From a virus (taxonomy: Duplodnaviria > Caudoviricetes), in IMG/VR virus record IMGVR_UViG_3300017705_000783, positions 8,565 through 72,564 of that record: a DNA stretch of 64,000 nt. One strand, 5' to 3'. The translations under genes and the position numbers were made by a program. Shown here piece after piece: positions 1 to 64,000 of the stretch (positions within the stretch are counted from its first letter, which is position 1; each line of letters opens with the position of its first letter). The notes beneath the pieces are model-generated. The model was not told the DNA's origin and made no database searches. It worked only from the letters and a program-made list of their open reading frames with translations.

Positions 1-359
1 CCAGAAAACTTTTCTTTCTTTGCAGCAGAGTTCATAAGGGAGGGATGGGGACCTCCTAAGATAATTTTAGACTCTGGGGCAAGTTCTCGTATATTATTAG
101 CTATCTTAAAAGCAAAAGGTATTTGAGGGGTGGTTGCTGTTAGACCAAAAGTTTTAATAAATGGATTTTGATTTAAATAAGTATCCAATACTTCTTCACA
201 ATTCTTTACCCCAGCTAAATCTAGAAAATCAACAAAATATCCCCTCTCCTCTAAAGCCGCTGCTACTTTTAGAATACCTATATGAAGAAAAACTCGTTCA
301 TCCAGTAAAAAGGGAGAAGGTGGAGTAATAAAACAAATAGTTTTATTTACTGATAACAT
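1..359 (-). CDS. B12 (cobalamin)-binding domain of a class B-type radical SAM protein, N-terminal part, runs off the window
   Basis: Not in the ORF track. My translation from ATG at 359 is open to the window edge: MLSVNKTICFITPPSPFLLDERVFLHIGILKVAAALEERGYFVDFLDLAGV...FGLTATTPQIPFAFKIANNIRELAPESKIILGGPHPSL. This is the typical B12-binding Rossmann domain pattern (PPxP...xGxxxxAAxL...D...GxTxxT...GGPH). Confidence 0.85.
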   Translation of the reverse strand, partial: MLSVNKTICFITPPSPFLLDERVFLHIGILKVAAALEERGYFVDFLDLAGVKNCEEVLDTYLNQNPFIKTFGLTATTPQIPFAFKIANNIRELAPESKIILGGPHPSLMNSAAKKEKFS

Positions 360-1050
360 CCAAAGCAGTCCTCACTTGTTCACTTAAATTTTGTTTGTGT
401 TCGTTGTTCATATGGGATAAATTATAAACTAAAAGAATATCTTCAATAAACTCTACTTTAGAATACCCAATTTTTTCTAATATAGGAACAAAAATAACTA
501 CATCTGCTGCTGCTGTATAAAAATTACCTTCCTTATCCCTAAAATTATGATCTTCTATCAAATCCCATAAATGTCTTTTAAAGGTTCTTAGGTGAGAGAA
601 GGGCCATCCATCTATAACCGCTTGGCGTGGGCTACCTGTGTACTCTCTGGCTATACATTCACCTCCTGTGGTAGAGCTATAACTTCCGTAGGTTAACCAA
701 CATTCTGTATCTTCGTAAACCTTATCTACTTTGGATAACGCATGTTCATTTATAAACCAATCATCTCCATCTAACTGAACAATTATATCTTCGCTGTCTG
801 CCTCCGAATTTTCTACTCCCTTTTTATGATTTAAGGGAACCCCTATTCTTTTATCATTTTTAATTATCTTAAATCGTTCGTCACCGCAAATAGCCTTCTC
901 AGCCTTTTCAACTGTGGCATCCATAGAATTATCATCTACTATAACCTGAGTAAAGTTAGTATGCGTTTGATCTTTAACTGATTGAATGCACTTACCTATC
1001 CACTTCTCAGCGTTATAGACAGGAGTTATAATTCTAAAAGTGTTTTCCAT
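343..1050 (-). CDS. Glycosyltransferase family 2 (GT-A fold)
   Basis: IITPVYNAEKWIGKCIQSV, VDDNSMD, QLDGDDW (DxD) motifs. Confidence 0.9.
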   Translation of the reverse strand: MENTFRIITPVYNAEKWIGKCIQSVKDQTHTNFTQVIVDDNSMDATVEKAEKAICGDERFKIIKNDKRIGVPLNHKKGVENSEADSEDIIVQLDGDDWFINEHALSKVDKVYEDTECWLTYGSYSSTTGGECIAREYTGSPRQAVIDGWPFSHLRTFKRHLWDLIEDHNFRDKEGNFYTAAADVVIFVPILEKIGYSKVEFIEDILLVYNLSHMNNEHKQNLSEQVRTALDVISK

Positions 1051-1823
1051 GATTCTAATATCCTATCTTCTTCCCAATACTCTGAATGTTTAGAAGATCC
1101 AAACAGGTCGTTAAAGGGAATTCCATGCTGTTCGCACTCATGCCTAACTAACCCATAAGTCTCAGCCCTACTTGCATGATAAACAGCATCAATCATGTTA
1201 TACATAACTGTTTTATCGTCATACTTCCCTACTATCTTAACCCTCGTATTATTCTTTATTAAAGATCTAACCTGTTCTTGGTAATAATCTTCATCGGTTA
1301 CGCTCCCAAAAATAAGGATTCGGGTGCCTTTCGGCTCAGAATCCAAGGCAGCTTGAATTGCCAAGGCCGTCTGCTTGTGGCTGTCAATGCTTCCTATTAT
1401 ACCCACAGCCCCTCGTTTATGTGAACCTTTTCTCTCACATTTATCGACAATATTAGGAATAACAACAGAGGGAGTATCAACATCCTGCCAATCTCTTTGC
1501 CACTCGGAGACAAAGTGTATAGTGTCCACAGATTGAAGGGGTTTCTCTTTAAGAGGAAATAATATTGTTTCGTGGCAAGAGAAGATCACCTTCTTTATTG
1601 GAATTTTTTCTTCTTTTAGGGGAACAAAGTGAGCTATGAGAGTATTTTCTTCATCTGTTATATCTAATCTAGAGGTGTTCGCAGATCTGCACTTATCCAA
1701 ATGCCAGTTATGTGGGCCATAGAATATAGCATCAATGCCCGCCTTATTTAGCAAATTAGTTAGATTAATGAACGCAACGGTTGAGCCACCAGGGTTGGAC
1801 CAACCAGATAATATCCTAACCAT
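1026..1823 (-). CDS. Glycosyltransferase, GT-B fold (GT4-like); start refined to ATG at 1823
   Basis: N-terminal GWSNPGGS, GIIGSIDSHK, C-terminal YHASRAETYGLVRHEC (ExFG-like). ATG 1823 overlaps the upstream stop. Confidence 0.75.
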   Translation of the reverse strand: MVRILSGWSNPGGSTVAFINLTNLLNKAGIDAIFYGPHNWHLDKCRSANTSRLDITDEENTLIAHFVPLKEEKIPIKKVIFSCHETILFPLKEKPLQSVDTIHFVSEWQRDWQDVDTPSVVIPNIVDKCERKGSHKRGAVGIIGSIDSHKQTALAIQAALDSEPKGTRILIFGSVTDEDYYQEQVRSLIKNNTRVKIVGKYDDKTVMYNMIDAVYHASRAETYGLVRHECEQHGIPFNDLFGSSKHSEYWEEDRILESWKTLLEL

Positions 1824-3024
1824 TCCCACTGAACGACCACTCCTTGTTATAGGTTGCTTCCTTGTGCCTCTCACTCAGGAGCTTAAAGCACTGCTCATAC
1901 AGCTCCAGTCTGTGCTTTGCCACCTTATTGATGTCGAAGTATTCGTCCGTTATTTGACGTAGATTACGGCCCATCGTCTCAACGTGCTTGGGGTTTTTTA
2001 TACATTTCGAGAGGATCTTAACCCACTGGCTTCTTGGGGCATCGGGATCTATTAAATACCCTGTCTCCCCGTTAACTATAGTTTCATCATAACATCCTAC
2101 ATTGGAGGCTATCAAGGGTACTTTATATCTCCCACACTCAGCTACCTTAATCTCACTCTTACTATCATTAAACGCATTCATCTGAAGTGGTGCTATTGCT
2201 AACTCCATGTTGGCATACATACTGCCATATCTATCTGGGGGAAGAGCTTGTCCTATAGACCAATTATTTGCTTTCTTAAACCCCCCAAGGAGTATCCTTT
2301 TATAGTTATCCCACACCTCGTTCTGCCATTCTTTGGCTTTGCCCTTCTCTTGAGGTGCAGGTGCGCCATAAAAATCCCACTGTACCTTTTCTTTTCCTAC
2401 CTTTTGATTCACCGACCACGGTACCCCAGCAAACTCTTTAACGTCTTCCTCATGATGAATCCCACCTGCCCATCCTACCCTACTTACTCCCTTTATCTTT
2501 ACTCGTTGCATGTTCCAACAAGGAAGAGTATAATCAATAGAATTTTTTATAACTGCGAGAACTCCTCCTACAAAAGACTTAACTCTCTCAGCAAATTTCT
2601 TCTGCGTCACAGTAACGAGGTCAGCATTGAAATACATCCATTTAGTTATTTCATATAAATTCTTTTCTTCATAGGTTTGTTTTAATCTATGTCCTTCGTA
2701 CAACTCGGTAAGGAGATCATCGGTATCAAAATGAACAAACTTACCTCTCTGCTTTGAGATTCCTATAACTCTCGCTGTGTAGGGGCCACCAAAGTTAGAA
2801 ATATTATTTATAAGAACTATATCGGCCCAATCTATATCAGGATAAGGTGCATCATCTGTTGGCATCTCTCCTGTTTCCATATTTAGTTGTAGGGGATTTT
2901 GAACAAGCTTAACTTCAACTTTGTCTGGGTATAGTTGGGCTAGTTTTTGTAATGGCATGATAAGACGATAGTAAGCACATCCTCCTTCGTTTGCATAAAC
3001 ACCAAGGATTTTAAGTTTGTTCAT
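1816..3024 (-). CDS. Glycosyltransferase, GT-B fold (GT4-like)
   Basis: GGCAYYRLIMP, DTDDLL, GWAGGIHH, IAPL...FNDSKSEIKVAECG, IASNVGCY...NGETGYL. Confidence 0.88.
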   Translation of the reverse strand: MNKLKILGVYANEGGCAYYRLIMPLQKLAQLYPDKVEVKLVQNPLQLNMETGEMPTDDAPYPDIDWADIVLINNISNFGGPYTARVIGISKQRGKFVHFDTDDLLTELYEGHRLKQTYEEKNLYEITKWMYFNADLVTVTQKKFAERVKSFVGGVLAVIKNSIDYTLPCWNMQRVKIKGVSRVGWAGGIHHEEDVKEFAGVPWSVNQKVGKEKVQWDFYGAPAPQEKGKAKEWQNEVWDNYKRILLGGFKKANNWSIGQALPPDRYGSMYANMELAIAPLQMNAFNDSKSEIKVAECGRYKVPLIASNVGCYDETIVNGETGYLIDPDAPRSQWVKILSKCIKNPKHVETMGRNLRQITDEYFDINKVAKHRLELYEQCFKLLSERHKEATYNKEWSFSGNG

Positions 3025-3037
3025 TTGTTTCTCTAAT

Positions 3038-3069
3038 AAAAAAAGGAGGTAGTTTAAAACTACCTCCTT
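3038..3069 (-). terminator. Rho-independent terminator after the lysis-like cassette
   Basis: AAGGAGGTAGT-TTTAA-ACTACCTCCTT (11-bp perfect stem) followed by a T run on the minus strand. Confidence 0.85.
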
Positions 3070-3104
3070 ATTATAGATGGGGTCAATTAAGGTTGTACTA
3101 ATTT

Positions 3105-3317
3105 CTATGGGTCTAAATTTTTAGGAGGAACAATATAATAGCCTTCGGGGATAGCTACGTTTTTGTCTGTTAGAACCCACTGTCCATCTACTTTTACATA
3201 AATTTTTCCCTCAACGTCTGGTCCAATCCTTGCGATTGATCCCGACTCCACGAATATCGCTCTCGTGCTTCCGCACCCTATCATGCAAAGACTTGCTGAG
3301 AATAGGATCAGCAGCAT
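3105..3317 (-). CDS. Small lipoprotein, candidate o-spanin; start refined to ATG 3317
   Basis: MLLILFSASLCMIG-C signal/lipobox-like, small size, C-terminal IVPP; start lies inside the upstream ORF in another frame. Confidence 0.55.
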   Translation of the reverse strand: MLLILFSASLCMIGCGSTRAIFVESGSIARIGPDVEGKIYVKVDGQWVLTDKNVAIPEGYYIVPPKNLDP

Positions 3318-3414
3318 CAGCCTTTTTCCCCGTGTCGGGAGCTTCGATTTGAGCGACGACAGTAGGTATAATAGCTTTGAATAAAGACGAGATAAGATCA
3401 ATGAGCCACGCCAC
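3211..3414 (-). CDS. Small protein with hydrophobic N-terminus, candidate i-spanin
   Basis: MAWLIDLISSLFKAIIPTVVA N-terminus; overlaps the lipoprotein gene by 107 nt; holin-like gene upstream. Confidence 0.4.
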   Translation of the reverse strand: MAWLIDLISSLFKAIIPTVVAQIEAPDTGKKADAADPILSKSLHDRVRKHESDIRGVGINRKDWTRR

Positions 3415-3417
3415 ATT

Positions 3418-3678
3418 CTAATCCTCACTGCTGTCTGTTATAGCGGGACCAACATTAAACCAAGTCCAAGGCAAGACAATATTAAAGTCTGCCCATGACC
3501 ATTCATGTGTATGGAGATCCCCTAAAAAGGGCATATTAAACTGGGGAGCTGCGTCTCCAGGAATAATATCTACAACCATATCATCTACGGCTTCTACAAC
3601 CACAATGGGTCCAATACCTGCACACGCTCCAAGACTGAGCATAGTAAACATAAGGCTAACAATCAAAAACTTCTTCAT
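3418..3678 (-). CDS. Predicted lipoprotein
   Basis: MKKFLIVSLMFTMLSLGA-C type II signal peptide with lipobox. Confidence 0.7.
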   Translation of the reverse strand: MKKFLIVSLMFTMLSLGACAGIGPIVVVEAVDDMVVDIIPGDAAPQFNMPFLGDLHTHEWSWADFNIVLPWTWFNVGPAITDSSED

Positions 3679-4040
3679 TTCTTATCTCCTTGAACTATTC
3701 GAGCCACGAGACCTTGAAGCTTGGGCATACCCCAACTCACCAAAAGCTTATACGCTGGTCCCTTTGCCATTGCAAGGGCGTTACTAATAGCAAGCTGCTT
3801 TGCTTCTTCTCGTTCTTCTTCAGTGAGCTTGCCATCTGCGGCTGCTCTTTTACGGAAAGCTACAAACTCATCACCAGTCTGGGCAATCCCATCCCGAAGA
3901 GCGTCGATAGCCACATTCTCAATTCCTTGTTTTCGTAACCAACTATAAAATAATCCTAGGCACCAAACAAGACCCGTGCCTACAATACCCCACACTGCTT
4001 CGCTCAGTGCTAAATTTTCCCAAATACTTGCAAAATACAT
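3675..4040 (-). CDS. Holin-like membrane protein (LL-H-type architecture)
   Basis: Single N-terminal TM helix (AVWGIVGTGLVWCLGLFYSWL) followed by a helical soluble domain (DGKLTEEEREEAK); context next to lipoprotein/spanin-like genes. Confidence 0.45.
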   Translation of the reverse strand: MYFASIWENLALSEAVWGIVGTGLVWCLGLFYSWLRKQGIENVAIDALRDGIAQTGDEFVAFRKRAAADGKLTEEEREEAKQLAISNALAMAKGPAYKLLVSWGMPKLQGLVARIVQGDKK

Positions 4041-4049
4041 ACTAATCTC

Positions 4050-4790
4050 CTAGCTTTGCATCTTGTTGAGGAATTCGTCATCAGAACCCTCAACATTAGG
4101 CGTATCTGTATACGCCGTTCCCCTCAAAGACGGGGGAGTAATTTCGTCTACAATATTTACTACATCATCATATTCTTCAAGCTTCACAAGTCCGTGAACA
4201 TCATGAAGAGAATCCATCCACTCTGCTATTTCTGATGATTTACCTGCTTCCGATGATTTTGGACGAGGTTGAGATTGATCATACTTAGGCCATTGCCCTT
4301 CCATGATCTTGATAATCTTAAAATCGTGTCCAACAGAGAGGTCTGTAATGTCACCATAATCTTCGTCCAGAATAGTATTAAGAATCTTTTGGAACAACAT
4401 GATCCCAACAGAAAGGATCTTAACCTTCGCTGATTCCCTATCTACAACATTCATGTAGTAGCGGGAACGAGGCTTAATCTGTCGAGCAAGGGTCTCATCA
4501 TCAGTAACCCCCGTCTTCCACAGACTAAAGTAAAGATCGCAAAGGGGGCATTTTTCCCCATGGATCTTTCTACAGTGTACGTTTCTTATTTTGTTATCGT
4601 TGGCTGTTACTCGATGAATCTTAGTTTCAGCGTAAAAAGGGGTATCCTCGTCCTTTCCTGGAAGGATGCGAACAACATTGTTCCCCTCCTGAATCTGAAG
4701 GAAGTTGTCTAAAAAGGAGGAGTCTCCTCCTTGGCTGGGGTTTGAGATCTCAGCGTGTTTGCGCCTGATTGCTTCGAGGTCGATTGACAT
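4050..4790 (-). CDS. gp32: T4 gp32-like single-stranded DNA-binding protein
   Basis: N-terminal basic helix, VRILP, H...C...CPLC zinc ligands, YYMNVVDR, DLSVGHDFKI, acidic tail. Confidence 0.9.
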   Translation of the reverse strand: MSIDLEAIRRKHAEISNPSQGGDSSFLDNFLQIQEGNNVVRILPGKDEDTPFYAETKIHRVTANDNKIRNVHCRKIHGEKCPLCDLYFSLWKTGVTDDETLARQIKPRSRYYMNVVDRESAKVKILSVGIMLFQKILNTILDEDYGDITDLSVGHDFKIIKIMEGQWPKYDQSQPRPKSSEAGKSSEIAEWMDSLHDVHGLVKLEEYDDVVNIVDEITPPSLRGTAYTDTPNVEGSDDEFLNKMQS

Positions 4791-4811
4791 GTTATTTCTC
4801 CTGTTAAAAGT

Positions 4812-4819
4812 TATTTATA
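4812..4819 (-). promoter_or_regulatory. T4-type late promoter consensus TATAAATA upstream of gp32
   Basis: Exact T4 late -10 consensus in the intergenic region, followed by AGGAG RBS; a gp55-like sigma is encoded in the window. Confidence 0.55.
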
Positions 4820-4844
4820 TGTTATAGTCGAGTTTAAGTAGGAT

Positions 4845-5276
4845 TTAACTATAAAGTTTGGTTTCTGATCTATTATTTGCGGATAGTTGGACTAAAATGT
4901 CCTTCTTATGTTCTAATGAAGTTACTAAGCCCTTTACCATTAGGTACTTATGGGTAGCTTCAGTAACCTTTCTTTCCATTTCTCTATATTCACTATCAGT
5001 GAATACAATGTCATCCAAATCTTTCGCTGTTAATTTTATTTTAGTATTTTCTTTACTTTCCTTTCTAAGGAAGGAGCCTAAGTAGGTAAGTTCGTGATTG
5101 GCTTCATCAAGCTCCTTTTTTGAAAGGGCAAGAAGGGCCATGCATTGCTGGAACACAGCAGGGTGCCCCATAAGCTCACCACTAAGGTTGTCCTTATCAA
5201 CCTTACTGAGTTGTTTTCCGATAAACGTAAAGTTTTCCCAAGTAAAAACTTCATACGCCTCTATTAAGTTATGCAT
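4845..5276 (-). CDS. uvsY: UvsY-like recombination mediator; start refined to ATG 5276
   Basis: All-helical, AKDLDDIVFTDSEY...LVTSLEHKKDILVQLSANNRSE pattern; next to gp32; TGATG coupling with the upstream gene. Confidence 0.7.
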   Translation of the reverse strand: MHNLIEAYEVFTWENFTFIGKQLSKVDKDNLSGELMGHPAVFQQCMALLALSKKELDEANHELTYLGSFLRKESKENTKIKLTAKDLDDIVFTDSEYREMERKVTEATHKYLMVKGLVTSLEHKKDILVQLSANNRSETKLYS

Positions 5277-5458
5277 CAATGTCTCCGAATATAATGATGG
5301 TGGTGAACAGGTACTACAGGATAACACACAGTACCTGTTGGAACCGTGTATATCCGTACTGGTTGGTGCCTTCTCACGGGTTTAATCGTGACATTGCACC
5401 CACTCATTATAATCGAAGTTAACAAAAGTGCAAACAAAATCTTTAATTTTTTCATCAC
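5276..5458 (-). CDS. Small lipoprotein with His-rich C-terminus
   Basis: MMKKLKILFALLLTSIIMSG-C lipobox; C-terminal VHHHHYIRRH. Confidence 0.65.
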   Translation of the reverse strand: MMKKLKILFALLLTSIIMSGCNVTIKPVRRHQPVRIYTVPTGTVCYPVVPVHHHHYIRRH

Positions 5459-5847
5459 GGAACTAAACTGTAGGTTACATTACCTGCGCCTAACGCAGTG
5501 GCCCCAGAAACGACCAAATTATGTCCCACCACACAAGTACCTATTCCCGTAATTGGGGAACCTGTCTGAGTAAAAGGGGCCGCTGCGTTGGTGTCCGCTG
5601 TTATAAGTCCAGTAAGAGATGTTCCTGCTACTATTGTTGTAGAAGAAGAGGCTAACTCTGCTGTGCCATGGTCCCCTAATGAGATAGTGTAAGAAAGAAG
5701 TTTAATTTTTCTCCCATCTCCTGGGGAGCTAACAATCGTGGTTGCTCCCGTAACCCCAGCGGTGTAACTAAATGTAGCTGTTTCTACAGCAGGGACTCCC
5801 GCATGTTTTGTGGCACTTCTCGTACCATCTACTGACATAAAACTCAT
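5455..5847 (-). CDS. Hypothetical Ser/Thr/Gly-rich beta protein (possible virion decoration)
   Basis: Coupled overlap with its neighbour; composition typical of virion beta-sandwich proteins. Confidence 0.45.
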   Translation of the reverse strand: MSFMSVDGTRSATKHAGVPAVETATFSYTAGVTGATTIVSSPGDGRKIKLLSYTISLGDHGTAELASSSTTIVAGTSLTGLITADTNAAAPFTQTGSPITGIGTCVVGHNLVVSGATALGAGNVTYSLVP

Positions 5848-5848
5848 G

Positions 5849-6265
5849 TTATTCTTTCCTTTCTAAAATTAGCTCGAATAATTCTTTGTTTAAAGCAAGA
5901 GCTGACATAAGCCCTCTACTAACGCCCAATGTTAAAAACTCATTGCTTGCGTTAGGTATATACCCTTCGGGACAGTTATCTCCTAACTCTCCTTTCTCGT
6001 GTCCACCAAACCCACATACTTCCAGAAGAACATGTGTTATTTCGTGAAGCACCGTCTCTATCGCTGTCTCTGTGTTTGCAGTTGATTGAAGAAAAATAGT
6101 ACAATCATCAAAATCAGTAACCCCCCAGCAAGCACAACCAGTATCTGCCAGATGATCTTTAACAGTTATCTTAAATTTACGGTACCCTGCGTTAAAGTAG
6201 AGGCCATCTATCTTTTTTAATAAATTACATTTCTTCTTCTGCGTCATCCTCTTCGCCCTCTTCAA
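5849..6265 (-). CDS. Putative zinc metallopeptidase (HExxH)
   Basis: GVTDFDDCTIFL followed by ETVLHEITHVLL and a later Glu (SNEFL). Confidence 0.65.
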   Translation of the reverse strand: MKRAKRMTQKKKCNLLKKIDGLYFNAGYRKFKITVKDHLADTGCACWGVTDFDDCTIFLQSTANTETAIETVLHEITHVLLEVCGFGGHEKGELGDNCPEGYIPNASNEFLTLGVSRGLMSALALNKELFELILERKE

Positions 6266-7541
6266 TTCTAAGCGTACTATAGTTTACGTTGAGGGGAACC
6301 GTAAAAAATGCTCTTCCGTTTCTAACTTTCATAGCATATAAACGCATCATCCCCTCGTCATACTCTTCTCTATTCTGATTTAGGGACACAGCAAGATCTA
6401 CAGGTCTTATCTGACCGTAGGAGTCTCCTAACTCTGAGTCCGTAATTAATCTGACATTTCGTCCTTGGCGGTTTGTTTGGGTAGCTGTCCAGACCACGCA
6501 ACTATGCTCCTGAGCTAAACCTCGAAGATCTGTCACTGTTTGTTCCATTGCTTCGTACTTCGCCATATTTTTATCTGATATTTTAAGAAGACCAATATAA
6601 TCTACTATGATCACATCTGGGATGAAGTTTTCATGGTTTCTAAGTATATTTAAAAGAGATCTAATATTAGAAACATTGGTTACTCCCGCAGGAAGTTCCT
6701 TAATAACTAAGTCTCCATTAGAAAACTTCTCCTTAAAAAGATTTAACCTCTCCTTTACCTTCAAAAGAGAAGTAGGATTAGTTTTCATTATTCTTTGGGG
6801 GATAAGAGATGCTATTGAGTCCAGCCTTTGGGCTACTCTGTCTTCACTCATTTCAAGAGAAATATATAAAACCTTTCTATTTTCCATTAATGATTGAACA
6901 CATTGGTTAGCCAAGTAAAGACTTTTACCCACCCCAGGAGGTGCTACCACCATCCCAATCTCTTTTCTCTGGAGACCTCCTTCTATGGCTTGGTTAAGAG
7001 TTGGAATCATAGTCTTAAACAAGTCCTTTTGGTCCTCGGACAACTCGTACAGCCTCTTAAATCTATCTGCTATATCACTAAAATAGTTTTGTCCCACATC
7101 TACTTCTCTTGAGACAGTAAGAGCTTCCCTAATGTTGCTCTCAATGGCACCATAGTTCTCACTTTTAAGATGCAGAATACTATTCTTAATGGCTCCTTTA
7201 AGAGCTTCCTTTTTAGCAAAATCTTCAATAAGATCTAAAATATATTCCTTATTGTTTACGGACTCGGGATCTATAGCATTTATGTCCTCCAACTCCTCTG
7301 AGAAATCGGAGATTCTGCCTTCTTCGCCTATATCTTTCCTAATATCTTCTACGATAAAATCGTCTGTTGGAATGGATAAATACTCATCATAATGAGTGAC
7401 AACTGCCTCATAGATCCGAGCATGGGTGGGGTATTCAAAGTATTCCGACTTAACCAACGAGGAGATCTGGGTGAAGAAATCATGGTCACTTTTTAATAAA
7501 TAAATTATGCCTCTTTGTACATTAGAGGAGAATGGGTACAT
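6225..7541 (-). CDS. gp41: Replicative DnaB/gp41-like helicase
   Basis: Walker A APPGVGKS, ISLEM, VIIVDY, VWTATQTNR, DSYG motifs. Confidence 0.93.
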   Translation of the reverse strand: MYPFSSNVQRGIIYLLKSDHDFFTQISSLVKSEYFEYPTHARIYEAVVTHYDEYLSIPTDDFIVEDIRKDIGEEGRISDFSEELEDINAIDPESVNNKEYILDLIEDFAKKEALKGAIKNSILHLKSENYGAIESNIREALTVSREVDVGQNYFSDIADRFKRLYELSEDQKDLFKTMIPTLNQAIEGGLQRKEIGMVVAPPGVGKSLYLANQCVQSLMENRKVLYISLEMSEDRVAQRLDSIASLIPQRIMKTNPTSLLKVKERLNLFKEKFSNGDLVIKELPAGVTNVSNIRSLLNILRNHENFIPDVIIVDYIGLLKISDKNMAKYEAMEQTVTDLRGLAQEHSCVVWTATQTNRQGRNVRLITDSELGDSYGQIRPVDLAVSLNQNREEYDEGMMRLYAMKVRNGRAFFTVPLNVNYSTLRIEEGEEDDAEEEM

Positions 7542-8035
7542 TATTCAAATCCTTTTTTGTCGGGGGTTGTCATTAAATCTACGTTGGTTTTTTTCTGTTT
7601 TGCAGGGTCTATATCTGAATGTTTATATATTGTTTTAGCAACCTCTCTGTATTTAGATGCGTTGTCGTGTATTATGGATTCTTTATCCTCTCCTCCTCTT
7701 TTCTTAATTTCACCCTTCGCCTCTAAAACCTCTAAATCAGGAGTATACACCTTGTAATTCTGGAAGCCCGTTTCCATTCTTTTCTTTGAGGACTCTTTTG
7801 CTCCCTCAATAAATTCATCACACGCTCCCTTTGCGCTAGCATGAGAAATAGTGTTTTTACCATAATCATTACAGTAAAAACCAGCCCCCACAAACCTTAA
7901 GGCTGGGGCATGAAATTCCCTATAGCCCAGCTTTTTACACTCTGGGCATTTGGTTCTTTTGGGGGCTTTCCCCATTTTACACTCACGCTCCCAGTAAACC
8001 TCACAGTTATCACACGACCATGTATAAATAGGCAT
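7541..8035 (-). CDS. FmdB-type zinc-ribbon protein
   Basis: MPIYTWSCDNC...CPEC...LRFVGAGFY. Confidence 0.8.
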   Translation of the reverse strand: MPIYTWSCDNCEVYWERECKMGKAPKRTKCPECKKLGYREFHAPALRFVGAGFYCNDYGKNTISHASAKGACDEFIEGAKESSKKRMETGFQNYKVYTPDLEVLEAKGEIKKRGGEDKESIIHDNASKYREVAKTIYKHSDIDPAKQKKTNVDLMTTPDKKGFE

Positions 8036-8113
8036 AATTATTCCTCCCCCTCTTTTGGTAGAGGTCGCCGCTGTTCCTTTTCACTACTATACTCCTCATC
8101 CTTTTCTTTATCC

Positions 8114-10027
8114 TTACCCACATTCACCTCCTGCCAGAGAACAAGAATCACCTGATTGATTTACTTGTTCTCTGTCGTCCTCTTCTACCATATATTTAGC
8201 TATGTTTTCATCAGTTAGAGGAATAGAAACTAAAGGTTCTTCCCCATAACTCCCAGCTCTATAAACGGTTAATCCCTTAAGATATGGAGCATAATCCAAA
8301 GCAAAAGTTTTAACATCCTCAGTAGTAGCCGTATTAGGTAAATTAATAGTTTTACTTATACAACTGTCGATATACCGTTGTATAGTAGCCTGAACCTTGA
8401 TATGGTCCTCGGGAGAAACGTCATAGGCTCCAACGAAATTAGTTAGATCTCGCTTCTCTCTGTAGTATTGGTTAAATAGGGGATCTACTACTAACTTATC
8501 TTTCCAAATATTATTATGTCTCCACCTCCTATGATACATAGCAGAAAAAATGGGTTCAATTCCACTAGATACCCCCATAAGCATAGAAATTGTACCAGTA
8601 GGGGGAATCGTAAGTAGCACTGCGTTTCTAATTCCATATCTCTTAATAAGCATTCTAATTCTAGCAGGAAGATTTCGTGAATACTCTTCAGATAAATACT
8701 TCTTGTACTCGAACTCTGGGAATGGGGCTTTATCTCGTGCTAGATATATGGATTGCTTGTATGCCTCGTCTCTGATTGTGGAGAAAAGCCTATCCAAGAA
8801 CTCCAAGCATTTCTCACTCCCATACTTTATCCCAAGTTTAATTAAAAGATAATGAAGACCCATGACACCCAAGCCGACCCGTCTTGATCTGTGACCTACC
8901 AGCTTACAGTCCTCAGTGGGAAAAGTATTAATAGTTAAAACATTATCTAGAAATCTAACGCCCGTCCTAACAGATCTGGCGAGTCTTTTCCAGTCTACGC
9001 CCCCAATATCTTCGTCGTACATATTAGATAGATTAATATTTCCTAAGCAACAATTCCCATACGAGGGGAGAGAAATCTCTCCGCAGGGATTAGTGGCATC
9101 TAGCGTTTCAAAATAAGATACATTGGTATACTTATTAGCGAGATCAATATTATAAACGCCAGGATCGCCAGATTCCACAGAGTTCTTCCAAATAAGATCC
9201 CAAAGTTCCGATGCTTTAATGTCATTCTGCCCAATAGCCTCAAACGTATCCCTCCAATCTACTTTGTAGAAGTTTTCGGCCCTATCGAGAGCATCATCTC
9301 GGTCTAACCCCGACACCTTAATTACTTCAGCCGCTCCTTCGTCTCCTTTTTCATGTCTAAGGATATCGTATGTGTGGTACTCTTTATTATTAAAAGAAAA
9401 GAACCAATCTTCATCTAACTCCACCGCCTCAAGAAATCTATTGGTAATGGCTACAGAGATATTAAAATTATTTAACTCCCCTCTATCTAGCTTAACATGA
9501 AGAAATTCAATGAGGTCAGGGTGGGAAATATTTAGGATGCCCATCAAGGCAGTGCGTCTGTTCTTACCCGCTCTAACATGCTCCCCAACCTCATTAATCA
9601 TTTTGAGAACAGAGACAGCTCCTGGAGCTGAGTTTGCAACGCTCCCAATGTCATCTCCTCGTGGACGAATCTTAGAGACATTAAAACCAACGCCCCCGCC
9701 AGCACAAGAAATTTTATACATATCTTGTATTGTTTTACCGATAGAATCAACTGAGTCCTCTGGAACTATGACGAAGCAGTTTAAAAGATTTTGTGATCCT
9801 TTATTTCTTCCAGAACCATAAATGATTCTACCGCCTGGAATTAAGTCCCCAGAGGAAATAGCTTCATAAAACTTCTTTTCTACCTTTTCCTTGTCTGCGT
9901 CTTTCTCTGCGCTTGCAATGGTACGAGCTATAATTTTGGCACGTTCTCCCCAGCTCTTCTCTCCTGGATATGCGTATCTCGTTTCAAATATTTCTTGACC
10001 TAGTTCACTGAGCTTTGCAATCGCCAT
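8114..10027 (-). CDS. nrdJ: Class II (adenosylcobalamin-dependent) ribonucleotide reductase
   Basis: PGGRI, LLNCF, GGGVG, TNPCGEI, CCLG, GLGVMG, PPTGTIS, ISKTIN, C-terminal CSLAGGEC; no beta-subunit gene nearby. Confidence 0.9.
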   Translation of the reverse strand: MAIAKLSELGQEIFETRYAYPGEKSWGERAKIIARTIASAEKDADKEKVEKKFYEAISSGDLIPGGRIIYGSGRNKGSQNLLNCFVIVPEDSVDSIGKTIQDMYKISCAGGGVGFNVSKIRPRGDDIGSVANSAPGAVSVLKMINEVGEHVRAGKNRRTALMGILNISHPDLIEFLHVKLDRGELNNFNISVAITNRFLEAVELDEDWFFSFNNKEYHTYDILRHEKGDEGAAEVIKVSGLDRDDALDRAENFYKVDWRDTFEAIGQNDIKASELWDLIWKNSVESGDPGVYNIDLANKYTNVSYFETLDATNPCGEISLPSYGNCCLGNINLSNMYDEDIGGVDWKRLARSVRTGVRFLDNVLTINTFPTEDCKLVGHRSRRVGLGVMGLHYLLIKLGIKYGSEKCLEFLDRLFSTIRDEAYKQSIYLARDKAPFPEFEYKKYLSEEYSRNLPARIRMLIKRYGIRNAVLLTIPPTGTISMLMGVSSGIEPIFSAMYHRRWRHNNIWKDKLVVDPLFNQYYREKRDLTNFVGAYDVSPEDHIKVQATIQRYIDSCISKTINLPNTATTEDVKTFALDYAPYLKGLTVYRAGSYGEEPLVSIPLTDENIAKYMVEEDDREQVNQSGDSCSLAGGECG

Positions 10028-11597
10028 GTCGGACCTTTCTCATTATTTTAGATTCTCCTTGGTCCTTGATTATAGTGATCCTTGGGGACGAATCCAGTAA
10101 GGTTTTCAAATGTTTGTTATGGGTGATAACAAATATATTTTTAGTTTTCTTTATTTCCTTCAATAAGGCATAAAGACCATAAATACCCCCTTCGTCGAGA
10201 TTTTCTGCTACCTCATCAAAGAAGATGATGTCTAACTGATTTTTATCGGTAAAAGAAAGAAGATCTCTTAGGGCTAAAAGTACGCATAAATTAATCTTTC
10301 TTTTTTCACCACCAGACAAAGATATATAATGAACTTCTTCTTCTGAAACCATAATTTTTTCGGACAATTCTTCATTAAATTCTAAATAATATCCCTGATT
10401 AGTTAGAAACGATAGATAATAATTTATCTTATCATTAAAGAAGGACAATACGTTGCGTATTATGTACTTTATGATGCCTTGTTCAGAAAAAGCCTTCTCC
10501 CAAAAGCGCATAATCTCGTATTTTTTATTAGATTCAATTTTCTTATTTTGTGCGTCTGCTATCTTCTCAGCTAAACTCTCTATTTGTGTTTCAAAAGAGC
10601 TTTTCTGGAGTACGAGTTCTTTCAATTCCAAAACAGAAGAGTAGTCCATAGACGTTATGGGGTAAGGCTCAGGAATTGAGACACTATCCCTTCTTTCCTT
10701 AAGAATCTTTATATTTTCTCTCTTATCTTCTATATTTTTCTTGTTCCTATCCCAATAGGTTTGGGGAAGTTTTTGTCCACATCCCTTACACTTGTTATTC
10801 TTTGCCTGAGCCAGCAGGTCATCCAAACTTCTAATTTCTCTATTAATATCAGAAAGTAAGGTTGCTTTTTTTCTGTTAGCATCAGATATAGCACGTTCGG
10901 TTCCTAAAATATCATCTAAAGATATATCCAAGTACTGTTCATACTCCGCTAAGTACTGATTATTCTCGCTATTAATTTTAGAAAGATCTCCCTCCAAAGA
11001 AGACTTAGATTTTTCAAACTCTTTAATTAGAGAGTCCTGTACCTTTAGATCTCCCCAATATACAGATTTATGATATTTTATCTTGTCCCTGAGACTAAAA
11101 ATTTCTTCTAGATTAAGAAAATTTCTAAGTATGATCCTTTTATCATTGGAGTCTGCGTCCAGAAAATTAAGAGTGTTGGACTGTCCGAAGAACATGGAGG
11201 ATAACAAGATCTTATAATTAATATTTAGAAGATCATCAATGTAGGCTTGGGTCGAAGAAGCGTGATCTTTTGTACAGTTCTCTCCGTCTATAAATAATTC
11301 AAGTTTAGTTGGTTTTTTTGACCTTCGTATCATTATCCCATTATCGAGAAAAATCTCAACCACACATCCCCGTTTGTTTTTATTATTTACAATGGCAACT
11401 TCAGTGCTTTTCCTAACCGTCTTCCCCGTTAATCCAAAGAAAACCGCCTCCAAAAGGGCAGACTTCCCAGACCCATTAGACCCAGAACTATCTTTATTAA
11501 CACCTTTTATCAATGTTAACCCACTGTAATCCTTAAAATTTAACTCGGTATCAACAAACGAGTAAAAATTCTTTATAGATATCTTTTCAATCCTCAC
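10005..11597 (-). CDS. gp46: gp46/SbcC-like recombination exonuclease ATPase subunit
   Basis: Walker A NGSGKS, CKGC zinc hook, LSGGE signature, FFDE, ITHN; GTG start. Confidence 0.93.
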   Translation of the reverse strand: MRIEKISIKNFYSFVDTELNFKDYSGLTLIKGVNKDSSGSNGSGKSALLEAVFFGLTGKTVRKSTEVAIVNNKNKRGCVVEIFLDNGIMIRRSKKPTKLELFIDGENCTKDHASSTQAYIDDLLNINYKILLSSMFFGQSNTLNFLDADSNDKRIILRNFLNLEEIFSLRDKIKYHKSVYWGDLKVQDSLIKEFEKSKSSLEGDLSKINSENNQYLAEYEQYLDISLDDILGTERAISDANRKKATLLSDINREIRSLDDLLAQAKNNKCKGCGQKLPQTYWDRNKKNIEDKRENIKILKERRDSVSIPEPYPITSMDYSSVLELKELVLQKSSFETQIESLAEKIADAQNKKIESNKKYEIMRFWEKAFSEQGIIKYIIRNVLSFFNDKINYYLSFLTNQGYYLEFNEELSEKIMVSEEEVHYISLSGGEKRKINLCVLLALRDLLSFTDKNQLDIIFFDEVAENLDEGGIYGLYALLKEIKKTKNIFVITHNKHLKTLLDSSPRITIIKDQGESKIMRKVRHGDCKAQ

Positions 11598-12618
11598 TTT
11601 TCAAAACCCCCAAACCCCACATAATATCCTCTTTATCGAGGGATGAATTATGCTTATCCACGTAATTTTCGATTATTTTATCATTTATGGAAAAAAGCTC
11701 TTTTGTTGGCTCATATTCACTCTGGGACTTGGTGTCATGCTCCTCCATAGGAACGAATTTAAAATCCGTATAAAAGGTTTGGAGCTGTTCCACAAGGTTA
11801 CTGTCTATCAGGTCATCCTTACCCAAAGAAACCCTCAGAAGCGTTGAAAAGTTTTTATCGTTTATTAAATCCTTATAGATTTCAAAGCTTTCTTCCAGTT
11901 CTTTATATTTTACTACAAGGTGTCTAGGGCCAGAACGAACTTCCTTAAAAACAAAGATGTCTTCATCCTCATTCTTAATCCCATAAAAACAGATTCTTCC
12001 CTCCTCCCCAAAATTGGTAGAATAAGGGGTTCCTACAACAGTTATCTCATTGTCTCCATTCCAATTGCTGTAGTGCTTGTGGATATGACCCAAGTACGTC
12101 CTATTATTAAACTTATTTAAACCGATACTAAAATCCTTATCCCCCTGAGAGTTCAAACAGCCAGCAAACCCAAAATGACCAAATATGGAATACCCCTTAG
12201 GGGCAGACTCTAAAGCCTCAACAATCTTATCTTGGTTTTCGTAGTGGGGAATATAAAGTCTCTTGCTCTTATGGCATATATGGGTGTGCTTTATTATCTT
12301 GCAATAAGGTCCATCAAATACAGACAGGATTGTGGAACCATTGTCTGATTTGTTGCTGGCGCAGTGGTTGCCTCTAACTATCACTACTTCTATCTTCTTC
12401 TTAGTTGTATAATCTAAAAGCTCCTTGAGCTTAAGCACGGGATCTGGGGCTGGTTTTCTCCGATCCAATACATCTCCAAGAAAAATTATCTCATTAGGGC
12501 ATTCTTTATTAATTATTTTTAAGATAGAAGCAATTTGGATATCCATAAGATCTGTTTTCTTATCATGTATATGGAGATCCCCAATTAACAAAGTTCTTCT
12601 ACTCATAAGGTACCCCAT
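11587..12618 (-). CDS. gp47: gp47/SbcD-like metallophosphoesterase nuclease subunit
   Basis: GDLH, GDVLD, GNH, GH, GHIH motifs. Confidence 0.92.
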   Translation of the reverse strand: MGYLMSRRTLLIGDLHIHDKKTDLMDIQIASILKIINKECPNEIIFLGDVLDRRKPAPDPVLKLKELLDYTTKKKIEVVIVRGNHCASNKSDNGSTILSVFDGPYCKIIKHTHICHKSKRLYIPHYENQDKIVEALESAPKGYSIFGHFGFAGCLNSQGDKDFSIGLNKFNNRTYLGHIHKHYSNWNGDNEITVVGTPYSTNFGEEGRICFYGIKNEDEDIFVFKEVRSGPRHLVVKYKELEESFEIYKDLINDKNFSTLLRVSLGKDDLIDSNLVEQLQTFYTDFKFVPMEEHDTKSQSEYEPTKELFSINDKIIENYVDKHNSSLDKEDIMWGLGVLKSED

Positions 12619-13675
12619 TTCCGAAGGAAGAACCTACCTCTATGTCCACGGTTAGTGGAACATCCAAATTAATGCCTAAGGATGCTTTCATATAGTTACA
12701 ATTAACCATTTCATCTTCTATTATAGAACACACCTCAGGGGTCTCCGCTTTTGGACAAATGAACTCCAAGCTATCGTGAACAGTTGCTTGGAAAATAGCC
12801 TTAAGACCTCTATTTTTTATAGTGTCAACTATGCCCAAAACGGCGCACACCAAAACATCAGAGGCTGCGCTCTGTACGGTAAAATTTAAGCCCTGTCTAT
12901 TAGCCCTGTTTCTTATCTTAGGAACGCTGCTCTGTGTGTCGGGGAGATTTCTTCTTCTTCCAAAAATAGTAGTTATATAACCGTCTTCTTCTATGGCTGC
13001 GGTTGTCTGTCTCATGTACTTAAATACGCCAGGAAATACAGTAGCATATTGAGAAATTATATCCTCCGATTTCTTAAGGGGGATATTCATCGTCTCAGAT
13101 AAATTAAAGGCTCCTCCACCGTACACAATGAGGAAAGAAACGGTCTTAGCTATCTGTCTTTCTTCTGTGGTGATCTTTTCCTCTGGTTTTCCGAACACGA
13201 GACTGGCCGTATGAGTATGGAGATCCTTCCCCTCTATAAAAGCACTCTTCATACCTTGCTCGTTAGCTATGTGTGCCAGTATCCTAAGTTCCATAGCGTT
13301 ATAATCAGAGGTAATAAAGTCCCAGCCAGCGGGAGCTACAAATATGTCCCTTATATTATGCTCTTTGTCTCGGGGAAGAGTGTGAAAGGAAATCCCCATA
13401 CTATTTCCCTTATTCCCAGAATACCCAGTACAGGAGAGCCTCCCTGTTGCTGTTCCATCCAAATTAAAGGACACATAGACTTTATTCTGATCATTATAAG
13501 TGATAGCCTTAGTGGTACCCATAATGTAAGTCTTATAAAGCTTTTCTAACTTCCTAAGCTTAAGTAAAGTCTCTATGAAGTCTCGGGCTTGAATAAGTTC
13601 CTCAGTTGTTTTACTTTTAACAACAGAGTCGCTTATTTTTTTACTCTCGTCCCTATGTTTCCATTTACTTCCCAC
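12599..13675 (-). CDS. polA: Family A DNA polymerase, fragment 3 (end of thumb, palm, fingers)
   Basis: LRKLEKLYKTY, TATGRLSC, motif A DYNAMELR, motif B RQIAKTVSFLIVYG, motif C VHDS; GTG start with AAGGAG RBS. Confidence 0.93.
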   Translation of the reverse strand: MGSKWKHRDESKKISDSVVKSKTTEELIQARDFIETLLKLRKLEKLYKTYIMGTTKAITYNDQNKVYVSFNLDGTATGRLSCTGYSGNKGNSMGISFHTLPRDKEHNIRDIFVAPAGWDFITSDYNAMELRILAHIANEQGMKSAFIEGKDLHTHTASLVFGKPEEKITTEERQIAKTVSFLIVYGGGAFNLSETMNIPLKKSEDIISQYATVFPGVFKYMRQTTAAIEEDGYITTIFGRRRNLPDTQSSVPKIRNRANRQGLNFTVQSAASDVLVCAVLGIVDTIKNRGLKAIFQATVHDSLEFICPKAETPEVCSIIEDEMVNCNYMKASLGINLDVPLTVDIEVGSSFGNGVPYE

Positions 13676-14144
13676 GAGAGCTAATCTCCTTTTTGATCTG
13701 ATTCAGCAGGATGTCTAAAGTGGGTTTGCTGACGGAGGGTAAGCCCTTGTCTGTTTTGTCAGGAGGATATAAAGCAAAGCCCTCTTCCTTGGTATAAAAA
13801 ACTTCTCTTAGGTCCTTGGTGCTAGAGAGATTCTCCTTCACGTTAAGTTGAGGAAAATCATACATGCTGTCGTGTATGTCAATGACAGAATTATTTAAAC
13901 TTCTAGCTACTTCTTTAAGCCTCTCTCTTGAAACTATTAAACCCTCGTACTCTGGCTCCATGAAGACCGTATTGGCAGGAGCTAGTACGTTCTCATAAAA
14001 GGGAAGGACTCCCATATCGTCTAACATAGTATAAAGTACGAAGAACACTTTAAGAGTGTAATGAGAATCCATTGCATTCCCACGCAAGCAATCAGGGAGA
14101 GGTATATTTTCCCAATCAAAGTTTTTATTTTTTACAGTTAGGAT
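13665..14144 (-). CDS. polA: Family A DNA polymerase, fragment 2 (Exo III motif plus start of thumb); frame open to ATC 14144
   Basis: ILTVKNKNFDWENIPLPDCLRGNAMDSHYT (Exo III-like), ME-PE-GLIV, NLSSTKDLREVFY, TDKGLPSVSKPTL; GAGGAGG 7 nt upstream of ATC. The ORF track starts it at TTG 14087. Confidence 0.8.
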   Translation of the reverse strand: MLTVKNKNFDWENIPLPDCLRGNAMDSHYTLKVFFVLYTMLDDMGVLPFYENVLAPANTVFMEPEYEGLIVSRERLKEVARSLNNSVIDIHDSMYDFPQLNVKENLSSTKDLREVFYTKEEGFALYPPDKTDKGLPSVSKPTLDILLNQIKKEISSRGK

Positions 14145-15142
14145 ACTACATCCTCCTCAAGTTCCTCTGGGAAGTACATGTTCACCAAGTCGGACAAAGA
14201 TTTCGGAGCATTCTCATTTATGAGATGTTGCATTACTTTAGTATCCCACACATTAACAGCACTTACTCCGTATCGCCACAAAAACTTCAAATCAAACTTA
14301 GCATTTTGAAATACTTTCATGTTATTTTTATTAGAAAGGATCCTTTCTATGGCATCCCACGGAGATAGCTCGGGAGAATTTTTATGATCTATGGGTATAG
14401 CATAGGTCCCAGACTCATGAGAAAATGCGATGGTCTGGATCTTGTCTCTTTTAAAATCTAAACCCGTTGTTTCTATATCACATGACACGGGGGTATCAGT
14501 GGTGAACAATGGTTTTAGAAGATCAAGCTTAGTGTCTGAGTCTATTATCTCATAACTAAAATCACTTTTAGCTTTCTTTTCTATAACTCTAGATATGGAG
14601 TTTCTTATATCCAGTTCAAATAGGTATCTGTGGCGAGGTTCTATGATTACCGAATAGGGGTGGAACAGGGGAACCACAGTACACTCAAAATCATCATGAA
14701 CAAAAGGAAATAGGGTTCCTCTCTTTGAGGCAATACCACTTTTCTTTATAAGCATCTTCATAGCAAGGTTGCCGCAAACAAAGACCAACTTCGGTCGTAA
14801 CTTTACCACTGTCTTATACAGATGCTCCCTACATAAATTCATATTGGCGGGAGGCATGTCTGCCTCTTTCACCTTGGGACACTTGACAGATGCAGAAAAG
14901 GAAGTAACTTTTTTGTACTCTGCGGGTAGAATTTCATGTATTAGCTTATACTCTTTGTGATTGAAAGGGTAGGGTTCTCCATACATGTAAGTAAAGGAAT
15001 CGGCAAGGAATAAAATATCATATTCCCTTCCCACCTTTTCATGATCTAAATTACAGTGGAAGGGTTTTGATTGTTTAAGAATAGAACATCCGTCACAACC
15101 CTCAGGGGCTTCTTCATCAAATAAATTTTGTAATTCAATCAT
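14138..15142 (-). CDS. polA: Family A DNA polymerase, fragment 1 (UDG family-4-like domain fused to 3'-5' exonuclease Exo I/II)
   Basis: CDGC...VKCP...LCR...CGNLA...HP (Fe-S UDG fold); DIETTGLD (Exo I), FQNAKFD (Exo II), WDTKVM. Confidence 0.88.
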   Translation of the reverse strand: MIELQNLFDEEAPEGCDGCSILKQSKPFHCNLDHEKVGREYDILFLADSFTYMYGEPYPFNHKEYKLIHEILPAEYKKVTSFSASVKCPKVKEADMPPANMNLCREHLYKTVVKLRPKLVFVCGNLAMKMLIKKSGIASKRGTLFPFVHDDFECTVVPLFHPYSVIIEPRHRYLFELDIRNSISRVIEKKAKSDFSYEIIDSDTKLDLLKPLFTTDTPVSCDIETTGLDFKRDKIQTIAFSHESGTYAIPIDHKNSPELSPWDAIERILSNKNNMKVFQNAKFDLKFLWRYGVSAVNVWDTKVMQHLINENAPKSLSDLVNMYFPEELEEDVVS

Positions 15143-15145
15143 GAT

Positions 15146-15153
15146 CTATAATA
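15146..15153 (+). promoter_or_regulatory. CTATAATA (-10-like) element in the 15-bp divergent gap between polymerase and late sigma
   Basis: The same octamer recurs at other divergent junctions (16163, 62876). Confidence 0.45.
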
Positions 15154-15157
15154 TATT

Positions 15158-15520
15158 ATGAAAAAAAAGAATTATATAGATAATAAGAGATTTGAGGCTC
15201 TCATCTTATTATACTTGGATGACCCTAAAAATCACGAAGAGGAATTAATAAAATTATTCGATGTTCTCATATCAAATATAATTGAAGGTTTTAACTTCTG
15301 CGTGGATAGGGAAGACGCAAAACAAGAGTGCTTCTTTTTGATACTAAAGACACTGAAAAATTTTAAGAGCGGAAAGGGGACTGCTTTCAATTACTTTACT
15401 ACTGTTGTGGTGAACAACTTAAAACTAATCTACACTAAAAATAAAAAATACAAGGAAAAAATAGAAAACTTTACAAGAGATATCATGGGACCGAAACCCC
15501 CAACTTTTTATAAATCATAG
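15158..15520 (+). CDS. gp55: T4 gp55-like late sigma factor
   Basis: NYIDNKRF...LISNI...F..REDAKQE...NFKSGKGTAFNYFTTV matches the gp55/sigma region 2 pattern (NYVNN..F...EDM...NF..K..NPFAYFT). Confidence 0.75.
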   Translation: MKKKNYIDNKRFEALILLYLDDPKNHEEELIKLFDVLISNIIEGFNFCVDREDAKQECFFLILKTLKNFKSGKGTAFNYFTTVVVNNLKLIYTKNKKYKEKIENFTRDIMGPKPPTFYKS

Positions 15521-15797
15521 GAAGATAATAATCTATCTCCTTCTTCCTTCTCCGAACACTCACCAAACAAGGCACCTGAGTTGTATGACAAGCAACAAAA
15601 GCATGAGGTGTTTCAAAGCTATCAACAACATTTAATTTCTGGTGGAGCTTGTGATTCCCGTTCTCTATCTCATTTATAATATCCATGCATACTTTGTCGT
15701 GGGATGAGATAAAAAGGAAGGTGGCATCATCAGCATTCTTCATGCTTTTTCTCAACAACTTATTAAAGTTGTTTTCGGTTTTTATAAAGTTTATCAT
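15483..15797 (-). CDS. Thioredoxin-fold protein lacking a full CxxC
   Basis: FLFISSHDKVC helix start, VVDSF strand, cis-Pro-like QVPCLV. Confidence 0.55.
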   Translation of the reverse strand: MINFIKTENNFNKLLRKSMKNADDATFLFISSHDKVCMDIINEIENGNHKLHQKLNVVDSFETPHAFVACHTTQVPCLVSVRRRKKEIDYYLPMIYKKLGVSVP

Positions 15798-16159
15798 TCT
15801 TCAACTACTTCAACACCGCCTTCACCCTCTACCTCTTCATTTCCGCTAAAGCCAGTGAGCTTTCCATCCTTATCGAATTCAAAACCCTGCTCTTCGTACT
15901 CTTCTCTATTAGCTTCCATATGCTCAACATATTTTGCCTCGATCTCCTTATGGTAGGCTTCCCAACCTTTCATAAATAGTCCCTTAAAGAATGTATCGTT
16001 AGAAACATCTTTAGGTTTGGCTGAACCTAAGAAATTTCTTAGGGCTTCTGCTTCTTCGGTGGACAGTTTAACTTGTATCTTCATTCTATTTCTACTCCGT
16101 TCTTTTAAAGAGGTCTTCCAATTTTTCATATTGGGGGTATATTGTACTTTACTGTTCAT
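15794..16159 (-). CDS. Hypothetical protein (ribbon-helix-like N-terminal half, acidic tail)
   Basis: Coupled ORF with overlapping stop/start; no recognised family. Confidence 0.5.
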   Translation of the reverse strand: MNSKVQYTPNMKNWKTSLKERSRNRMKIQVKLSTEEAEALRNFLGSAKPKDVSNDTFFKGLFMKGWEAYHKEIEAKYVEHMEANREEYEEQGFEFDKDGKLTGFSGNEEVEGEGGVEVVEE

Positions 16160-16162
16160 ATA

Positions 16163-16170
16163 CTATAATA
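16163..16170 (+). promoter_or_regulatory. CTATAATA (-10-like) element upstream of the resolvase
   Basis: In a 27-bp divergent gap, followed by GGAGG RBS. Confidence 0.45.
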
Positions 16171-16186
16171 GTCTGGAGGACTTAAA

Positions 16187-16702
16187 ATGTTTGACGATTA
16201 TGACCTGAAAAATCTACAAAAAGAAAAAAAGAAGAAAACTAATAGTAAGGCTAAAGGACACAGGTTTGAGAGGAAAATAGCCTGTATGTTGAATGATAAG
16301 TTTGAAACCAAGGAATTCTCTAGAACCCCTGGCTCTGGGGCATTTGCAACCACACATTCGTTGCCTGAGTACCTTAAAATTTATGGGGATTTAATAGCAC
16401 CTAAATCCTTTAAATATTGTATCGAATGTAAAAAAGGATATAAAGGAATAAAGATAAATCATATATTTGATTATAGAAGCCTACTCTGGAAATTTATAGA
16501 ACAATGTGAAAATGATTCAAAAAAGTGCGATAAAAGTCCTATGTTGATCATACAGCAGGATAGACAGCCTATTCTAGCCCTAGTAAAGGATGAATTGCCT
16601 AAAGAAGAAGCAATAGATCATATTAAATTTAATGAATATAGAATTGTACTATTTAGTGAGATACTAGAAAAATGGGACAAAGGCCATTGGTTTAATGAGT
16701 AG
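16187..16702 (+). CDS. Holliday junction resolvase, Hjc-like PD-(D/E)XK
   Basis: NSKAKGHRFERKIA, RTPGSGA, GDL, IECKKG. Confidence 0.85.
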   Translation: MFDDYDLKNLQKEKKKKTNSKAKGHRFERKIACMLNDKFETKEFSRTPGSGAFATTHSLPEYLKIYGDLIAPKSFKYCIECKKGYKGIKINHIFDYRSLLWKFIEQCENDSKKCDKSPMLIIQQDRQPILALVKDELPKEEAIDHIKFNEYRIVLFSEILEKWDKGHWFNE

Positions 16703-19184
16703 CCAGTAACTCTTGTATTAATGTTGCTTGTGCCTTTAAGAAGTCTGTCATTAAGTTGTCCTTATTTTCGGATACATTCTTTTTATCTTTATAAAAATGG
16801 GTATTATAAGCATTCTTTTTATTTACTTCTATCTTGCCGTTTTTTAGTATCTTAATAGAAAGTAAAGATTTCCCCTGTGCTCTTTGCCCTTTAGGGAAGA
16901 CATTAATAGCCTTTCCCCCTGGTTTCATATGAAATTCAAGTTCCCCGTTACCAATACCGTCTAGTATATTTTTTCTAAATTTATCATCGGATTCCATTAT
17001 GGTTTCACCATCTAATTGATTCCATACATTCAATTGAGGTGTTGCAGCAGTACCCCCTAAAACAAACATTTCTGCTCCTATGGCTTTAAATAAATCAGGA
17101 TTATAGAATTTTCCCCCATTATTTAACAAGCCCCGCATATTATTTGCTAAGTTCTTTGGCTGTGCTCTCTTCCAAAAATCTTTAACTTGAGTGAGGGTAG
17201 CCCCTGCTCCTTTTGTATTCTCCCTTTTTTTAATTATCCCTGCACTTTTAATCTGGGAAATTACCTCTCGTCTGTGTCCCTCGTTTTTATAGTCCCCAGA
17301 ATTTAGGGAGTTAAATGCCATACCTCCCATACCAAGAACATTTTTCTTTGGCTGAGTTTTAAGCGACACCGATAATATGGTAAATTTCTTTTCCCTCCCA
17401 GGATCACCAAGACTACCATCACTTTCAAAAGTTCCAGGAGGGAAGTCTTCAGGTTTCATTTCCCCACTACTAATTAATTCATCTACAGTTTTTTCTTCAA
17501 TAACCTTCGATACGTCAATACCGTTCTTTTTAAGATTAGCCCTCACCTTATTAATGTCCCCATGATCCAAGGCATAAGATACATCTCTCTTTATTCTTTC
17601 TCCCTTAGTGGATTGGGCTATTTCTCCTACGGTAAAGCTAAATAAAGGTGAGACTCCTTCCCCCAAAATACCTTGAACAGCTTTAGATCGTAAAATCATA
17701 AATGTTGCAAAAGCTCTTTTTCCATCTTCTTCAGATGCCAAGGTTTCAATAAAAGATTCAGCTACCCCCTCATCCCCAAATGAATCGGGATATGAAGTAC
17801 GAAGTTCTTCTATAAGATTTGTAGTTAATTCTTCGTCTGATAGGGAGCCCAAAGTGTCTATACCCTCTCCCCCCATGCTAGCAATACCCATTCTCAGGGA
17901 TTCTGATAGCTGCTGTGCTGATAACTTTGTAGTAGCGTCACCCCACAGGGCTATCATTCTACTAAGTTGGAAATCTCTTCTATCCTCTAAAATCTTTCTT
18001 TCGTCACTACCTTCTTCACTTGCGTTTATCCCATCTATTAAAGAGAAAATAGTTGCTACAGTACCAGCCCCAGCCATAACTGCTTCATCGGCCTTACCTC
18101 TAGTATCGGGGGCTATTGCTCTATTTATTGTAATGTCATCAAAACCGCCAATCTCGAAATCCTCACTATTTTCTGACGGACTTACTCCCTTATTCCAAGA
18201 GTTAATAGATGTTTCAAAGGTGTCAATAACTTTATTCATCCACTCAGTTTGAACTTGGTGGGAGCCTGATTGCTTCCCAAAAAGTAAAACTTTATAAGTA
18301 TCAGAACTCATCTGGTCTGTATTTAGAACAAAACTACGAGCCTTATTCTTCCCAGCAGGGGGGCCCAAAGCTATTTTTTCTAATATAGATTTTAGGTTAG
18401 TAGCTTCTTCATTATCTATAACTTCTTCATCCTCTATTTTTTTATGTAATTTAGAAGTTAGATATACCATATCCCTTAAATTTCTAGCAGACTCTACTTT
18501 ATCTTCTATTGGAACATTTACGTCCTCTATCCACTTTTCAATTGTATATTTTAATGATGTCTGAAAACCCTCTAAAGTACCTTTTACTCCCTGTGTCTTA
18601 AACGCTGCCTCAAGATCAGCAGGATTAAATTCAGAGGCTTTATCTTCTTCTCCCTCTTTAACTTCTCTCTCTACAATCCCGAAATCTTCTAAAAATGGAG
18701 ATAGTTCTACTCTATTTGCCTCAATAGCTTCAAGAACTGCTTCCTCCCTTGCCTTCTCCTCAGCAGCTATGGCATTAGCGTCTCCTGCATTGGCATCTGG
18801 GTTCTTCAGGTTTAGCCATTCCTCCAACTCAGCAGCTATTATAGTATTTTGATATGTGTCACCCTTAAGCTGTACCCACCCCTCCCCTTGCTTCGCAGCC
18901 TTGGTTGGATTAGAAGTCTGTTTAACAATAGCCGAGTTACGCTTCGCAAATTTCGCTTTAAGACTAAAATCCGTTCTCGCAAGATGGAGTTTTTCGTGGC
19001 CTTGAGCAGGGGAGGGGTGGGGAAAACTTTGCTTTTGGCCTGGGGTCATCATTCCATATTGTTGTATAACAGCATCTACACTATTTAAAGGCTCCCCTTC
19101 TGCCTCTCCCCCCTCTTTAATAAGAGTTAAAGATCTCTTCTTTAGCTTAGAATAGCTTTCAAGTAGTTCGTGATAATAATTCAT
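16692..19184 (-). CDS. Large hypothetical protein (830 aa), possible internal head protein
   Basis: Long ORF directly downstream of the tail tube gene; N-terminal LLESY..L....IKE. Confidence 0.6.
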   Translation of the reverse strand: MNYYHELLESYSKLKKRSLTLIKEGGEAEGEPLNSVDAVIQQYGMMTPGQKQSFPHPSPAQGHEKLHLARTDFSLKAKFAKRNSAIVKQTSNPTKAAKQGEGWVQLKGDTYQNTIIAAELEEWLNLKNPDANAGDANAIAAEEKAREEAVLEAIEANRVELSPFLEDFGIVEREVKEGEEDKASEFNPADLEAAFKTQGVKGTLEGFQTSLKYTIEKWIEDVNVPIEDKVESARNLRDMVYLTSKLHKKIEDEEVIDNEEATNLKSILEKIALGPPAGKNKARSFVLNTDQMSSDTYKVLLFGKQSGSHQVQTEWMNKVIDTFETSINSWNKGVSPSENSEDFEIGGFDDITINRAIAPDTRGKADEAVMAGAGTVATIFSLIDGINASEEGSDERKILEDRRDFQLSRMIALWGDATTKLSAQQLSESLRMGIASMGGEGIDTLGSLSDEELTTNLIEELRTSYPDSFGDEGVAESFIETLASEEDGKRAFATFMILRSKAVQGILGEGVSPLFSFTVGEIAQSTKGERIKRDVSYALDHGDINKVRANLKKNGIDVSKVIEEKTVDELISSGEMKPEDFPPGTFESDGSLGDPGREKKFTILSVSLKTQPKKNVLGMGGMAFNSLNSGDYKNEGHRREVISQIKSAGIIKKRENTKGAGATLTQVKDFWKRAQPKNLANNMRGLLNNGGKFYNPDLFKAIGAEMFVLGGTAATPQLNVWNQLDGETIMESDDKFRKNILDGIGNGELEFHMKPGGKAINVFPKGQRAQGKSLLSIKILKNGKIEVNKKNAYNTHFYKDKKNVSENKDNLMTDFLKAQATLIQELLATH

Positions 19185-19197
19185 AAAAAAAATCTCT

Positions 19198-19235
19198 AAA
19201 AAAAGCCCAACCCAGAAAACATCTAGGCTGGGCTT
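19198..19235 (-). terminator. Rho-independent terminator after tail tube
   Basis: AAGCCCAGCCTAGA-TGTTT-TCTGGGTTGGGCTT stem with two G-U pairs (strand-specific) plus a T run. Confidence 0.85.
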
Positions 19236-19266
19236 GCTTACATCTTATTATAGTATATTTTTAATA

Positions 19267-19899
19267 CTACGTTGTTAAATGGTCGAGGTTCTCATAGCCA
19301 TGTGTCACCTGTCCTTTAGAATCCCCATGATCAATGAAATCATAACGGAATGTTACTTCCACTGTATGAAATTGATTATTAGAGTAATTAAATTCAGCGT
19401 TCTTCCATGCTCTAGGGTAAACTCCAAACAATCTTGTAGTCGTCATAGGAGATCCATCAGGATTTAGTTGGTGAATTTTTAATTGCTTTGCTTTAAACCC
19501 AGCCCCTGTGGATCCCTCCATTATCTGTCCTGTCATGGGATCATAAATTTTCTTGAACCAATTCCATAAAGTATTAGATACTTTCTTGAGATAGAGGTTA
19601 TCAAAAGTAATCATGACCTCATCCTGAGTAGGACGACCAGGATAGAAAACCCTATCATTTACACGATAAACTTCTATGTCCTCAACAGACATCCCTGTGT
19701 TCCCTACTTGCTTCGCAGCTAAAGTCAAAAATGGGTCACCACCCCCTTCGGCTACTCCAGCGGGAAGTTCAAACTCACACTCAAAGGAGTAGACCCTTAC
19801 CGAGTTAAGTCCCTCTGATACCAGGGGCAATCCATCCCCATCAGCATTTATAGTCCTGTGTGCATCGTTACTATTAAAATATGTTGCATCTTTTGGCAT
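19267..19899 (-). CDS. gp19: Tail tube protein gp19-like
   Basis: FYPGRPT...ITF, WFKKIYDP, LFGVYP, VTFRYD; follows sheath. Confidence 0.9.
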   Translation of the reverse strand: MPKDATYFNSNDAHRTINADGDGLPLVSEGLNSVRVYSFECEFELPAGVAEGGGDPFLTLAAKQVGNTGMSVEDIEVYRVNDRVFYPGRPTQDEVMITFDNLYLKKVSNTLWNWFKKIYDPMTGQIMEGSTGAGFKAKQLKIHQLNPDGSPMTTTRLFGVYPRAWKNAEFNYSNNQFHTVEVTFRYDFIDHGDSKGQVTHGYENLDHLTT

Positions 19900-19909
19900 T
19901 ATTTACTCC

Positions 19910-22057
19910 TTAATTTCCTATCTGCGCTGATTGATTAGTTACGTTTATTTCAAACACTACAACCTCTGCTGTCTTTGTGGGTTTCAAGAGAACTTTACAC
20001 CACAACTCATTTCTATCTACCCTTACCGCAGTATTTGTTGTTTCGTCACAAATTACCTTAAATTCTGTGATACCACGTTCTCTCTTTATTGAATCAAGAA
20101 TAGGTGCTACCACAGTCTCAATCCTATCCCATGTAAATCTATCATTAGGCTCGAAAGCGAACTGTCTTGTAGAATTAACAACAGTATCTCGAATCTCAAT
20201 AAGCAAACGTCTAATATTAATTCTGTTGGTTGCCTTATTTGATCTCAAGGCTGTCCTCTGTCCGAAGATAACAATTCCATCTTGAGCAAATTTAGTGATT
20301 GGATTAATTATATTTCCACCACTGTAGAGAGAGTCTCTATCACCTTGATTTAATGCAACTTCAACATCTACAGGCTTGGTTAAACGACCTCTAGCCAAGC
20401 CAGCAGGAGCAAACCATGGCTGGGCTACTCTATCTGTAGCTACCATTTGTCTTGCAGCGTAAATCTCGGGGGCGTACCACCTATCTTTACCATCAAAGAC
20501 ACTAAAGGTTTTAACCCAAGGCCAATGAACTGCGGCATAAGAACTATTAATGGCTGCTGCTCTATCAGTAGATTTGCCATTAGTCCAATCAATAGCATCA
20601 GAAGGTTTTCCAATAGCATATGGAGGAGATACAAGAGCTAAGAATTTTTGTGTGGTCTCAGCTTTAGTAATAAGAGCATTTTGTGCTCCATCAAGCTCAG
20701 AGAAATCAGGGATCAAGGCTATTCTAACGGGAACACCTTCATCGTCCAGAGCCTCTATGCCGCTCCTACCACCATCACTCTCAACCTGTCCTATTAAAGA
20801 AGTTTCTTTAGCAGCGGATTCAGTGGGAATACCACTATCACCACCAGCCAAGGAATAAGTACCTTGAACAGGCTTGATAAATCTTGGGTCGCACATCGAA
20901 CTCACCATACCAGAACCGTCTGTTACAGCCATAGTGTTCACAGCCATCGCCCCAATACCAGTGGTTAAATCATAGAAGTTATCTATAGAAGTCACACTTG
21001 TTACCGCAGCATTTCCTTGGGCACTAGTATAGTATCCTACTATCTCTCTTGAGGTAGCATCTACATTAGTTTTTCCTATTGCAGTTTCCAAGAATACCGA
21101 GGAAGTAGCTCCTCCCTTAAAGGTCTCAGCCGCAGTACCATCAGTGTTAACCTGAATAACTACATTTGAATTACCATTGACATTCACCTCAACTGAAGTT
21201 CCTGACGTTGCCCCAGCGGGAGTGGTTCCTTCGTTGTATCCTGCTCCAGTATAGCGGGATCTGGTCCAGTAATACAGATCAGAGAATGTGCCCCCAGAGA
21301 CCGTCACACTAGTTGCAGCCAATGCGTCTGTACTCCAATCTGAATGGCGTATTCCACTCAAATCCAAAGGTTGGAGTCCTTTCACCCCAGTCCAATTAGT
21401 ATCATCATCAGTCGCTTCCATAGTAATGGTCATGGTAGTACCAGAACCAGCTATGGGGTTAACGATAAAAGCAGAGGCATCTGCATCAGTACCAAAGGCT
21501 CCTATCCTATCTGCATCCAAAGAGCCCCCTAAAACTTTTCTTAAGGCATCAATGGACCTGCCTCCATTAGCATAAGTCTGGGATATTGTTCCCGATGGGA
21601 CGCTATACACTTTAGAATTTAATACTTGAGTTCTGGTGTTATCATAGGTAGTAACTGTAAACCTATAATTCCAACTTCCTCCATTATCGAGACCTATCCA
21701 ACCACCAGAGGGTGAAGCAGAAACACCTACAGCAGGACAAACTCCCATAGGTATAGCAGCAGAAGCTTCTGCTGCGGACGTTGCAGCACACCTAACAAAA
21801 TACGTGCTATTGGTTGCTTCTAATATTTCAAGAGCACCTTCTAACGCTTGTCCTGCTAGGTCCTCACTTGGGTTACCAAATGTAGAAACTAACTGCTCTT
21901 GGCTAGTAATTAGGGTAGCCTTATCCCCACTCTTTCCCGCCACTGGTCCTTTTGAAGCAAACCCAATTATCCCCACCACAGAAGAGTTGGACCCTGCGGG
22001 ATAGTCTGATATGTCAACCTCGGTGAAATAGGCACCTGGACTTAGATACTTAGCCAT
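19910..22057 (-). CDS. gp18: Tail sheath protein gp18-like
   Basis: YLSPGAYFTEVD, PWFAPAG..RG, IVIFGQRT, RINIRRL, FEPND, LKPTKTAE. Confidence 0.95.
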   Translation of the reverse strand: MAKYLSPGAYFTEVDISDYPAGSNSSVVGIIGFASKGPVAGKSGDKATLITSQEQLVSTFGNPSEDLAGQALEGALEILEATNSTYFVRCAATSAAEASAAIPMGVCPAVGVSASPSGGWIGLDNGGSWNYRFTVTTYDNTRTQVLNSKVYSVPSGTISQTYANGGRSIDALRKVLGGSLDADRIGAFGTDADASAFIVNPIAGSGTTMTITMEATDDDTNWTGVKGLQPLDLSGIRHSDWSTDALAATSVTVSGGTFSDLYYWTRSRYTGAGYNEGTTPAGATSGTSVEVNVNGNSNVVIQVNTDGTAAETFKGGATSSVFLETAIGKTNVDATSREIVGYYTSAQGNAAVTSVTSIDNFYDLTTGIGAMAVNTMAVTDGSGMVSSMCDPRFIKPVQGTYSLAGGDSGIPTESAAKETSLIGQVESDGGRSGIEALDDEGVPVRIALIPDFSELDGAQNALITKAETTQKFLALVSPPYAIGKPSDAIDWTNGKSTDRAAAINSSYAAVHWPWVKTFSVFDGKDRWYAPEIYAARQMVATDRVAQPWFAPAGLARGRLTKPVDVEVALNQGDRDSLYSGGNIINPITKFAQDGIVIFGQRTALRSNKATNRINIRRLLIEIRDTVVNSTRQFAFEPNDRFTWDRIETVVAPILDSIKRERGITEFKVICDETTNTAVRVDRNELWCKVLLKPTKTAEVVVFEINVTNQSAQIGN

Positions 22058-22069
22058 TTAATGTTCTCC

Positions 22070-22309
22070 CTAATTAATACTTATCAATCTTCTTTTATGT
22101 AAATTAAGCAATCTTTCTGTTATAACAGAAGCAGGAACCTCCACAGACGCTCCTGGAGTTAATTTTATTGTTTGATTTCTACCCGTAGGCACAGGCCACG
22201 TTTGTAGACTTACATTTCTAACAGTTTTCATAGAAATTTTAGGGACAGAGGCTGGCACTTCCGTCACTGTCTTAACCTTCTTTTTCTTTATACTCTTTTT
22301 AGAAACCAT
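22070..22309 (-). CDS. Small hypothetical protein
   Basis: ORF between gp15-like and sheath, late-type element upstream. Confidence 0.55.
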   Translation of the reverse strand: MVSKKSIKKKKVKTVTEVPASVPKISMKTVRNVSLQTWPVPTGRNQTIKLTPGASVEVPASVITERLLNLHKRRLISIN

Positions 22310-22365
22310 AATTTATACCTGTGTCGTAACCTCTAAATATATTTAGGTAATAAATACAAACAATT

Positions 22366-23118
22366 TTAATTTATTTTTGTATAAGACTCAGTTTCTGATA
22401 TGTTTATTGAGCTAGTATCAATAGTTTCATCAAGTACCGAAGTCTTATTTTCCGTTATTACTTCTACCTCAGTGTTAAACTCTGTGATTTCTCCTGTAGA
22501 AGTTATTAAATACTTAGGATATGGAATATATCCCTCCACTGAGAGATCAAATCTTCGTCTAATGATTCTATCTTCTCTGTCGCCGACCACAGTAACAGAA
22601 TCGTTCTCTTCTCCTGTTATAAATGCCATTGTAGAATTAGTATATTTTGTAATCATAGTTAAATTAGGATTTAATAATAACCTAATTTGTTCTACAAGCT
22701 GATCCATATCTTCGTTATACTTAGTCCACATATTTACTTCATAAGATATTGTAATAGCTTTGGGGGCTAAACTTATAACTCTAAGAGCCCTTTTTCTTTT
22801 AGTATCCCAATAAGTTTCATTAACTAGTAAATCTTTTATTCTTCTACGCTCTGTATCTTCATCGCTTAGGGTCTGTGCTACCGTTACAAGGGGGAGAATT
22901 ATGTTATTTTCTTGAAACATTTTTGCAACTGCTCTCTCTGCGGTTGCATTCACACATGGAACATCTATAAGTTCATTTTGAGGATCTCGTATCTTAAAAC
23001 CAGAAAACGAAGCAAGCATAAATCTTAAATTTTCTTTATAGGCCGATGATATAAGGTGTTGAGGTTGTATTTTATCGCTCAATAATCCCCTTATCCAATC
23101 CCTAGTCTTCCACCTCAT
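22366..23118 (-). CDS. gp15: gp15-like tail sheath stabiliser/terminator
   Basis: IILPLVTV, PKAITISYEVNMWTKYNEDMDQLVEQI, FDLSVEGYIP; position after neck genes. Confidence 0.7.
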   Translation of the reverse strand: MRWKTRDWIRGLLSDKIQPQHLISSAYKENLRFMLASFSGFKIRDPQNELIDVPCVNATAERAVAKMFQENNIILPLVTVAQTLSDEDTERRRIKDLLVNETYWDTKRKRALRVISLAPKAITISYEVNMWTKYNEDMDQLVEQIRLLLNPNLTMITKYTNSTMAFITGEENDSVTVVGDREDRIIRRRFDLSVEGYIPYPKYLITSTGEITEFNTEVEVITENKTSVLDETIDTSSINISETESYTKIN

Positions 23119-23750
23119 TATCTATCTCCGTATGGATTATTCAGATCTTCTCTAGTAGAAAGAGGACTATTAGGAACCACTGTTTCGGCATTCATAGCAG
23201 AAATATTCTCTGTTCTCTTTGTGAGAGGTTCTTTAACAACATCAGAAAAATCTCTAAGAACTCGGGCAGCGCATACTAAGTGATAAACTCCATAAATTTC
23301 AAAACTCTCCTCCTGAACCTCTATAATCTCGTACTTTACATTTTGAAATTTAGGTTTTACTACATCGTGAGGTATTGGAGTACGACCCAAAACTGTTTCT
23401 ATACTACTCTTATTAAAAGTAAATAGCTGATCATTGCTTAATTCTATACCAAACTGGGTTAGGTTCTCTTCAATAGGAGATGGATTATAATGACCAAATA
23501 CTACTATTGGTTCTGAGTGTAGGGTTTTCATCCTCTCCTCCATGTAGATAGGATCTATAGTTCCATCACTCTGAAAATACTTATAATATAAAATTTTAGA
23601 TCCTGCTAACCGAATTTGCTCTTCATCAATGAGATTATGGAGACCTAGATCGGGATTTTGAGGATCAAACAGACTTAGTTCTGTTGAGTCCTCTATAGTA
23701 GGCAGCGGGGGCATTTTTACCCCAACTTTAAATCTATTATCCTTATTCAT
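23118..23750 (-). CDS. gp14: Neck protein gp14-like
   Basis: EEQIRLAG...YY, LTQFGI, P..HDVV, EIIEV..E.F. Confidence 0.7.
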   Translation of the reverse strand: MNKDNRFKVGVKMPPLPTIEDSTELSLFDPQNPDLGLHNLIDEEQIRLAGSKILYYKYFQSDGTIDPIYMEERMKTLHSEPIVVFGHYNPSPIEENLTQFGIELSNDQLFTFNKSSIETVLGRTPIPHDVVKPKFQNVKYEIIEVQEESFEIYGVYHLVCAARVLRDFSDVVKEPLTKRTENISAMNAETVVPNSPLSTREDLNNPYGDR

Positions 23751-24631
23751 TAGAATGCCGTGAACACTGGTGGCTCTTCGATCTCAGAAACCAATTCTTC
23801 TATCAGTAATTGTTTTTCTTCTTTACTTTGCATAAGTAAAGCTTCCCCATTTAACTGAGATCCACCTCCTGGAGAAGGGAGAATTGCATACTTCCCTCTA
23901 ATTTGCCCTAAAACACCTTTAACTGCTGCGAGAGTGTACCTCTGCAACCAATTCCTGTAAGCAGGATGTATTGTATTTGAGTTTATTGCTCTGTATTCTA
24001 TAATAACTGTTTGTGGAGTTGTGACAGGTGCGGGGGATAACAATAAATATCTTCCATCTACAACATTAAAGGAACCTTCTTGACCTAATATTTTTCTTGT
24101 CATTTCAAGGTTCTGTTGCAGAAGATAAAAGTCTGCTACACCAAAATTTTGAAATAAGAAGTTATCCTGAAAATACTTTATAAAAAAGTCAAATTCTAGA
24201 GTACCTGCTTGAGACTGTATAGAAAGCAAAGTCTTTTTGTATACAACATAGGTTAAGTTATCCAACATGTATTGGGGGAGTTCATACATATTTGTCCCTG
24301 CGGAGGCATCAAAGGCAGCTATCTGTTTCGTCCATAGCGGAGCATGATAATTCAATCTTGTAATTGCTTCATCCATACATGTTCTTATTTGATAAGGAGT
24401 AACTTCTATTCTTACTACTGGGTGTCCTAATTGAGCTAGGGCATAATCAGCTAGAGTTTGTTCAAAATCCGTATACTCTTCTAAAGAACTCTCAGTACCT
24501 GTATTTAATTTATCTCTATCAATACTAGTAAGTATTACGCCCTTGTCTATATGAGCCCCAATTGGAGATGCTAATGTATTACCAAATGTAGCAAGACGGG
24601 GTACTTTCGCAGGTGGTGTTGCTTGTGCCAT
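23750..24631 (-). CDS. gp13: Neck protein gp13-like
   Basis: YALAQLGHPVVRIEVT..QI...DEA, WLQRY..A..K..LGQIRGKY, GG..LNGEAL. Confidence 0.85.
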   Translation of the reverse strand: MAQATPPAKVPRLATFGNTLASPIGAHIDKGVILTSIDRDKLNTGTESSLEEYTDFEQTLADYALAQLGHPVVRIEVTPYQIRTCMDEAITRLNYHAPLWTKQIAAFDASAGTNMYELPQYMLDNLTYVVYKKTLLSIQSQAGTLEFDFFIKYFQDNFLFQNFGVADFYLLQQNLEMTRKILGQEGSFNVVDGRYLLLSPAPVTTPQTVIIEYRAINSNTIHPAYRNWLQRYTLAAVKGVLGQIRGKYAILPSPGGGSQLNGEALLMQSKEEKQLLIEELVSEIEEPPVFTAF

Positions 24632-24654
24632 AATTAACCTCTAAACTATATACC

Positions 24655-24695
24655 TAAAAAATAAGAGGGACCCGAGAAAATTCTCAGATCCCTCT
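24655..24695 (-). terminator. Rho-independent terminator after major capsid gene
   Basis: AGAGGGATCTGAGA-ATTT-TCTCGGGTCCCTCT stem with U-G pairs followed by TATTTTTT. Confidence 0.85.
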
Positions 24696-24717
24696 AAAAG
24701 TTTAGGCTTGATTACTA

Positions 24718-26346
24718 TTAATCAGCTTGGTTCAAGGCTGACGAGCCACCACCCTTACCGAACGGATTAAACAGGTAATTAGCACCTGCTCCAACCACTC
24801 GAATGATTCTGTAGAATCTGTAGTAAGGACCCACTGCTGCTTTACCGTAGCGAGTCAGAATGCCCTTTCTGGGCTGGAAGTCCGAAGGATCAGTGATTGT
24901 TGGCATGGACTGGAGTGGGATATATGGAGCATATACATAACCACTATCCATAGCGTTATCACCCTTATAGCCGATCATAATCTCATCTTCTGGGTACATC
25001 GGATCGACCCACAGATCGTAACGACCCATGAACTTACCTCTGTAAGAAATTTGATTACGTCCGATATTAGTTGGACCATCACCAGGAGCAATACCACCTT
25101 CAAGCTTCGCTGCCGATTCCAGCATGGAAGCAATCAGAGGTGATGTAATAAGCCAGTTACCAGGACCACGGAATGTAGTTCTGTAGATATCCTGCGAAGC
25201 GAAGTTAATTATCGAAAGCAGATTAGCATATACGTGGCCGACATGCTGTGGTGCCGCACCAAACTGACTGTCAGTCCTTGAGAGATCAACGAGCCACACG
25301 TTAGAGTTAGTACCTACATCAGGACCATCCCCTACACCTGCGTACGCATTAGCAAAATCATACAAGAATGCGGAAGGAGTAAACTCTGTAGTATTTACCG
25401 AGCCAGCGTTCGCTGTGGGATGATTCGGCCCCTGCGCCTGGAAATTATTAGCGTTTCCACCACCAGTAAGGGATCCGACATTCCAACCAGTGTGACCATT
25501 AGGATCATACGCAATCATACGAAGATCTTCAATAATCTCACGGTCAATCTCAAGAGCAATTTCCTTTGAGAGAAGGCTAGTAAGCTCTCCCTCAAGATCA
25601 AGGTTGTGATACGCACGAAGGTCTTGAGCAGCCTCAAGAGTCCAAAGTGCCCGCATCTTACGAGTACGAGCAACAACTGGCTGCTGATCAATGTGCATGT
25701 TAAGCTCTGGAATACCAGTAGAGGTAAGAGCTTCACCTGCACTAACGGAATATCCGAGGATAGTCGCTGCAACAGGGAAGGAGGCGATTTTACCACCCAT
25801 CGTAGAGCTTGGACTCGCTGGAGAATTCCATGAATCAGCACAAGTACCCATGTTGTTCTCTAAACCAAGCGAAGACAACGCCGCATTAGCAGCACTAAAA
25901 GTATCAAAAGCCTCTCTAGCTTCAGGCGATCCTGCATCAACTCCAGTGTCAATAGCACTGGATGTAAGGTTAGCATACGTTAGGTTGTAACGACTGAACA
26001 CTGTTTGGTTTCGACCTCCTGTTGGAGTGCCATAGTGTCGGTCATGACCCAGATAGAAAATCTGGGACACTGGACCTTGCATAGGCTGAACGCCAACAAG
26101 GTTATTAGCAAGAAGCTGCGGATAGACGCGACGGACGAGTGGAAATGCGAACTTCTGGAATGTACCGAGCTTACCCACTGTAGTAGGTGAATCAGTACCA
26201 ACAACTTCGTCCACACGCTCACTCACGATGGCTTTAGCCTGGTTTTCCAGAAGAACTGCACATACCTTACGCTTGTAGTCATCGTCTATACCCTCAAGTA
26301 CAGGACTCCAACGGTCCTCCATACTTGGATCATAATTAGAAATCAT
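24718..26346 (-). CDS. gp23: Major capsid protein gp23-like
   Basis: W.PVLEG, LLENQ, VGVQPMQGP, ARTRKMRA.WT.E.AQDL.A.H.LD.E.EL, EIDREII, YAPYIPL, LTRYG. Confidence 0.97.
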   Translation of the reverse strand: MISNYDPSMEDRWSPVLEGIDDDYKRKVCAVLLENQAKAIVSERVDEVVGTDSPTTVGKLGTFQKFAFPLVRRVYPQLLANNLVGVQPMQGPVSQIFYLGHDRHYGTPTGGRNQTVFSRYNLTYANLTSSAIDTGVDAGSPEAREAFDTFSAANAALSSLGLENNMGTCADSWNSPASPSSTMGGKIASFPVAATILGYSVSAGEALTSTGIPELNMHIDQQPVVARTRKMRALWTLEAAQDLRAYHNLDLEGELTSLLSKEIALEIDREIIEDLRMIAYDPNGHTGWNVGSLTGGGNANNFQAQGPNHPTANAGSVNTTEFTPSAFLYDFANAYAGVGDGPDVGTNSNVWLVDLSRTDSQFGAAPQHVGHVYANLLSIINFASQDIYRTTFRGPGNWLITSPLIASMLESAAKLEGGIAPGDGPTNIGRNQISYRGKFMGRYDLWVDPMYPEDEIMIGYKGDNAMDSGYVYAPYIPLQSMPTITDPSDFQPRKGILTRYGKAAVGPYYRFYRIIRVVGAGANYLFNPFGKGGGSSALNQAD

Positions 26347-26367
26347 ATAAAAACTCCATTAAGGTAT

Positions 26368-27000
26368 CTACTCAGCAATGGGCATAAACCGCATTACTTC
26401 AGGCGTAAGAAATTCATTGTGAATTCCTTCATTAACAGATGAGTCTCCAACTTCCGAGTTGGAGACCATTACTGCTTTTTCAGAGGATTCAAATGGGAGC
26501 GACTGAGACTCAGTGAGTCTTTCCGTTTCTTCCACTAGCTCTGTATTTGTATTCTCAAGAATATTAATCTTATCTCTGAAAGCTTCTGCTATGGAGACAA
26601 GCTTCTCATTGTCTTCCATTAACTTTTCAACTTCCTTAGTAAGACTAGAAATATTTTCCTGAGACTCTTCATTCACATCTACAAGACCAGAAATCGCTGA
26701 TTCTTTGTCATGTTGATCTAACTCAACAGACATCATTGTTTTCATACTCTCAAAAACGTGACCATTTCGGACGAACTCTTCATCTTGCTCAAGTTCCTTT
26801 AAAGCATATTCCTTGATTTCATCAACCTTCATACGAAGGAATCCATTGACCTTTGTGATGAGTCCATTGACCTCACTATCAACTCGTTCTGTAATCACTG
26901 AGTCTACCAACTTTGCTATCTCATCGACTGCATGTTCTGTAAGACCTTCTGGAAGAAGCTCTGCAAGATTTTCCATCTTTTTAGATTGCTTATCACTCAT
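26368..27000 (-). CDS. gp22: Prohead core/scaffold protein gp22-like
   Basis: LPEGLTE, acidic coiled coil, between protease and capsid. Confidence 0.7.
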   Translation of the reverse strand: MSDKQSKKMENLAELLPEGLTEHAVDEIAKLVDSVITERVDSEVNGLITKVNGFLRMKVDEIKEYALKELEQDEEFVRNGHVFESMKTMMSVELDQHDKESAISGLVDVNEESQENISSLTKEVEKLMEDNEKLVSIAEAFRDKINILENTNTELVEETERLTESQSLPFESSEKAVMVSNSEVGDSSVNEGIHNEFLTPEVMRFMPIAE

Positions 27001-27112
27001 GTAAACTATCTCCTATAATTATTTATCATATTTAAAAATTAAAGTTTAAAAAAATTTAAATATTGTTGTTTATTCCCTACATTTAAAGGTTTTATTACCC
27101 TAAGTATTAATT

Positions 27113-27724
27113 TTACCTTATCTTATTCAATTTATCTTTCAATAAAGTTATAAATATCTTCTCTGATTTTGCTCTTCCCATAGTCTCATTAACAGTTTTT
27201 TGAATAAACTCTGAGTCTACTGATTCTTTAACAAGACCTGGAAAGGCACCCTTTGTAGATGGATCAGCTACTAAATCAAAAGTTAGAAGTTTGAAATCCT
27301 CATTTACGTGCTTATACCCTTCTACGTCTTCCGTTAGAGTACCCATTCCGCGAGAAGATATACCAAGCATAACACCTCCCCTTAAAAGAGCCTGTGCAGT
27401 CTGTCCTGCTGGCGTATTAAGGAGTTCTGCCTCCCCTATCATCTCATTCCCGTTCATCTTTAAATTAGTAACTAAGTGAGAGACATTCTGAAGGCTTACA
27501 TGGTCGTGGGTTGGGTGATCTAATTCTCCCATGAGTCTTCTACCCTTATAAGCTTCTGCTAATCTCTCAGCCTCACGCTCTAATATCTCTTTACTGTAAA
27601 CTCTTTTGTTGTTATTAGCGGACTCTGCCATCTGAAATCTGCCACGGATGCACATAACGCCCGTGGACTTAGATTCGCTGATAATCTGAACATTCTCTAA
27701 TAAGTTAGTATCTGTTAGTAACAT
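27113..27724 (-). CDS. gp21: Prohead protease gp21-like
   Basis: NNNKRVY, GELDHP, VSH, L.TPAG, GISSRGMG, DLVADPS..GA. Confidence 0.95.
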   Translation of the reverse strand: MLLTDTNLLENVQIISESKSTGVMCIRGRFQMAESANNNKRVYSKEILEREAERLAEAYKGRRLMGELDHPTHDHVSLQNVSHLVTNLKMNGNEMIGEAELLNTPAGQTAQALLRGGVMLGISSRGMGTLTEDVEGYKHVNEDFKLLTFDLVADPSTKGAFPGLVKESVDSEFIQKTVNETMGRAKSEKIFITLLKDKLNKIR

Positions 27725-28257
27725 TAAACTGTCCCATTTCTTTTTTCTTTTAATAAGATCCTCTTAATTAGAGTTAAGAGGGGAAGGATCTCGGAGAGCT
27801 TTTTGCTTCCTTGTAGAGCCTTCTTTCTTTCTTCTAAATTATCATCATCTCTAGGGGTTAGAGCTGTTTTTACTCTATCTTTCCCTATATCTATTGCCTT
27901 CTCTTTTGCTTTACCTACAACAACCTTTCCTACCTTTTTAGCTCCTGCTAAAACAGTGGACCCTCCCGCTTTTACTGCCTTTGCTGCTGTTTTACCTACA
28001 GTCTTTGCTGCTGTTTTACCTACAGTCTTTGCTGCTGTTGCGGCGGTTCTAGCTGCCATCTGTGCAGCGGTCAACCCAACTCTACCCACTGCTGCTATCC
28101 CTGCTCCTATAGCGGGTAGAATTTCATGTAAAGATTCTACCTTTTCTCTAAGGATTTCAAGGTCTTCATTGGTTAAATCTTTACCTTTATAATTAGAATT
28201 CTCATTCAAAAAAGTATCAATATAGGATTTTTGCTCTACAAGAGATTTAAGTCCCAT
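27724..28257 (-). CDS. Lys/Ala/Thr-rich hypothetical, possible internal head protein
   Basis: Multiple (L/I)xE sites; low-complexity amphipathic centre. Confidence 0.55.
   Translation of the reverse strand: MGLKSLVEQKSYIDTFLNENSNYKGKDLTNEDLEILREKVESLHEILPAIGAGIAAVGRVGLTAAQMAARTAATAAKTVGKTAAKTVGKTAAKAVKAGGSTVLAGAKKVGKVVVGKAKEKAIDIGKDRVKTALTPRDDDNLEERKKALQGSKKLSEILPLLTLIKRILLKEKRNGTV
27979..28039. repeat. Perfect 24-nt tandem repeat, about 2.5 copies (encodes AAKTVGKT)
   Basis: CTTTGCTGCTGTTTTACCTACAGT at 27979 and 28003, partial copy at 28027. Confidence 0.9.
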
Positions 28258-29359
28258 GAATCTTCGTCCTAAGGGCTTTTCTACCCGCAGATCCTGCTAG
28301 GTTGCTTGCTGTCGTAACTCCTGTAGATGCTACTTTGGTGGCTGCTGCTGTTGTCTTTAATGCTCCTTTGGCTGCGAGTCCTGTTGTCTTTACTGCTCCT
28401 TTGGCTGCGAGTTTTGTTCCCTTTGCTCCTAATTTGGCTGTTCCTACTACTCCTTTAGCTGCGAGTCCTACTCCCTTTCCTCCTACTTCAGCGGCCTTTT
28501 TTCCCATCCTAAGTGCTGCGGCTTTCTGCGCTGGCCCAGTCCATGCGCCAAAGCTTCTAGCTTCCGCTTCCTCCCCTGCACTCTTTTTGGCGAGGGCAGC
28601 ATCGTCCTTCTTTTTCCATATAGCTTTGGCAGCGTCCAAAGTCGATCCACCCGCGTCGATTTTCTTTTGGAGTTCGCTCCTTTTATCCTCCCGCTCGGGC
28701 TTCTCGTCGTCATCTGTGTCTAATCCTGCGCCAAAATCGTCTGGTGTTTTGTCTCCATAGCTTCGGGCTTTCTTATCAGCTATCTTCTTTTTTTCAGCAG
28801 CAGTATGGATTCCAGTGCCAAACGGCGCGTCAGCTAACTCATCTAACTTTTCTTTTAAAAATGCAACTTTTTCTACGAACAAGTCCCATTCAGAGATAGG
28901 TTGGTAGCTCTCTCCCACAGTAGCCTTAGTTTGTCCTTCTTCTTTCTTTCTTCCTGCGCCATACTTCTTAGAAAGTGTTTTAGATTTTTTAGCTCCATGC
29001 TTTATAGCAGTTCTAACGGAATGAGCTTTTATACTAGGCCAAGAAGATCCAGGAGTAGAGGATCCAGGAGTGAAACCCTTAGCGATCTTAGTATTTCCCC
29101 CTGCGGTACTTTTTGCACCCCAATCAGGTTTAGAAATAACATACAAACGATCAGCACCTTTGGTAGAGAAGATAGTACCATAGGAAGCCCCACTATTTAA
29201 TGCAGCCTCGATAGTATCAAATATTCTAACACGGGATTTCTTAGCTTGGACAGAACCTTTTTTGGAACCTTTTGATGTGTACTTCTCTCTTCCCTTTTTA
29301 GAGCCCATCCCTGATTCAGCTCGGCCCTCATTTATTTCTTTTAAGAGATCAATAAACAT
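28247..29359 (-). CDS. Basic Lys/Ala/Gly-rich hypothetical, possible internal head protein
   Basis: LKEINE, VGES, ISEW sites; C-terminal LAAKG repeats. Confidence 0.55.
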   Translation of the reverse strand: MFIDLLKEINEGRAESGMGSKKGREKYTSKGSKKGSVQAKKSRVRIFDTIEAALNSGASYGTIFSTKGADRLYVISKPDWGAKSTAGGNTKIAKGFTPGSSTPGSSWPSIKAHSVRTAIKHGAKKSKTLSKKYGAGRKKEEGQTKATVGESYQPISEWDLFVEKVAFLKEKLDELADAPFGTGIHTAAEKKKIADKKARSYGDKTPDDFGAGLDTDDDEKPEREDKRSELQKKIDAGGSTLDAAKAIWKKKDDAALAKKSAGEEAEARSFGAWTGPAQKAAALRMGKKAAEVGGKGVGLAAKGVVGTAKLGAKGTKLAAKGAVKTTGLAAKGALKTTAAATKVASTGVTTASNLAGSAGRKALRTKIHGT

Positions 29360-29372
29360 TTTATATTACTAC

Positions 29373-29732
29373 CTAAAGCTTAAGTTTTTTTGCTAAAAGA
29401 GCCGTTAAGGGATCCTTCTTGGGCTCTGGTTTTCGGGTTCTTTGAGCCTTCGCGGGTCCTACACCTATAGCACCAACCGTTGTCATCTCATCAATCTTCT
29501 CTTGAAGAGAATCGAAACGAGAATTAATCTTGTCAAATTCTTCAAACATCAAGGTTAGAAGTTCTACAATTTTTCCATCATTAGATACAGGGGCGGGAAT
29601 AGGAGCAGCAGGTATACTTTCATGGATACTCGTTTCTTCTACCTCTTTCTCCATGGGAGAAGTAGTTTCTAAAATTTGATTAATGAAAGAATCGGGAACC
29701 TGAACTTGTGAAATATCATAATCCTCATTCAT
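29373..29732 (-). CDS. Hypothetical prohead-region protein
   Basis: ILE/IHE/IDE sites, coiled-coil C-terminal half. Confidence 0.55.
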   Translation of the reverse strand: MNEDYDISQVQVPDSFINQILETTSPMEKEVEETSIHESIPAAPIPAPVSNDGKIVELLTLMFEEFDKINSRFDSLQEKIDEMTTVGAIGVGPAKAQRTRKPEPKKDPLTALLAKKLKL

Positions 29733-29741
29733 GATGATTAC

Positions 29742-30032
29742 TTACTCCTCTTCAGCTTCTTCTTCGCCCTCTTCGGTTTCCTCTTCCTCTTTGCCTTCAC
29801 TAGCTTCCTCTAAAATCGAAGAATGAAGAAGGGAAACGAACTCAAGTATAACCTCTCTATCAAGCCCCTCTAAGAGCTTAATAGCTAGATCCCTTGCGCT
29901 AGGACCTGCTTCTTCCGTAATCTCTGTGGCTTCATCAATAGAACCAACATTAACACCCGTTCTACCCCATACGCTACTCTCTAGCAATGCATTAACAAAA
30001 TCATCACTAACTAAATTATTATTTGAACTCAT
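29742..30032 (-). CDS. Small acidic prohead-region protein (gp67-like position); start refined to 30032
   Basis: GGAG RBS before ATG 30032; poly-Glu tail; LLES/IDE/ITE sites. Confidence 0.55.
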   Translation of the reverse strand: MSSNNNLVSDDFVNALLESSVWGRTGVNVGSIDEATEITEEAGPSARDLAIKLLEGLDREVILEFVSLLHSSILEEASEGKEEEETEEGEEEAEEE

Positions 30033-30124
30033 CTTAGTCTCCAAAGTTATATGGGCAAATGCCATATTTATAATTATCACTACTATTATTTACCATACTA
30101 TTAAAGTATTGTAAATTTTTTTAT

Positions 30125-30421
30125 TTATCCTGCATAAACTTTAATATTTCCTGCTGGGTTTACTATTGTAAGGGCACCACACGCCCTTTTATCTCCTCTT
30201 CTGTGGACTCCTATGCCTCGTGTAAAAACCTTCAAAGAAGCGGTTATAACTTCAGGAGCGCAATCAATCGGGCTCGTCACGCAGTTGGCATCAGGAAGCG
30301 ACAAATCCCCAAAAAGAATAATGGGAATACCTCTACAATTTACTTTAATCTGACTGGGAATTAAAGCCCCTCCGCCGTGCGAGTTAAGGTCAGCACCTGT
30401 TGATATAGTTCTTATCGCCAT
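30125..30421 (-). CDS. PAAR-like spike tip protein (gp5.4 equivalent)
   Basis: D.NSHGGG, V..RGIP....GD, VF..G.GVHR.GD...CGA. Confidence 0.8.
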   Translation of the reverse strand: MAIRTISTGADLNSHGGGALIPSQIKVNCRGIPIILFGDLSLPDANCVTSPIDCAPEVITASLKVFTRGIGVHRRGDKRACGALTIVNPAGNIKVYAG

Positions 30422-33204
30422 CAGCAATCCCTTTCCTTAGCTTTATCCATATATAGCGCACTCTCTATAAAATCTATACCAGACGCATTTCTTGGGTTTG
30501 CTACAGTACCACTATACTCAAAAGTTGATGCGATTGGAATATTCCACGTTGGAGCCCCTGGCACATAATTATGTAGGTAAGTCTTTTCCTGGGCATTATT
30601 AGGCATATAAAATAATCTAAGGTCAAAGAACTGTCGCCGCTCATATGGTGGAGCATAATCGGCAGTTAACTGTTGGAATAAATCATCTCTAAAGGAAAAT
30701 AAGAATTCATGGAACTCAAATATATTAAGAGATCTCCAAACATCAAATAGTGGAAGACCGTACTGAGCCCCAACAGGGAACGGAGGGGGGTATTGTGTAT
30801 ACGGAGGATTTAAAGAGCCCCACAATCTCGTAATCGCGGTATCATAATAACTACATACATCCCCTATGAAATCCCATACCTTTCTTATCGGGTCTACTCT
30901 TCTATTTCTTTCAAAACTTGACAGTAAGTAGTTGGTGCGAGTGTATTCCTCTGTGGTACCCGAAGGATCAGTCCATACATCAAAAGATTCATGGACATTG
31001 GATGCTGAGAACTGCATCTTATAAGGTTGCATAGCCGTACCTTGAGGTCCATAAGGAAATTTATCAATCTCTATCCCGCTGAAACCTGTGGGTGGGGAGA
31101 TAGCCTCATCATTAGTAACAAGATCTAAGTAATTTGAATTTAGAACATCTTCTGTTGGGGCGGGTACAAATTTTAGTTCCCTCACTATGCCATCATCCCC
31201 ACGAAAGGGATTATAGCCCGATGGTGAAACCATCTTTGTTATCCTTGATTTCCCTACAAATGGATTCTTCTCTGGTTGGTCTGTGGGAACTACTAAAATA
31301 TGATAAGGGATTCTTCTTGGGTACCTCTCATCTGAGTCCATAATACCATCTATATTTAAATCAGGTATTGTAGCTGATAGGTTAATAACATGCCCTACTC
31401 TTTGGGTAACTCCCCCCGTGTTAGTCGCAGCCCACACGCCTTGTAAGTAATATAAGAACGGGTCATCATTTTCAACAAAACAAACATTCCCTGGCCCAGA
31501 AATAAATCTAACAGCTCTATCTACCATTCTAGTCTGTCCCCCCGCAGCTACAACTCCCCCTATGGTATTAAGAAATGCTCCGTTGGATTCTATTTTATAT
31601 GGTAGTGTTGTAGTTTTAACATAAGGGTTATCGGGATCAACCGTGGAAGATAGAGTATCAATTCCAGACAGGTTAGGAGTTAATAAGTACCAATTCGTAA
31701 GAGGTGGCTTCCCCTGCGCTTGGCCTAATGCCCCATCAGCATACTTGAATTCTAACCCACTAGTATAAGGTGCGCTTACTGTTAGTTTTATATAAGGATC
31801 TGTGTCGAAGCCTCCTGCTGGGGCACCAGAAACGGCTCCCAATACACCTAGCAATTGAGTTCTATCCATGGTATCAAATACATAAGAACGGTCTCTATCA
31901 CTGCACAAGGAGACGAAGCAACCAGAAGTACAGCAGTTACACCCACTTTGATATCTTGGAGTCTCATCTAAGTATACATGTGACCCACTATTATTAAATA
32001 CTCTTAGATGTTCAGCGTTTATATAATGAACCCTAGCTGTAGTGCCATCAGGTCTATGAGTAGATATAGTGTCATCATCATTTACTTTGATTGATTGGAT
32101 CATTTCATCTGCTTTAACAGCCAATCCAGCTATATTATAAAAGCTTCCCCCAAGACTCGTTACTAGAGCAGAAGTGGCGGCCCCGTTGTCTCTGTATACC
32201 CTTGCTCTAAGATTTATATCAGAGGGAACAAACTTCCAGTATTGCTTTAAAACATTGTTGGTAAGTCTTTGGCCCGATTGTCCCGAATTAAACCTTCTTC
32301 TTGTCTCAGAAATATATGTTTTAGAATTTCCTAGATTTATAGAAGAGGTTGTGCCAAATCCCAACTGAGAGGGAAGAGATGAAACTGTATTTATTATGGT
32401 AACTGCTTTCCCGAGATATGCTTGTTCAGAGAAAGATTTTATTTTTTCCATCTTTCCTTCTGGGAAATACTTATTGAACTGTCCTATGAGGATGCTCTTT
32501 GTTATAGCTGCCATATATTTATTTCTAAATTTACTATAACTAGTTACGTTTTTATATTTTATACTTTCTAAAAATGTTTCTACTCCGTTAGAAATAGAAT
32601 CATAAATAAAAGAACTATTTTTTAAAAGATAAAATATTTGTTCATTGTACGGAACCTTATTTGTTGGAGATCTCCAAACATAATTACCTAAGTTAGAACC
32701 TTGGGTAGCATAGTTCTCAAAAGTTTCATTAGGATCTTTAGATTTACTAAGAAGATCAGCTACTACAGTATTTATTTTAGGACCTAAATGAGCATTAGCA
32801 AAAGGTCGATTAGTAGTTAAACTATCATGTAGGTCTGTACAAGAGCTTATATCATTAATATAACTTCCTGATATTATTCTCCCGTTTGAACCTATTAGAT
32901 AATCATTTATCTCTTGATAGGAGAATAAATTGTATTTAGGATCCCAAGCACTAGTAATAATAGAAGACACAAGGGGTCCTGGAATAACGTGGTTTGAAAA
33001 CCCAGCATCGAAGTTTGCGTCTGGGACCATTCCCTCTATAAAATAAGGTAGGGGGGCACCTCCAGGATAGTGAGCATCACTCTCAGGAAAGCAAGGATCA
33101 ATACATCTTATTACCTTATTAGTGCTACAATAGCATAAGATCTCGTGACAACAATCACATACTATAGGGATTATCTCACAAGGTTGGCAATTAATTCTAG
33201 CCAT
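30421..33204 (-). CDS. Large hypothetical virion protein with Cys-rich N-terminus
   Basis: 927-aa ORF in the baseplate block; CQPC...CDCC...CYC. Confidence 0.6.
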   Translation of the reverse strand: MARINCQPCEIIPIVCDCCHEILCYCSTNKVIRCIDPCFPESDAHYPGGAPLPYFIEGMVPDANFDAGFSNHVIPGPLVSSIITSAWDPKYNLFSYQEINDYLIGSNGRIISGSYINDISSCTDLHDSLTTNRPFANAHLGPKINTVVADLLSKSKDPNETFENYATQGSNLGNYVWRSPTNKVPYNEQIFYLLKNSSFIYDSISNGVETFLESIKYKNVTSYSKFRNKYMAAITKSILIGQFNKYFPEGKMEKIKSFSEQAYLGKAVTIINTVSSLPSQLGFGTTSSINLGNSKTYISETRRRFNSGQSGQRLTNNVLKQYWKFVPSDINLRARVYRDNGAATSALVTSLGGSFYNIAGLAVKADEMIQSIKVNDDDTISTHRPDGTTARVHYINAEHLRVFNNSGSHVYLDETPRYQSGCNCCTSGCFVSLCSDRDRSYVFDTMDRTQLLGVLGAVSGAPAGGFDTDPYIKLTVSAPYTSGLEFKYADGALGQAQGKPPLTNWYLLTPNLSGIDTLSSTVDPDNPYVKTTTLPYKIESNGAFLNTIGGVVAAGGQTRMVDRAVRFISGPGNVCFVENDDPFLYYLQGVWAATNTGGVTQRVGHVINLSATIPDLNIDGIMDSDERYPRRIPYHILVVPTDQPEKNPFVGKSRITKMVSPSGYNPFRGDDGIVRELKFVPAPTEDVLNSNYLDLVTNDEAISPPTGFSGIEIDKFPYGPQGTAMQPYKMQFSASNVHESFDVWTDPSGTTEEYTRTNYLLSSFERNRRVDPIRKVWDFIGDVCSYYDTAITRLWGSLNPPYTQYPPPFPVGAQYGLPLFDVWRSLNIFEFHEFLFSFRDDLFQQLTADYAPPYERRQFFDLRLFYMPNNAQEKTYLHNYVPGAPTWNIPIASTFEYSGTVANPRNASGIDFIESALYMDKAKERDC

Positions 33205-33216
33205 AGTACTATTTTC

Positions 33217-35565
33217 TTAAAATTTAAGCCTGCCGTATAATGTAAACGTACTTCCTGGTTTAAATGTGGGTCTTGATCCTATTAGGGCAGGATTCCCAGG
33301 TGGGTCCCCCCCTGGCAAGTACGTACTTCCCTGATTATAATGTTCAAAAATAGTAGAGCGGAATTTTCTAACTCCTAAACTTAGTTTTAATCCACCGAGA
33401 TAATTAGTCTCAGATAGATAATCTGAATCTTCCGCAATCCAAACTTTTGTACTATAGCTAGTATAAGAACCATTTTTATCAAACCTCACCGTGTTCGGGT
33501 ACAGATTGAGGTGATCGGCGAGCCATGCTCTGAAGCAGGGGGCATGCGCTTCTTTTTGTTCCGCCGCGGTCTTCACGGTATTACATTGGGCTGCTCCCGT
33601 GGTTGATATTAAAGCAGGACCTCCTGATAGAGTATAAATTTGAGATACACACGAATGTTTACCTTCAGATAGGAGAGGGGTTAGGCCCCCCATAATTTTT
33701 TGGTCCCATCCAGTTCCCTTATAACCGCCATCCGCCCCTCCCAGCATAGTATGATAAACAGCATTAGTATCCCAATTGGCTCCGTTATCTTTTGAAAAAT
33801 TAGCAGCTAAAAAATACGGAAAAGAATTCATCCACGCGCCTTCGTTGTTGCCTCCATACAACATCCAAACCCAGCTTGGATACCCTCCGAAGTCCCCCCA
33901 CGACGGGAACATTCTATCGTTATCTCCAATCATAATTGTGGAATGGAGTTCATAAGAAGAATATTTGCTATCATCAAACATTGATGTAAATATTATATCT
34001 TCAGTCGGTTCTGTTACCTCTGCATAACTTAAAGGATGTAATGTATTGGGTGGGGTGATGGTGAGGACCCCAGCAGCTATTTTTGCATCCATCGTACCTT
34101 CTAAACAGTTAGTAACCTTAACTATTTCTGCTTGTCCAACTACTGGGTTAGCAAATGATATTGCTGGCTGGGCTGCTGCTATTCCTGCTCTTTCATTGTA
34201 AGCTAATTCAGTAGTTCTAAAGAATGGACGGATATCAATAACATTATCTTGACTAAGATTATCAGTATCTCTATCTACGACAATATAGGCTATAGGGAGA
34301 GCAGTCTGCCCTATAAGTTGTAAATCATTATCAGCCAAACCTAAAGTAAGGTTAGGAGCTATATTAACGAGATCATCTGGGGACGGGAATGATCCATGGA
34401 CTATAGTGCCATTTCTCAATTTAATTCCAGTGTTACTTCCCCCATCTGTATGATCATTCAAGTTAGCAAGTATTTTTTGCTCTCCAGGAACTATTCTCTT
34501 GTCTAACAAATCTATACCACCAGTAGGGGTACGCTTGATTCCAATACCAGCACCCCTAATAATACCCAAGCGGGGAGTAGTTATTTTTTTTGGAGTGCCT
34601 ACTGCTTGGGATGCAAGTGGAATAGGATTAACTCCATCATATTCAGACAAAGTTGCTCCCGAAGCATCTATAGGCTGCGTATACACTACTAAAAGATCTA
34701 TTCTCTGAGAGGCTAAATCATCTAAAGAGGTTACCACCTCAGATCCATTAACTTCTTCGGCGTACCAGTAGTCGTATTCACTAAATGGAGCTATCTCTAT
34801 GGTCTCTCCCCTAAAATCTGCTACGGCAGTCCTAACCACACCTCTCCAATGCTGTGTTATTTTTATGTGATTTGTGTTTAATCCTATAGTTCCATTTTGT
34901 CCAAATAAATTACTAATATCTAAGTGCCACAGGGCAGGCCATGTTTTTCCTTGTCCTAAAGTAGACTCATATTCAGGAGCACCGTATGAAGTTACACTCT
35001 TCCCAGAAATGGGGTACCCAAAATCATTCGACATGTAGAAAGTATACATGGTCTCTAAACCATTTGACCTCATTCCTCCTGCTGTGAGGCTCTCCCCAGG
35101 ACAACTAGTAAAAGTTGCCGAGGTAAGTTTCTTTGTATAAGACTCCCAAATAGAATCAAAGAACGCCGCTGTGTCATTTTGTGTCAACGATGGGGCATTA
35201 GCACAGGTAGTTTGAAGACCAAAAGAAGCTATCAATTGAGCAAGAGAATCCTTAACATTATAAGCATCATTTACTCTAGCATTAAACCTACCCGCATTTA
35301 CAGATACATACCTTCCACCAACAACCTTAGGTCTAAGTTGTTTTATATACTCTAAATCTATATCATCCCCCACAAAGAGCGGGCTCCCTGTTACGGGCTC
35401 CCCAGACGCAGGAGATATTAGACTATCTATTTGGTCTTTTACCCATAAAACATTCTCTTCCAATTGTCTAATTGGGATATTATCAACCTCATAGTAATAA
35501 GGATCATTAGCCTTATAATACCTAACAGGTTGTGAGAATAAATGATCTGTATTTGTGTATGCCAT
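33217..35565 (-). CDS. Tail/baseplate appendage protein
   Basis: N-terminal PVRYYKANDPYYYEVDNIPIRQLEEN domain shared with 36680-39127. Confidence 0.6.
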   Translation of the reverse strand: MAYTNTDHLFSQPVRYYKANDPYYYEVDNIPIRQLEENVLWVKDQIDSLISPASGEPVTGSPLFVGDDIDLEYIKQLRPKVVGGRYVSVNAGRFNARVNDAYNVKDSLAQLIASFGLQTTCANAPSLTQNDTAAFFDSIWESYTKKLTSATFTSCPGESLTAGGMRSNGLETMYTFYMSNDFGYPISGKSVTSYGAPEYESTLGQGKTWPALWHLDISNLFGQNGTIGLNTNHIKITQHWRGVVRTAVADFRGETIEIAPFSEYDYWYAEEVNGSEVVTSLDDLASQRIDLLVVYTQPIDASGATLSEYDGVNPIPLASQAVGTPKKITTPRLGIIRGAGIGIKRTPTGGIDLLDKRIVPGEQKILANLNDHTDGGSNTGIKLRNGTIVHGSFPSPDDLVNIAPNLTLGLADNDLQLIGQTALPIAYIVVDRDTDNLSQDNVIDIRPFFRTTELAYNERAGIAAAQPAISFANPVVGQAEIVKVTNCLEGTMDAKIAAGVLTITPPNTLHPLSYAEVTEPTEDIIFTSMFDDSKYSSYELHSTIMIGDNDRMFPSWGDFGGYPSWVWMLYGGNNEGAWMNSFPYFLAANFSKDNGANWDTNAVYHTMLGGADGGYKGTGWDQKIMGGLTPLLSEGKHSCVSQIYTLSGGPALISTTGAAQCNTVKTAAEQKEAHAPCFRAWLADHLNLYPNTVRFDKNGSYTSYSTKVWIAEDSDYLSETNYLGGLKLSLGVRKFRSTIFEHYNQGSTYLPGGDPPGNPALIGSRPTFKPGSTFTLYGRLKF

Positions 35566-38500
35566 TATGTATCCTTATTAAAATCAAATATATTGGGAGA
35601 TCTGAACCCTAGTCCATAACCATTTCTCCAGCCGTCTGTATTTCCAAAATCACCAGTGTACGAAGATCCGTATTTAGCGTTCACGGCTCGGTAGTATGAG
35701 ACCAATTTAGGTCGTCCTGATGTCCCCTTTGTAGCATTCTTAGCGTTAGCAAAAGTGTTCATAGCAGAATCGTCCAACCAAATCCTACTCACATAAGACT
35801 CATCCAACATACCAGAAGCGTAGAAGAAGGTGGTAGACAGGGGTTCCCCACCAGCAGCAGCAGCCGTTTGGAATCCTAACTGGTTATATATAGCACTTAC
35901 TGTCGTAGGATCGGGAGTACTACAATCTCTAGATGGATTATAGCCTTGAGCTAATTCCTGTAGTGGTTCTCCTATCTCCACAGCAGAAGGTGGGTAATCC
36001 CAAGAATAGCCAGCGTCTAAGTTAGATGAACTCTGATAAGCTCCAGCGAAACCAGCAGTTCCACCTCTAGTATATCCTAAAAAGTGTGCCATGGGATCTA
36101 CAGAGAAGTAAATTCTAAATGGTCCCTTATTAGCAAAACTTGTTCTTGCCTCTATTGCAGACACTCCTGTTGCGGTGTCTGCTGCGATGGCGGGACGCAT
36201 CCCATAGGAATCAAGAACACTTAATCTTCCAGTATTAGGAGTAGCCGAAGGCGCAGCAGATAAAGCTACATGGGCCCCCCCACATCCCACTACACTAGAA
36301 ACATAAAGACCGCTAGGACCATAATACCCTGTATCTCCTGGATAATTTCCACTCACAGAGATATGCGACATATGCAACCTTGAATCATCTCCTATATTCC
36401 AAATATAGAGCTTGCCGCATGTGGTGGTCGCTGGGACTCCTGCCGAGACATCTAATGTTACTGAGGAAGCATTTTGCCAACCACAAGGGAAATGAGTGTT
36501 AAGAACTTTTACCTCACTCCCCTTATTAGCCCTTACACACATACCACCCCAAGAATACTTACTATATTCAGTTGGGTCAAATGTAGGTGTGTTGCTAGTA
36601 TCGAGGCCACCAATAGGATCAAGAGTAGATACTAGATAAGAAAGAGCAGTAGGATCCGTAACGTCAGTTATTCCTCTAGTTATTGGATTAGGATAAAATT
36701 GAATATAACCCCAGAAGTATAAAGTGAAGTTCCATTAGCATCGCTGGCATTGTAATCGGATGCTGCAATGAGCCCAGAAGTAGCCTTAGTAACGTAAGAA
36801 TCGGGAGACTTAGCCCATAATCTATTAAAATCTCCACAATCTTTCATTTCTATTGTTGATCCATTGTCAGCAACCAAACAAGATTTAAACGATTGCATTT
36901 CTACTCTAGTATGCTGGTTTGTATCAGAAAGAGCATACGAACTAACATCCAATTTTCCTTCAGTATTATGTGGAGCAAATTTAATTATAGAATTATTATT
37001 AGCACCTACATTTATACCTGCTCTGCCTAGAACAGTAGGTCCGTTGAATTCTACCTTTGAACCATTATCAACATAAATAGGAGTACTATCTAATAGAGCA
37101 TCATAAGAACTATCGTCTCCTTCTATTCTGGTGCAGTAGGTATCTCCACTACATCCCATAAATTTAACATTACTTCCCTCATCAATATAATATGCTTCAC
37201 CTAATACAGGTTCGGTTGCTGTGAAAGAGTATGAGGCGTTCCCTGCCAAGGTTCTCATTTGCATAAAATCAGCTTTAGTATTCTTAAGATGAACCCCAGG
37301 AATTGTAACTCCATCTCTTACTCTATAACCACCTGATCCTATTTCAAAGGGGTAAATATGACGATCAATATCGAATAATTTAAATTTTTTATTCTTAAAA
37401 ACACAATTCTCTAAATCAAGATGTTGTCCATTAAATAAGAAATCTAAAGCTTTATTCGGAGACACTAAGCTATTACCTAATCCATGTAGGGTTTTATAAT
37501 ATTCTACTGTACTATTTTTACCTTCTAAACCGCACCAATTATTATGATCACAAACTATCTCACTTACCTTTAAAGTAGTATTATTTAATCTAATACCCAC
37601 TTCATTCATATAAGACATAAGAGTATGATTAAAATCTATAGTTGAATCATTAGCCTCTAATCCTACTTCTGTATTTAAGAAAGTATCAAGATACAATTGA
37701 TTATATGGAGTTTGTGCCCCTACTACTGAAGCCCCCTTCAAGTCCTTGCCTCTCCCACCCTCAGGAGTTTTAAGAATAGAATTATTTAGTTGAACCCCTA
37801 CAGGAGAGTGAGCAAACGAGAAAGGGGAGTCAGAGGGAAGTCCCGAACTAACATCATAAGCACCACTTAAGGTAATTTCTGAATTATTAGCTTGCATTCC
37901 ATAAGCAGTGGAACTACCTCTAGTATTAGCAGCCAAAGGATAAACTCTATAAGAAGTAAATCCTCTATTTAAATTTACTTTGGAGTTAGTTATTTTAAGC
38001 CCAGTCTCTGCGCACCTCATAACAGCACAGTTTTCTAAAAGAACATTTGAATTTTCTATTTCAATACCATTTGCTACCCCGTGGTCTTGGGCTGGTTCGA
38101 TAGCAACAGTTGCTAAGTTACCATCAACAACGAAACCTCTAATATAAAGAGGTCCGTTGCAGTTCTTTACTGTTATTCTTTGGGCACTATTTGCATAGAC
38201 AAATCCCGTTGGGAGTGCTTTTATTCTGGTTGCTCTATCGGTAGCTGCTTGAAGGTTAGCCATGTTAGAGGGTCTTAATGCTTTACTTGTGAAACTACCC
38301 ATTAAACTTCCATTGTAGTCGTAGGCGTAAGTAGAATCTGTATAATCAGAAAAAGAAAATACACTGTTAGTATTAGAGAAAAAACCAGGACTTGTATTTT
38401 TTATAGTCGCTGTTATTCCATTGTTTCTATAGTCGGGGGTGGGAGTTTTGGGAGCATCTCTACTTCCGTATCCATAGTCCTCGAAGGTAATAGCAGCTAT

Positions 38501-39127
38501 ACTGAAAACATCTGCCATTCTTATAAAAGAGCGATGCCAGTTATTCCAAAAATTATTTCCATGAACAGTGGTTACATTGGTGGCCGTTGCCAAGGAGCTG
38601 GTATTGCCCATGGTACTACTAAGATCTATAGATGACAAAGAAGTAATGGAGGAAGTGGCACCTGCCGCCGAGGTATCCCAAACCGTACCCGCCCCAGAAC
38701 CACTAAGGATCTTAGCAAATCCTCTATTTACTATTTCTAATCCCCCATCACCTACAAACTCGAAATCTTGAATATCAATATTCCCAAGATTACCACTAAC
38801 AGCAACCTCTATAATTACAGGAAATCTAAGAGTCCTTGGTAGCTTGTTTAACGCTGCGCTTACGGAGGAGAACACTTGATATGGGCCAGTGGCGTCCACG
38901 GACGAATCCGATACACTCAAGTGAAGCCCAGTAAGGGAAGAAGTGGGATAACCCAGTTGCTCCCAATTAAACTCGGTTCTTTCCTCTAAATCGTAAAGAG
39001 GAAGATTATCCTGCTCCCAATTATAAAAAGAGCTTGCATCATACTTATAGACAGTACTAGTCCAGTCCCCTCTTACTAACTTATCGTCACCTTGTGCTAA
39101 ATATAAATCATTTTCTAAAAAAGGCAT
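35565..39127 (-). pseudogene. Beta-helix-like tail appendage protein split by a -1 frameshift near 36710 (tracked as 36680..39127 and 35565..36542)
   Basis: The -1 frame is open from 36734 through ATG 36542 (GYIQFYPNPITRG...YSWGGMCVRAN). A GGGG run lies at 36709-36712. Pectate-lyase-like repeats (GIEIENS, GLKITNS, GVQLNNS). Confidence 0.7.
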
Positions 39128-39130
39128 AAC

Positions 39131-39718
39131 TTAAAAACTCAACTTCCACTTAAATACCAACGAGAACTGGTTCGTTTTCTTTATATTATTAAAGGTTCTA
39201 TAGGCTACCAAAGGACTCCTCCTATCTTGGCCTGATATAAGGATTGCTAAAGGGTTAGACATAAATAATCCAATTTCATTCAAGTCTTGTTCAAAAGATG
39301 AATCCTCAGGCAAATATAAAACATAGGTAACCGAAGTGGAAGAAGATTTCTTTATTACATTATCGGAGATGAGTAGGAATATCTCATTCGTAGGTGATGG
39401 ACCTCCTTGGGGTAACATTCTTTTATGGTTACTTACAACAACATTATTCCCATACTCCGCTTCTGTTTTTTGGTATCCACCTAAACTACCTTGAGTATAA
39501 TCATATGAAGTTGGGGCTCCTGATCCTACTTGGAAATATCTTATCTGGAAGTCTTCCACCGTAGAGGATCCCTGTCCAGCGAAAAGCATAGCTAGACCTA
39601 CTCCCATCCCAGAAGTAATGACATTATGGTCATCAAATACTTTCTCTTCTGTGCCATCAGAAAATATTTTAAAAATCTCTAAATGACCAGATACATCTAA
39701 TATATCATTTTGTTTCAT
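39131..39718 (-). CDS. Baseplate-associated protein, paralogue 1 of 3
   Basis: V.G.LEIFK...E.V....NVI.SG...YFQVG...EIGLF...KWKLSF. Confidence 0.6.
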   Translation of the reverse strand: MKQNDILDVSGHLEIFKIFSDGTEEKVFDDHNVITSGMGVGLAMLFAGQGSSTVEDFQIRYFQVGSGAPTSYDYTQGSLGGYQKTEAEYGNNVVVSNHKRMLPQGGPSPTNEIFLLISDNVIKKSSSTSVTYVLYLPEDSSFEQDLNEIGLFMSNPLAILISGQDRRSPLVAYRTFNNIKKTNQFSLVFKWKLSF

Positions 39719-39734
39719 ATCTCTTCATTATATA

Positions 39735-40436
39735 CTATTTAACTCCAGGAGTTATATTATCATAAATATTTGAATTCCCTAAGAACCCAATACTCCATTC
39801 TATAAGCAATTTAAACTCAGATCTTTTAGTTAAAGGTTCACTAAGCTGCTTGTATGCCACTAATAAGGGCTTATCATTCTTGTATCCTATCGGATTTTTA
39901 GAAAATAATCCAAATTCTCTTAATAAAATACCATTTGCCGTGTCTTTATCTAAAACTATACTCACTTCTACAGAGTCTAAATAAGTTTTAGTAATATTAG
40001 TTCGTGGTATAGGAATAAACCAGTGCTTGTCCGAGGTCGAAGACGTTTCTATAGAGGACGCAGGGGCACTAGACACGCCAGCACTCAAAAACAACATTTC
40101 ACTGTAGGTAGTTCCACTGTCTGCGGTGGACGCAAGAAATGATCTATTCAACTTTTGAAGCTCTAATGTAGTCTCATCTCCATACTGGGAGGTAGAGGAT
40201 AGGGGTGCTGATAAATGATAGAATATACCAGACGCTAAACCCCCATCCCGAGAAGAGTTCATACCACTAACTCCCAACTGAAGATACCCAGGGGTTATAG
40301 ATGGTATACTAACTGCTTCTCCTGTTAATATAGAAACTATATCTACAACAAGTCCCCGAACTAACATATTACTATCATCGACAACCACTTCTTTATAGTC
40401 ATCGTAAATCTTTGTTACTTTAAGGTGACCCCCCAT
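39735..40436 (-). CDS. Baseplate-associated protein, paralogue 2 of 3
   Basis: GHLKVTK...VV...NMLVRG...YLQLG...EFGLF...EWSIGF. Confidence 0.6.
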   Translation of the reverse strand: MGGHLKVTKIYDDYKEVVVDDSNMLVRGLVVDIVSILTGEAVSIPSITPGYLQLGVSGMNSSRDGGLASGIFYHLSAPLSSTSQYGDETTLELQKLNRSFLASTADSGTTYSEMLFLSAGVSSAPASSIETSSTSDKHWFIPIPRTNITKTYLDSVEVSIVLDKDTANGILLREFGLFSKNPIGYKNDKPLLVAYKQLSEPLTKRSEFKLLIEWSIGFLGNSNIYDNITPGVK

Positions 40437-41701
40437 TAGAATGTCCTCCCAAAATCAAAGTTTATTCTCCACTGAATAGTTAGATCTGCATAATTTTTTA
40501 TACCAGCAAGCCTCGCAGCGACCGCATCATTTATGGTTGTTAAATCCTCGCTAAATACTTTTTTAGCAAATAGTTTGTATTTTCTATTGTTAGTTGGCGT
40601 GGTCCATGCTACGGGAGCAGCTTCGCTTTTAAATGTTTCTTTAGCGTCTAAAGCCCACAACCCTATATTGGTAAATCCTTTATATGCTGCTAGACATAGT
40701 AGATCAGTGGAAGAGATAGTGAAGTTATAACATACAGCAGGACTTCCTATAAAGGCGGTAGACCCGTCAACTAAACCTCCCCCTGTGTAGGACACACTTG
40801 TCAAGGAACTAGCGGTAGCAGCAGACACCGCAACGCCCTGAGTAGTATCTCCGCTAGCAGGGTGATTTTGTATAGGATAAGCTACTAAATAACCCTCCCT
40901 ATCCATAGACCCCACAGTATTGTATCTACCCTTAACCCCTGATACTACTGTGTTTATGCTGGAAAGTAGGTAGGTCCAAGGGGCTGATGTCTCTGTGACC
41001 GCGCCCCTAGTTACAGAAGTATCCCATATATAAATATTAACCCCACTACTAGGAGCATAGCATCCTTGGTAAAGAGTCTCCATACTTTTAACAGAAGATG
41101 AATAATAAGAATTTAAATTATGTCCATTAGGAGTTATTAAAGCACTTGCATTTCTCCAAGAAGGAGTATTTGAAGGACTGAAAAGAGCAGTGTATGTTGT
41201 TAGCTCTGGATACTCGGACACTGCGGAAAGCTCATAATACAACTGGACTTGAGTTTTGGATGAATTCTCTAATCGTGTGTCCCGTGGGCGTGGATCCTTT
41301 GGAAGTTCATAAGAAGGAGTAAAAGAAGAAGCCCCGCCTAAATTTCTAGCACCTATAAATGCTGATAGGTCAGCGTCAGCGTTCTTATCTGCAAAAATAG
41401 AAGATAAGTTTCTGTTGTTGTAAAATCCGTGCATACCAATAACATCGGTGTCTGCTGCACTTGTGTCAGGATGGCCCCCGTATAGCTTCTCAGCTTTTCC
41501 TAAGGACACTGCTTGTATTGTAAAGTTAGAGGGGTTGAGAGATTCTGATCCTGCTAGGTTCTTTAGACTATAAGGAGTAGTAAGCATATCAACAATAACT
41601 TCAGACGCACCATCCACCACCATGTTACTCTCTTTGAGAACACTTTCGGATGCTCCGTCCTGCATTATTTTAAATACTTCTACTTCGCCTTTAATCTTCA
41701 T
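40436..41701 (-). CDS. Baseplate-associated protein, paralogue 3 of 3
   Basis: GEVEVFK...VL..SNMVVDG...IQAVSLG...NIGLW...QWRINF. Confidence 0.6.
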   Translation of the reverse strand: MKIKGEVEVFKIMQDGASESVLKESNMVVDGASEVIVDMLTTPYSLKNLAGSESLNPSNFTIQAVSLGKAEKLYGGHPDTSAADTDVIGMHGFYNNRNLSSIFADKNADADLSAFIGARNLGGASSFTPSYELPKDPRPRDTRLENSSKTQVQLYYELSAVSEYPELTTYTALFSPSNTPSWRNASALITPNGHNLNSYYSSSVKSMETLYQGCYAPSSGVNIYIWDTSVTRGAVTETSAPWTYLLSSINTVVSGVKGRYNTVGSMDREGYLVAYPIQNHPASGDTTQGVAVSAATASSLTSVSYTGGGLVDGSTAFIGSPAVCYNFTISSTDLLCLAAYKGFTNIGLWALDAKETFKSEAAPVAWTTPTNNRKYKLFAKKVFSEDLTTINDAVAARLAGIKNYADLTIQWRINFDFGRTF

Positions 41702-44700
41702 CTAATTTCCTCTAATAATCAGAGAACTCACCTGATTAAAAATTCCATCTCCAGACAGAGCATAAATCTCTCTCTTTATATTATCTCTATAACTTAATCT
41801 ACCTCCTCCACTAACCCCCATCTCCCCAGAAGTTGTAATTGCATTTCTAGAAGCCAAAGTACTTTTTGCTAGAGAGGTAAAATAATCAAAACATGCTTTT
41901 AATTCATGCTTATTTAGTTCATACTTATTATAGCTTGTGGGAACTATCGCTCTTTCTCTAAAAGTTTTATTATACATACTAATGGTATTAAGTAATATAA
42001 AAGAGTCTGGATCTGCTGTCTCCAAGAATATCTCTATGTAATATTTTCTATCCTTGGTATGAATCTTTTCTGTTATCTGATCCTTAATTCCATTATTGTT
42101 TGTATTGAAATTAAAACTTAGAGTTTCAAACAAGGACTGGGAGGCCCAGCGGTAAACGCTCGGAACTTCCTCCTCCGAGGAAGTTCCTCCTGCCATGCAC
42201 CCTACCCTAGGTGAAAGATTGTGGTATGGAGTTATAATCTTGTTAGTCTTTATATCTCTCATTGAAGAATTTTCTTTTTCGCCGTATCTAATGATATCAG
42301 TTATATTTTTTTCTGTAAATTTACTTCCAATAGATAATCCAGGAACTATTCCGAAAGGTAAGTCTTCATTTATAACTGAGAGTTTATGTCTTACCCATGT
42401 GCCGTTAGAGAAAGACCATATAGAATTTTCTGTTGTATACGTTTTATCTGGTTTTTTGTAAGTATAGGAAATAGGCTCAGTATGAATCCAAACCTTTAAA
42501 GTACGGCCTCCTATAAGGTCAGAATCTGAATGTATATTAGCAGCATTAATATCTATCTGGTAGTCCGAATTTGGAAATAAGTAATTTTTAAAATCAGGTC
42601 TACTAGAATCAGGTTCTATCTTATATCTTATTCTTGGGAAGGTATTGGCGGCGTTTCTTCCATATTTAATAACAAGATTATCTTGTAAAACTGAGGACTT
42701 CATCCACTCAGGAATATTTTTAGTTTTTACATCCTTATCCAAACCTGTAACTCTTAAAAAGGCAAATGTGGTAGGTAAGGTATAGGGTTCATTAGGAGGT
42801 ATATAAGCCCCCGTTAAGTTGAAATCAAGCGTACCCCTACTGGTGGTATAGAATTGTGCTTGTTGTACTGCGTATGGGTTAGATGTATCAACAAACTCTA
42901 CTCCACTTAAGAAAGAATCATTTCTCACTTCAATTCTTCCTACATACATGTCTGAAGCATTGGAGGCAGCATAATTTGTTATACCCCATGCGTTAGATGG
43001 AGCCATTGCCATTGCTCCCCTACCAAAATAGTAACCTATATTAATAAGATCCCCTGTCCTAACTGAGCCAATAGAGGAGGTTATTAATCCAGGAGCTACA
43101 TCATCTATGGACGACGCAGTAATTTCATAATCATCATTGAATAAGTAAGGACCGTAAGTATGAGTTATAATATTATTAGCACCCGCATCATACTTGAAAT
43201 TAAAATTTATAGGAACTCTTGTATAGTGATCAAGCCAATCCTTATAAAACTTATGTAATGTAGATCCAAAAGCAAAATCTCCCATATAGTTTAAATTACT
43301 AACACTAATAGTATTTTCATGTAATTGATTAGCAATTGAGTTTAATACATCCCTATATTCATCGACGTACCAACTGGACACTGTTACAGGTTGTATTTTT
43401 GAGGAGGACACAGGCCACGAAGAATTCACAGTCCCATCGGGATTATAATATCCTGATACTATAGAGGAAGCCTCATGTAGGATCGAAGCCTCTCTTACTC
43501 TATGTTGTAAGCTTTGCAATTCAGTTAAAGAGCCTCGTTTGCCAAAGAAAGAAGACGCAGCCGAGCTATCAACCCCAGACAATCCCCTCAAAGGAAAGGT
43601 AGTACTTACTTCAACCCCAAAAAAGCTGTCGGAAGAATTATAAGCTTGACAGTTGTTCCAAACAGGACTTATGGTTACATTATCAATAAGGTTTCCAAAG
43701 TTATTAGGATCTCTCTTTAGGGGAACAGGGGAGAAGGATAAACTACTGGGGATGAATCCAAGTGAGAATATCCCCGAGGTTAGAAGGTTTGCACCTGTTG
43801 AATAAAAACTCCCCCCATCTTTGTTAACGGGAAGTTGTGTTGCCCTATAAAGCCAGTCATACCCAGCAGACCCCATCCCATCCCTAATATCTACATTCTC
43901 CCAGTTCATTAAATACTTATGATTTTTTCTCCGAATAGCGTTGCGCGGAGCAGCCGAGAAGAAAATATCCGCTACTCCAGATCCCATCAAAGCACCGCTC
44001 AAGCTATTAGCCGCTTCTCTTCTAAATACTGTTTGTTGACCCGCTGGTAAGACGCTCGTATTTCTTGGATTTATAGTACTAACAGCAAAGTTAGTAAGTA
44101 TTGTGGCAGAGGCATTAGAAGATACGGCCACGGAACTCAACCCAAGAACAGCCTTCATTGTAGAGATTGCACTAAGAGCTATATTAGTATCTTCAACAGA
44201 AGATACGTCAAGAATTATATCGGCTGTAGCATGGGCTGGAGCTACCGTATTAACAAGAGTTTTTACTCTAGATAAAGCATACTTTGATTCTTTATCTAAA
44301 TTAATAGAAGCAAAATCGAATGAACTTGCGGACAAAGAAATTTTAAAATGAGAAGACTTAGAACTCCAAAAAGGTAAGTACCTAAATAAATCATCCCCAT
44401 AGGGCCTAGTATTATTAACTACTTTGTCATAATTAAAAGGTGTTTGTTCTGTTGTTGTAAAGAATAGGAACGAATTTCTATAAAAATTTACATCTTCTTT
44501 TTCTAAAGTATTATTAAGAATATAAGAGTGAACACTATTAGCCGAATTTGTATCCACACCAAAACATACTAATTTCTTTTTTAAAGATTCTAATAATGGA
44601 AGAGATACTTGACAATTAGAATAATACTTTATCTCTTCCCATGGTGGAATAGGCATAACCCTATCCCTATAAGTAAAAATAAAATTTTGATCTTGTTTTG

Positions 44701-46378
44701 GTATTATTTTATGGGAAGTTCTTATATTAAAAACTGATCCCGTATAGAAATCACCATCTTCGGTTCTGTTCCATGGGCCTTCGTATTTTATCTCTTCCTG
44801 ATCTAGGGGAAGAAAAGCGGGTAAATGAGTTTTAGGGGGCTCTAAGAAGAATGTAACTCTAGGAAATAATGAGTTCCCAAAAATAAAATTATTAGGGAAC
44901 TCATTAGCTAATTCCCACATAATCCTATCAACAGCTAACCTAACATTGGTTTCTAAATTAGTAGAATAGCTATCCAACCCCAAAACGTCAGCCCTATCCT
45001 TACTAAAGGAAGCTAACCCGTTCTCTGTTAGATTAGAACTCGTCATCAGAGTATAAAATACTATATTAGGAATATAAGATTCCCACAGATCAAATAGAGT
45101 CCCAGAGGTTATATTAAAGGCTCCGTCCCTGCCGAACACAGAATCAACCATGCCCTGGACGGATCTCTTCGTTCCTTTAGCCTTATAAATTGATACAGCC
45201 TGTCTGAGCTGATTCCTGTGTCGTGTTGAGTCTGGTCCGATCAACGTCCACCCGATTAAATCAGCTAAATAAGGGAGTAGCTCATCAGGGCAGTGATCTA
45301 TATCAACAAGGGTCTCAAGTTCTTTTATTTCTGAACTTCTATCAGCAAAAGAGAAGGAGAATGCTTTTAATGCCCTATTAAGGGGTCCTGCTGAATCTTC
45401 ATCTGAAATTAAAGAGGTGGTGCTGATATAATCAGAAAATGAATCCCTAACTTTAGTATCGTTTAGATTAAAATAATCTCCCTCATAAAGAACACTAACT
45501 AAAGTTTCTAATCTATCCCTATGCTGTGTTCCTGAGACATAAGAAAGAGCATTATAACCAGATGTAGCATCAGAACCAGAAGTTCTGTATTTCTCAGGTA
45601 AAATACGCTCATCAATGGACGAGAAGGAATAATAATTACTCCACAAATATCTTTCAAATATCTTTAAACAATCATCTAAACCAATAACTTCCCCAAACCA
45701 AAGGTTTTTAGCAAGAAGAGTTGCAACCTCACCCGAGGTTGAATACCCCGAAGGTCTTACGTTAGCTCCTGCTGGGTCTGGGGCGTTTAGAAAGTAAAGC
45801 CATGATAATTTATCTATTAAATACTTATGGGTTCCTGAACTATCGTTAGAGAACGCAGAAGCTGTTGTTGTTGCTAGATTATTTCCAGGAGTTCCATCAT
45901 TTTTTTCTAGCTCTATTGTAGGAAGAAAAGTTCCTGATATATAATTTAACAAATCTCCACTAGAACTGAAATTAGATAAAGTCTTTCCTATCTTTTGAAG
46001 TATATTGTTCTCAAAGTTAGTGGGGGAAACCCAAGTAAGGTTATTCTGTTTCACAAAATACTTAGAAATACCACCCACTGCGCTGACGGAGCTAAGATAC
46101 TCTACGGTTGGAAGGGAGGATACGTATATAACAGCAGAAGAATCAGCAGCTAAAATATGTGAGTTAATTAGCTGGTCTACTTCGGTAACCTCAACCCCAC
46201 TAAGCGATATATCATCGTCAAAGTACACATTTGGCGTAATAATTTTTACAGCATCTAAGTAATTTCTCTTAAAATAGGACTGGGAACCTGGGAGGATTCT
46301 CTCGGGACTTCCCGCTGTGGGTCTCGTTAGAGTTCCCGTATACTTAGTAAAATTATCTGTTACGCTTCTTTTAGACAT
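41702..46378 (-). CDS. Large baseplate wedge protein with P2 gpI/T4 gp7-like domain
   Basis: LETLVDIDHCPDELLPYLADLIGW...LRQAVSIYKAKGT, later APAH motif; follows gp6. Confidence 0.75.
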   Translation of the reverse strand: MSKRSVTDNFTKYTGTLTRPTAGSPERILPGSQSYFKRNYLDAVKIITPNVYFDDDISLSGVEVTEVDQLINSHILAADSSAVIYVSSLPTVEYLSSVSAVGGISKYFVKQNNLTWVSPTNFENNILQKIGKTLSNFSSSGDLLNYISGTFLPTIELEKNDGTPGNNLATTTASAFSNDSSGTHKYLIDKLSWLYFLNAPDPAGANVRPSGYSTSGEVATLLAKNLWFGEVIGLDDCLKIFERYLWSNYYSFSSIDERILPEKYRTSGSDATSGYNALSYVSGTQHRDRLETLVSVLYEGDYFNLNDTKVRDSFSDYISTTSLISDEDSAGPLNRALKAFSFSFADRSSEIKELETLVDIDHCPDELLPYLADLIGWTLIGPDSTRHRNQLRQAVSIYKAKGTKRSVQGMVDSVFGRDGAFNITSGTLFDLWESYIPNIVFYTLMTSSNLTENGLASFSKDRADVLGLDSYSTNLETNVRLAVDRIMWELANEFPNNFIFGNSLFPRVTFFLEPPKTHLPAFLPLDQEEIKYEGPWNRTEDGDFYTGSVFNIRTSHKIIPKQDQNFIFTYRDRVMPIPPWEEIKYYSNCQVSLPLLESLKKKLVCFGVDTNSANSVHSYILNNTLEKEDVNFYRNSFLFFTTTEQTPFNYDKVVNNTRPYGDDLFRYLPFWSSKSSHFKISLSASSFDFASINLDKESKYALSRVKTLVNTVAPAHATADIILDVSSVEDTNIALSAISTMKAVLGLSSVAVSSNASATILTNFAVSTINPRNTSVLPAGQQTVFRREAANSLSGALMGSGVADIFFSAAPRNAIRRKNHKYLMNWENVDIRDGMGSAGYDWLYRATQLPVNKDGGSFYSTGANLLTSGIFSLGFIPSSLSFSPVPLKRDPNNFGNLIDNVTISPVWNNCQAYNSSDSFFGVEVSTTFPLRGLSGVDSSAASSFFGKRGSLTELQSLQHRVREASILHEASSIVSGYYNPDGTVNSSWPVSSSKIQPVTVSSWYVDEYRDVLNSIANQLHENTISVSNLNYMGDFAFGSTLHKFYKDWLDHYTRVPINFNFKYDAGANNIITHTYGPYLFNDDYEITASSIDDVAPGLITSSIGSVRTGDLINIGYYFGRGAMAMAPSNAWGITNYAASNASDMYVGRIEVRNDSFLSGVEFVDTSNPYAVQQAQFYTTSRGTLDFNLTGAYIPPNEPYTLPTTFAFLRVTGLDKDVKTKNIPEWMKSSVLQDNLVIKYGRNAANTFPRIRYKIEPDSSRPDFKNYLFPNSDYQIDINAANIHSDSDLIGGRTLKVWIHTEPISYTYKKPDKTYTTENSIWSFSNGTWVRHKLSVINEDLPFGIVPGLSIGSKFTEKNITDIIRYGEKENSSMRDIKTNKIITPYHNLSPRVGCMAGGTSSEEEVPSVYRWASQSLFETLSFNFNTNNNGIKDQITEKIHTKDRKYYIEIFLETADPDSFILLNTISMYNKTFRERAIVPTSYNKYELNKHELKACFDYFTSLAKSTLASRNAITTSGEMGVSGGGRLSYRDNIKREIYALSGDGIFNQVSSLIIRGN

Positions 46379-48000
46379 TAGAGATACACTATATCTAAAC
46401 TAAAATTATTAAGTTGTATTATTTCATTATGATCTACAGGGATAATATCATCAATATTATCAATTGTTGCAAATCTAATTTCTGATAGCTGGAATATCTT
46501 TCTCTCCAGCTCAACTTTAAGAAATTCTTGTCCAAATTCCATATTATCCACAAAGAAAAAGTCTAGTACCTGTGCGGTTACCTTTCTTTTAATTTCTTCT
46601 TCTATTTCTCGATATTCTCTATCTAATCTAAGATTTATTGTTAAATCTAAAGTCCGTATCACTCCATCATTTATAACTACATGATCAGTAAGCATCTTCT
46701 TAGCATCAATTTCAGTTAGTAGATTATTTTTAAATGTTGGAGACGCTTTTTGAAGTTGTAGGTCGGTAGCCTTCTCTAATACGAATAAATCAATTATATT
46801 AGCAGAAGAAAAGCCCTCCCTAGTAACTGCTGCTACCTTGGCAGTCGTTCCAATAGCACTGTAGAACCTACTTCCGAATGCTATATAATCTTCTAAAGTT
46901 ACAAGTCTATCTTGGGATTTAAAAGTATAAGGAGCATATCTCTTAGCCTGTTCTGCTGTTTCTCCGTTTCTACCTCCCGTCATCTCGCTTATATTCTCTA
47001 CTCTCCAACTAAGGGAATTATCATCTCCATCGGTTCCTGTTATTAACGCATTTATAGATTCTTTTACTAAATTTCCTCTGGATCCACCACCAACTCTATA
47101 AGTTACAGCATAAGTTGCATTATGAGGAGGAGCTTGCGAAATAGCACCATCCCCAAAAATAACAACACCGTTATAGTTATTAGAATAGGCCACCTCAAAG
47201 ATTTTATCAGAGCTACCCGAGGCAGAGAATATCTTATCTACTTGAGTATAGGTTCCAGTTGCAGATTGATCTGCTGTGGAATCTGCTGTAATATACACTC
47301 TAACGCTTTTTTCTACTACAGGACCTTCACCTAAAGCTATAGTTTTTACTTGATCAATGGAGCCAAATGTTCCTGTCTCTAAGATTAGAGCACCCTCTAA
47401 TAATGCTAAATTAGAGTACACGGAGCTTAGACTATTATCAGAATCAGTTGCTCCATTTATTGTTATAGAGTCTGCGCTATTTTCTATATTTACTACTTCA
47501 TTATTTGAATTTAGCTTATATAGGGAATATGTTACGGGGCTCCCATCCTCAGGAGAAGCTACTGTCACAACTCTATTTTGGTTAGAGAAAGATACTGCGG
47601 AGACTTGGGAGTCTGTAGGGTTTGTGGACTCATTCCAAGTTAATTGTGCTCTAGAGGACGCAGAGGCTGGTCCTTTTAAGGACACCCCTATAAGTTGAAG
47701 TAATTTTCTTAGATTATTTCTATTTTTTACTGTATTTAAAAAACATTCATTAGCTAGAGTATCTGCCTTAAATGAATTTACCGCACCCATATAGGCCACA
47801 AGCTCTACTAGCATCATCCCTAATTCCGAACCATAAAAGTTATTAAAATCTTCGGGGTACACCGCATTTATGTACTCAACCAAAGATTGTTTTATTGTCT
47901 CGTAATCAACAGCAGCAAAATTTATAAAATCAGATTTTCTATTCTCTGGTATCTTACCTAGTTTCATAAAATCTGAATCTACAGTTCCTGAAAAACTCAT
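46378..48000 (-). CDS. gp6: Baseplate wedge gp6/baseplate J-like
   Basis: DYETIK..L, GMMLVEL.AY, V.FGDG, YRVGGG..GN, QDRLVTLEDY. Confidence 0.92.
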   Translation of the reverse strand: MSFSGTVDSDFMKLGKIPENRKSDFINFAAVDYETIKQSLVEYINAVYPEDFNNFYGSELGMMLVELVAYMGAVNSFKADTLANECFLNTVKNRNNLRKLLQLIGVSLKGPASASSRAQLTWNESTNPTDSQVSAVSFSNQNRVVTVASPEDGSPVTYSLYKLNSNNEVVNIENSADSITINGATDSDNSLSSVYSNLALLEGALILETGTFGSIDQVKTIALGEGPVVEKSVRVYITADSTADQSATGTYTQVDKIFSASGSSDKIFEVAYSNNYNGVVIFGDGAISQAPPHNATYAVTYRVGGGSRGNLVKESINALITGTDGDDNSLSWRVENISEMTGGRNGETAEQAKRYAPYTFKSQDRLVTLEDYIAFGSRFYSAIGTTAKVAAVTREGFSSANIIDLFVLEKATDLQLQKASPTFKNNLLTEIDAKKMLTDHVVINDGVIRTLDLTINLRLDREYREIEEEIKRKVTAQVLDFFFVDNMEFGQEFLKVELERKIFQLSEIRFATIDNIDDIIPVDHNEIIQLNNFSLDIVYL

Positions 48001-48491
48001 CCTATGTTTACCTCAACTTCAAAGGGATCTATAAGATTATTACTTCGTATTTGTCCCGTTAATTTAACTACCAACCCATTCTCTGCTATAGTGGGATCAG
48101 ATTCAAATATACCTAGCTTTATTATTTCAAAGAAAGGTACAAAGATACTGATTTGTGTCGTTATATCCGCTCTTAAAATTTCAAATGTTGTTATATCAAG
48201 AGGAGAAAAGGCGTAATCATCTAAATTAAGACCAAAAGAAGAGTTCATTACCCTTTCACCTTTACGAGTTAGGAATAATTGTCTCAACATCCCTCTTATT
48301 AGTTCTTTGTCCACTGATTTTGCAAAATAATCTACATTGGATACTTTTTGTACGTCTCCAAGGACTCTTTTTGTTCTAGATTGAGCAAAAGGATAGCTAA
48401 TACCCATTAAAAATTTATTTTGGGAGGCTATCTGTCTCTTAGCTGCTTTAGAAGGCAAAGATCCGTAAATATTTTTGTTATCAGAAATCAT
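47997..48491 (-). CDS. gp25: Baseplate wedge gp25-like
   Basis: GISYPF, LFLTRKGERVMNSSFG.NL..Y.F.P. Confidence 0.88.
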   Translation of the reverse strand: MISDNKNIYGSLPSKAAKRQIASQNKFLMGISYPFAQSRTKRVLGDVQKVSNVDYFAKSVDKELIRGMLRQLFLTRKGERVMNSSFGLNLDDYAFSPLDITTFEILRADITTQISIFVPFFEIIKLGIFESDPTIAENGLVVKLTGQIRSNNLIDPFEVEVNIG

Positions 48492-51400
48492 TATGTTTGT
48501 ATATTCTTAAAGAATCCCTTCTGAGCATTAAAGTTCTTTAATACTTCCGCACTATTTAGTGCCCTTTTATATAGCTTTAAACTCCCGACCATTCCATTAA
48601 AGCCACTTCTTAAGCCACCGTCCTTAGATCCAAGAAAATTCATACCCGAATCGGAGCTTGGGCTATATCCAAATTCTTTATTGGTCATTCCGTCTGTGTA
48701 ACCGCCACCAATTATCCAAGGGGTAAACCCTGCCGCTCCTGGGGCATTCCATCTCCAGAAATCTCCCTGATATACAGCAGATGGAATATAGGTTATAGAT
48801 CCTTTTGGTAAAGAATTTTCATATAAATTTGTGTAGCTGAAGCTACTAGAATCTACAGGAGACGGGATATTAGGAGGTCCTGTAAATCCAAAAGTATTAA
48901 CATAATTTTGAGACAGAACCTCTACCCCATCAGAGTAAATAGCAACTCTTCCATCCCCAGAAGGATCACAAGTTATAGATAAATGCTTAAAAGTAGATGA
49001 ACAATCTCCCAAAGCAGAAGTAGTCCCAGTAGGACCTGTCACATCTAACACTGCTCCCAAATATCTCTGGGGGTCGGTGGTATTTGCGAAACAATCTAAA
49101 CTAGCTTTTGGTATGAAAGTTATACTACTAGTATTTATAGACCTTGTGGGTGCCATATAAAACTTTAGATCAGAATCTACAGGGTTTAGTCCAGTATCAT
49201 TTGAAAGAGGTAAGTTCTTTGTAAATCTCCTATCCCTCGTAAAGCCTACCAATAAACCCTTAACGGAGTCGTAATCTTGGAATATCTCCATTCTTTCTGC
49301 GTCTGTAACCTGCTTATCTCCCCCACGGTTCTCATTACCTAAAAGAATCCTGTGCATGGAGGAGGATTCTAGAGAAGTATCCCACCCATCATAACTACTT
49401 GTCATTAATGTGGGTACATGAATCCAACAATCTAGAGTAAAACCTTCTCTCTTATAAAGAAGACTTTCAAAATCATTTATATTTTGAGGAAGCCTCATAT
49501 AACTTAAAGGATTGTATGGGGACTGTAGGTACTGGGCAGAGGGAGGAGATAAGTAGTAGGACGCTTTAGTATTTGTCCCTGAGAAGAAACTACAAATACC
49601 CTTGAACTGGGCTATCCCAACTCCAGAGGGATACACGGTGTCAAAAGAGCTTGCTACTATTTGTGCATTGTATGAAGTCCCAGTATCAGCGGTATTTTCT
49701 ACGCTAAAATTTATTGAGTCTGGTTTGGATTCTACATTAGCCCCTAAAAAATTATAACAAGAAATCAAATCTGTAGTTACGATGTTGTCTGTGAGGGACA
49801 CTACAGGGGCTTGGGTAGATGTTACCGATGATGCCGATGATATTATTGAACCTCTTCCTGTCGTAGGAACATGTAAATGATTTATATAAACTGTTTTTAA
49901 GGCAGTGTCTTTCTTTATTGTACTTGCTATCTTTAAAGGCAGCACGACACTGGAAACTTCTCCAGGTAGAAAGGCTAACCTTGATTGAGCCTTTTCATGT
50001 ATTTTTATTTGTGTGTTATCTAAGAATGAAAAATCATTAACAGGAACTTTCCCTATTTCTGCGCCTCCCAAAACTACAGCTATTTGTATTTGTTTCTTTC
50101 TTCTATTTATTTTATTTTCATAAGTTTCAATGGTTGAATTTACATTTTGCTTCGCATTACTAACCAAGGCAGAGTCTTCAGCGTACCCACTAACCAATAA
50201 ATCTTTTATATAGGAAGAGGTATCATAAACTCGTCTATTTCTTTCTCCTTGAATTTGTGTTAGAAAACGATCTTTGTTATAATATTCTTTTATCTTTGGA
50301 TCGTTTTCTAATTCTGTATTTTCAATATCGAATATAGTGTTAGCCCATTTATTAAATTCCTTTAAAGAAACAGATTCCCCCTTACCTCCGCAATTAGGAT
50401 TATACAAATACATCCATCTTAGAGATGCTTCGGGAATAACAGATTCACATTCAACAATATCTTCTAAATTAGAAGGTAGATCAATCCCCCCATTAACAGA
50501 ATCGTAGTAAATGCCTGTTCTTGTTAAAATAAACTTTTCTTTAGTACTTATGGGAGGATCTAGCCTCTCAGGTTTAACCCAGAACTTCTCCTGTGGTAGC
50601 TTTTCTTCATCTACGGTCCACCTACCTCCTGCGTCTTCACAGGCTTGCTTATCCTTGTACTGTGTCCCTAAACTGCAATAACCTCCCTGTCCAGGCATCC
50701 TAACACAAAATCCTGTCCCTTCTAGTATCTCAGCTACAGTTTTTCCTTGGCTTTCTACATATACGGATCCATCAAAGCAGGGTTCTGGGTAGTTGTCGGG
50801 ATCAAGGTAACGATTATTAAGTATTTCATTGATAATATTAAGTTGTTCTTGTGATTTTGTAACAAAAGCAAGAGCATTAATTATATTTTTCCTCTCCACT
50901 GCGTATTTTGCATCTAAATCTTCTCTATATTCCTTTACTTTGTCAGGGTCCACTCCTGGTATCCATACCCCTCCTGCATCTTCACAAGAAGATGCATCAA
51001 TATGATCTGCGTTTCTTCTGCCATTTATCTTACAAAAACCACCAAAGTTGGCATACTTACTAGCAAGAGCGGAGTGGTTAGATTTCAAGGATTCATGGGT
51101 TGAAAGTTGATCAATACAATTAGCTATTTGCTGGACTTTATCGACAATACCAGTAACTGTATCCCAAACCTCGCTAGCCATTCCTACCAAGCTTCCGAGA
51201 GAACCAAGAAAACCTCCACCTAAGACAGAATCACTCAAATTGCTGGTTAATGTCATCATCCCATTAGCGGTTTTTGCTTCTATTATTCCAAGTTGCAGGA
51301 ACAACTTCCTCTTTTGTTCCTTAATGTAATCCTGAGCTGCTTTCTTTCCTGCTTGAATAGATTTACTTAAACTCTCTAGTGGACTTGAAGGAAATAATGC

Positions 51401-51529
51401 TAACACTTCTCCCGCTAAGTCAGTAGCACAAGAAGGAACTCCGAACTGAGTCTCTAAAATATCCATAGCGGGAGTCTGGTTATCAAGAGTATTAAATAAA
51501 AAATCTGCTTTTTGTCTATCAAATCCCAT
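48491..51529 (-). CDS. Virion protein with C-terminal LamG/concanavalin-like domain
   Basis: FTLDCWIH, HLSIT, IYSDG, WIIGGG, GSLKLYKRALNSAEVLKNF. Confidence 0.7.
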   Translation of the reverse strand: MGFDRQKADFLFNTLDNQTPAMDILETQFGVPSCATDLAGEVLALFPSSPLESLSKSIQAGKKAAQDYIKEQKRKLFLQLGIIEAKTANGMMTLTSNLSDSVLGGGFLGSLGSLVGMASEVWDTVTGIVDKVQQIANCIDQLSTHESLKSNHSALASKYANFGGFCKINGRRNADHIDASSCEDAGGVWIPGVDPDKVKEYREDLDAKYAVERKNIINALAFVTKSQEQLNIINEILNNRYLDPDNYPEPCFDGSVYVESQGKTVAEILEGTGFCVRMPGQGGYCSLGTQYKDKQACEDAGGRWTVDEEKLPQEKFWVKPERLDPPISTKEKFILTRTGIYYDSVNGGIDLPSNLEDIVECESVIPEASLRWMYLYNPNCGGKGESVSLKEFNKWANTIFDIENTELENDPKIKEYYNKDRFLTQIQGERNRRVYDTSSYIKDLLVSGYAEDSALVSNAKQNVNSTIETYENKINRRKKQIQIAVVLGGAEIGKVPVNDFSFLDNTQIKIHEKAQSRLAFLPGEVSSVVLPLKIASTIKKDTALKTVYINHLHVPTTGRGSIISSASSVTSTQAPVVSLTDNIVTTDLISCYNFLGANVESKPDSINFSVENTADTGTSYNAQIVASSFDTVYPSGVGIAQFKGICSFFSGTNTKASYYLSPPSAQYLQSPYNPLSYMRLPQNINDFESLLYKREGFTLDCWIHVPTLMTSSYDGWDTSLESSSMHRILLGNENRGGDKQVTDAERMEIFQDYDSVKGLLVGFTRDRRFTKNLPLSNDTGLNPVDSDLKFYMAPTRSINTSSITFIPKASLDCFANTTDPQRYLGAVLDVTGPTGTTSALGDCSSTFKHLSITCDPSGDGRVAIYSDGVEVLSQNYVNTFGFTGPPNIPSPVDSSSFSYTNLYENSLPKGSITYIPSAVYQGDFWRWNAPGAAGFTPWIIGGGYTDGMTNKEFGYSPSSDSGMNFLGSKDGGLRSGFNGMVGSLKLYKRALNSAEVLKNFNAQKGFFKNIQT

Positions 51530-52770
51530 TAGTCTAAATCTACCCTTATACCGCTATTAATATCTATATATGGAGCATTTAATTCTATTTTCTCTCCACT
51601 TGTGATACTTACTTTCTGTGTTGCTACTATATCTACTGTACCACCAGTAGTAATAACTATTTTAGAAGCACTATATGGCGCACTTATATGTATAACAGAA
51701 TCGGGACCCAGAGCCTCTAAATTAATATTATTCCATTCTGATTTTATATTAACACACCCATAACTCTCATCTCCCTTGTCTAAAGGGTTAAATCCGAATC
51801 CTGGCGGGAAAAGGTCAGGGTGTACTTGCCCTACTCCAAAAACTGAAGCCCAAGGGAGGGGTGGGTACGCCACAGACTCGATCTCATCTACCTCGGGGAT
51901 GTATATAGCGTCTCCACCTCCAATAAATGAAAGTTTCCTACCTGCTGGGTTTGGGGACATAAAACCTGTAGAATCATTAAGGATTTCGATATTTCTTCCT
52001 TCTTTAACTCTAACTTCAACTCCTGCGTCCCTACTAACTATATTTGCAGGTCCGTGAGTATCTACCCTAAATTCTCCCGCTGAATATGTTCCACCTTCTA
52101 CCCCTGCGGCATCTTGCTTCCCTGCTAAGATTATATGATCTTCGATTAATGCATCGTCTTGTCCTGTAGTTATATTAATAAAATCTTGAGCAGGAGTTTC
52201 ACATAATTCTATCTTCTTACCAGCTCCCCCTTGAAGAGTAGTTGTTGCGTTCATCCATGCATCAGAATCCCCTCCAACTTTCTGATCTGCGATAATGATC
52301 CCGCCATTACCCTTTCCTAAAAATGCATTTTTAGATGGAAGAATATCATTGGCATAGGTGTCATCTATCCATAAAGGAAGAACAGGGGGGCTTTCAGCGT
52401 TTGCTCCCAAAGATGTAAAGTCTATCTTATCTCCTTTAGTTTGGAGAGTTGTAGCTCCCTGTGGGTTTGTGGTAAAATCAGAGTTCAATTCCTCATCATC
52501 TAGAGCGTCTGCTAGAAATCTATTGGTACCGACTATAGCTCCTAAATAATAAAGACCAGCCGACCCCCTATTATGATTTGAAGCATCTACCTCAAGAACT
52601 AAAATCTCTGTACTTGGAGTTGGTGGAGCAAAAAATCCACCGTCCACATTATTTGAGGGACTTACGTAAGTAACCCATACTGGGCTTGGGCTGTTAGGAA
52701 GAATCACCGTAAACCTACCAGTCTTTGTTATATCCTCTACGGTATGGACTGTACATCTATAAACTTGCAT
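51529..52770 (-). CDS. gp5/VgrG-like central spike (OB fold plus beta-repeat C-terminus)
   Basis: V.D..KTGRF.V, PP...EILV, YYLG; C-terminal IDIVA..KVSITSG.KIELNA..I.I repeats; no lysozyme domain seen. Confidence 0.65.
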   Translation of the reverse strand: MQVYRCTVHTVEDITKTGRFTVILPNSPSPVWVTYVSPSNNVDGGFFAPPTPSTEILVLEVDASNHNRGSAGLYYLGAIVGTNRFLADALDDEELNSDFTTNPQGATTLQTKGDKIDFTSLGANAESPPVLPLWIDDTYANDILPSKNAFLGKGNGGIIIADQKVGGDSDAWMNATTTLQGGAGKKIELCETPAQDFINITTGQDDALIEDHIILAGKQDAAGVEGGTYSAGEFRVDTHGPANIVSRDAGVEVRVKEGRNIEILNDSTGFMSPNPAGRKLSFIGGGDAIYIPEVDEIESVAYPPLPWASVFGVGQVHPDLFPPGFGFNPLDKGDESYGCVNIKSEWNNINLEALGPDSVIHISAPYSASKIVITTGGTVDIVATQKVSITSGEKIELNAPYIDINSGIRVDLD

Positions 52771-52773
52771 CTT

Positions 52774-55563
52774 TTAGTTCTCTAATTTGTAATTCTTAAC
52801 TATATTAAAAGAAGTACTCACCTTTCCTTGGCTAACAATAAAACTAAGTCCCTGTATTGTATATTCCCCAGATAACCATTTAGAGGGTTCACGGCTATCA
52901 AAGAAATCATTTATTTTAATATCAGGTTCTCTAAAATTAATATTAATTTTAGACATTAGACTTCTAACGGGGGACATAAATTTATAATATGGTAAAGTTT
53001 CTATTTGTCCTGTAAATGTAACTTCGGATACCCTCTCTCTCATAGCTAATATATTATCTATAGCACTAGATTTTTGTATAGGATCAACGATAACGTATTG
53101 ATGGTTTTCTATCGCAGAAAAATTAGCCTCAAGGTACTCCATCACACTGTCTATAAACTCTTCTCTAGTGAATCCTAGTAACGCCTCTTGAATCTCCCCT
53201 CTATCCTTAAATGGTAGTCTATCAAATATTGGAGTATTGGGAACAGGAGTCTCTTCATGCTTATCATACCAAGCCTCTACAATTCCCCGTATGTTCCCCG
53301 TGTCTCTATTTCCAGTATTCTTAATATAACTAGCTATAGATCCAAATAAGTTATTATGAGAGGCATTCCTACCTAACAAGCCATTTGTAGCTATAGTAGG
53401 TATAACATTAGCTATAAGGTATGCGTACCATGGACGTAAATCAAAGTTAAAACTTAATATATCAGAATTTATATCTCCATAAGTAAAGGTGTGCATAACA
53501 GTTTTTTCAATAACGTCAGAATATATCTCTCCCTTAAACTCCACAAATGCTTCATGCAGGGCTGCGAATAGGGTATCATTAGTAGATTTAAAATCTTTAC
53601 TTTCTTTTATTTGCGAAAGATTAGAATAAGCCTCTCCTGTAGATATTAGAATAAATCTATCAAAATCTTCTTTTGTGCTGGGGGGGATACCTTTTTCAGC
53701 GAGTTTTGTATAAACTAGTTCACAAAGTTTAATCTCTGAAAATACTTGAGTTATAAAAGTATCGGCTGAATTTATTTTACTTAAAATACTTAAAGCTTGA
53801 TCTTTCATTTCTTGTCTAGTTTTTCCTGTTAATCTAATATGAATATCAACTATCATCTTTTCCATTTGCTTACGAGCGTCTTGATGTGCCTCATCTCCAG
53901 TGCGAGAGAGTCCTGCCCCTGTAAGGTTGGAGGACTCTGTGGGTGTAAAATCTTCTGCTATCGTAAAACCTAAGTTCTGAAAAAAATCATAAGCTGCGTT
54001 CAAATGTAATACATACTGATCTACACTATCTATTGGTATGGGTTTTCTAACTTCCTCTATGTCTACTCCTGTTATTCTTTTGTATGCATCAGCTCTATCT
54101 AAATTATTAATATTTCCTTTGCGCCACCTTTTTAAATCTTGCTCAGTTAAGTATGCTCTGACCTTATCTTCTGCACCTTCTGCGACAAGCTGATCCAGAG
54201 TTTTTTTTATTTCCCCTAGTATCCACTTTCGTTGTTCCTCAGGAGTTCGCCTTTTCCCTTTTTTTTGGGCACGAATACCACTCTGTCTTGTGCGTGTTAT
54301 CCCATGAAGGCCAAGGGATCGCAGAAGAGGAGCGTGGGACACAATGATATCACCAGCGTCTCCAATAAAATCCTCAATGCCCGCATACCACTCCGTAAGA
54401 TCGTTCGTAGTCATGTAGGCCAATGCCGCCTTCTGAAGGTCCGCAAGTTTAGCCCTTCTCTGTCCCGTTTCTTCACGAGAGTACCGTTCTCTTATTCTTG
54501 CTTCCTCGGCATCGTCCCTAGCTTTCCATCCCGTAGTTCGCCATCCTGCTTTATCAAGAGTATCCCTAACTTGACCCCCATGCGCCCCTGGTATGCTAGC
54601 CATCACGCCCGAAGGAGTCTCCCCTATTTGTAAGGGTCCAAATAGATCCTTATATATCGGGGCAAATTCTGTTGCTCGATTGAATTCTTGTCCAGCCCCT
54701 CCTCTACGTAAATTATACCCCTTGGTACTAGCCATAAAATTGTTAACGGCATTGGTACAGGCAGCGGACCAAAGCCTGTCTAGGGCTTCATATACAGATT
54801 TTTGTGCTATTAAAAAAGTAGGTACATCAGTGAACTTAGCAAAAGTATCTTTTATAAGATTAAGAACTAAAATAGGGGCGCGTTCTACTACTACCAATTC
54901 ATCAACATACTTGGAATCTATGTATGTTCTTTGGATAGAATAAGTTCTATTTAGATTTCCTGTTGTAACCGCTTCCTCTTCGGGGGTAGCACCTAAGGCC
55001 GTCATTCCTGAGGAGGGAGCGAATGTAAGTGTAAATATTCTTACATTATTGGGACCCAATTCATAATTTACATAAATAAGATCTACCTTTTGGGTAGGTG
55101 CCCATTTTTTGGGGTCATCTGTCTCCCCAAAAGTTATCATAATTCCATCTGTTTCCTTTGATATACTCCTATTACCATAAGAAGATATCCAATCGGAATA
55201 ACTTTTAGATCCTATAGAAAAGAAAGAGAAAAATCTATCTTCAAAGGTATTAGTAGGATCTAATACTTTGACAACAAATTGCCCCTGCTCCCTTGAAGCC
55301 CCCCCTGCATTTATACTATAAGAGAACTCAAGTATATCTGAGTTTTCAATAGTAGATAAAAATATAGCTTTATGGTCCTTGTCGATGGCTTTCTTATACC
55401 ACGAGAATACTGACCCTTTGGCCTCTGGGTCTTTCAGTTTTTCAAGGGCACCAAAAATATCCCCCCTATTTCTCCCAAGAATAAGTTGGGGAGTATTGAT
55501 TGTCTCCCTAATAGTTGCAATTTCAGGAGTCCTACTGCTTTTTACTTCCGCTGTATTAGCCAT
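52774..55563 (-). CDS. Baseplate hub-like protein (gp27-like position); start refined to 55563
   Basis: Between gp53-like and spike; FTYGD..SDILSF, SGEYTI.G..F. Confidence 0.5.
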   Translation of the reverse strand: MANTAEVKSSRTPEIATIRETINTPQLILGRNRGDIFGALEKLKDPEAKGSVFSWYKKAIDKDHKAIFLSTIENSDILEFSYSINAGGASREQGQFVVKVLDPTNTFEDRFFSFFSIGSKSYSDWISSYGNRSISKETDGIMITFGETDDPKKWAPTQKVDLIYVNYELGPNNVRIFTLTFAPSSGMTALGATPEEEAVTTGNLNRTYSIQRTYIDSKYVDELVVVERAPILVLNLIKDTFAKFTDVPTFLIAQKSVYEALDRLWSAACTNAVNNFMASTKGYNLRRGGAGQEFNRATEFAPIYKDLFGPLQIGETPSGVMASIPGAHGGQVRDTLDKAGWRTTGWKARDDAEEARIRERYSREETGQRRAKLADLQKAALAYMTTNDLTEWYAGIEDFIGDAGDIIVSHAPLLRSLGLHGITRTRQSGIRAQKKGKRRTPEEQRKWILGEIKKTLDQLVAEGAEDKVRAYLTEQDLKRWRKGNINNLDRADAYKRITGVDIEEVRKPIPIDSVDQYVLHLNAAYDFFQNLGFTIAEDFTPTESSNLTGAGLSRTGDEAHQDARKQMEKMIVDIHIRLTGKTRQEMKDQALSILSKINSADTFITQVFSEIKLCELVYTKLAEKGIPPSTKEDFDRFILISTGEAYSNLSQIKESKDFKSTNDTLFAALHEAFVEFKGEIYSDVIEKTVMHTFTYGDINSDILSFNFDLRPWYAYLIANVIPTIATNGLLGRNASHNNLFGSIASYIKNTGNRDTGNIRGIVEAWYDKHEETPVPNTPIFDRLPFKDRGEIQEALLGFTREEFIDSVMEYLEANFSAIENHQYVIVDPIQKSSAIDNILAMRERVSEVTFTGQIETLPYYKFMSPVRSLMSKININFREPDIKINDFFDSREPSKWLSGEYTIQGLSFIVSQGKVSTSFNIVKNYKLEN

Positions 55564-55834
55564 TGGGGAGCCTAACCTCATCCTGAATATTTAAGCTTTC
55601 AAAAGGATCGGACAATCCATTAATCTCCATCACAGTCCACCAATTATCGCTGTTTCCATAGAACAGATTAGAAATTAGGTCTGGTCTGTGGTCATACCCT
55701 GCGGGGACGTACCCTGCTCTAAACATACTATTATCAGCATTACTAGTAGAATTTTCATAAATAGTAGATCCAACTGACGTTAGGATAGTCTTACCTTTGT
55801 GTGTTATCGGTATTAAATATTGTTCTCTACTCAT
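55556..55834 (-). CDS. gp53: gp53/LysM-like baseplate wedge protein
   Basis: RPDLISNLFYG..DNWW..MEING..DPF.L. Confidence 0.8.
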   Translation of the reverse strand: MSREQYLIPITHKGKTILTSVGSTIYENSTSNADNSMFRAGYVPAGYDHRPDLISNLFYGNSDNWWTVMEINGLSDPFESLNIQDEVRLPNG

Positions 55835-56835
55835 GAGTTTATCCTTTGTGGGTCTGTAGAATTGATATTATCGTCCTTCATTACCGCCTCCCAACCTGCG
55901 AGGTTATCTCTCTTAATTGCTTTTCCTGGATTAAACTTACCAAAATCACCCGTTCTATTTTCAACAGTACTTAAAGAAATTTTTATTCTTAAAGGAAGAA
56001 GGGTCCCCATATCATAGCCAGCTTCTTCTACAACCTTAATACTATAATCTCTACATAAAAGAGGAACATCTTGATAGGATAATCCGTGTCTTAATCTAAG
56101 AGTAGGGGGACCTAAAATTGAGTTCTCAGCATTTCCAGCAACACAAGTTCTTATTAATCCTAAGATAAATGTAATAGAATCTAAAACAGTTTTCTTTGCA
56201 TCCCATGTCTCGGTGTGAGTAACTTCATATTTTTTCCAAGGCCCCGCTAGATTTAATAATTTTTCCTCGCTATTAGATTCCCATCCTTCTACATTTATAG
56301 AAGCAATACCCTCTGCCAAGCTTGCGGGAGGAGCAGCGTCCGAAGGAACGCTGTGTACCCTATTAATAATTACATTAGTGCTATCATCCTGCCTACGGTT
56401 TTCTGTGCTTCTGGAAACAAAGCGTTCAAAAAATCTATTCATTTCGCTATCTTTTTTTTCTAAATTAGAAAAAGCTTTCTTTGTATTTAAAACACTTTTC
56501 CAAGAACTTTTAATATGAGCTAATGACAATATAAATTCAATATTTATAGATCTAGCGTCTGCTCCTACATGGGAAAACAAAGTTGATCCTCTATTTATTG
56601 GATTGTACTCTACTAACCGAGCTGATTTTCTTTCCGAGATTATTGGATTTTCATAAAATGGAATAAAAGTAATTGGGTTAGTATCCTCTATTTTTGCTTT
56701 TGGATATTCAAGAAAGATTCCTGATCTTAATTCTAAAGCTCTGTCTCCCCCTGGAAGAGGAGATAAGTCTTTCCATAATTTAGATCTTTCGTTGTATGTA
56801 TTTACAGTCCCATCGTAGTTATATGATATACTCAT
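55831..56835 (-). CDS. Tail tube initiator (gp48/gp54-like)
   Basis: R.I.IEF, PPTLRL..G, C.DYSI, P.RIKISL; follows tape measure. Confidence 0.6.
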   Translation of the reverse strand: MSISYNYDGTVNTYNERSKLWKDLSPLPGGDRALELRSGIFLEYPKAKIEDTNPITFIPFYENPIISERKSARLVEYNPINRGSTLFSHVGADARSINIEFILSLAHIKSSWKSVLNTKKAFSNLEKKDSEMNRFFERFVSRSTENRRQDDSTNVIINRVHSVPSDAAPPASLAEGIASINVEGWESNSEEKLLNLAGPWKKYEVTHTETWDAKKTVLDSITFILGLIRTCVAGNAENSILGPPTLRLRHGLSYQDVPLLCRDYSIKVVEEAGYDMGTLLPLRIKISLSTVENRTGDFGKFNPGKAIKRDNLAGWEAVMKDDNINSTDPQRINS

Positions 56836-58509
56836 TTAGTAATTCCCTCCTGTACTACCTAATGGTACACCTTGGATTCTGAATGCTGGGGGAGTGAAGG
56901 GAGAGAACGGTTCCTTGCCTATCATCTGCCGAATATCTCCAAGAATGTCGTTTGTTTCTTTTCCAGCCTCCTCCAATGGAGCAGTATCTATCTCTACTGG
57001 GGGGGCAACATTAACTTCCTCTGGGGGGGAGTCCATGGCTGAGTTAATAGAAGATCGGGTACTACTGGTTACTTTCCCTTTATTAGTTCCCGTTCCTATT
57101 GCAGCCCCTCCTGTAGTTGTCGTTGGTGTCGTCGTTGCTGTCGGACTTGTAGCTTTTGTAACAGGAGTAGGAGGATTACTTCCAATGGCCGATCCCCCTG
57201 CGCCACTATTCCACTTACTTTTTATAGTGGAAGCCGTCTTATTCATACTGGCCGTGACACCTCTCATGCTTTTGGCAATCTCTTCAAAACCAAAAAAATC
57301 AGCAACCTTTTGTATCCCAATTATAAGAAGTTTACCAAATCCAAAAACTACTTCACCAAATATCCTAAAAGCCTCTTTCAATGCTCCCCTCAACCACGCT
57401 GCTCCAAAAAGTTCTTTTACGCTAACAAAGAATTTTGCTCCTTCATTAATAAAGGGAGTTACAATTTCTCTCTTTATCATGTTCCAAGTATTAGTTAAAT
57501 CTTGTTGTTCTTTTGCTTTTCTTTTACTCTCTGCGTGTAACCGAATTGATAATTCTTTCTCATTTAATCCTTCTATCTCAGCTTTACCTAGAAGCATCTC
57601 AGCTCTTTTAAGTATTCCTTCTCTAACAGCAATCTTACTTGCTAAATCACCAAAAGCTCCTTTCATTGCTTCGTTTCCGATAATAGCGGTTCTACCATTT
57701 TTAGATAACAAACTTTGCGCCATAGACCCCTGCTCTAACATTACTTGAAGCATCTCCGCAGACGTAGCGTTGCCGTCCAATATAGAATTCACTGGGAAGC
57801 CCATTGCTATGGATTCTGTGATGCCGCCCATAGTAAATTGACGATTAAACGTATTCATTGCTTCACCAAATAATGCTTGGTCGGGCAATAAACCTCTCAT
57901 CATTGTAGTGAACTCTCCCGCTGCGGCAACAGAGCCGCCAGTTGCAGCAAAAAGATTAGTAGTTGATCTATTTAAGCTTTTTAAGGCACCTACTAACTCA
58001 GTTCTCGTCATATTAAATGTTCTAGAGTTATTTTCCACAGCCGTGAATAGCCTACCTTGAGCTTCAGTAGACTCCCGTGTTCCGATAGTGGCATTAAGAA
58101 TACCTTGGCCCCACGTATTAAAATTCTCTCCTGTGGCTAGGGAAACTTTATACATCTGCTGCACAGACTTAGTGTTAAGATCCAAACCAAGTCTATTGGC
58201 CTGTAATTTTAGAATCATCGCCTCATAAACATTAGCAGGAACACCAGACTTTTGCATAGTGTCTGATAGTGTGTGCATGTCATCAGACATGGAGTTAAAG
58301 GATGCCCCAAACCTAGCACCCACCTCCTCCATCTTCGCGCCCATAGTAACAGCATCAGTAAATAAACTAAGGAGGTTACCTACTACACCCCCTAACACCC
58401 CTTTTAAGTCGGCTGCTATGCCTTTTAAATCTTTTAAGAAGACATTAGATCCCTTAGTATTCTTATATATTTTTTCTAGCCACTTATTATCTTCTTCTGA
58501 TCTTGCCAT
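56836..58509 (-). CDS. Tape measure protein
   Basis: Helical Ala/Gly/Met-rich 557 aa with W/F-spaced amphipathic repeats; precedes tube initiator. Confidence 0.7.
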   Translation of the reverse strand: MARSEEDNKWLEKIYKNTKGSNVFLKDLKGIAADLKGVLGGVVGNLLSLFTDAVTMGAKMEEVGARFGASFNSMSDDMHTLSDTMQKSGVPANVYEAMILKLQANRLGLDLNTKSVQQMYKVSLATGENFNTWGQGILNATIGTRESTEAQGRLFTAVENNSRTFNMTRTELVGALKSLNRSTTNLFAATGGSVAAAGEFTTMMRGLLPDQALFGEAMNTFNRQFTMGGITESIAMGFPVNSILDGNATSAEMLQVMLEQGSMAQSLLSKNGRTAIIGNEAMKGAFGDLASKIAVREGILKRAEMLLGKAEIEGLNEKELSIRLHAESKRKAKEQQDLTNTWNMIKREIVTPFINEGAKFFVSVKELFGAAWLRGALKEAFRIFGEVVFGFGKLLIIGIQKVADFFGFEEIAKSMRGVTASMNKTASTIKSKWNSGAGGSAIGSNPPTPVTKATSPTATTTPTTTTGGAAIGTGTNKGKVTSSTRSSINSAMDSPPEEVNVAPPVEIDTAPLEEAGKETNDILGDIRQMIGKEPFSPFTPPAFRIQGVPLGSTGGNY

Positions 58510-59012
58510 TATCTTAATACCTTACAGTGTACAATTTTATTAGATATGAAAGTTCTAAAATTTCTACTATCTAATTTAGTTTTAGATTTAATCTTAACAT
58601 TTATCTCTTCCATAAAATCAGACCAAAATCTCCATAACCGTCTAAAATACTTTATATGTTCTTCGGCTTTATATCTTACTATTTCTTGTCTAGAATTCAT
58701 ATCTTCTGAGTGTACCTTTTTTAATAATATAGCTTGTTCTTCCATAGAATAATTATCAAGTAAAAAAGTGGTTATTAGTAAATTTCTTGTATGTCTAGCC
58801 GTGTACAACCCCTTCGGGGATCTGGGCGTAGCGGCCACAAGAGCCGTATAATCGTATCTAGTTCCTGAATATGTAAAACTTATCAAATCACCTACCCTTA
58901 CCTGAGTAGGTAGTATTTTTTTAATAACAACAGGAGTTTGACCCCCTTCAGCTACCTGAGAACTGAGATAATCAAAATACTTTTTATTTTGTAGAAAATT
59001 TCGGCTTCTCAT
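58509..59012 (-). CDS. Hypothetical, possibly T4 gp2-like DNA end protector
   Basis: GDLISFTY...LV...NL...FRTF..KI resembles the gp2 layout; weak. Confidence 0.35.
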   Translation of the reverse strand: MRSRNFLQNKKYFDYLSSQVAEGGQTPVVIKKILPTQVRVGDLISFTYSGTRYDYTALVAATPRSPKGLYTARHTRNLLITTFLLDNYSMEEQAILLKKVHSEDMNSRQEIVRYKAEEHIKYFRRLWRFWSDFMEEINVKIKSKTKLDSRNFRTFISNKIVHCKVLR

Positions 59013-59044
59013 ATACTCTTATATACTATATTATAAGGATTTAA

Positions 59045-59320
59045 ATGTATTACAATGATTCCAAGGATTTTGTTGATTTTATTGATATTATTAATTTTAC
59101 TTTAGATGCTTCATTTCTAGAAAAATGGAGACATAAATATAGTGAAAAATTTATAACATCCTTCCAAATGAAGGTTTTAAAATCTCTTTCAGACAGAAAA
59201 CCCTTAAAAAAAGAATCCCTAACTAATTTCTTTAAAAAGAAGTTAAAGTACTCAGAGGAGCAAATATCAAACTTTTACGAATCAATAGATATATCATTAT
59301 ATCATCCATTAATCCTCTGA
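59045..59320 (+). CDS. Hypothetical protein
   Basis: Plus-strand ORF filling the gap; AAGGA RBS. Confidence 0.6.
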   Translation: MYYNDSKDFVDFIDIINFTLDASFLEKWRHKYSEKFITSFQMKVLKSLSDRKPLKKESLTNFFKKKLKYSEEQISNFYESIDISLYHPLIL

Positions 59321-59322
59321 TT

Positions 59323-60096
59323 CTACTTTTTCTTCCTATCCTCGTGTTTCCTCTTTGATTCTGCTATTTGATGTGGATTAGAGAATTCGGGACACATAGA
59401 GGAGTATCCACACCACCAGCAATACTCATTCTTTGAAGGGGGAAACTCTTCCTTCTTCTTTTTTCTTATTTTCCAAACAGTATCTATTTTATTCCTTAAA
59501 TAAGAACTTATCTGAGCCCATGAAAACCTAACAGTAACCAAGTTACCAGTTACAGGGTAGAAGTGAGCTACCGTTATCTTATCTATTGGAACTTTGAACA
59601 ATTTATGGACAGCGTAAGCATATCCTTGCATTTGGTGGTTTTGGTATAATTCATGCTTCTTCAGCTCCCTCTTCCCTGTTTTATAATCAATAACTAAGTA
59701 TTCACCCTGAGGACTTTTCACTACTCTATCAATAATACCATTGAGACTAATATCATTCTTCTCATCGTACTTTATATCATAAATCAGTTCTACTCCGACT
59801 GTTTCCGTCAAAGGTCCATTAAATTTAAGAAAATTTCTTAAGCACGTTTCTGTGTTGCTATCTTTTTTTTCTGTAATTTTATAGTTTTTCTTGACCTCGG
59901 CTGCTATAGTAAGTAGGTCCTCTAGGGAGGTCTTCTGGTACCCCTTTTCTAGGATCTTGTGGATATAGGATCCAAAGTCTAAAGCATCTTTGTTTTTTGA
60001 CATTTCCTTATATCTATTTATGTATCTAAATTTGTATTTTAGATTACACTGCATGAATGTGTTGGCCTTAGACTCTGAGATAGTTTTAATGAACAT
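59323..60096 (-). CDS. RecB/Cas4-like PD-(D/E)XK exonuclease with Fe-S cysteines; start refined to 60096
   Basis: IS.S....F.QC..KY, FGSYIH, GIIDRV, IDYKTG, QMQGYA, C.WC.Y...C; AGGAG RBS before ATG 60096. Confidence 0.88.
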   Translation of the reverse strand: MFIKTISESKANTFMQCNLKYKFRYINRYKEMSKNKDALDFGSYIHKILEKGYQKTSLEDLLTIAAEVKKNYKITEKKDSNTETCLRNFLKFNGPLTETVGVELIYDIKYDEKNDISLNGIIDRVVKSPQGEYLVIDYKTGKRELKKHELYQNHQMQGYAYAVHKLFKVPIDKITVAHFYPVTGNLVTVRFSWAQISSYLRNKIDTVWKIRKKKKEEFPPSKNEYCWWCGYSSMCPEFSNPHQIAESKRKHEDRKKK

Positions 60097-61078
60097 AATT
60101 TCTCCTAAGTATATAAGAGAGTATCTTGACCATAATTTCAGAAATTCTGGACGATACTCCTCAGGCGGGCGAGAATTTACAATGCCCTCCATTTTTGTGG
60201 ACGATTGGAAAAATAAATTTTCTATAAATACAAGCACAGGGATGTGGCAAGACTTTAAAGCTCATAAAGTAGGTAATTTTATACAATTTGTAGCCCAAGT
60301 TGAAAAAACCTCTTACAAAAGAGCAGAGGCAAAGATTTTGTTTGAGGTTCTTGCCGACGACTCCCCAGATCCTAAACCCTTTATTGAGGATATTTCTACA
60401 TCTCTAGATGTGGATATGTCCTCTTGGGTTCCTATAGATATATACTCTTGCTACTCTAAAGATTCTTTAGTTCAATTGGCTTGGAAATATCTTTGGGGCA
60501 GAAAAATGTTTCATACCGAGGAAACAGAAGATGAGCCCTTCTACGTAGCTACAGACGGGAAGTATAAAAATAGAATCATCATACCTTTCAAGAAACCTTC
60601 AGGTGACCTATTCTTTTTTCAGGCAAGGGCTCTGCTTGAAGAAACTCCGAAGTATCTAAACCCCGACAGTACCCAAGTTAGAGCCTCCAGCGTTTTATAT
60701 CCTTTTCAGAGCGATACTACAGTGCTTATTTGCGAGGGTCCTTTGGATGCGAGGTCTCTCCAGTTAGCAGGTGTTAACGCTACCTCTACCATGGGAAGTT
60801 CGCCGTCTCAGATTCAGATAGAAGAAATAAGAGATATGGGGTGTGAACTTGTTATTGCTTATGATAATGATACAGCGGGAAAAATGGGCGTAGATAAAAT
60901 AGAAAGAATGAGAAGGGAGTTAATGATGCCATCCATAAAAATATGTCTTCCTCCCAAAGCTTATAAAGATTGGAATGAAGCGTGGAGAGAGGACATGGAT
61001 TTAAAACAATATGTCCGCGAAAATACTAAAGACTACGACATAGAGTACCTAATCAACACTCAGATAGAACCTAGGTGA
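60089..61078 (+). CDS. DnaG/gp61-like primase (TOPRIM); start probably 60089
   Basis: RIIIP, FFQAR, KYLNP, ICEGPLDA, IAYDNDTAG, KDWNE. Confidence 0.9.
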   Translation: MNIISPKYIREYLDHNFRNSGRYSSGGREFTMPSIFVDDWKNKFSINTSTGMWQDFKAHKVGNFIQFVAQVEKTSYKRAEAKILFEVLADDSPDPKPFIEDISTSLDVDMSSWVPIDIYSCYSKDSLVQLAWKYLWGRKMFHTEETEDEPFYVATDGKYKNRIIIPFKKPSGDLFFFQARALLEETPKYLNPDSTQVRASSVLYPFQSDTTVLICEGPLDARSLQLAGVNATSTMGSSPSQIQIEEIRDMGCELVIAYDNDTAGKMGVDKIERMRRELMMPSIKICLPPKAYKDWNEAWREDMDLKQYVRENTKDYDIEYLINTQIEPR

Positions 61079-61975
61079 TATAATCTTTTCACCATTAGCC
61101 ATGTACTGTATTTGGACAGCGTAAGTTCCCTTAGCTTCTCCAAAGCTGCTGGAGGTAGGAATATTACTTGTATCCCATGTATAAATCAGGGTTCCATCTG
61201 AGGTTACCTGAACAGAACCAAGAGTGTCAGCAAAGGAATATACAGTAAATGGACCCTCTAGAGAAGTATTATCATTAACCTTGGTTATTTTAAAAGCACC
61301 TTCAGTAATCAATGTGGATTTCAAAGTGTTAATTATAGATGAATCTATATTTCTATTCTCCACCGTTAGCTCTACAGGAGCCTTGAGATCTATTTTTTCA
61401 CCTAGTCTCAGATGTTTGTTTGCTAATTTTGTACTGGTTCTAAGTAAAAGAGGTTCTGTTATAGAAAAGAATGTATCTTGATATAAAGACCAAGAATGAA
61501 TAAAGCATTGGTATTGAGATCCAGCCAAAAGTTTAACTGTCCAAACATCAATATAAGATGTGGCTGCACTGACAGAAGCAGATTCTACTGTGGTACCTTC
61601 CCAACCTCCCGAAAGGGCTTTATCCATTCTAAGGGGTGCTACATAGTCTCCTGTTCGCATTTTAAAAATACCACTAGCATTAGAAAAATCGGCTGCGTTG
61701 GCATGTCCCCAAGTAGCAACATAGTCTGATGGCGCATTACCGTAGAACGCATTTGGAGCAAATTGCATTAGGGGTGATGCTGATACGAGGTTATCAGTAG
61801 GAGTGAAGAGCGCACTGGAGGAGTAGGAGCTTAATTTAAAAATAGATACTGAGCTAACGTCCACAGGATCTACTAATTGTCCGTCATTATAAAATAAGGC
61901 TCGTAAAGCTACCTTACCGCCTACTGGGGGGTTCTCATGTCTTTCTGGGAAACTAATTCCGTTTAGTGCTATCAT
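61049..61975 (-). CDS. Hypothetical virion protein (two beta-sandwich-like halves)
   Basis: In the late operon, start coupled to the gp51-like ORF. Confidence 0.6.
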   Translation of the reverse strand: MIALNGISFPERHENPPVGGKVALRALFYNDGQLVDPVDVSSVSIFKLSSYSSSALFTPTDNLVSASPLMQFAPNAFYGNAPSDYVATWGHANAADFSNASGIFKMRTGDYVAPLRMDKALSGGWEGTTVESASVSAATSYIDVWTVKLLAGSQYQCFIHSWSLYQDTFFSITEPLLLRTSTKLANKHLRLGEKIDLKAPVELTVENRNIDSSIINTLKSTLITEGAFKITKVNDNTSLEGPFTVYSFADTLGSVQVTSDGTLIYTWDTSNIPTSSSFGEAKGTYAVQIQYMANGEKIISPRFYLSVD

Positions 61976-62135
61976 TTTGCTCTTCTATATCTTCTCTGAG
62001 AAACTCAAATAAATAACTTCTATCTAAAGAGGTCATTTTCTCAATATCAGTTTGGTTAAATCCTACCTTATATACTAAGATAAAGGCTTGTTTTAGTAAC
62101 TCTTTTACTGATTCACAAGATATTAGCTGTCCCCG
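61953..62135 (-). CDS. gp51-like tail/baseplate assembly chaperone extension, probably expressed by -1 frameshift from the upstream gene
   Basis: L.Q.F.LVY..GF...DIE.M...DR...F..L...IEEQN pattern; no RBS-supported start. Confidence 0.65.
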   Translation of the reverse strand, partial: RGQLISCESVKELLKQAFILVYKVGFNQTDIEKMTSLDRSYLFEFLREDIEEQNDSTKRN

Positions 62136-62851
62136 AAAAAATTTTCCGTTAAAGGGATCTCCACAACTTGCTCTGCCCCACAGCCGCATAGATAGTTAAT
62201 CTCATTTTGGAGACCGTATCCCTGCATTCCTATAATTTTTAGTATAGAGTGCATATCTTTTATAGGAAGCCTATCCATAACAGCAGATATAACTGCACTT
62301 TCTTTTATTCCGTCTACTTCTGGAATAAATCTCCATATATTTTTACATAAGATATCAAAATTTAGTAAATACTCTTCTTGCCTTACTCTGGGAGGGAAAA
62401 TCTTTATTTCTTTATTTATTTCTTCTAACTTGAGAGTTATTGGTATTTCTCCCTCTAAATTATTTACTTTTAAAATATTTAAATCTATTTCGAGGTTCCC
62501 TTCTCTGGAGCACGTCTCACAGGTAATCCCCATATTAATTTCAGATCCCGTGCTGATCTCTTTTAATTTATAAATTAGATAGTTTCTATCTATTAGAAAT
62601 AAAGAATCTACATCAATGCCCTTTATACATCTTTCTAAGATATAATTCATAAAGTTCTTATTTTTATTTATAGGACTTAAAACCGCTTTCTCATCTCTAA
62701 ATGTAAAAGGTCTTATGGTAATACTATCTGTCTCATACCATTTGCACTTTGTAGGTACTTCTACTTCGATATACTCCATATTTTCTTTTTTATCACCCAA
62801 AATAGAGTGAACGGCAGCAAGTTGCTCTGGGGTTAAATTACTATTTTCCAT
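62123..62851 (-). CDS. gp26: gp26-like baseplate hub/tail assembly chaperone
   Basis: I.IRPFT..DEK, L.LIDR.YL..KL..IS.G, C..C...LEIDL, C.CG...IP...NFF. Confidence 0.8.
   Translation of the reverse strand: MENSNLTPEQLAAVHSILGDKKENMEYIEVEVPTKCKWYETDSITIRPFTFRDEKAVLSPINKNKNFMNYILERCIKGIDVDSLFLIDRNYLIYKLKEISTGSEINMGITCETCSREGNLEIDLNILKVNNLEGEIPITLKLEEINKEIKIFPPRVRQEEYLLNFDILCKNIWRFIPEVDGIKESAVISAVMDRLPIKDMHSILKIIGMQGYGLQNEINYLCGCGAEQVVEIPLTENFFGDS
62135..62144 (-). other. Overlapping -1 slippery heptamers A AAT TTT / T TTT TTC
   Basis: In-frame at the end of the gp26-like gene; the -1 frame reads into the gp51-like ORF. Confidence 0.7.
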
Positions 62852-62875
62852 TTATTTCTCCAAAATATTTTATAT

Positions 62876-62883
62876 CTATAATA
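62876..62883 (+). promoter_or_regulatory. CTATAATA (-10-like) element upstream of UvsW
   Basis: Same octamer as at 15146 and 16163; divergent junction. Confidence 0.45.
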
Positions 62884-62893
62884 TAATAGTCCT

Positions 62894-64000
62894 ATGAAGA
62901 TACTCGTTGGAAATCAAAAATCTAAAATAATAACAGATAATCCTAAGCTATTCACAGCCCTACAACGATTATATACCTTTCAAGTCCCTGGTGCCACTTA
63001 TTCACCTTCTTATAGGAGAAGATCTTGGGATGGTAAGAAGAGATTCATCAGTAATGCAGGGATGTTTAGAACTGGTCTTCTTCCTAGAGTCTTAGATCAC
63101 TTAAAAAAAATAGAATGCACTCCTGAGATAGAATATAGAGACAAGAAAACCAACACCCCAGACATGGCTCATTTTGATAGTATGAAATACTACGACTATC
63201 AGGAGACATTAATTATAAAAGCTTTAAAAGAGAAAAGAGGGGTAATCTCTGCCCCTACGGGATCTGGTAAGACTCTTATTATGGGGGGACTGATTAAGAG
63301 TTTAGGTGATAAAAAAATGGTTATCCTCTTTAACTCTAAACAGCTATTAAAACAATCTTATGATTTCTTAAAGGATGTATGTGGTATAGAAAATATAGGA
63401 TTATGTTTTGGAGAAGGCTACATATATGGCGATATAATACTTTGTACGGTTCAAAGTATAGAAAAGATAATTGATACACACCTAGAAACAGCCGAGGTTC
63501 TGATGGTAGATGAATGTCATGAATTTTGCTCAGGGAAACGAACTCTCCCTGCTATTCAATCATTTCCTAAAGCTATATGGAGATTTGGGTTTACAGCCAC
63601 AATACCCTCGGAACCTATAAAAAAATATGCATTAGAAGGTGCTTTAGGGGGTACCATAAAATCTGTTAGTACCAAAGAACTAGTAGATAAAGGAAAACTT
63701 ACAAAACCTATAATTCAAATTATAGAGAGAGAATATCTCGCAGACGGAGAAGATATTCATGAAAATTATATAGAGATATATGATAAATATATTGTTTTTA
63801 ATAAAGAAAGAAACAATAAAATAAAGGAGATAGTAGATGAAATCAGAGAAAACGGAGACAGATCTCGCATACTTATACTTACCAAATCACTTGATCACGG
63901 AAGAGCCTTGGAGAAGTTGCTTGCTGACGGGCAAGTACAGTTTCTTGAAGGTGCAAACTCAGTCTCAGAGCGGTATAAAAATATTTCTAAGTTCCGAAGA
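62894..64000 (+). CDS. uvsW: UvsW-like superfamily 2 helicase, runs off the window
   Basis: Not in the ORF track. My translation from ATG 62894: MKILVGNQKSKIITDN...WDGKKRF...YDYQ...APTGSGKT...VDECH...GFTAT. Confidence 0.88.
   Translation, partial: MKILVGNQKSKIITDNPKLFTALQRLYTFQVPGATYSPSYRRRSWDGKKRFISNAGMFRTGLLPRVLDHLKKIECTPEIEYRDKKTNTPDMAHFDSMKYYDYQETLIIKALKEKRGVISAPTGSGKTLIMGGLIKSLGDKKMVILFNSKQLLKQSYDFLKDVCGIENIGLCFGEGYIYGDIILCTVQSIEKIIDTHLETAEVLMVDECHEFCSGKRTLPAIQSFPKAIWRFGFTATIPSEPIKKYALEGALGGTIKSVSTKELVDKGKLTKPIIQIIEREYLADGEDIHENYIEIYDKYIVFNKERNNKIKEIVDEIRENGDRSRILILTKSLDHGRALEKLLADGQVQFLEGANSVSERYKNISKFRR

What the first reader, a model, noticed from the sequence alone, without database searches (positions are those of the whole stretch)
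12599..15142. Family A DNA polymerase split into three intein-free genes, with the proofreading site divided between two polypeptides
Seen: three consecutive minus-strand ORFs in different frames together give a complete SPO1-type polymerase. ORF1 has UDG-like + Exo I (DIE) + Exo II (NAKFD). ORF2 has an Exo III-like segment (FDWENIPLPDC..GNAMDSHYT) plus the thumb start to T.KG.PS. ORF3 has the rest of the thumb (LL.LR.LEKLYKTY) plus motifs A, B and C. Both downstream pieces have their own RBS (GAGGAGG; AAGGAG before GTG 13675). Neither junction shows intein ends (no Cys/Ser start, no His-Asn end) or room for an intron. ORF2 and ORF3 carry extra, apparently helical residues at the break (NQIKKEISSRGK; MGSKWKHRDESKKISDSVVKSKTTEEL), which argues for an evolved split rather than a fresh error. 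Known: split replicases are established for family B gp43A/B of some T4-like phages and for intein-joined enzymes. Inference: a heterotrimeric PolA whose exonuclease active site is built in trans, possibly a way to regulate or shield the replicase. I do not know of a described case.
Basis: partly seen in the sequence, partly recalled or inferred. Interest (0 to 1): 0.82.

Follow-up and report, generated by a model that had tools for sequence, protein, structure and literature searches.

The report
Three-gene phage DNA polymerase
This uncultured marine T4-like phage, like many relatives, encodes its family A DNA polymerase as three separate genes, one cut through the proofreading site and one through the thumb, so the enzyme is probably assembled from three proteins, which extends the known two-gene split polymerases.

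Summary

**The three genes (minus strand):**
- ORF1, 15142-14138: family-4 UDG-like domain plus Exo I and Exo II.
- ORF2, 14144-13665: Exo III Asp plus the first half of the thumb.
- ORF3, 13675-12599: thumb helix I plus motifs A, B and C.

**The split is real and evolved:**
- All 74 related loci with enough flank carry the same three pieces as separate ORFs.
- The ORF2-to-ORF3 frame offset differs between relatives.
- Junctions are stop/start overlaps (TAATG, GTGnnTAA, ATGA).
- 33 of 61 unique loci have other genes inserted at junction 1.
- dN/dS is 0.04-0.07 for all three pieces.
- This excludes sequencing error, pseudogenes, inteins, introns and a conserved frameshift.

**Order of events:** a tree and syntenic two-gene relatives indicate fused, then cut 1, then a thumb-tip insertion, then cut 2.

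**New details:**
- The Exo III tyrosine is glycine in all 104 cut-1 representatives and tyrosine in all 18 fused relatives.
- In this lineage ORF2 starts at ATC.

**Limits:** Two-gene exo|pol splits are published (S-SBP1-like phages; LUZ24 annotation). This scan noted other split PolAs on other DNA. This is a new variant of a known kind.

The parts
14138..15142 (-). [quoted passage not shown]
   Evidence: Pfam UDG and DNA_pol_A_exo1. The family profile hits family-4 UDG 4zbx (2.8e-14) and Klenow chain positions 6-131.
14471..14479 (-). Exo I motif, D222-I-E224 (DIETTG)
   Evidence: Invariant in 56 of 56 unique ORF1 homologues.
14291..14305 (-). Exo II motif, N280-A-K-F-D284
   Evidence: D284 invariant in 56 of 56 and N280 in 55 of 56.
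14152..14158 (-). Shine-Dalgarno GAGGAGG for ORF2, 7 nt upstream of the ATC
   Evidence: Sequence.
13665..14144 (-). ORF2 (159 aa from ATC 14144): last helices of the exonuclease domain (Exo III Asp), the linker and the first half of the thumb. It overlaps the ORF1 stop by 7 nt.
   Evidence: Relatives have ATG or GTG at this codon. The profile aligns to Klenow chain 159-294 (E 9.5e-19). In the first 19 codons there are 4 synonymous and 0 nonsynonymous differences from L003.
14067..14081 (-). Exo III-equivalent motif G22-N-A-M-D26. The Asp is kept and the canonical Tyr is replaced by Gly.
13686..13691 (-). Shine-Dalgarno AAGGAG for ORF3, 10 nt upstream of the GTG
   Evidence: Sequence.
12599..13675 (-). 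ORF3 (358 aa, GTG start, 11-nt overlap with ORF2): conserved N-terminal extension (KWKHRDE..K), thumb helix I, palm and fingers
13283..13306 (-). Polymerase motif A (D124-Y-N-A-M-E-L-R131)
   Evidence: Invariant D124, Y125, E129 and R131 in alignment A2.
13118..13159 (-). Polymerase motif B (R173..K177..F181..Y185-G186). F181 corresponds to Klenow F762.
12770..12784 (-). Polymerase motif C (T298-V-H-D301-S302)

Best explanation
The phage's replicative family A DNA polymerase (a UDG-PolA type) is encoded by three separately translated, translationally coupled cistrons. Their products most likely assemble non-covalently into one Klenow-like enzyme.

- Subunit A (ORF1) supplies the UDG-like domain and the Exo I and Exo II carboxylates.
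- Subunit B (ORF2) supplies the Exo III aspartate helix, the exo-pol linker and the thumb up to its tip. It therefore packs against both other subunits and acts as a staple.
- Subunit C (ORF3) supplies thumb helix I, the palm and the fingers.

Cut 1 lies in a surface loop of the exonuclease domain, near Klenow residues 470-481, so the proofreading site is composite. Cut 2 lies in the loop of a helix-loop-helix insertion at the thumb tip.

The inferred history is: fused UDG-PolA, then fission at cut 1 (together with the Exo III Tyr-to-Gly change), then growth of a thumb-tip insertion, then fission inside it.

Shown here: the gene structure, its conservation, the selection on it, the mapping of the cuts and the order of events. 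Inferred: physical assembly, activity of the composite exonuclease, and AUC-initiated or re-initiated translation of ORF2 in this lineage.
For: Recurrence of the split:
- More than 1000 ORF3-sized homologues (353-376 aa, 55-97% identity, about 100% coverage) exist. None of 628 aa or more exceeds 38% identity.
- ORF2 has 93 cluster representatives at E<1e-10, almost all 157-181 aa and aligned end to end.
- All 74 loci with enough upstream DNA carry ORF1, ORF2 and ORF3 as separate ORFs. The 10 loci without all three have under 1.1 kb upstream of ORF3.

Junction geometry in 61 unique loci:
- ORF2 start codon: ATG 56, GTG 1, ATC 2.
- Junction 1: 1-nt TAATG overlap in 21, 7-nt overlap in 5, inserted DNA in 33.
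- ORF3 start codon: GTG 40, ATG 19.
- Junction 2: overlaps of 8, 4, 23 or 11 nt, so the frame offset is +1 in some loci and -1 in others.
- Inserted genes are often on the opposite strand. They include a 2OG-Fe(II) oxygenase and a GT2 glycosyltransferase.

Selection and independent assembly:
- dN/dS against L003 is 0.072, 0.056 and 0.042 for the three pieces.
- L003 comes from a different metagenome and has the same junctions.

Conserved catalytic residues:
- Exo I and Exo II residues are invariant or nearly so in 56 ORF1 sequences.
- The Exo III Asp is invariant in ORF2.
- Motifs A, B and C are invariant in ORF3.

Structure:
- The ORF2 profile aligns to Klenow 482-617.
- The model of P0339, a natural ORF2+ORF3 fusion (pLDDT 89.6), superposes on Klenow 470-928 (Z 38.5, rmsd 2.8 A over 445 residues). 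Junction 2 falls in its 169-182 loop.
- ORF2 modelled alone has high local confidence but low global confidence (pLDDT 90.9, pTM 0.51). That fits a piece that is not globular on its own.

History:
- In the tree, the cut-1 clade has support 100/96 and the three-gene clade 98/95. P0339 is its sister, and fused forms lie outside.
- Two-gene relatives are syntenic with the window.
Against: - No direct evidence of complex formation was obtained.
- The Exo III tyrosine is Gly in every cut-1 form (104 of 104), so proofreading may be altered or weakened.
- In this window and in L003, ORF2 lacks a canonical start codon, so its translation depends on ATC or on re-initiation.
- All relatives are uncultured metagenomic contigs, so there is no protein-level evidence.
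- The tree is midpoint-rooted, has 41 rows and has long branches among the fused forms.
Confidence: 0.85

Rival explanations
1. The three subunits assemble, but the split exonuclease is catalytically dead or much weakened. It would be kept only as a structural scaffold, because PolAs need the exonuclease fold for stability. The enzyme would then be a low-fidelity or non-proofreading replicase.
For: - The Exo III Tyr (Klenow Y497) is Gly in 104 of 104 cut-1 representatives and Tyr in 18 of 18 fused relatives.
- Cutting an active site should be easier to tolerate if the site is no longer needed.
- PMC10201439 notes that PolAs structurally require the exonuclease domain even when it is inactive.
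Against: - All four metal-binding carboxylates (D222, E224, D284 and ORF2 D26) and N280 are invariant or nearly so across sequences 40-50% diverged. A dead site would not be expected to keep them.
- From my own knowledge, loss of the Klenow Tyr hydroxyl lowers exonuclease activity but does not abolish it.
Confidence: 0.1
2. Programmed ribosomal frameshifting, or another recoding event, reads ORF1, ORF2 and ORF3 into one full-length polypeptide.
For: - ORF1 and ORF3 are in the same frame and ORF2 is at -1.
- In this window ORF2 has no canonical start codon.
- An A-rich run (C AAA AAG GAG) lies in the ORF2/ORF3 overlap.
Against: - The 16-nt ORF1/ORF2 overlap contains no slippery heptamer.
- The ORF2-to-ORF3 offset is +1 in most relatives and -1 in others.
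- 33 of 61 unique loci have 0.2-2.4 kb, often with opposite-strand genes, between ORF1 and ORF2.
- 57 of 59 ORF2 genes and all ORF3 genes have ATG or GTG starts in stop/start overlaps typical of translational coupling.
Confidence: 0.03
3. The split is a sequencing or assembly error, or a decaying pseudogene in a defective viral contig.
For: The record is a metagenome-assembled, linear contig estimated at 56% complete. There are A5 and A6 runs near junction 1.
Against: - An independent assembly (L003) has identical junction architecture. Its differences from the window are synonymous in the coding frames.
- Hundreds of divergent relatives share both breakpoints.
- dN/dS is 0.04-0.07.
- Neither homopolymer run lies inside the 16-nt window in which a frame correction would have to occur.
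Confidence: 0.01
4. The pieces are rejoined after transcription or translation, by a group I or II intron or by split inteins.
For: SPO1-type and LUZ24-type phage polymerase genes do contain introns (my own knowledge). Distant fused relatives P0358 and P0376 carry insertions of about 325-395 aa in the polymerase domain that could be inteins.
Against: - The ORFs overlap in the window, so there is no room for an intron.
- Rfam finds no intron in the window or in nine loci with inserts.
- At junction 1 the termini align to contiguous Klenow sequence.
- At junction 2 only about 34 extra residues exist. These form one continuous helix-loop-helix in the natural fusion P0339, which is far too short for split inteins.
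- Pfam finds no intein domains.
Confidence: 0.01

Closest known systems
Split exo|pol PolA of S-SBP1-like T7-like cyanophages (Czernecki et al. 2023, NAR, PMC10201439)
   Same: - A family A phage replicase divided by gene fission into adjacent, overlapping genes.
- No intein and no programmed frameshift.
- The association of the parts is inferred from structure prediction.
   Different: - That case has two genes cut at the exo/pol domain boundary, so each active site stays on one chain. It belongs to the T7-like cluster (Tyr at motif B position 3), has no UDG domain and arose recently.
- Here there are three genes. The cuts lie inside the exonuclease domain (between Exo II and Exo III) and inside the thumb.
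- This enzyme is a UDG-PolA with Phe at the Klenow 762 position, and the split is old and widespread.
LUZ24-like Pseudomonas phages (Bruynoghevirus), NC_010325: gp25 'DNA polymerase exonuclease subunit', gp34 'DNA polymerase part II', gp36 'DNA polymerase'
   Same: PolA is annotated in several pieces, with other genes between them, in a cultured phage.
   Different: - gp25 aligns to T7 gp5 residues 2-186 and contains Exo I, II and III, including the Tyr (YCLQD), so that cut is at the domain boundary.
- gp34 and gp36 are separated near motif B by an endonuclease VII gene. From my own knowledge this is a group I intron that is spliced out. I did not test that here.
Single-chain UDG-PolAs (SPO1, SP-15/YerA41, N4-like cluster #17; PMC10201439, PMC13697223)
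   Same: [quoted passage not shown] Distant fused relatives of 790-835 aa with the same domain order exist.
   Different: - Those are one polypeptide with a YxxxD Exo III motif.
- Here there are three polypeptides and a GxxxD motif.
- In this UDG-like domain, motif A (GEAPG) is replaced by LSDS, while the motif B His-Pro and five Cys are invariant.
Intein-free split family B polymerase gp43A/gp43B of some T4-related phages, and the nrdA-a/mobE/nrdA-b 'genes in pieces' of Aeromonas phage Aeh1 (my own knowledge; also cited in earlier scan notes)
   Same: An essential phage replication enzyme is encoded as separately translated pieces that reassemble. The break point tolerates inserted genes.
   Different: Those are a different polymerase family, or a different enzyme, and have two pieces. 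A homing endonuclease gene sits in the break, whereas none was recognised among the ten inserted ORFs tested here.

Membership tests
Family A DNA polymerase (Pfam PF00476) | Motifs A (DYSxxELR), B (RxxxKxxxFxxxYG) and C (HDE/S), and a Klenow-like palm, fingers and thumb | tested here: met
   - Pfam E 8.9e-84.
- Invariant D124, Y125, E129, R131, R173, K177, F181, Y185, G186, H300 (nearly invariant) and D301.
- The profile matches Bst Pol I at E 9e-66.
- The fold is spread over ORF2 and ORF3.
DEDDy 3'-5' proofreading exonuclease of PolA (PF01612) | Exo I DxE and Exo II Nx2-3(F/Y)D | tested here: met
   D222/E224 and N280..D284 in ORF1 are invariant or nearly so in 56 homologues.
DEDDy 3'-5' proofreading exonuclease of PolA (PF01612) | Exo III YxxxD on the same polypeptide | tested here: not met
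   The Asp is present (ORF2 D26, invariant) but lies on a different polypeptide. The Tyr is Gly in 104 of 104 cut-1 representatives.
UDG-PolA fusions (SPO1-, SP-15- and N4-like) | [quoted passage not shown] | tested here: met
   Pfam UDG 27.1 bits against a cut-off of 24.3. The profile matches family-4 UDG 4zbx at E 2.8e-14.
UDG-PolA fusions (SPO1-, SP-15- and N4-like) | UDG, exonuclease and polymerase in one polypeptide | tested here: not met
   Three ORFs in the window and in all 74 testable relatives.
UDG-PolA fusions (SPO1-, SP-15- and N4-like) | Catalytically competent UDG motifs (GEAPG motif A, HPS motif B) | tested here: inconclusive
   The motif B His-Pro is invariant (H161, P162). Motif A is replaced by L-S-D-S in the alignment to 4zbx. 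Activity cannot be judged from sequence.
Exo|pol two-gene split PolA (S-SBP1-like) | A single cut at the exonuclease/polymerase domain boundary | tested here: not met
   There are two cuts. One lies near Klenow 470-481, inside the exonuclease domain. The other lies at the thumb tip near Klenow 617-625.
Intein-mediated (trans-)splicing | Intein blocks and a nucleophile at +1, with room for N- and C-intein halves | tested here: not met
   No intein domains in Pfam. The termini align to contiguous Klenow sequence at junction 1. Only about 34 extra residues exist at junction 2, and they are continuous in P0339.
Programmed ribosomal frameshift | Slippery site in the overlap and a frame relation conserved among relatives | tested here: not met
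   No heptamer in the 16-nt junction 1 overlap. The junction 2 offset varies between +1 and -1, and genes are inserted at junction 1.
Self-splicing intron-interrupted polymerase gene | Group I or II intron RNA between exons | tested here: not met
   The ORFs overlap. Rfam gives no match at gathering threshold in the window or in 9 insert-bearing loci.
Homing-endonuclease 'genes in pieces' | HNH, GIY-YIG or LAGLIDADG gene in the break | tested here: inconclusive
   None in the window. Ten inserted ORFs from relatives gave no endonuclease family in Pfam or PHROGs. Most have no family at all.

The most novel reading that the evidence does not exclude
The small middle subunit (ORF2) could be a limiting assembly factor that completes the proofreading site and tethers the exonuclease to the polymerase. 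Its supply would then set how much polymerase is proofreading-competent. In this lineage that supply would be throttled by an AUC start.

Separately, the new termini and the conserved basic KW(K/Q)HRDEGKK segment at the thumb tip could form a docking site for a processivity or replisome partner. That would be analogous to the thioredoxin-binding loop of T7 gp5.
Probability: 0.1. Interest if true: 0.75.

Novelty: new variant of a known kind. Interest (0 to 1): 0.58.

Why it matters
- **Tolerance of the fold to cutting.** A Klenow-type polymerase appears to tolerate cuts inside two domains, one running through the proofreading active site, and to have done so stably across a large, globally distributed clade of marine myoviruses. 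The published natural PolA split is a two-gene cut at the exo/pol domain boundary.
- **Engineering.** The two breakpoints have been tested by evolution and could guide split-polymerase or complementation designs.
- **A testable catalytic change.** The Exo III Tyr-to-Gly change is linked to the fission and can be tested biochemically.
- **Annotation.** Gene callers and PolA marker surveys will read these phages as having a truncated, exonuclease-less polymerase plus an unknown 160-aa protein. In the ATC-start lineage, ORF2 was called too short (135 aa in L003).

Tried and rejected
- **Nearest phage records.** DNA and protein searches of the phage collection found no close cultured relative. The best ORF3 match was 35% identical, and ORF2 gave one weak hit.
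- **First locus scan.** A single-protein scan of viral contigs found nothing. The alignment-based scan worked.
- **Partial duplication at junction 2.** The ORF2 C-terminal profile and the ORF3 N-terminal profile both align to the same Klenow/Bst helix. That suggested junction 2 arose by a partial tandem duplication. A direct profile-profile comparison showed no similarity (probability 0.2), so I dropped the idea.
- **Homing endonucleases.** Ten inserted ORFs from relatives gave no HNH or GIY-YIG family in Pfam or PHROGs.
- **Introns.** Rfam found none in the window or in nine insert-bearing loci.
- **ORF2 fold search.** A Foldseek search of the isolated ORF2 model returned only PolA large fragments, at non-significant E values (0.12 or higher). 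This agrees with the sequence mapping but is not independent proof.
- **Literature.** Searches for a three-gene PolA split found nothing relevant.


Full report
**1. Observation**

The window is part of a 72.5-kb linear IMG/VR viral contig that CheckV rates at about 56% complete. On the minus strand there are three consecutive ORFs:
- ORF1, 15142..14138, 334 aa.
- ORF2, with an open frame over 14156..13665.
- ORF3, from GTG 13675 to 12599, 358 aa.

Pfam assigns them as follows:
- ORF1: UDG plus DNA_pol_A_exo1, profile positions 1-128 of 173.
- ORF2: a weak match to the first 70 positions of DNA_pol_A.
- ORF3: DNA_pol_A positions 52-380 (E 8.9e-84).

ORF2 is in the -1 frame relative to ORF1, and ORF3 is +1 relative to ORF2. 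ORF1 and ORF3 therefore share a frame. The ORF1/ORF2 frames overlap by only 16 nt, and that stretch has no slippery sequence.

**2. The split is real and conserved**

*Protein-level recurrence*
- A search with ORF3 returned 1075 proteins at E<=1e-20. The best 120 are all 353-376 aa, cover about 100% of ORF3 and are 55-97% identical. They come from JGI, ENA, Logan, Tara and NCBI metagenomes, on contigs up to 130 kb.
- Among proteins of 628 aa or more, the best hits are ordinary bacterial Pol I at 35-38% identity.
- A filter-free phmmer search with ORF2 found 93 cluster representatives at E<1e-10. Almost all are 157-181 aa and align from residue 2 to about 158.

*Gene neighbourhoods*
- A 76%-identical relative has genes of 337, 159 and 359 aa.
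- A 58%-identical relative (L002) has 301, 165 and 360 aa.
- A 97%-identical relative from another metagenome (L003) has 334, 135 (called short) and 358 aa.

*Loci from viral contigs*
- An alignment-based scan returned 80 loci.
- In every locus with enough upstream DNA (74), all three pieces are present as separate ORFs.
- The 10 remaining loci have under 1.1 kb upstream of ORF3.

**3. Junction anatomy rules out the trivial explanations**

Counts are for 61 non-identical loci.

*Junction 1*
- ORF2 starts with ATG in 56 loci, GTG in 1 and ATC in 2.
- ORF1 and ORF2 share a 1-nt TAATG overlap in 21 loci and a 7-nt overlap in 5.
- 33 loci have 0.2-2.4 kb of inserted DNA between ORF1 and ORF2.

*Junction 2*
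- ORF3 starts with GTG in 40 loci and ATG in 19.
- It overlaps the ORF2 stop by 8 nt (GTGnnTAA, +1 frame), 4 nt (ATGA, -1 frame), 23 nt or 11 nt.
- Two loci instead have a gap: one of 132 nt and one with an inserted gene (L033).

*Inserted DNA*
- It mostly carries opposite-strand ORFs of unknown family.
- Identified inserts include a 2OG-Fe(II) oxygenase, a GT2 glycosyltransferase and a DUF6445/phrog_1644 protein.
- No homing endonuclease family was recognised.

*What this excludes*
- A frame relation that varies, together with opposite-strand genes between the pieces, excludes a conserved programmed frameshift.
- Overlapping ORFs, and the absence of any Rfam match in the window and in nine insert-bearing loci, exclude introns.
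- At junction 1 the termini align to contiguous Klenow sequence.
- At junction 2 only about 34 extra residues exist, which excludes split inteins.

*Selection*
- dN/dS between the window and L003 is 0.072, 0.056 and 0.042 for ORF1, ORF2 and ORF3. None of the pieces is decaying.

**4. Where the cuts fall in the fold**

Family profiles were aligned to solved structures.
- ORF1 matches a family-4 UDG (4zbx, E 2.8e-14) and the exonuclease domains of apicoplast PREX polymerase and Klenow, chain positions 6-131.
- ORF2 matches Klenow chain 159-294, which is E. coli Pol I 482-617 (E 9.5e-19). Its invariant G-N-A-x-D..T-L aligns with Y497-A-A-E-D501..T-L.
- ORF3 positions 23-345 match Bst chain 264-574 and Klenow chain 292-595.

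*Cut 1*
- It lies in the exonuclease-domain loop after the conserved Y-F of ORF1, near Klenow residues 470-481.
- That is between Exo II and Exo III.

*Cut 2*
- It lies after the PS....TL..LL segment at the thumb tip and before helix I (LL.LRK..KL..TY).
- Compared with fused relatives, there is an insertion of about 35-40 residues here.

*Structure models*
- P0339 is a natural 563-aa protein equivalent to ORF2 plus ORF3. Its model has pLDDT 89.6 and pTM 0.87.
- It superposes on Klenow residues 470-928 (Z 38.5, rmsd 2.8 A over 445 residues).
- The insertion appears as helix 149-168, loop 169-182 and helix 183-197. Cut 2 maps to that loop.
- ORF2 modelled alone is five helices with pLDDT 90.9 but pTM 0.51. 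Its only structural matches are PolA large fragments, at non-significant E values.
- That fits a piece that is not globular on its own and that packs partly on the exonuclease domain and partly on the polymerase domain.

**5. Catalytic residues**

- In 56 unique ORF1 homologues, Exo I (D222, E224) and the Exo II aspartate (D284) are invariant, and the Exo II asparagine N280 is conserved in 55 of 56.
- In ORF2 the Exo III Asp (D26) is invariant.
- Motifs A, B and C are invariant in ORF3. F181 sits at the Klenow F762 position.
- The Exo III tyrosine is glycine in all 104 representatives that begin at cut 1. It is tyrosine in all 18 fused relatives.
- The metal-binding carboxylates are therefore under selection on two different polypeptides. 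This supports a composite active site.
- The residue that normally orients the attacking water has changed together with the fission. Whether another residue takes over, or proofreading is weakened, cannot be decided here.

**6. Order of events**

HMM-based architectures show three classes among relatives:
- Fully fused UDG-exo-pol proteins of 790-835 aa.
- Two-gene forms, in which a 515-563-aa protein starts exactly at ORF2 residue 1.
- Three-gene forms.

The two-gene forms sit in the same synteny as the window. The shared neighbours are a PDDEXK gene, small ORFs, an opposite-strand sigma-like gene, the polymerase pieces, Mre11-like and Rad50-like genes and ribonucleotide reductase.

A maximum-likelihood tree of the polymerase region was built (41 rows, midpoint root):
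- All cut-1 forms form one clade (support 100/96).
- The three-gene forms are monophyletic inside it (98/95).
- P0339, which already has the full thumb insertion in one chain, is their sister (94/85).
- Fused forms and bacterial Pol I lie outside.

The simplest history is fission at cut 1, then growth of the thumb insertion, then fission within it. The caveats are sparse sampling and long branches among the fused forms.

**7. The ORF2 start in this window**

- Relatives have ATG or GTG at the codon 7 nt before the ORF1 stop (L004 GTG, L005 and L006 ATG). More distant relatives have TAATG.
- The window and L003 have ATC there (14144-14142), 7 nt after GAGGAGG.
- The first canonical start is TTG 14087, then ATG 14072. 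Either would remove the conserved LTV..FDW.N.PL segment, and the ATG would also cut into the GNAxD motif.
- Between the window and L003, the 19 codons after the ATC show 4 synonymous and 0 nonsynonymous changes. This segment is therefore still translated.
- The most likely mechanism is AUC initiation or termination-reinitiation coupled to ORF1. This is inferred.

**8. Lineage**

- PHROGs identify a T4-type major head protein, a tail sheath, a baseplate wedge protein and a DnaB-like helicase.
- The head protein is only about 29% identical to cyanophage gp23.
- This is an uncultured marine T4-like myovirus lineage that uses a family A rather than a family B polymerase.

**9. Comparison with what is known**

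- Czernecki et al. 2023 (PMC10201439) reported a two-gene exo|pol split in S-SBP1-like T7-like phages as the first seen in PolAs. They excluded frameshifting in a similar way.
- Two-gene splits are also mentioned for uncultured cyanophages (10.1101/325100) and OM43 phages (PMC10580990).
- LUZ24 is annotated with a separate exonuclease subunit and two further polymerase pieces. Its exonuclease subunit contains all three Exo motifs, including the Tyr. Its second break is near motif B, with an endonuclease VII gene in between.
- Earlier notes of this scan record other split PolAs on other DNA.
- I found no description of a three-gene PolA with both cuts inside domains, nor of the Exo III Tyr-to-Gly correlation.

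**10. Verdict**

- The mechanism, three subunits assembling non-covalently with ORF2 as a staple and a composite exonuclease site, is well supported by genomics. It is untested biochemically.
- It is a new variant of a known kind (split phage replicases) and is of moderate to high interest.

Noticed in passing
window 14142-14144 (minus strand); also L003 at about 1531-1533: The ORF2 start codon is ATC where 57 of 59 relatives have ATG or GTG. A strong GAGGAGG lies 7 nt upstream and the ORF1 stop lies 4 nt downstream. The following 19 codons show only synonymous differences from L003. Gene callers truncate this gene, calling 135 aa in L003.
   Followed up: yes
window 14588-15097 (ORF1 residues about 16-185): In the UDG-like domain, C16, C19, C88, C104 and C123 and the motif B H161-P162 are invariant, which looks like a family-4 Fe-S cluster. 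Motif A (GEAPG) is replaced by L-S-D-S. The domain may have altered or lost uracil excision.
   Followed up: partly
Junction 1 in related loci, e.g. L016:2484-3016, L023:741-3018, L030:2032-3007, L033:1790-2420, L063:592-2985, L071:1848-3018: The ORF1/ORF2 junction is a hotspot for inserted accessory genes (33 of 61 unique loci), mostly on the opposite strand and of unknown family. One is a 2OG-Fe(II) oxygenase and one a GT2 glycosyltransferase. L033 also has a DUF6445/phrog_1644 gene between ORF2 and ORF3.
   Followed up: partly
Proteins P0358 (1208 aa) and P0376 (1311 aa), distant fused relatives: The polymerase-domain match is interrupted by about 325-395 extra residues near ORF3 profile position 175. 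These could be inteins.
   Followed up: no
window 19910-26346, 46378-48000 and 6225-7541: The virion module is T4-like (gp23-type head protein about 29% identical to cyanophage gp23, plus sheath and baseplate wedge). The replication module uses PolA and a DnaB-like helicase, so this looks like a polymerase-swapped, uncultured T4-like marine lineage.
   Followed up: partly
window 12599-12618, compared with the P0008 contig and L085: Some relatives carry a thyX (Thy1) gene between ORF3 and the Mre11-like gene. The window does not: ORF3 overlaps the Mre11-like gene (11587-12618) directly.
   Followed up: no
window 14146-14151 (minus strand): An ATG-TAG 'start-stop' pair in the third frame sits between the GAGGAGG and the ATC of ORF2. 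L003 has ACG at this position, so it is not conserved.
   Followed up: no
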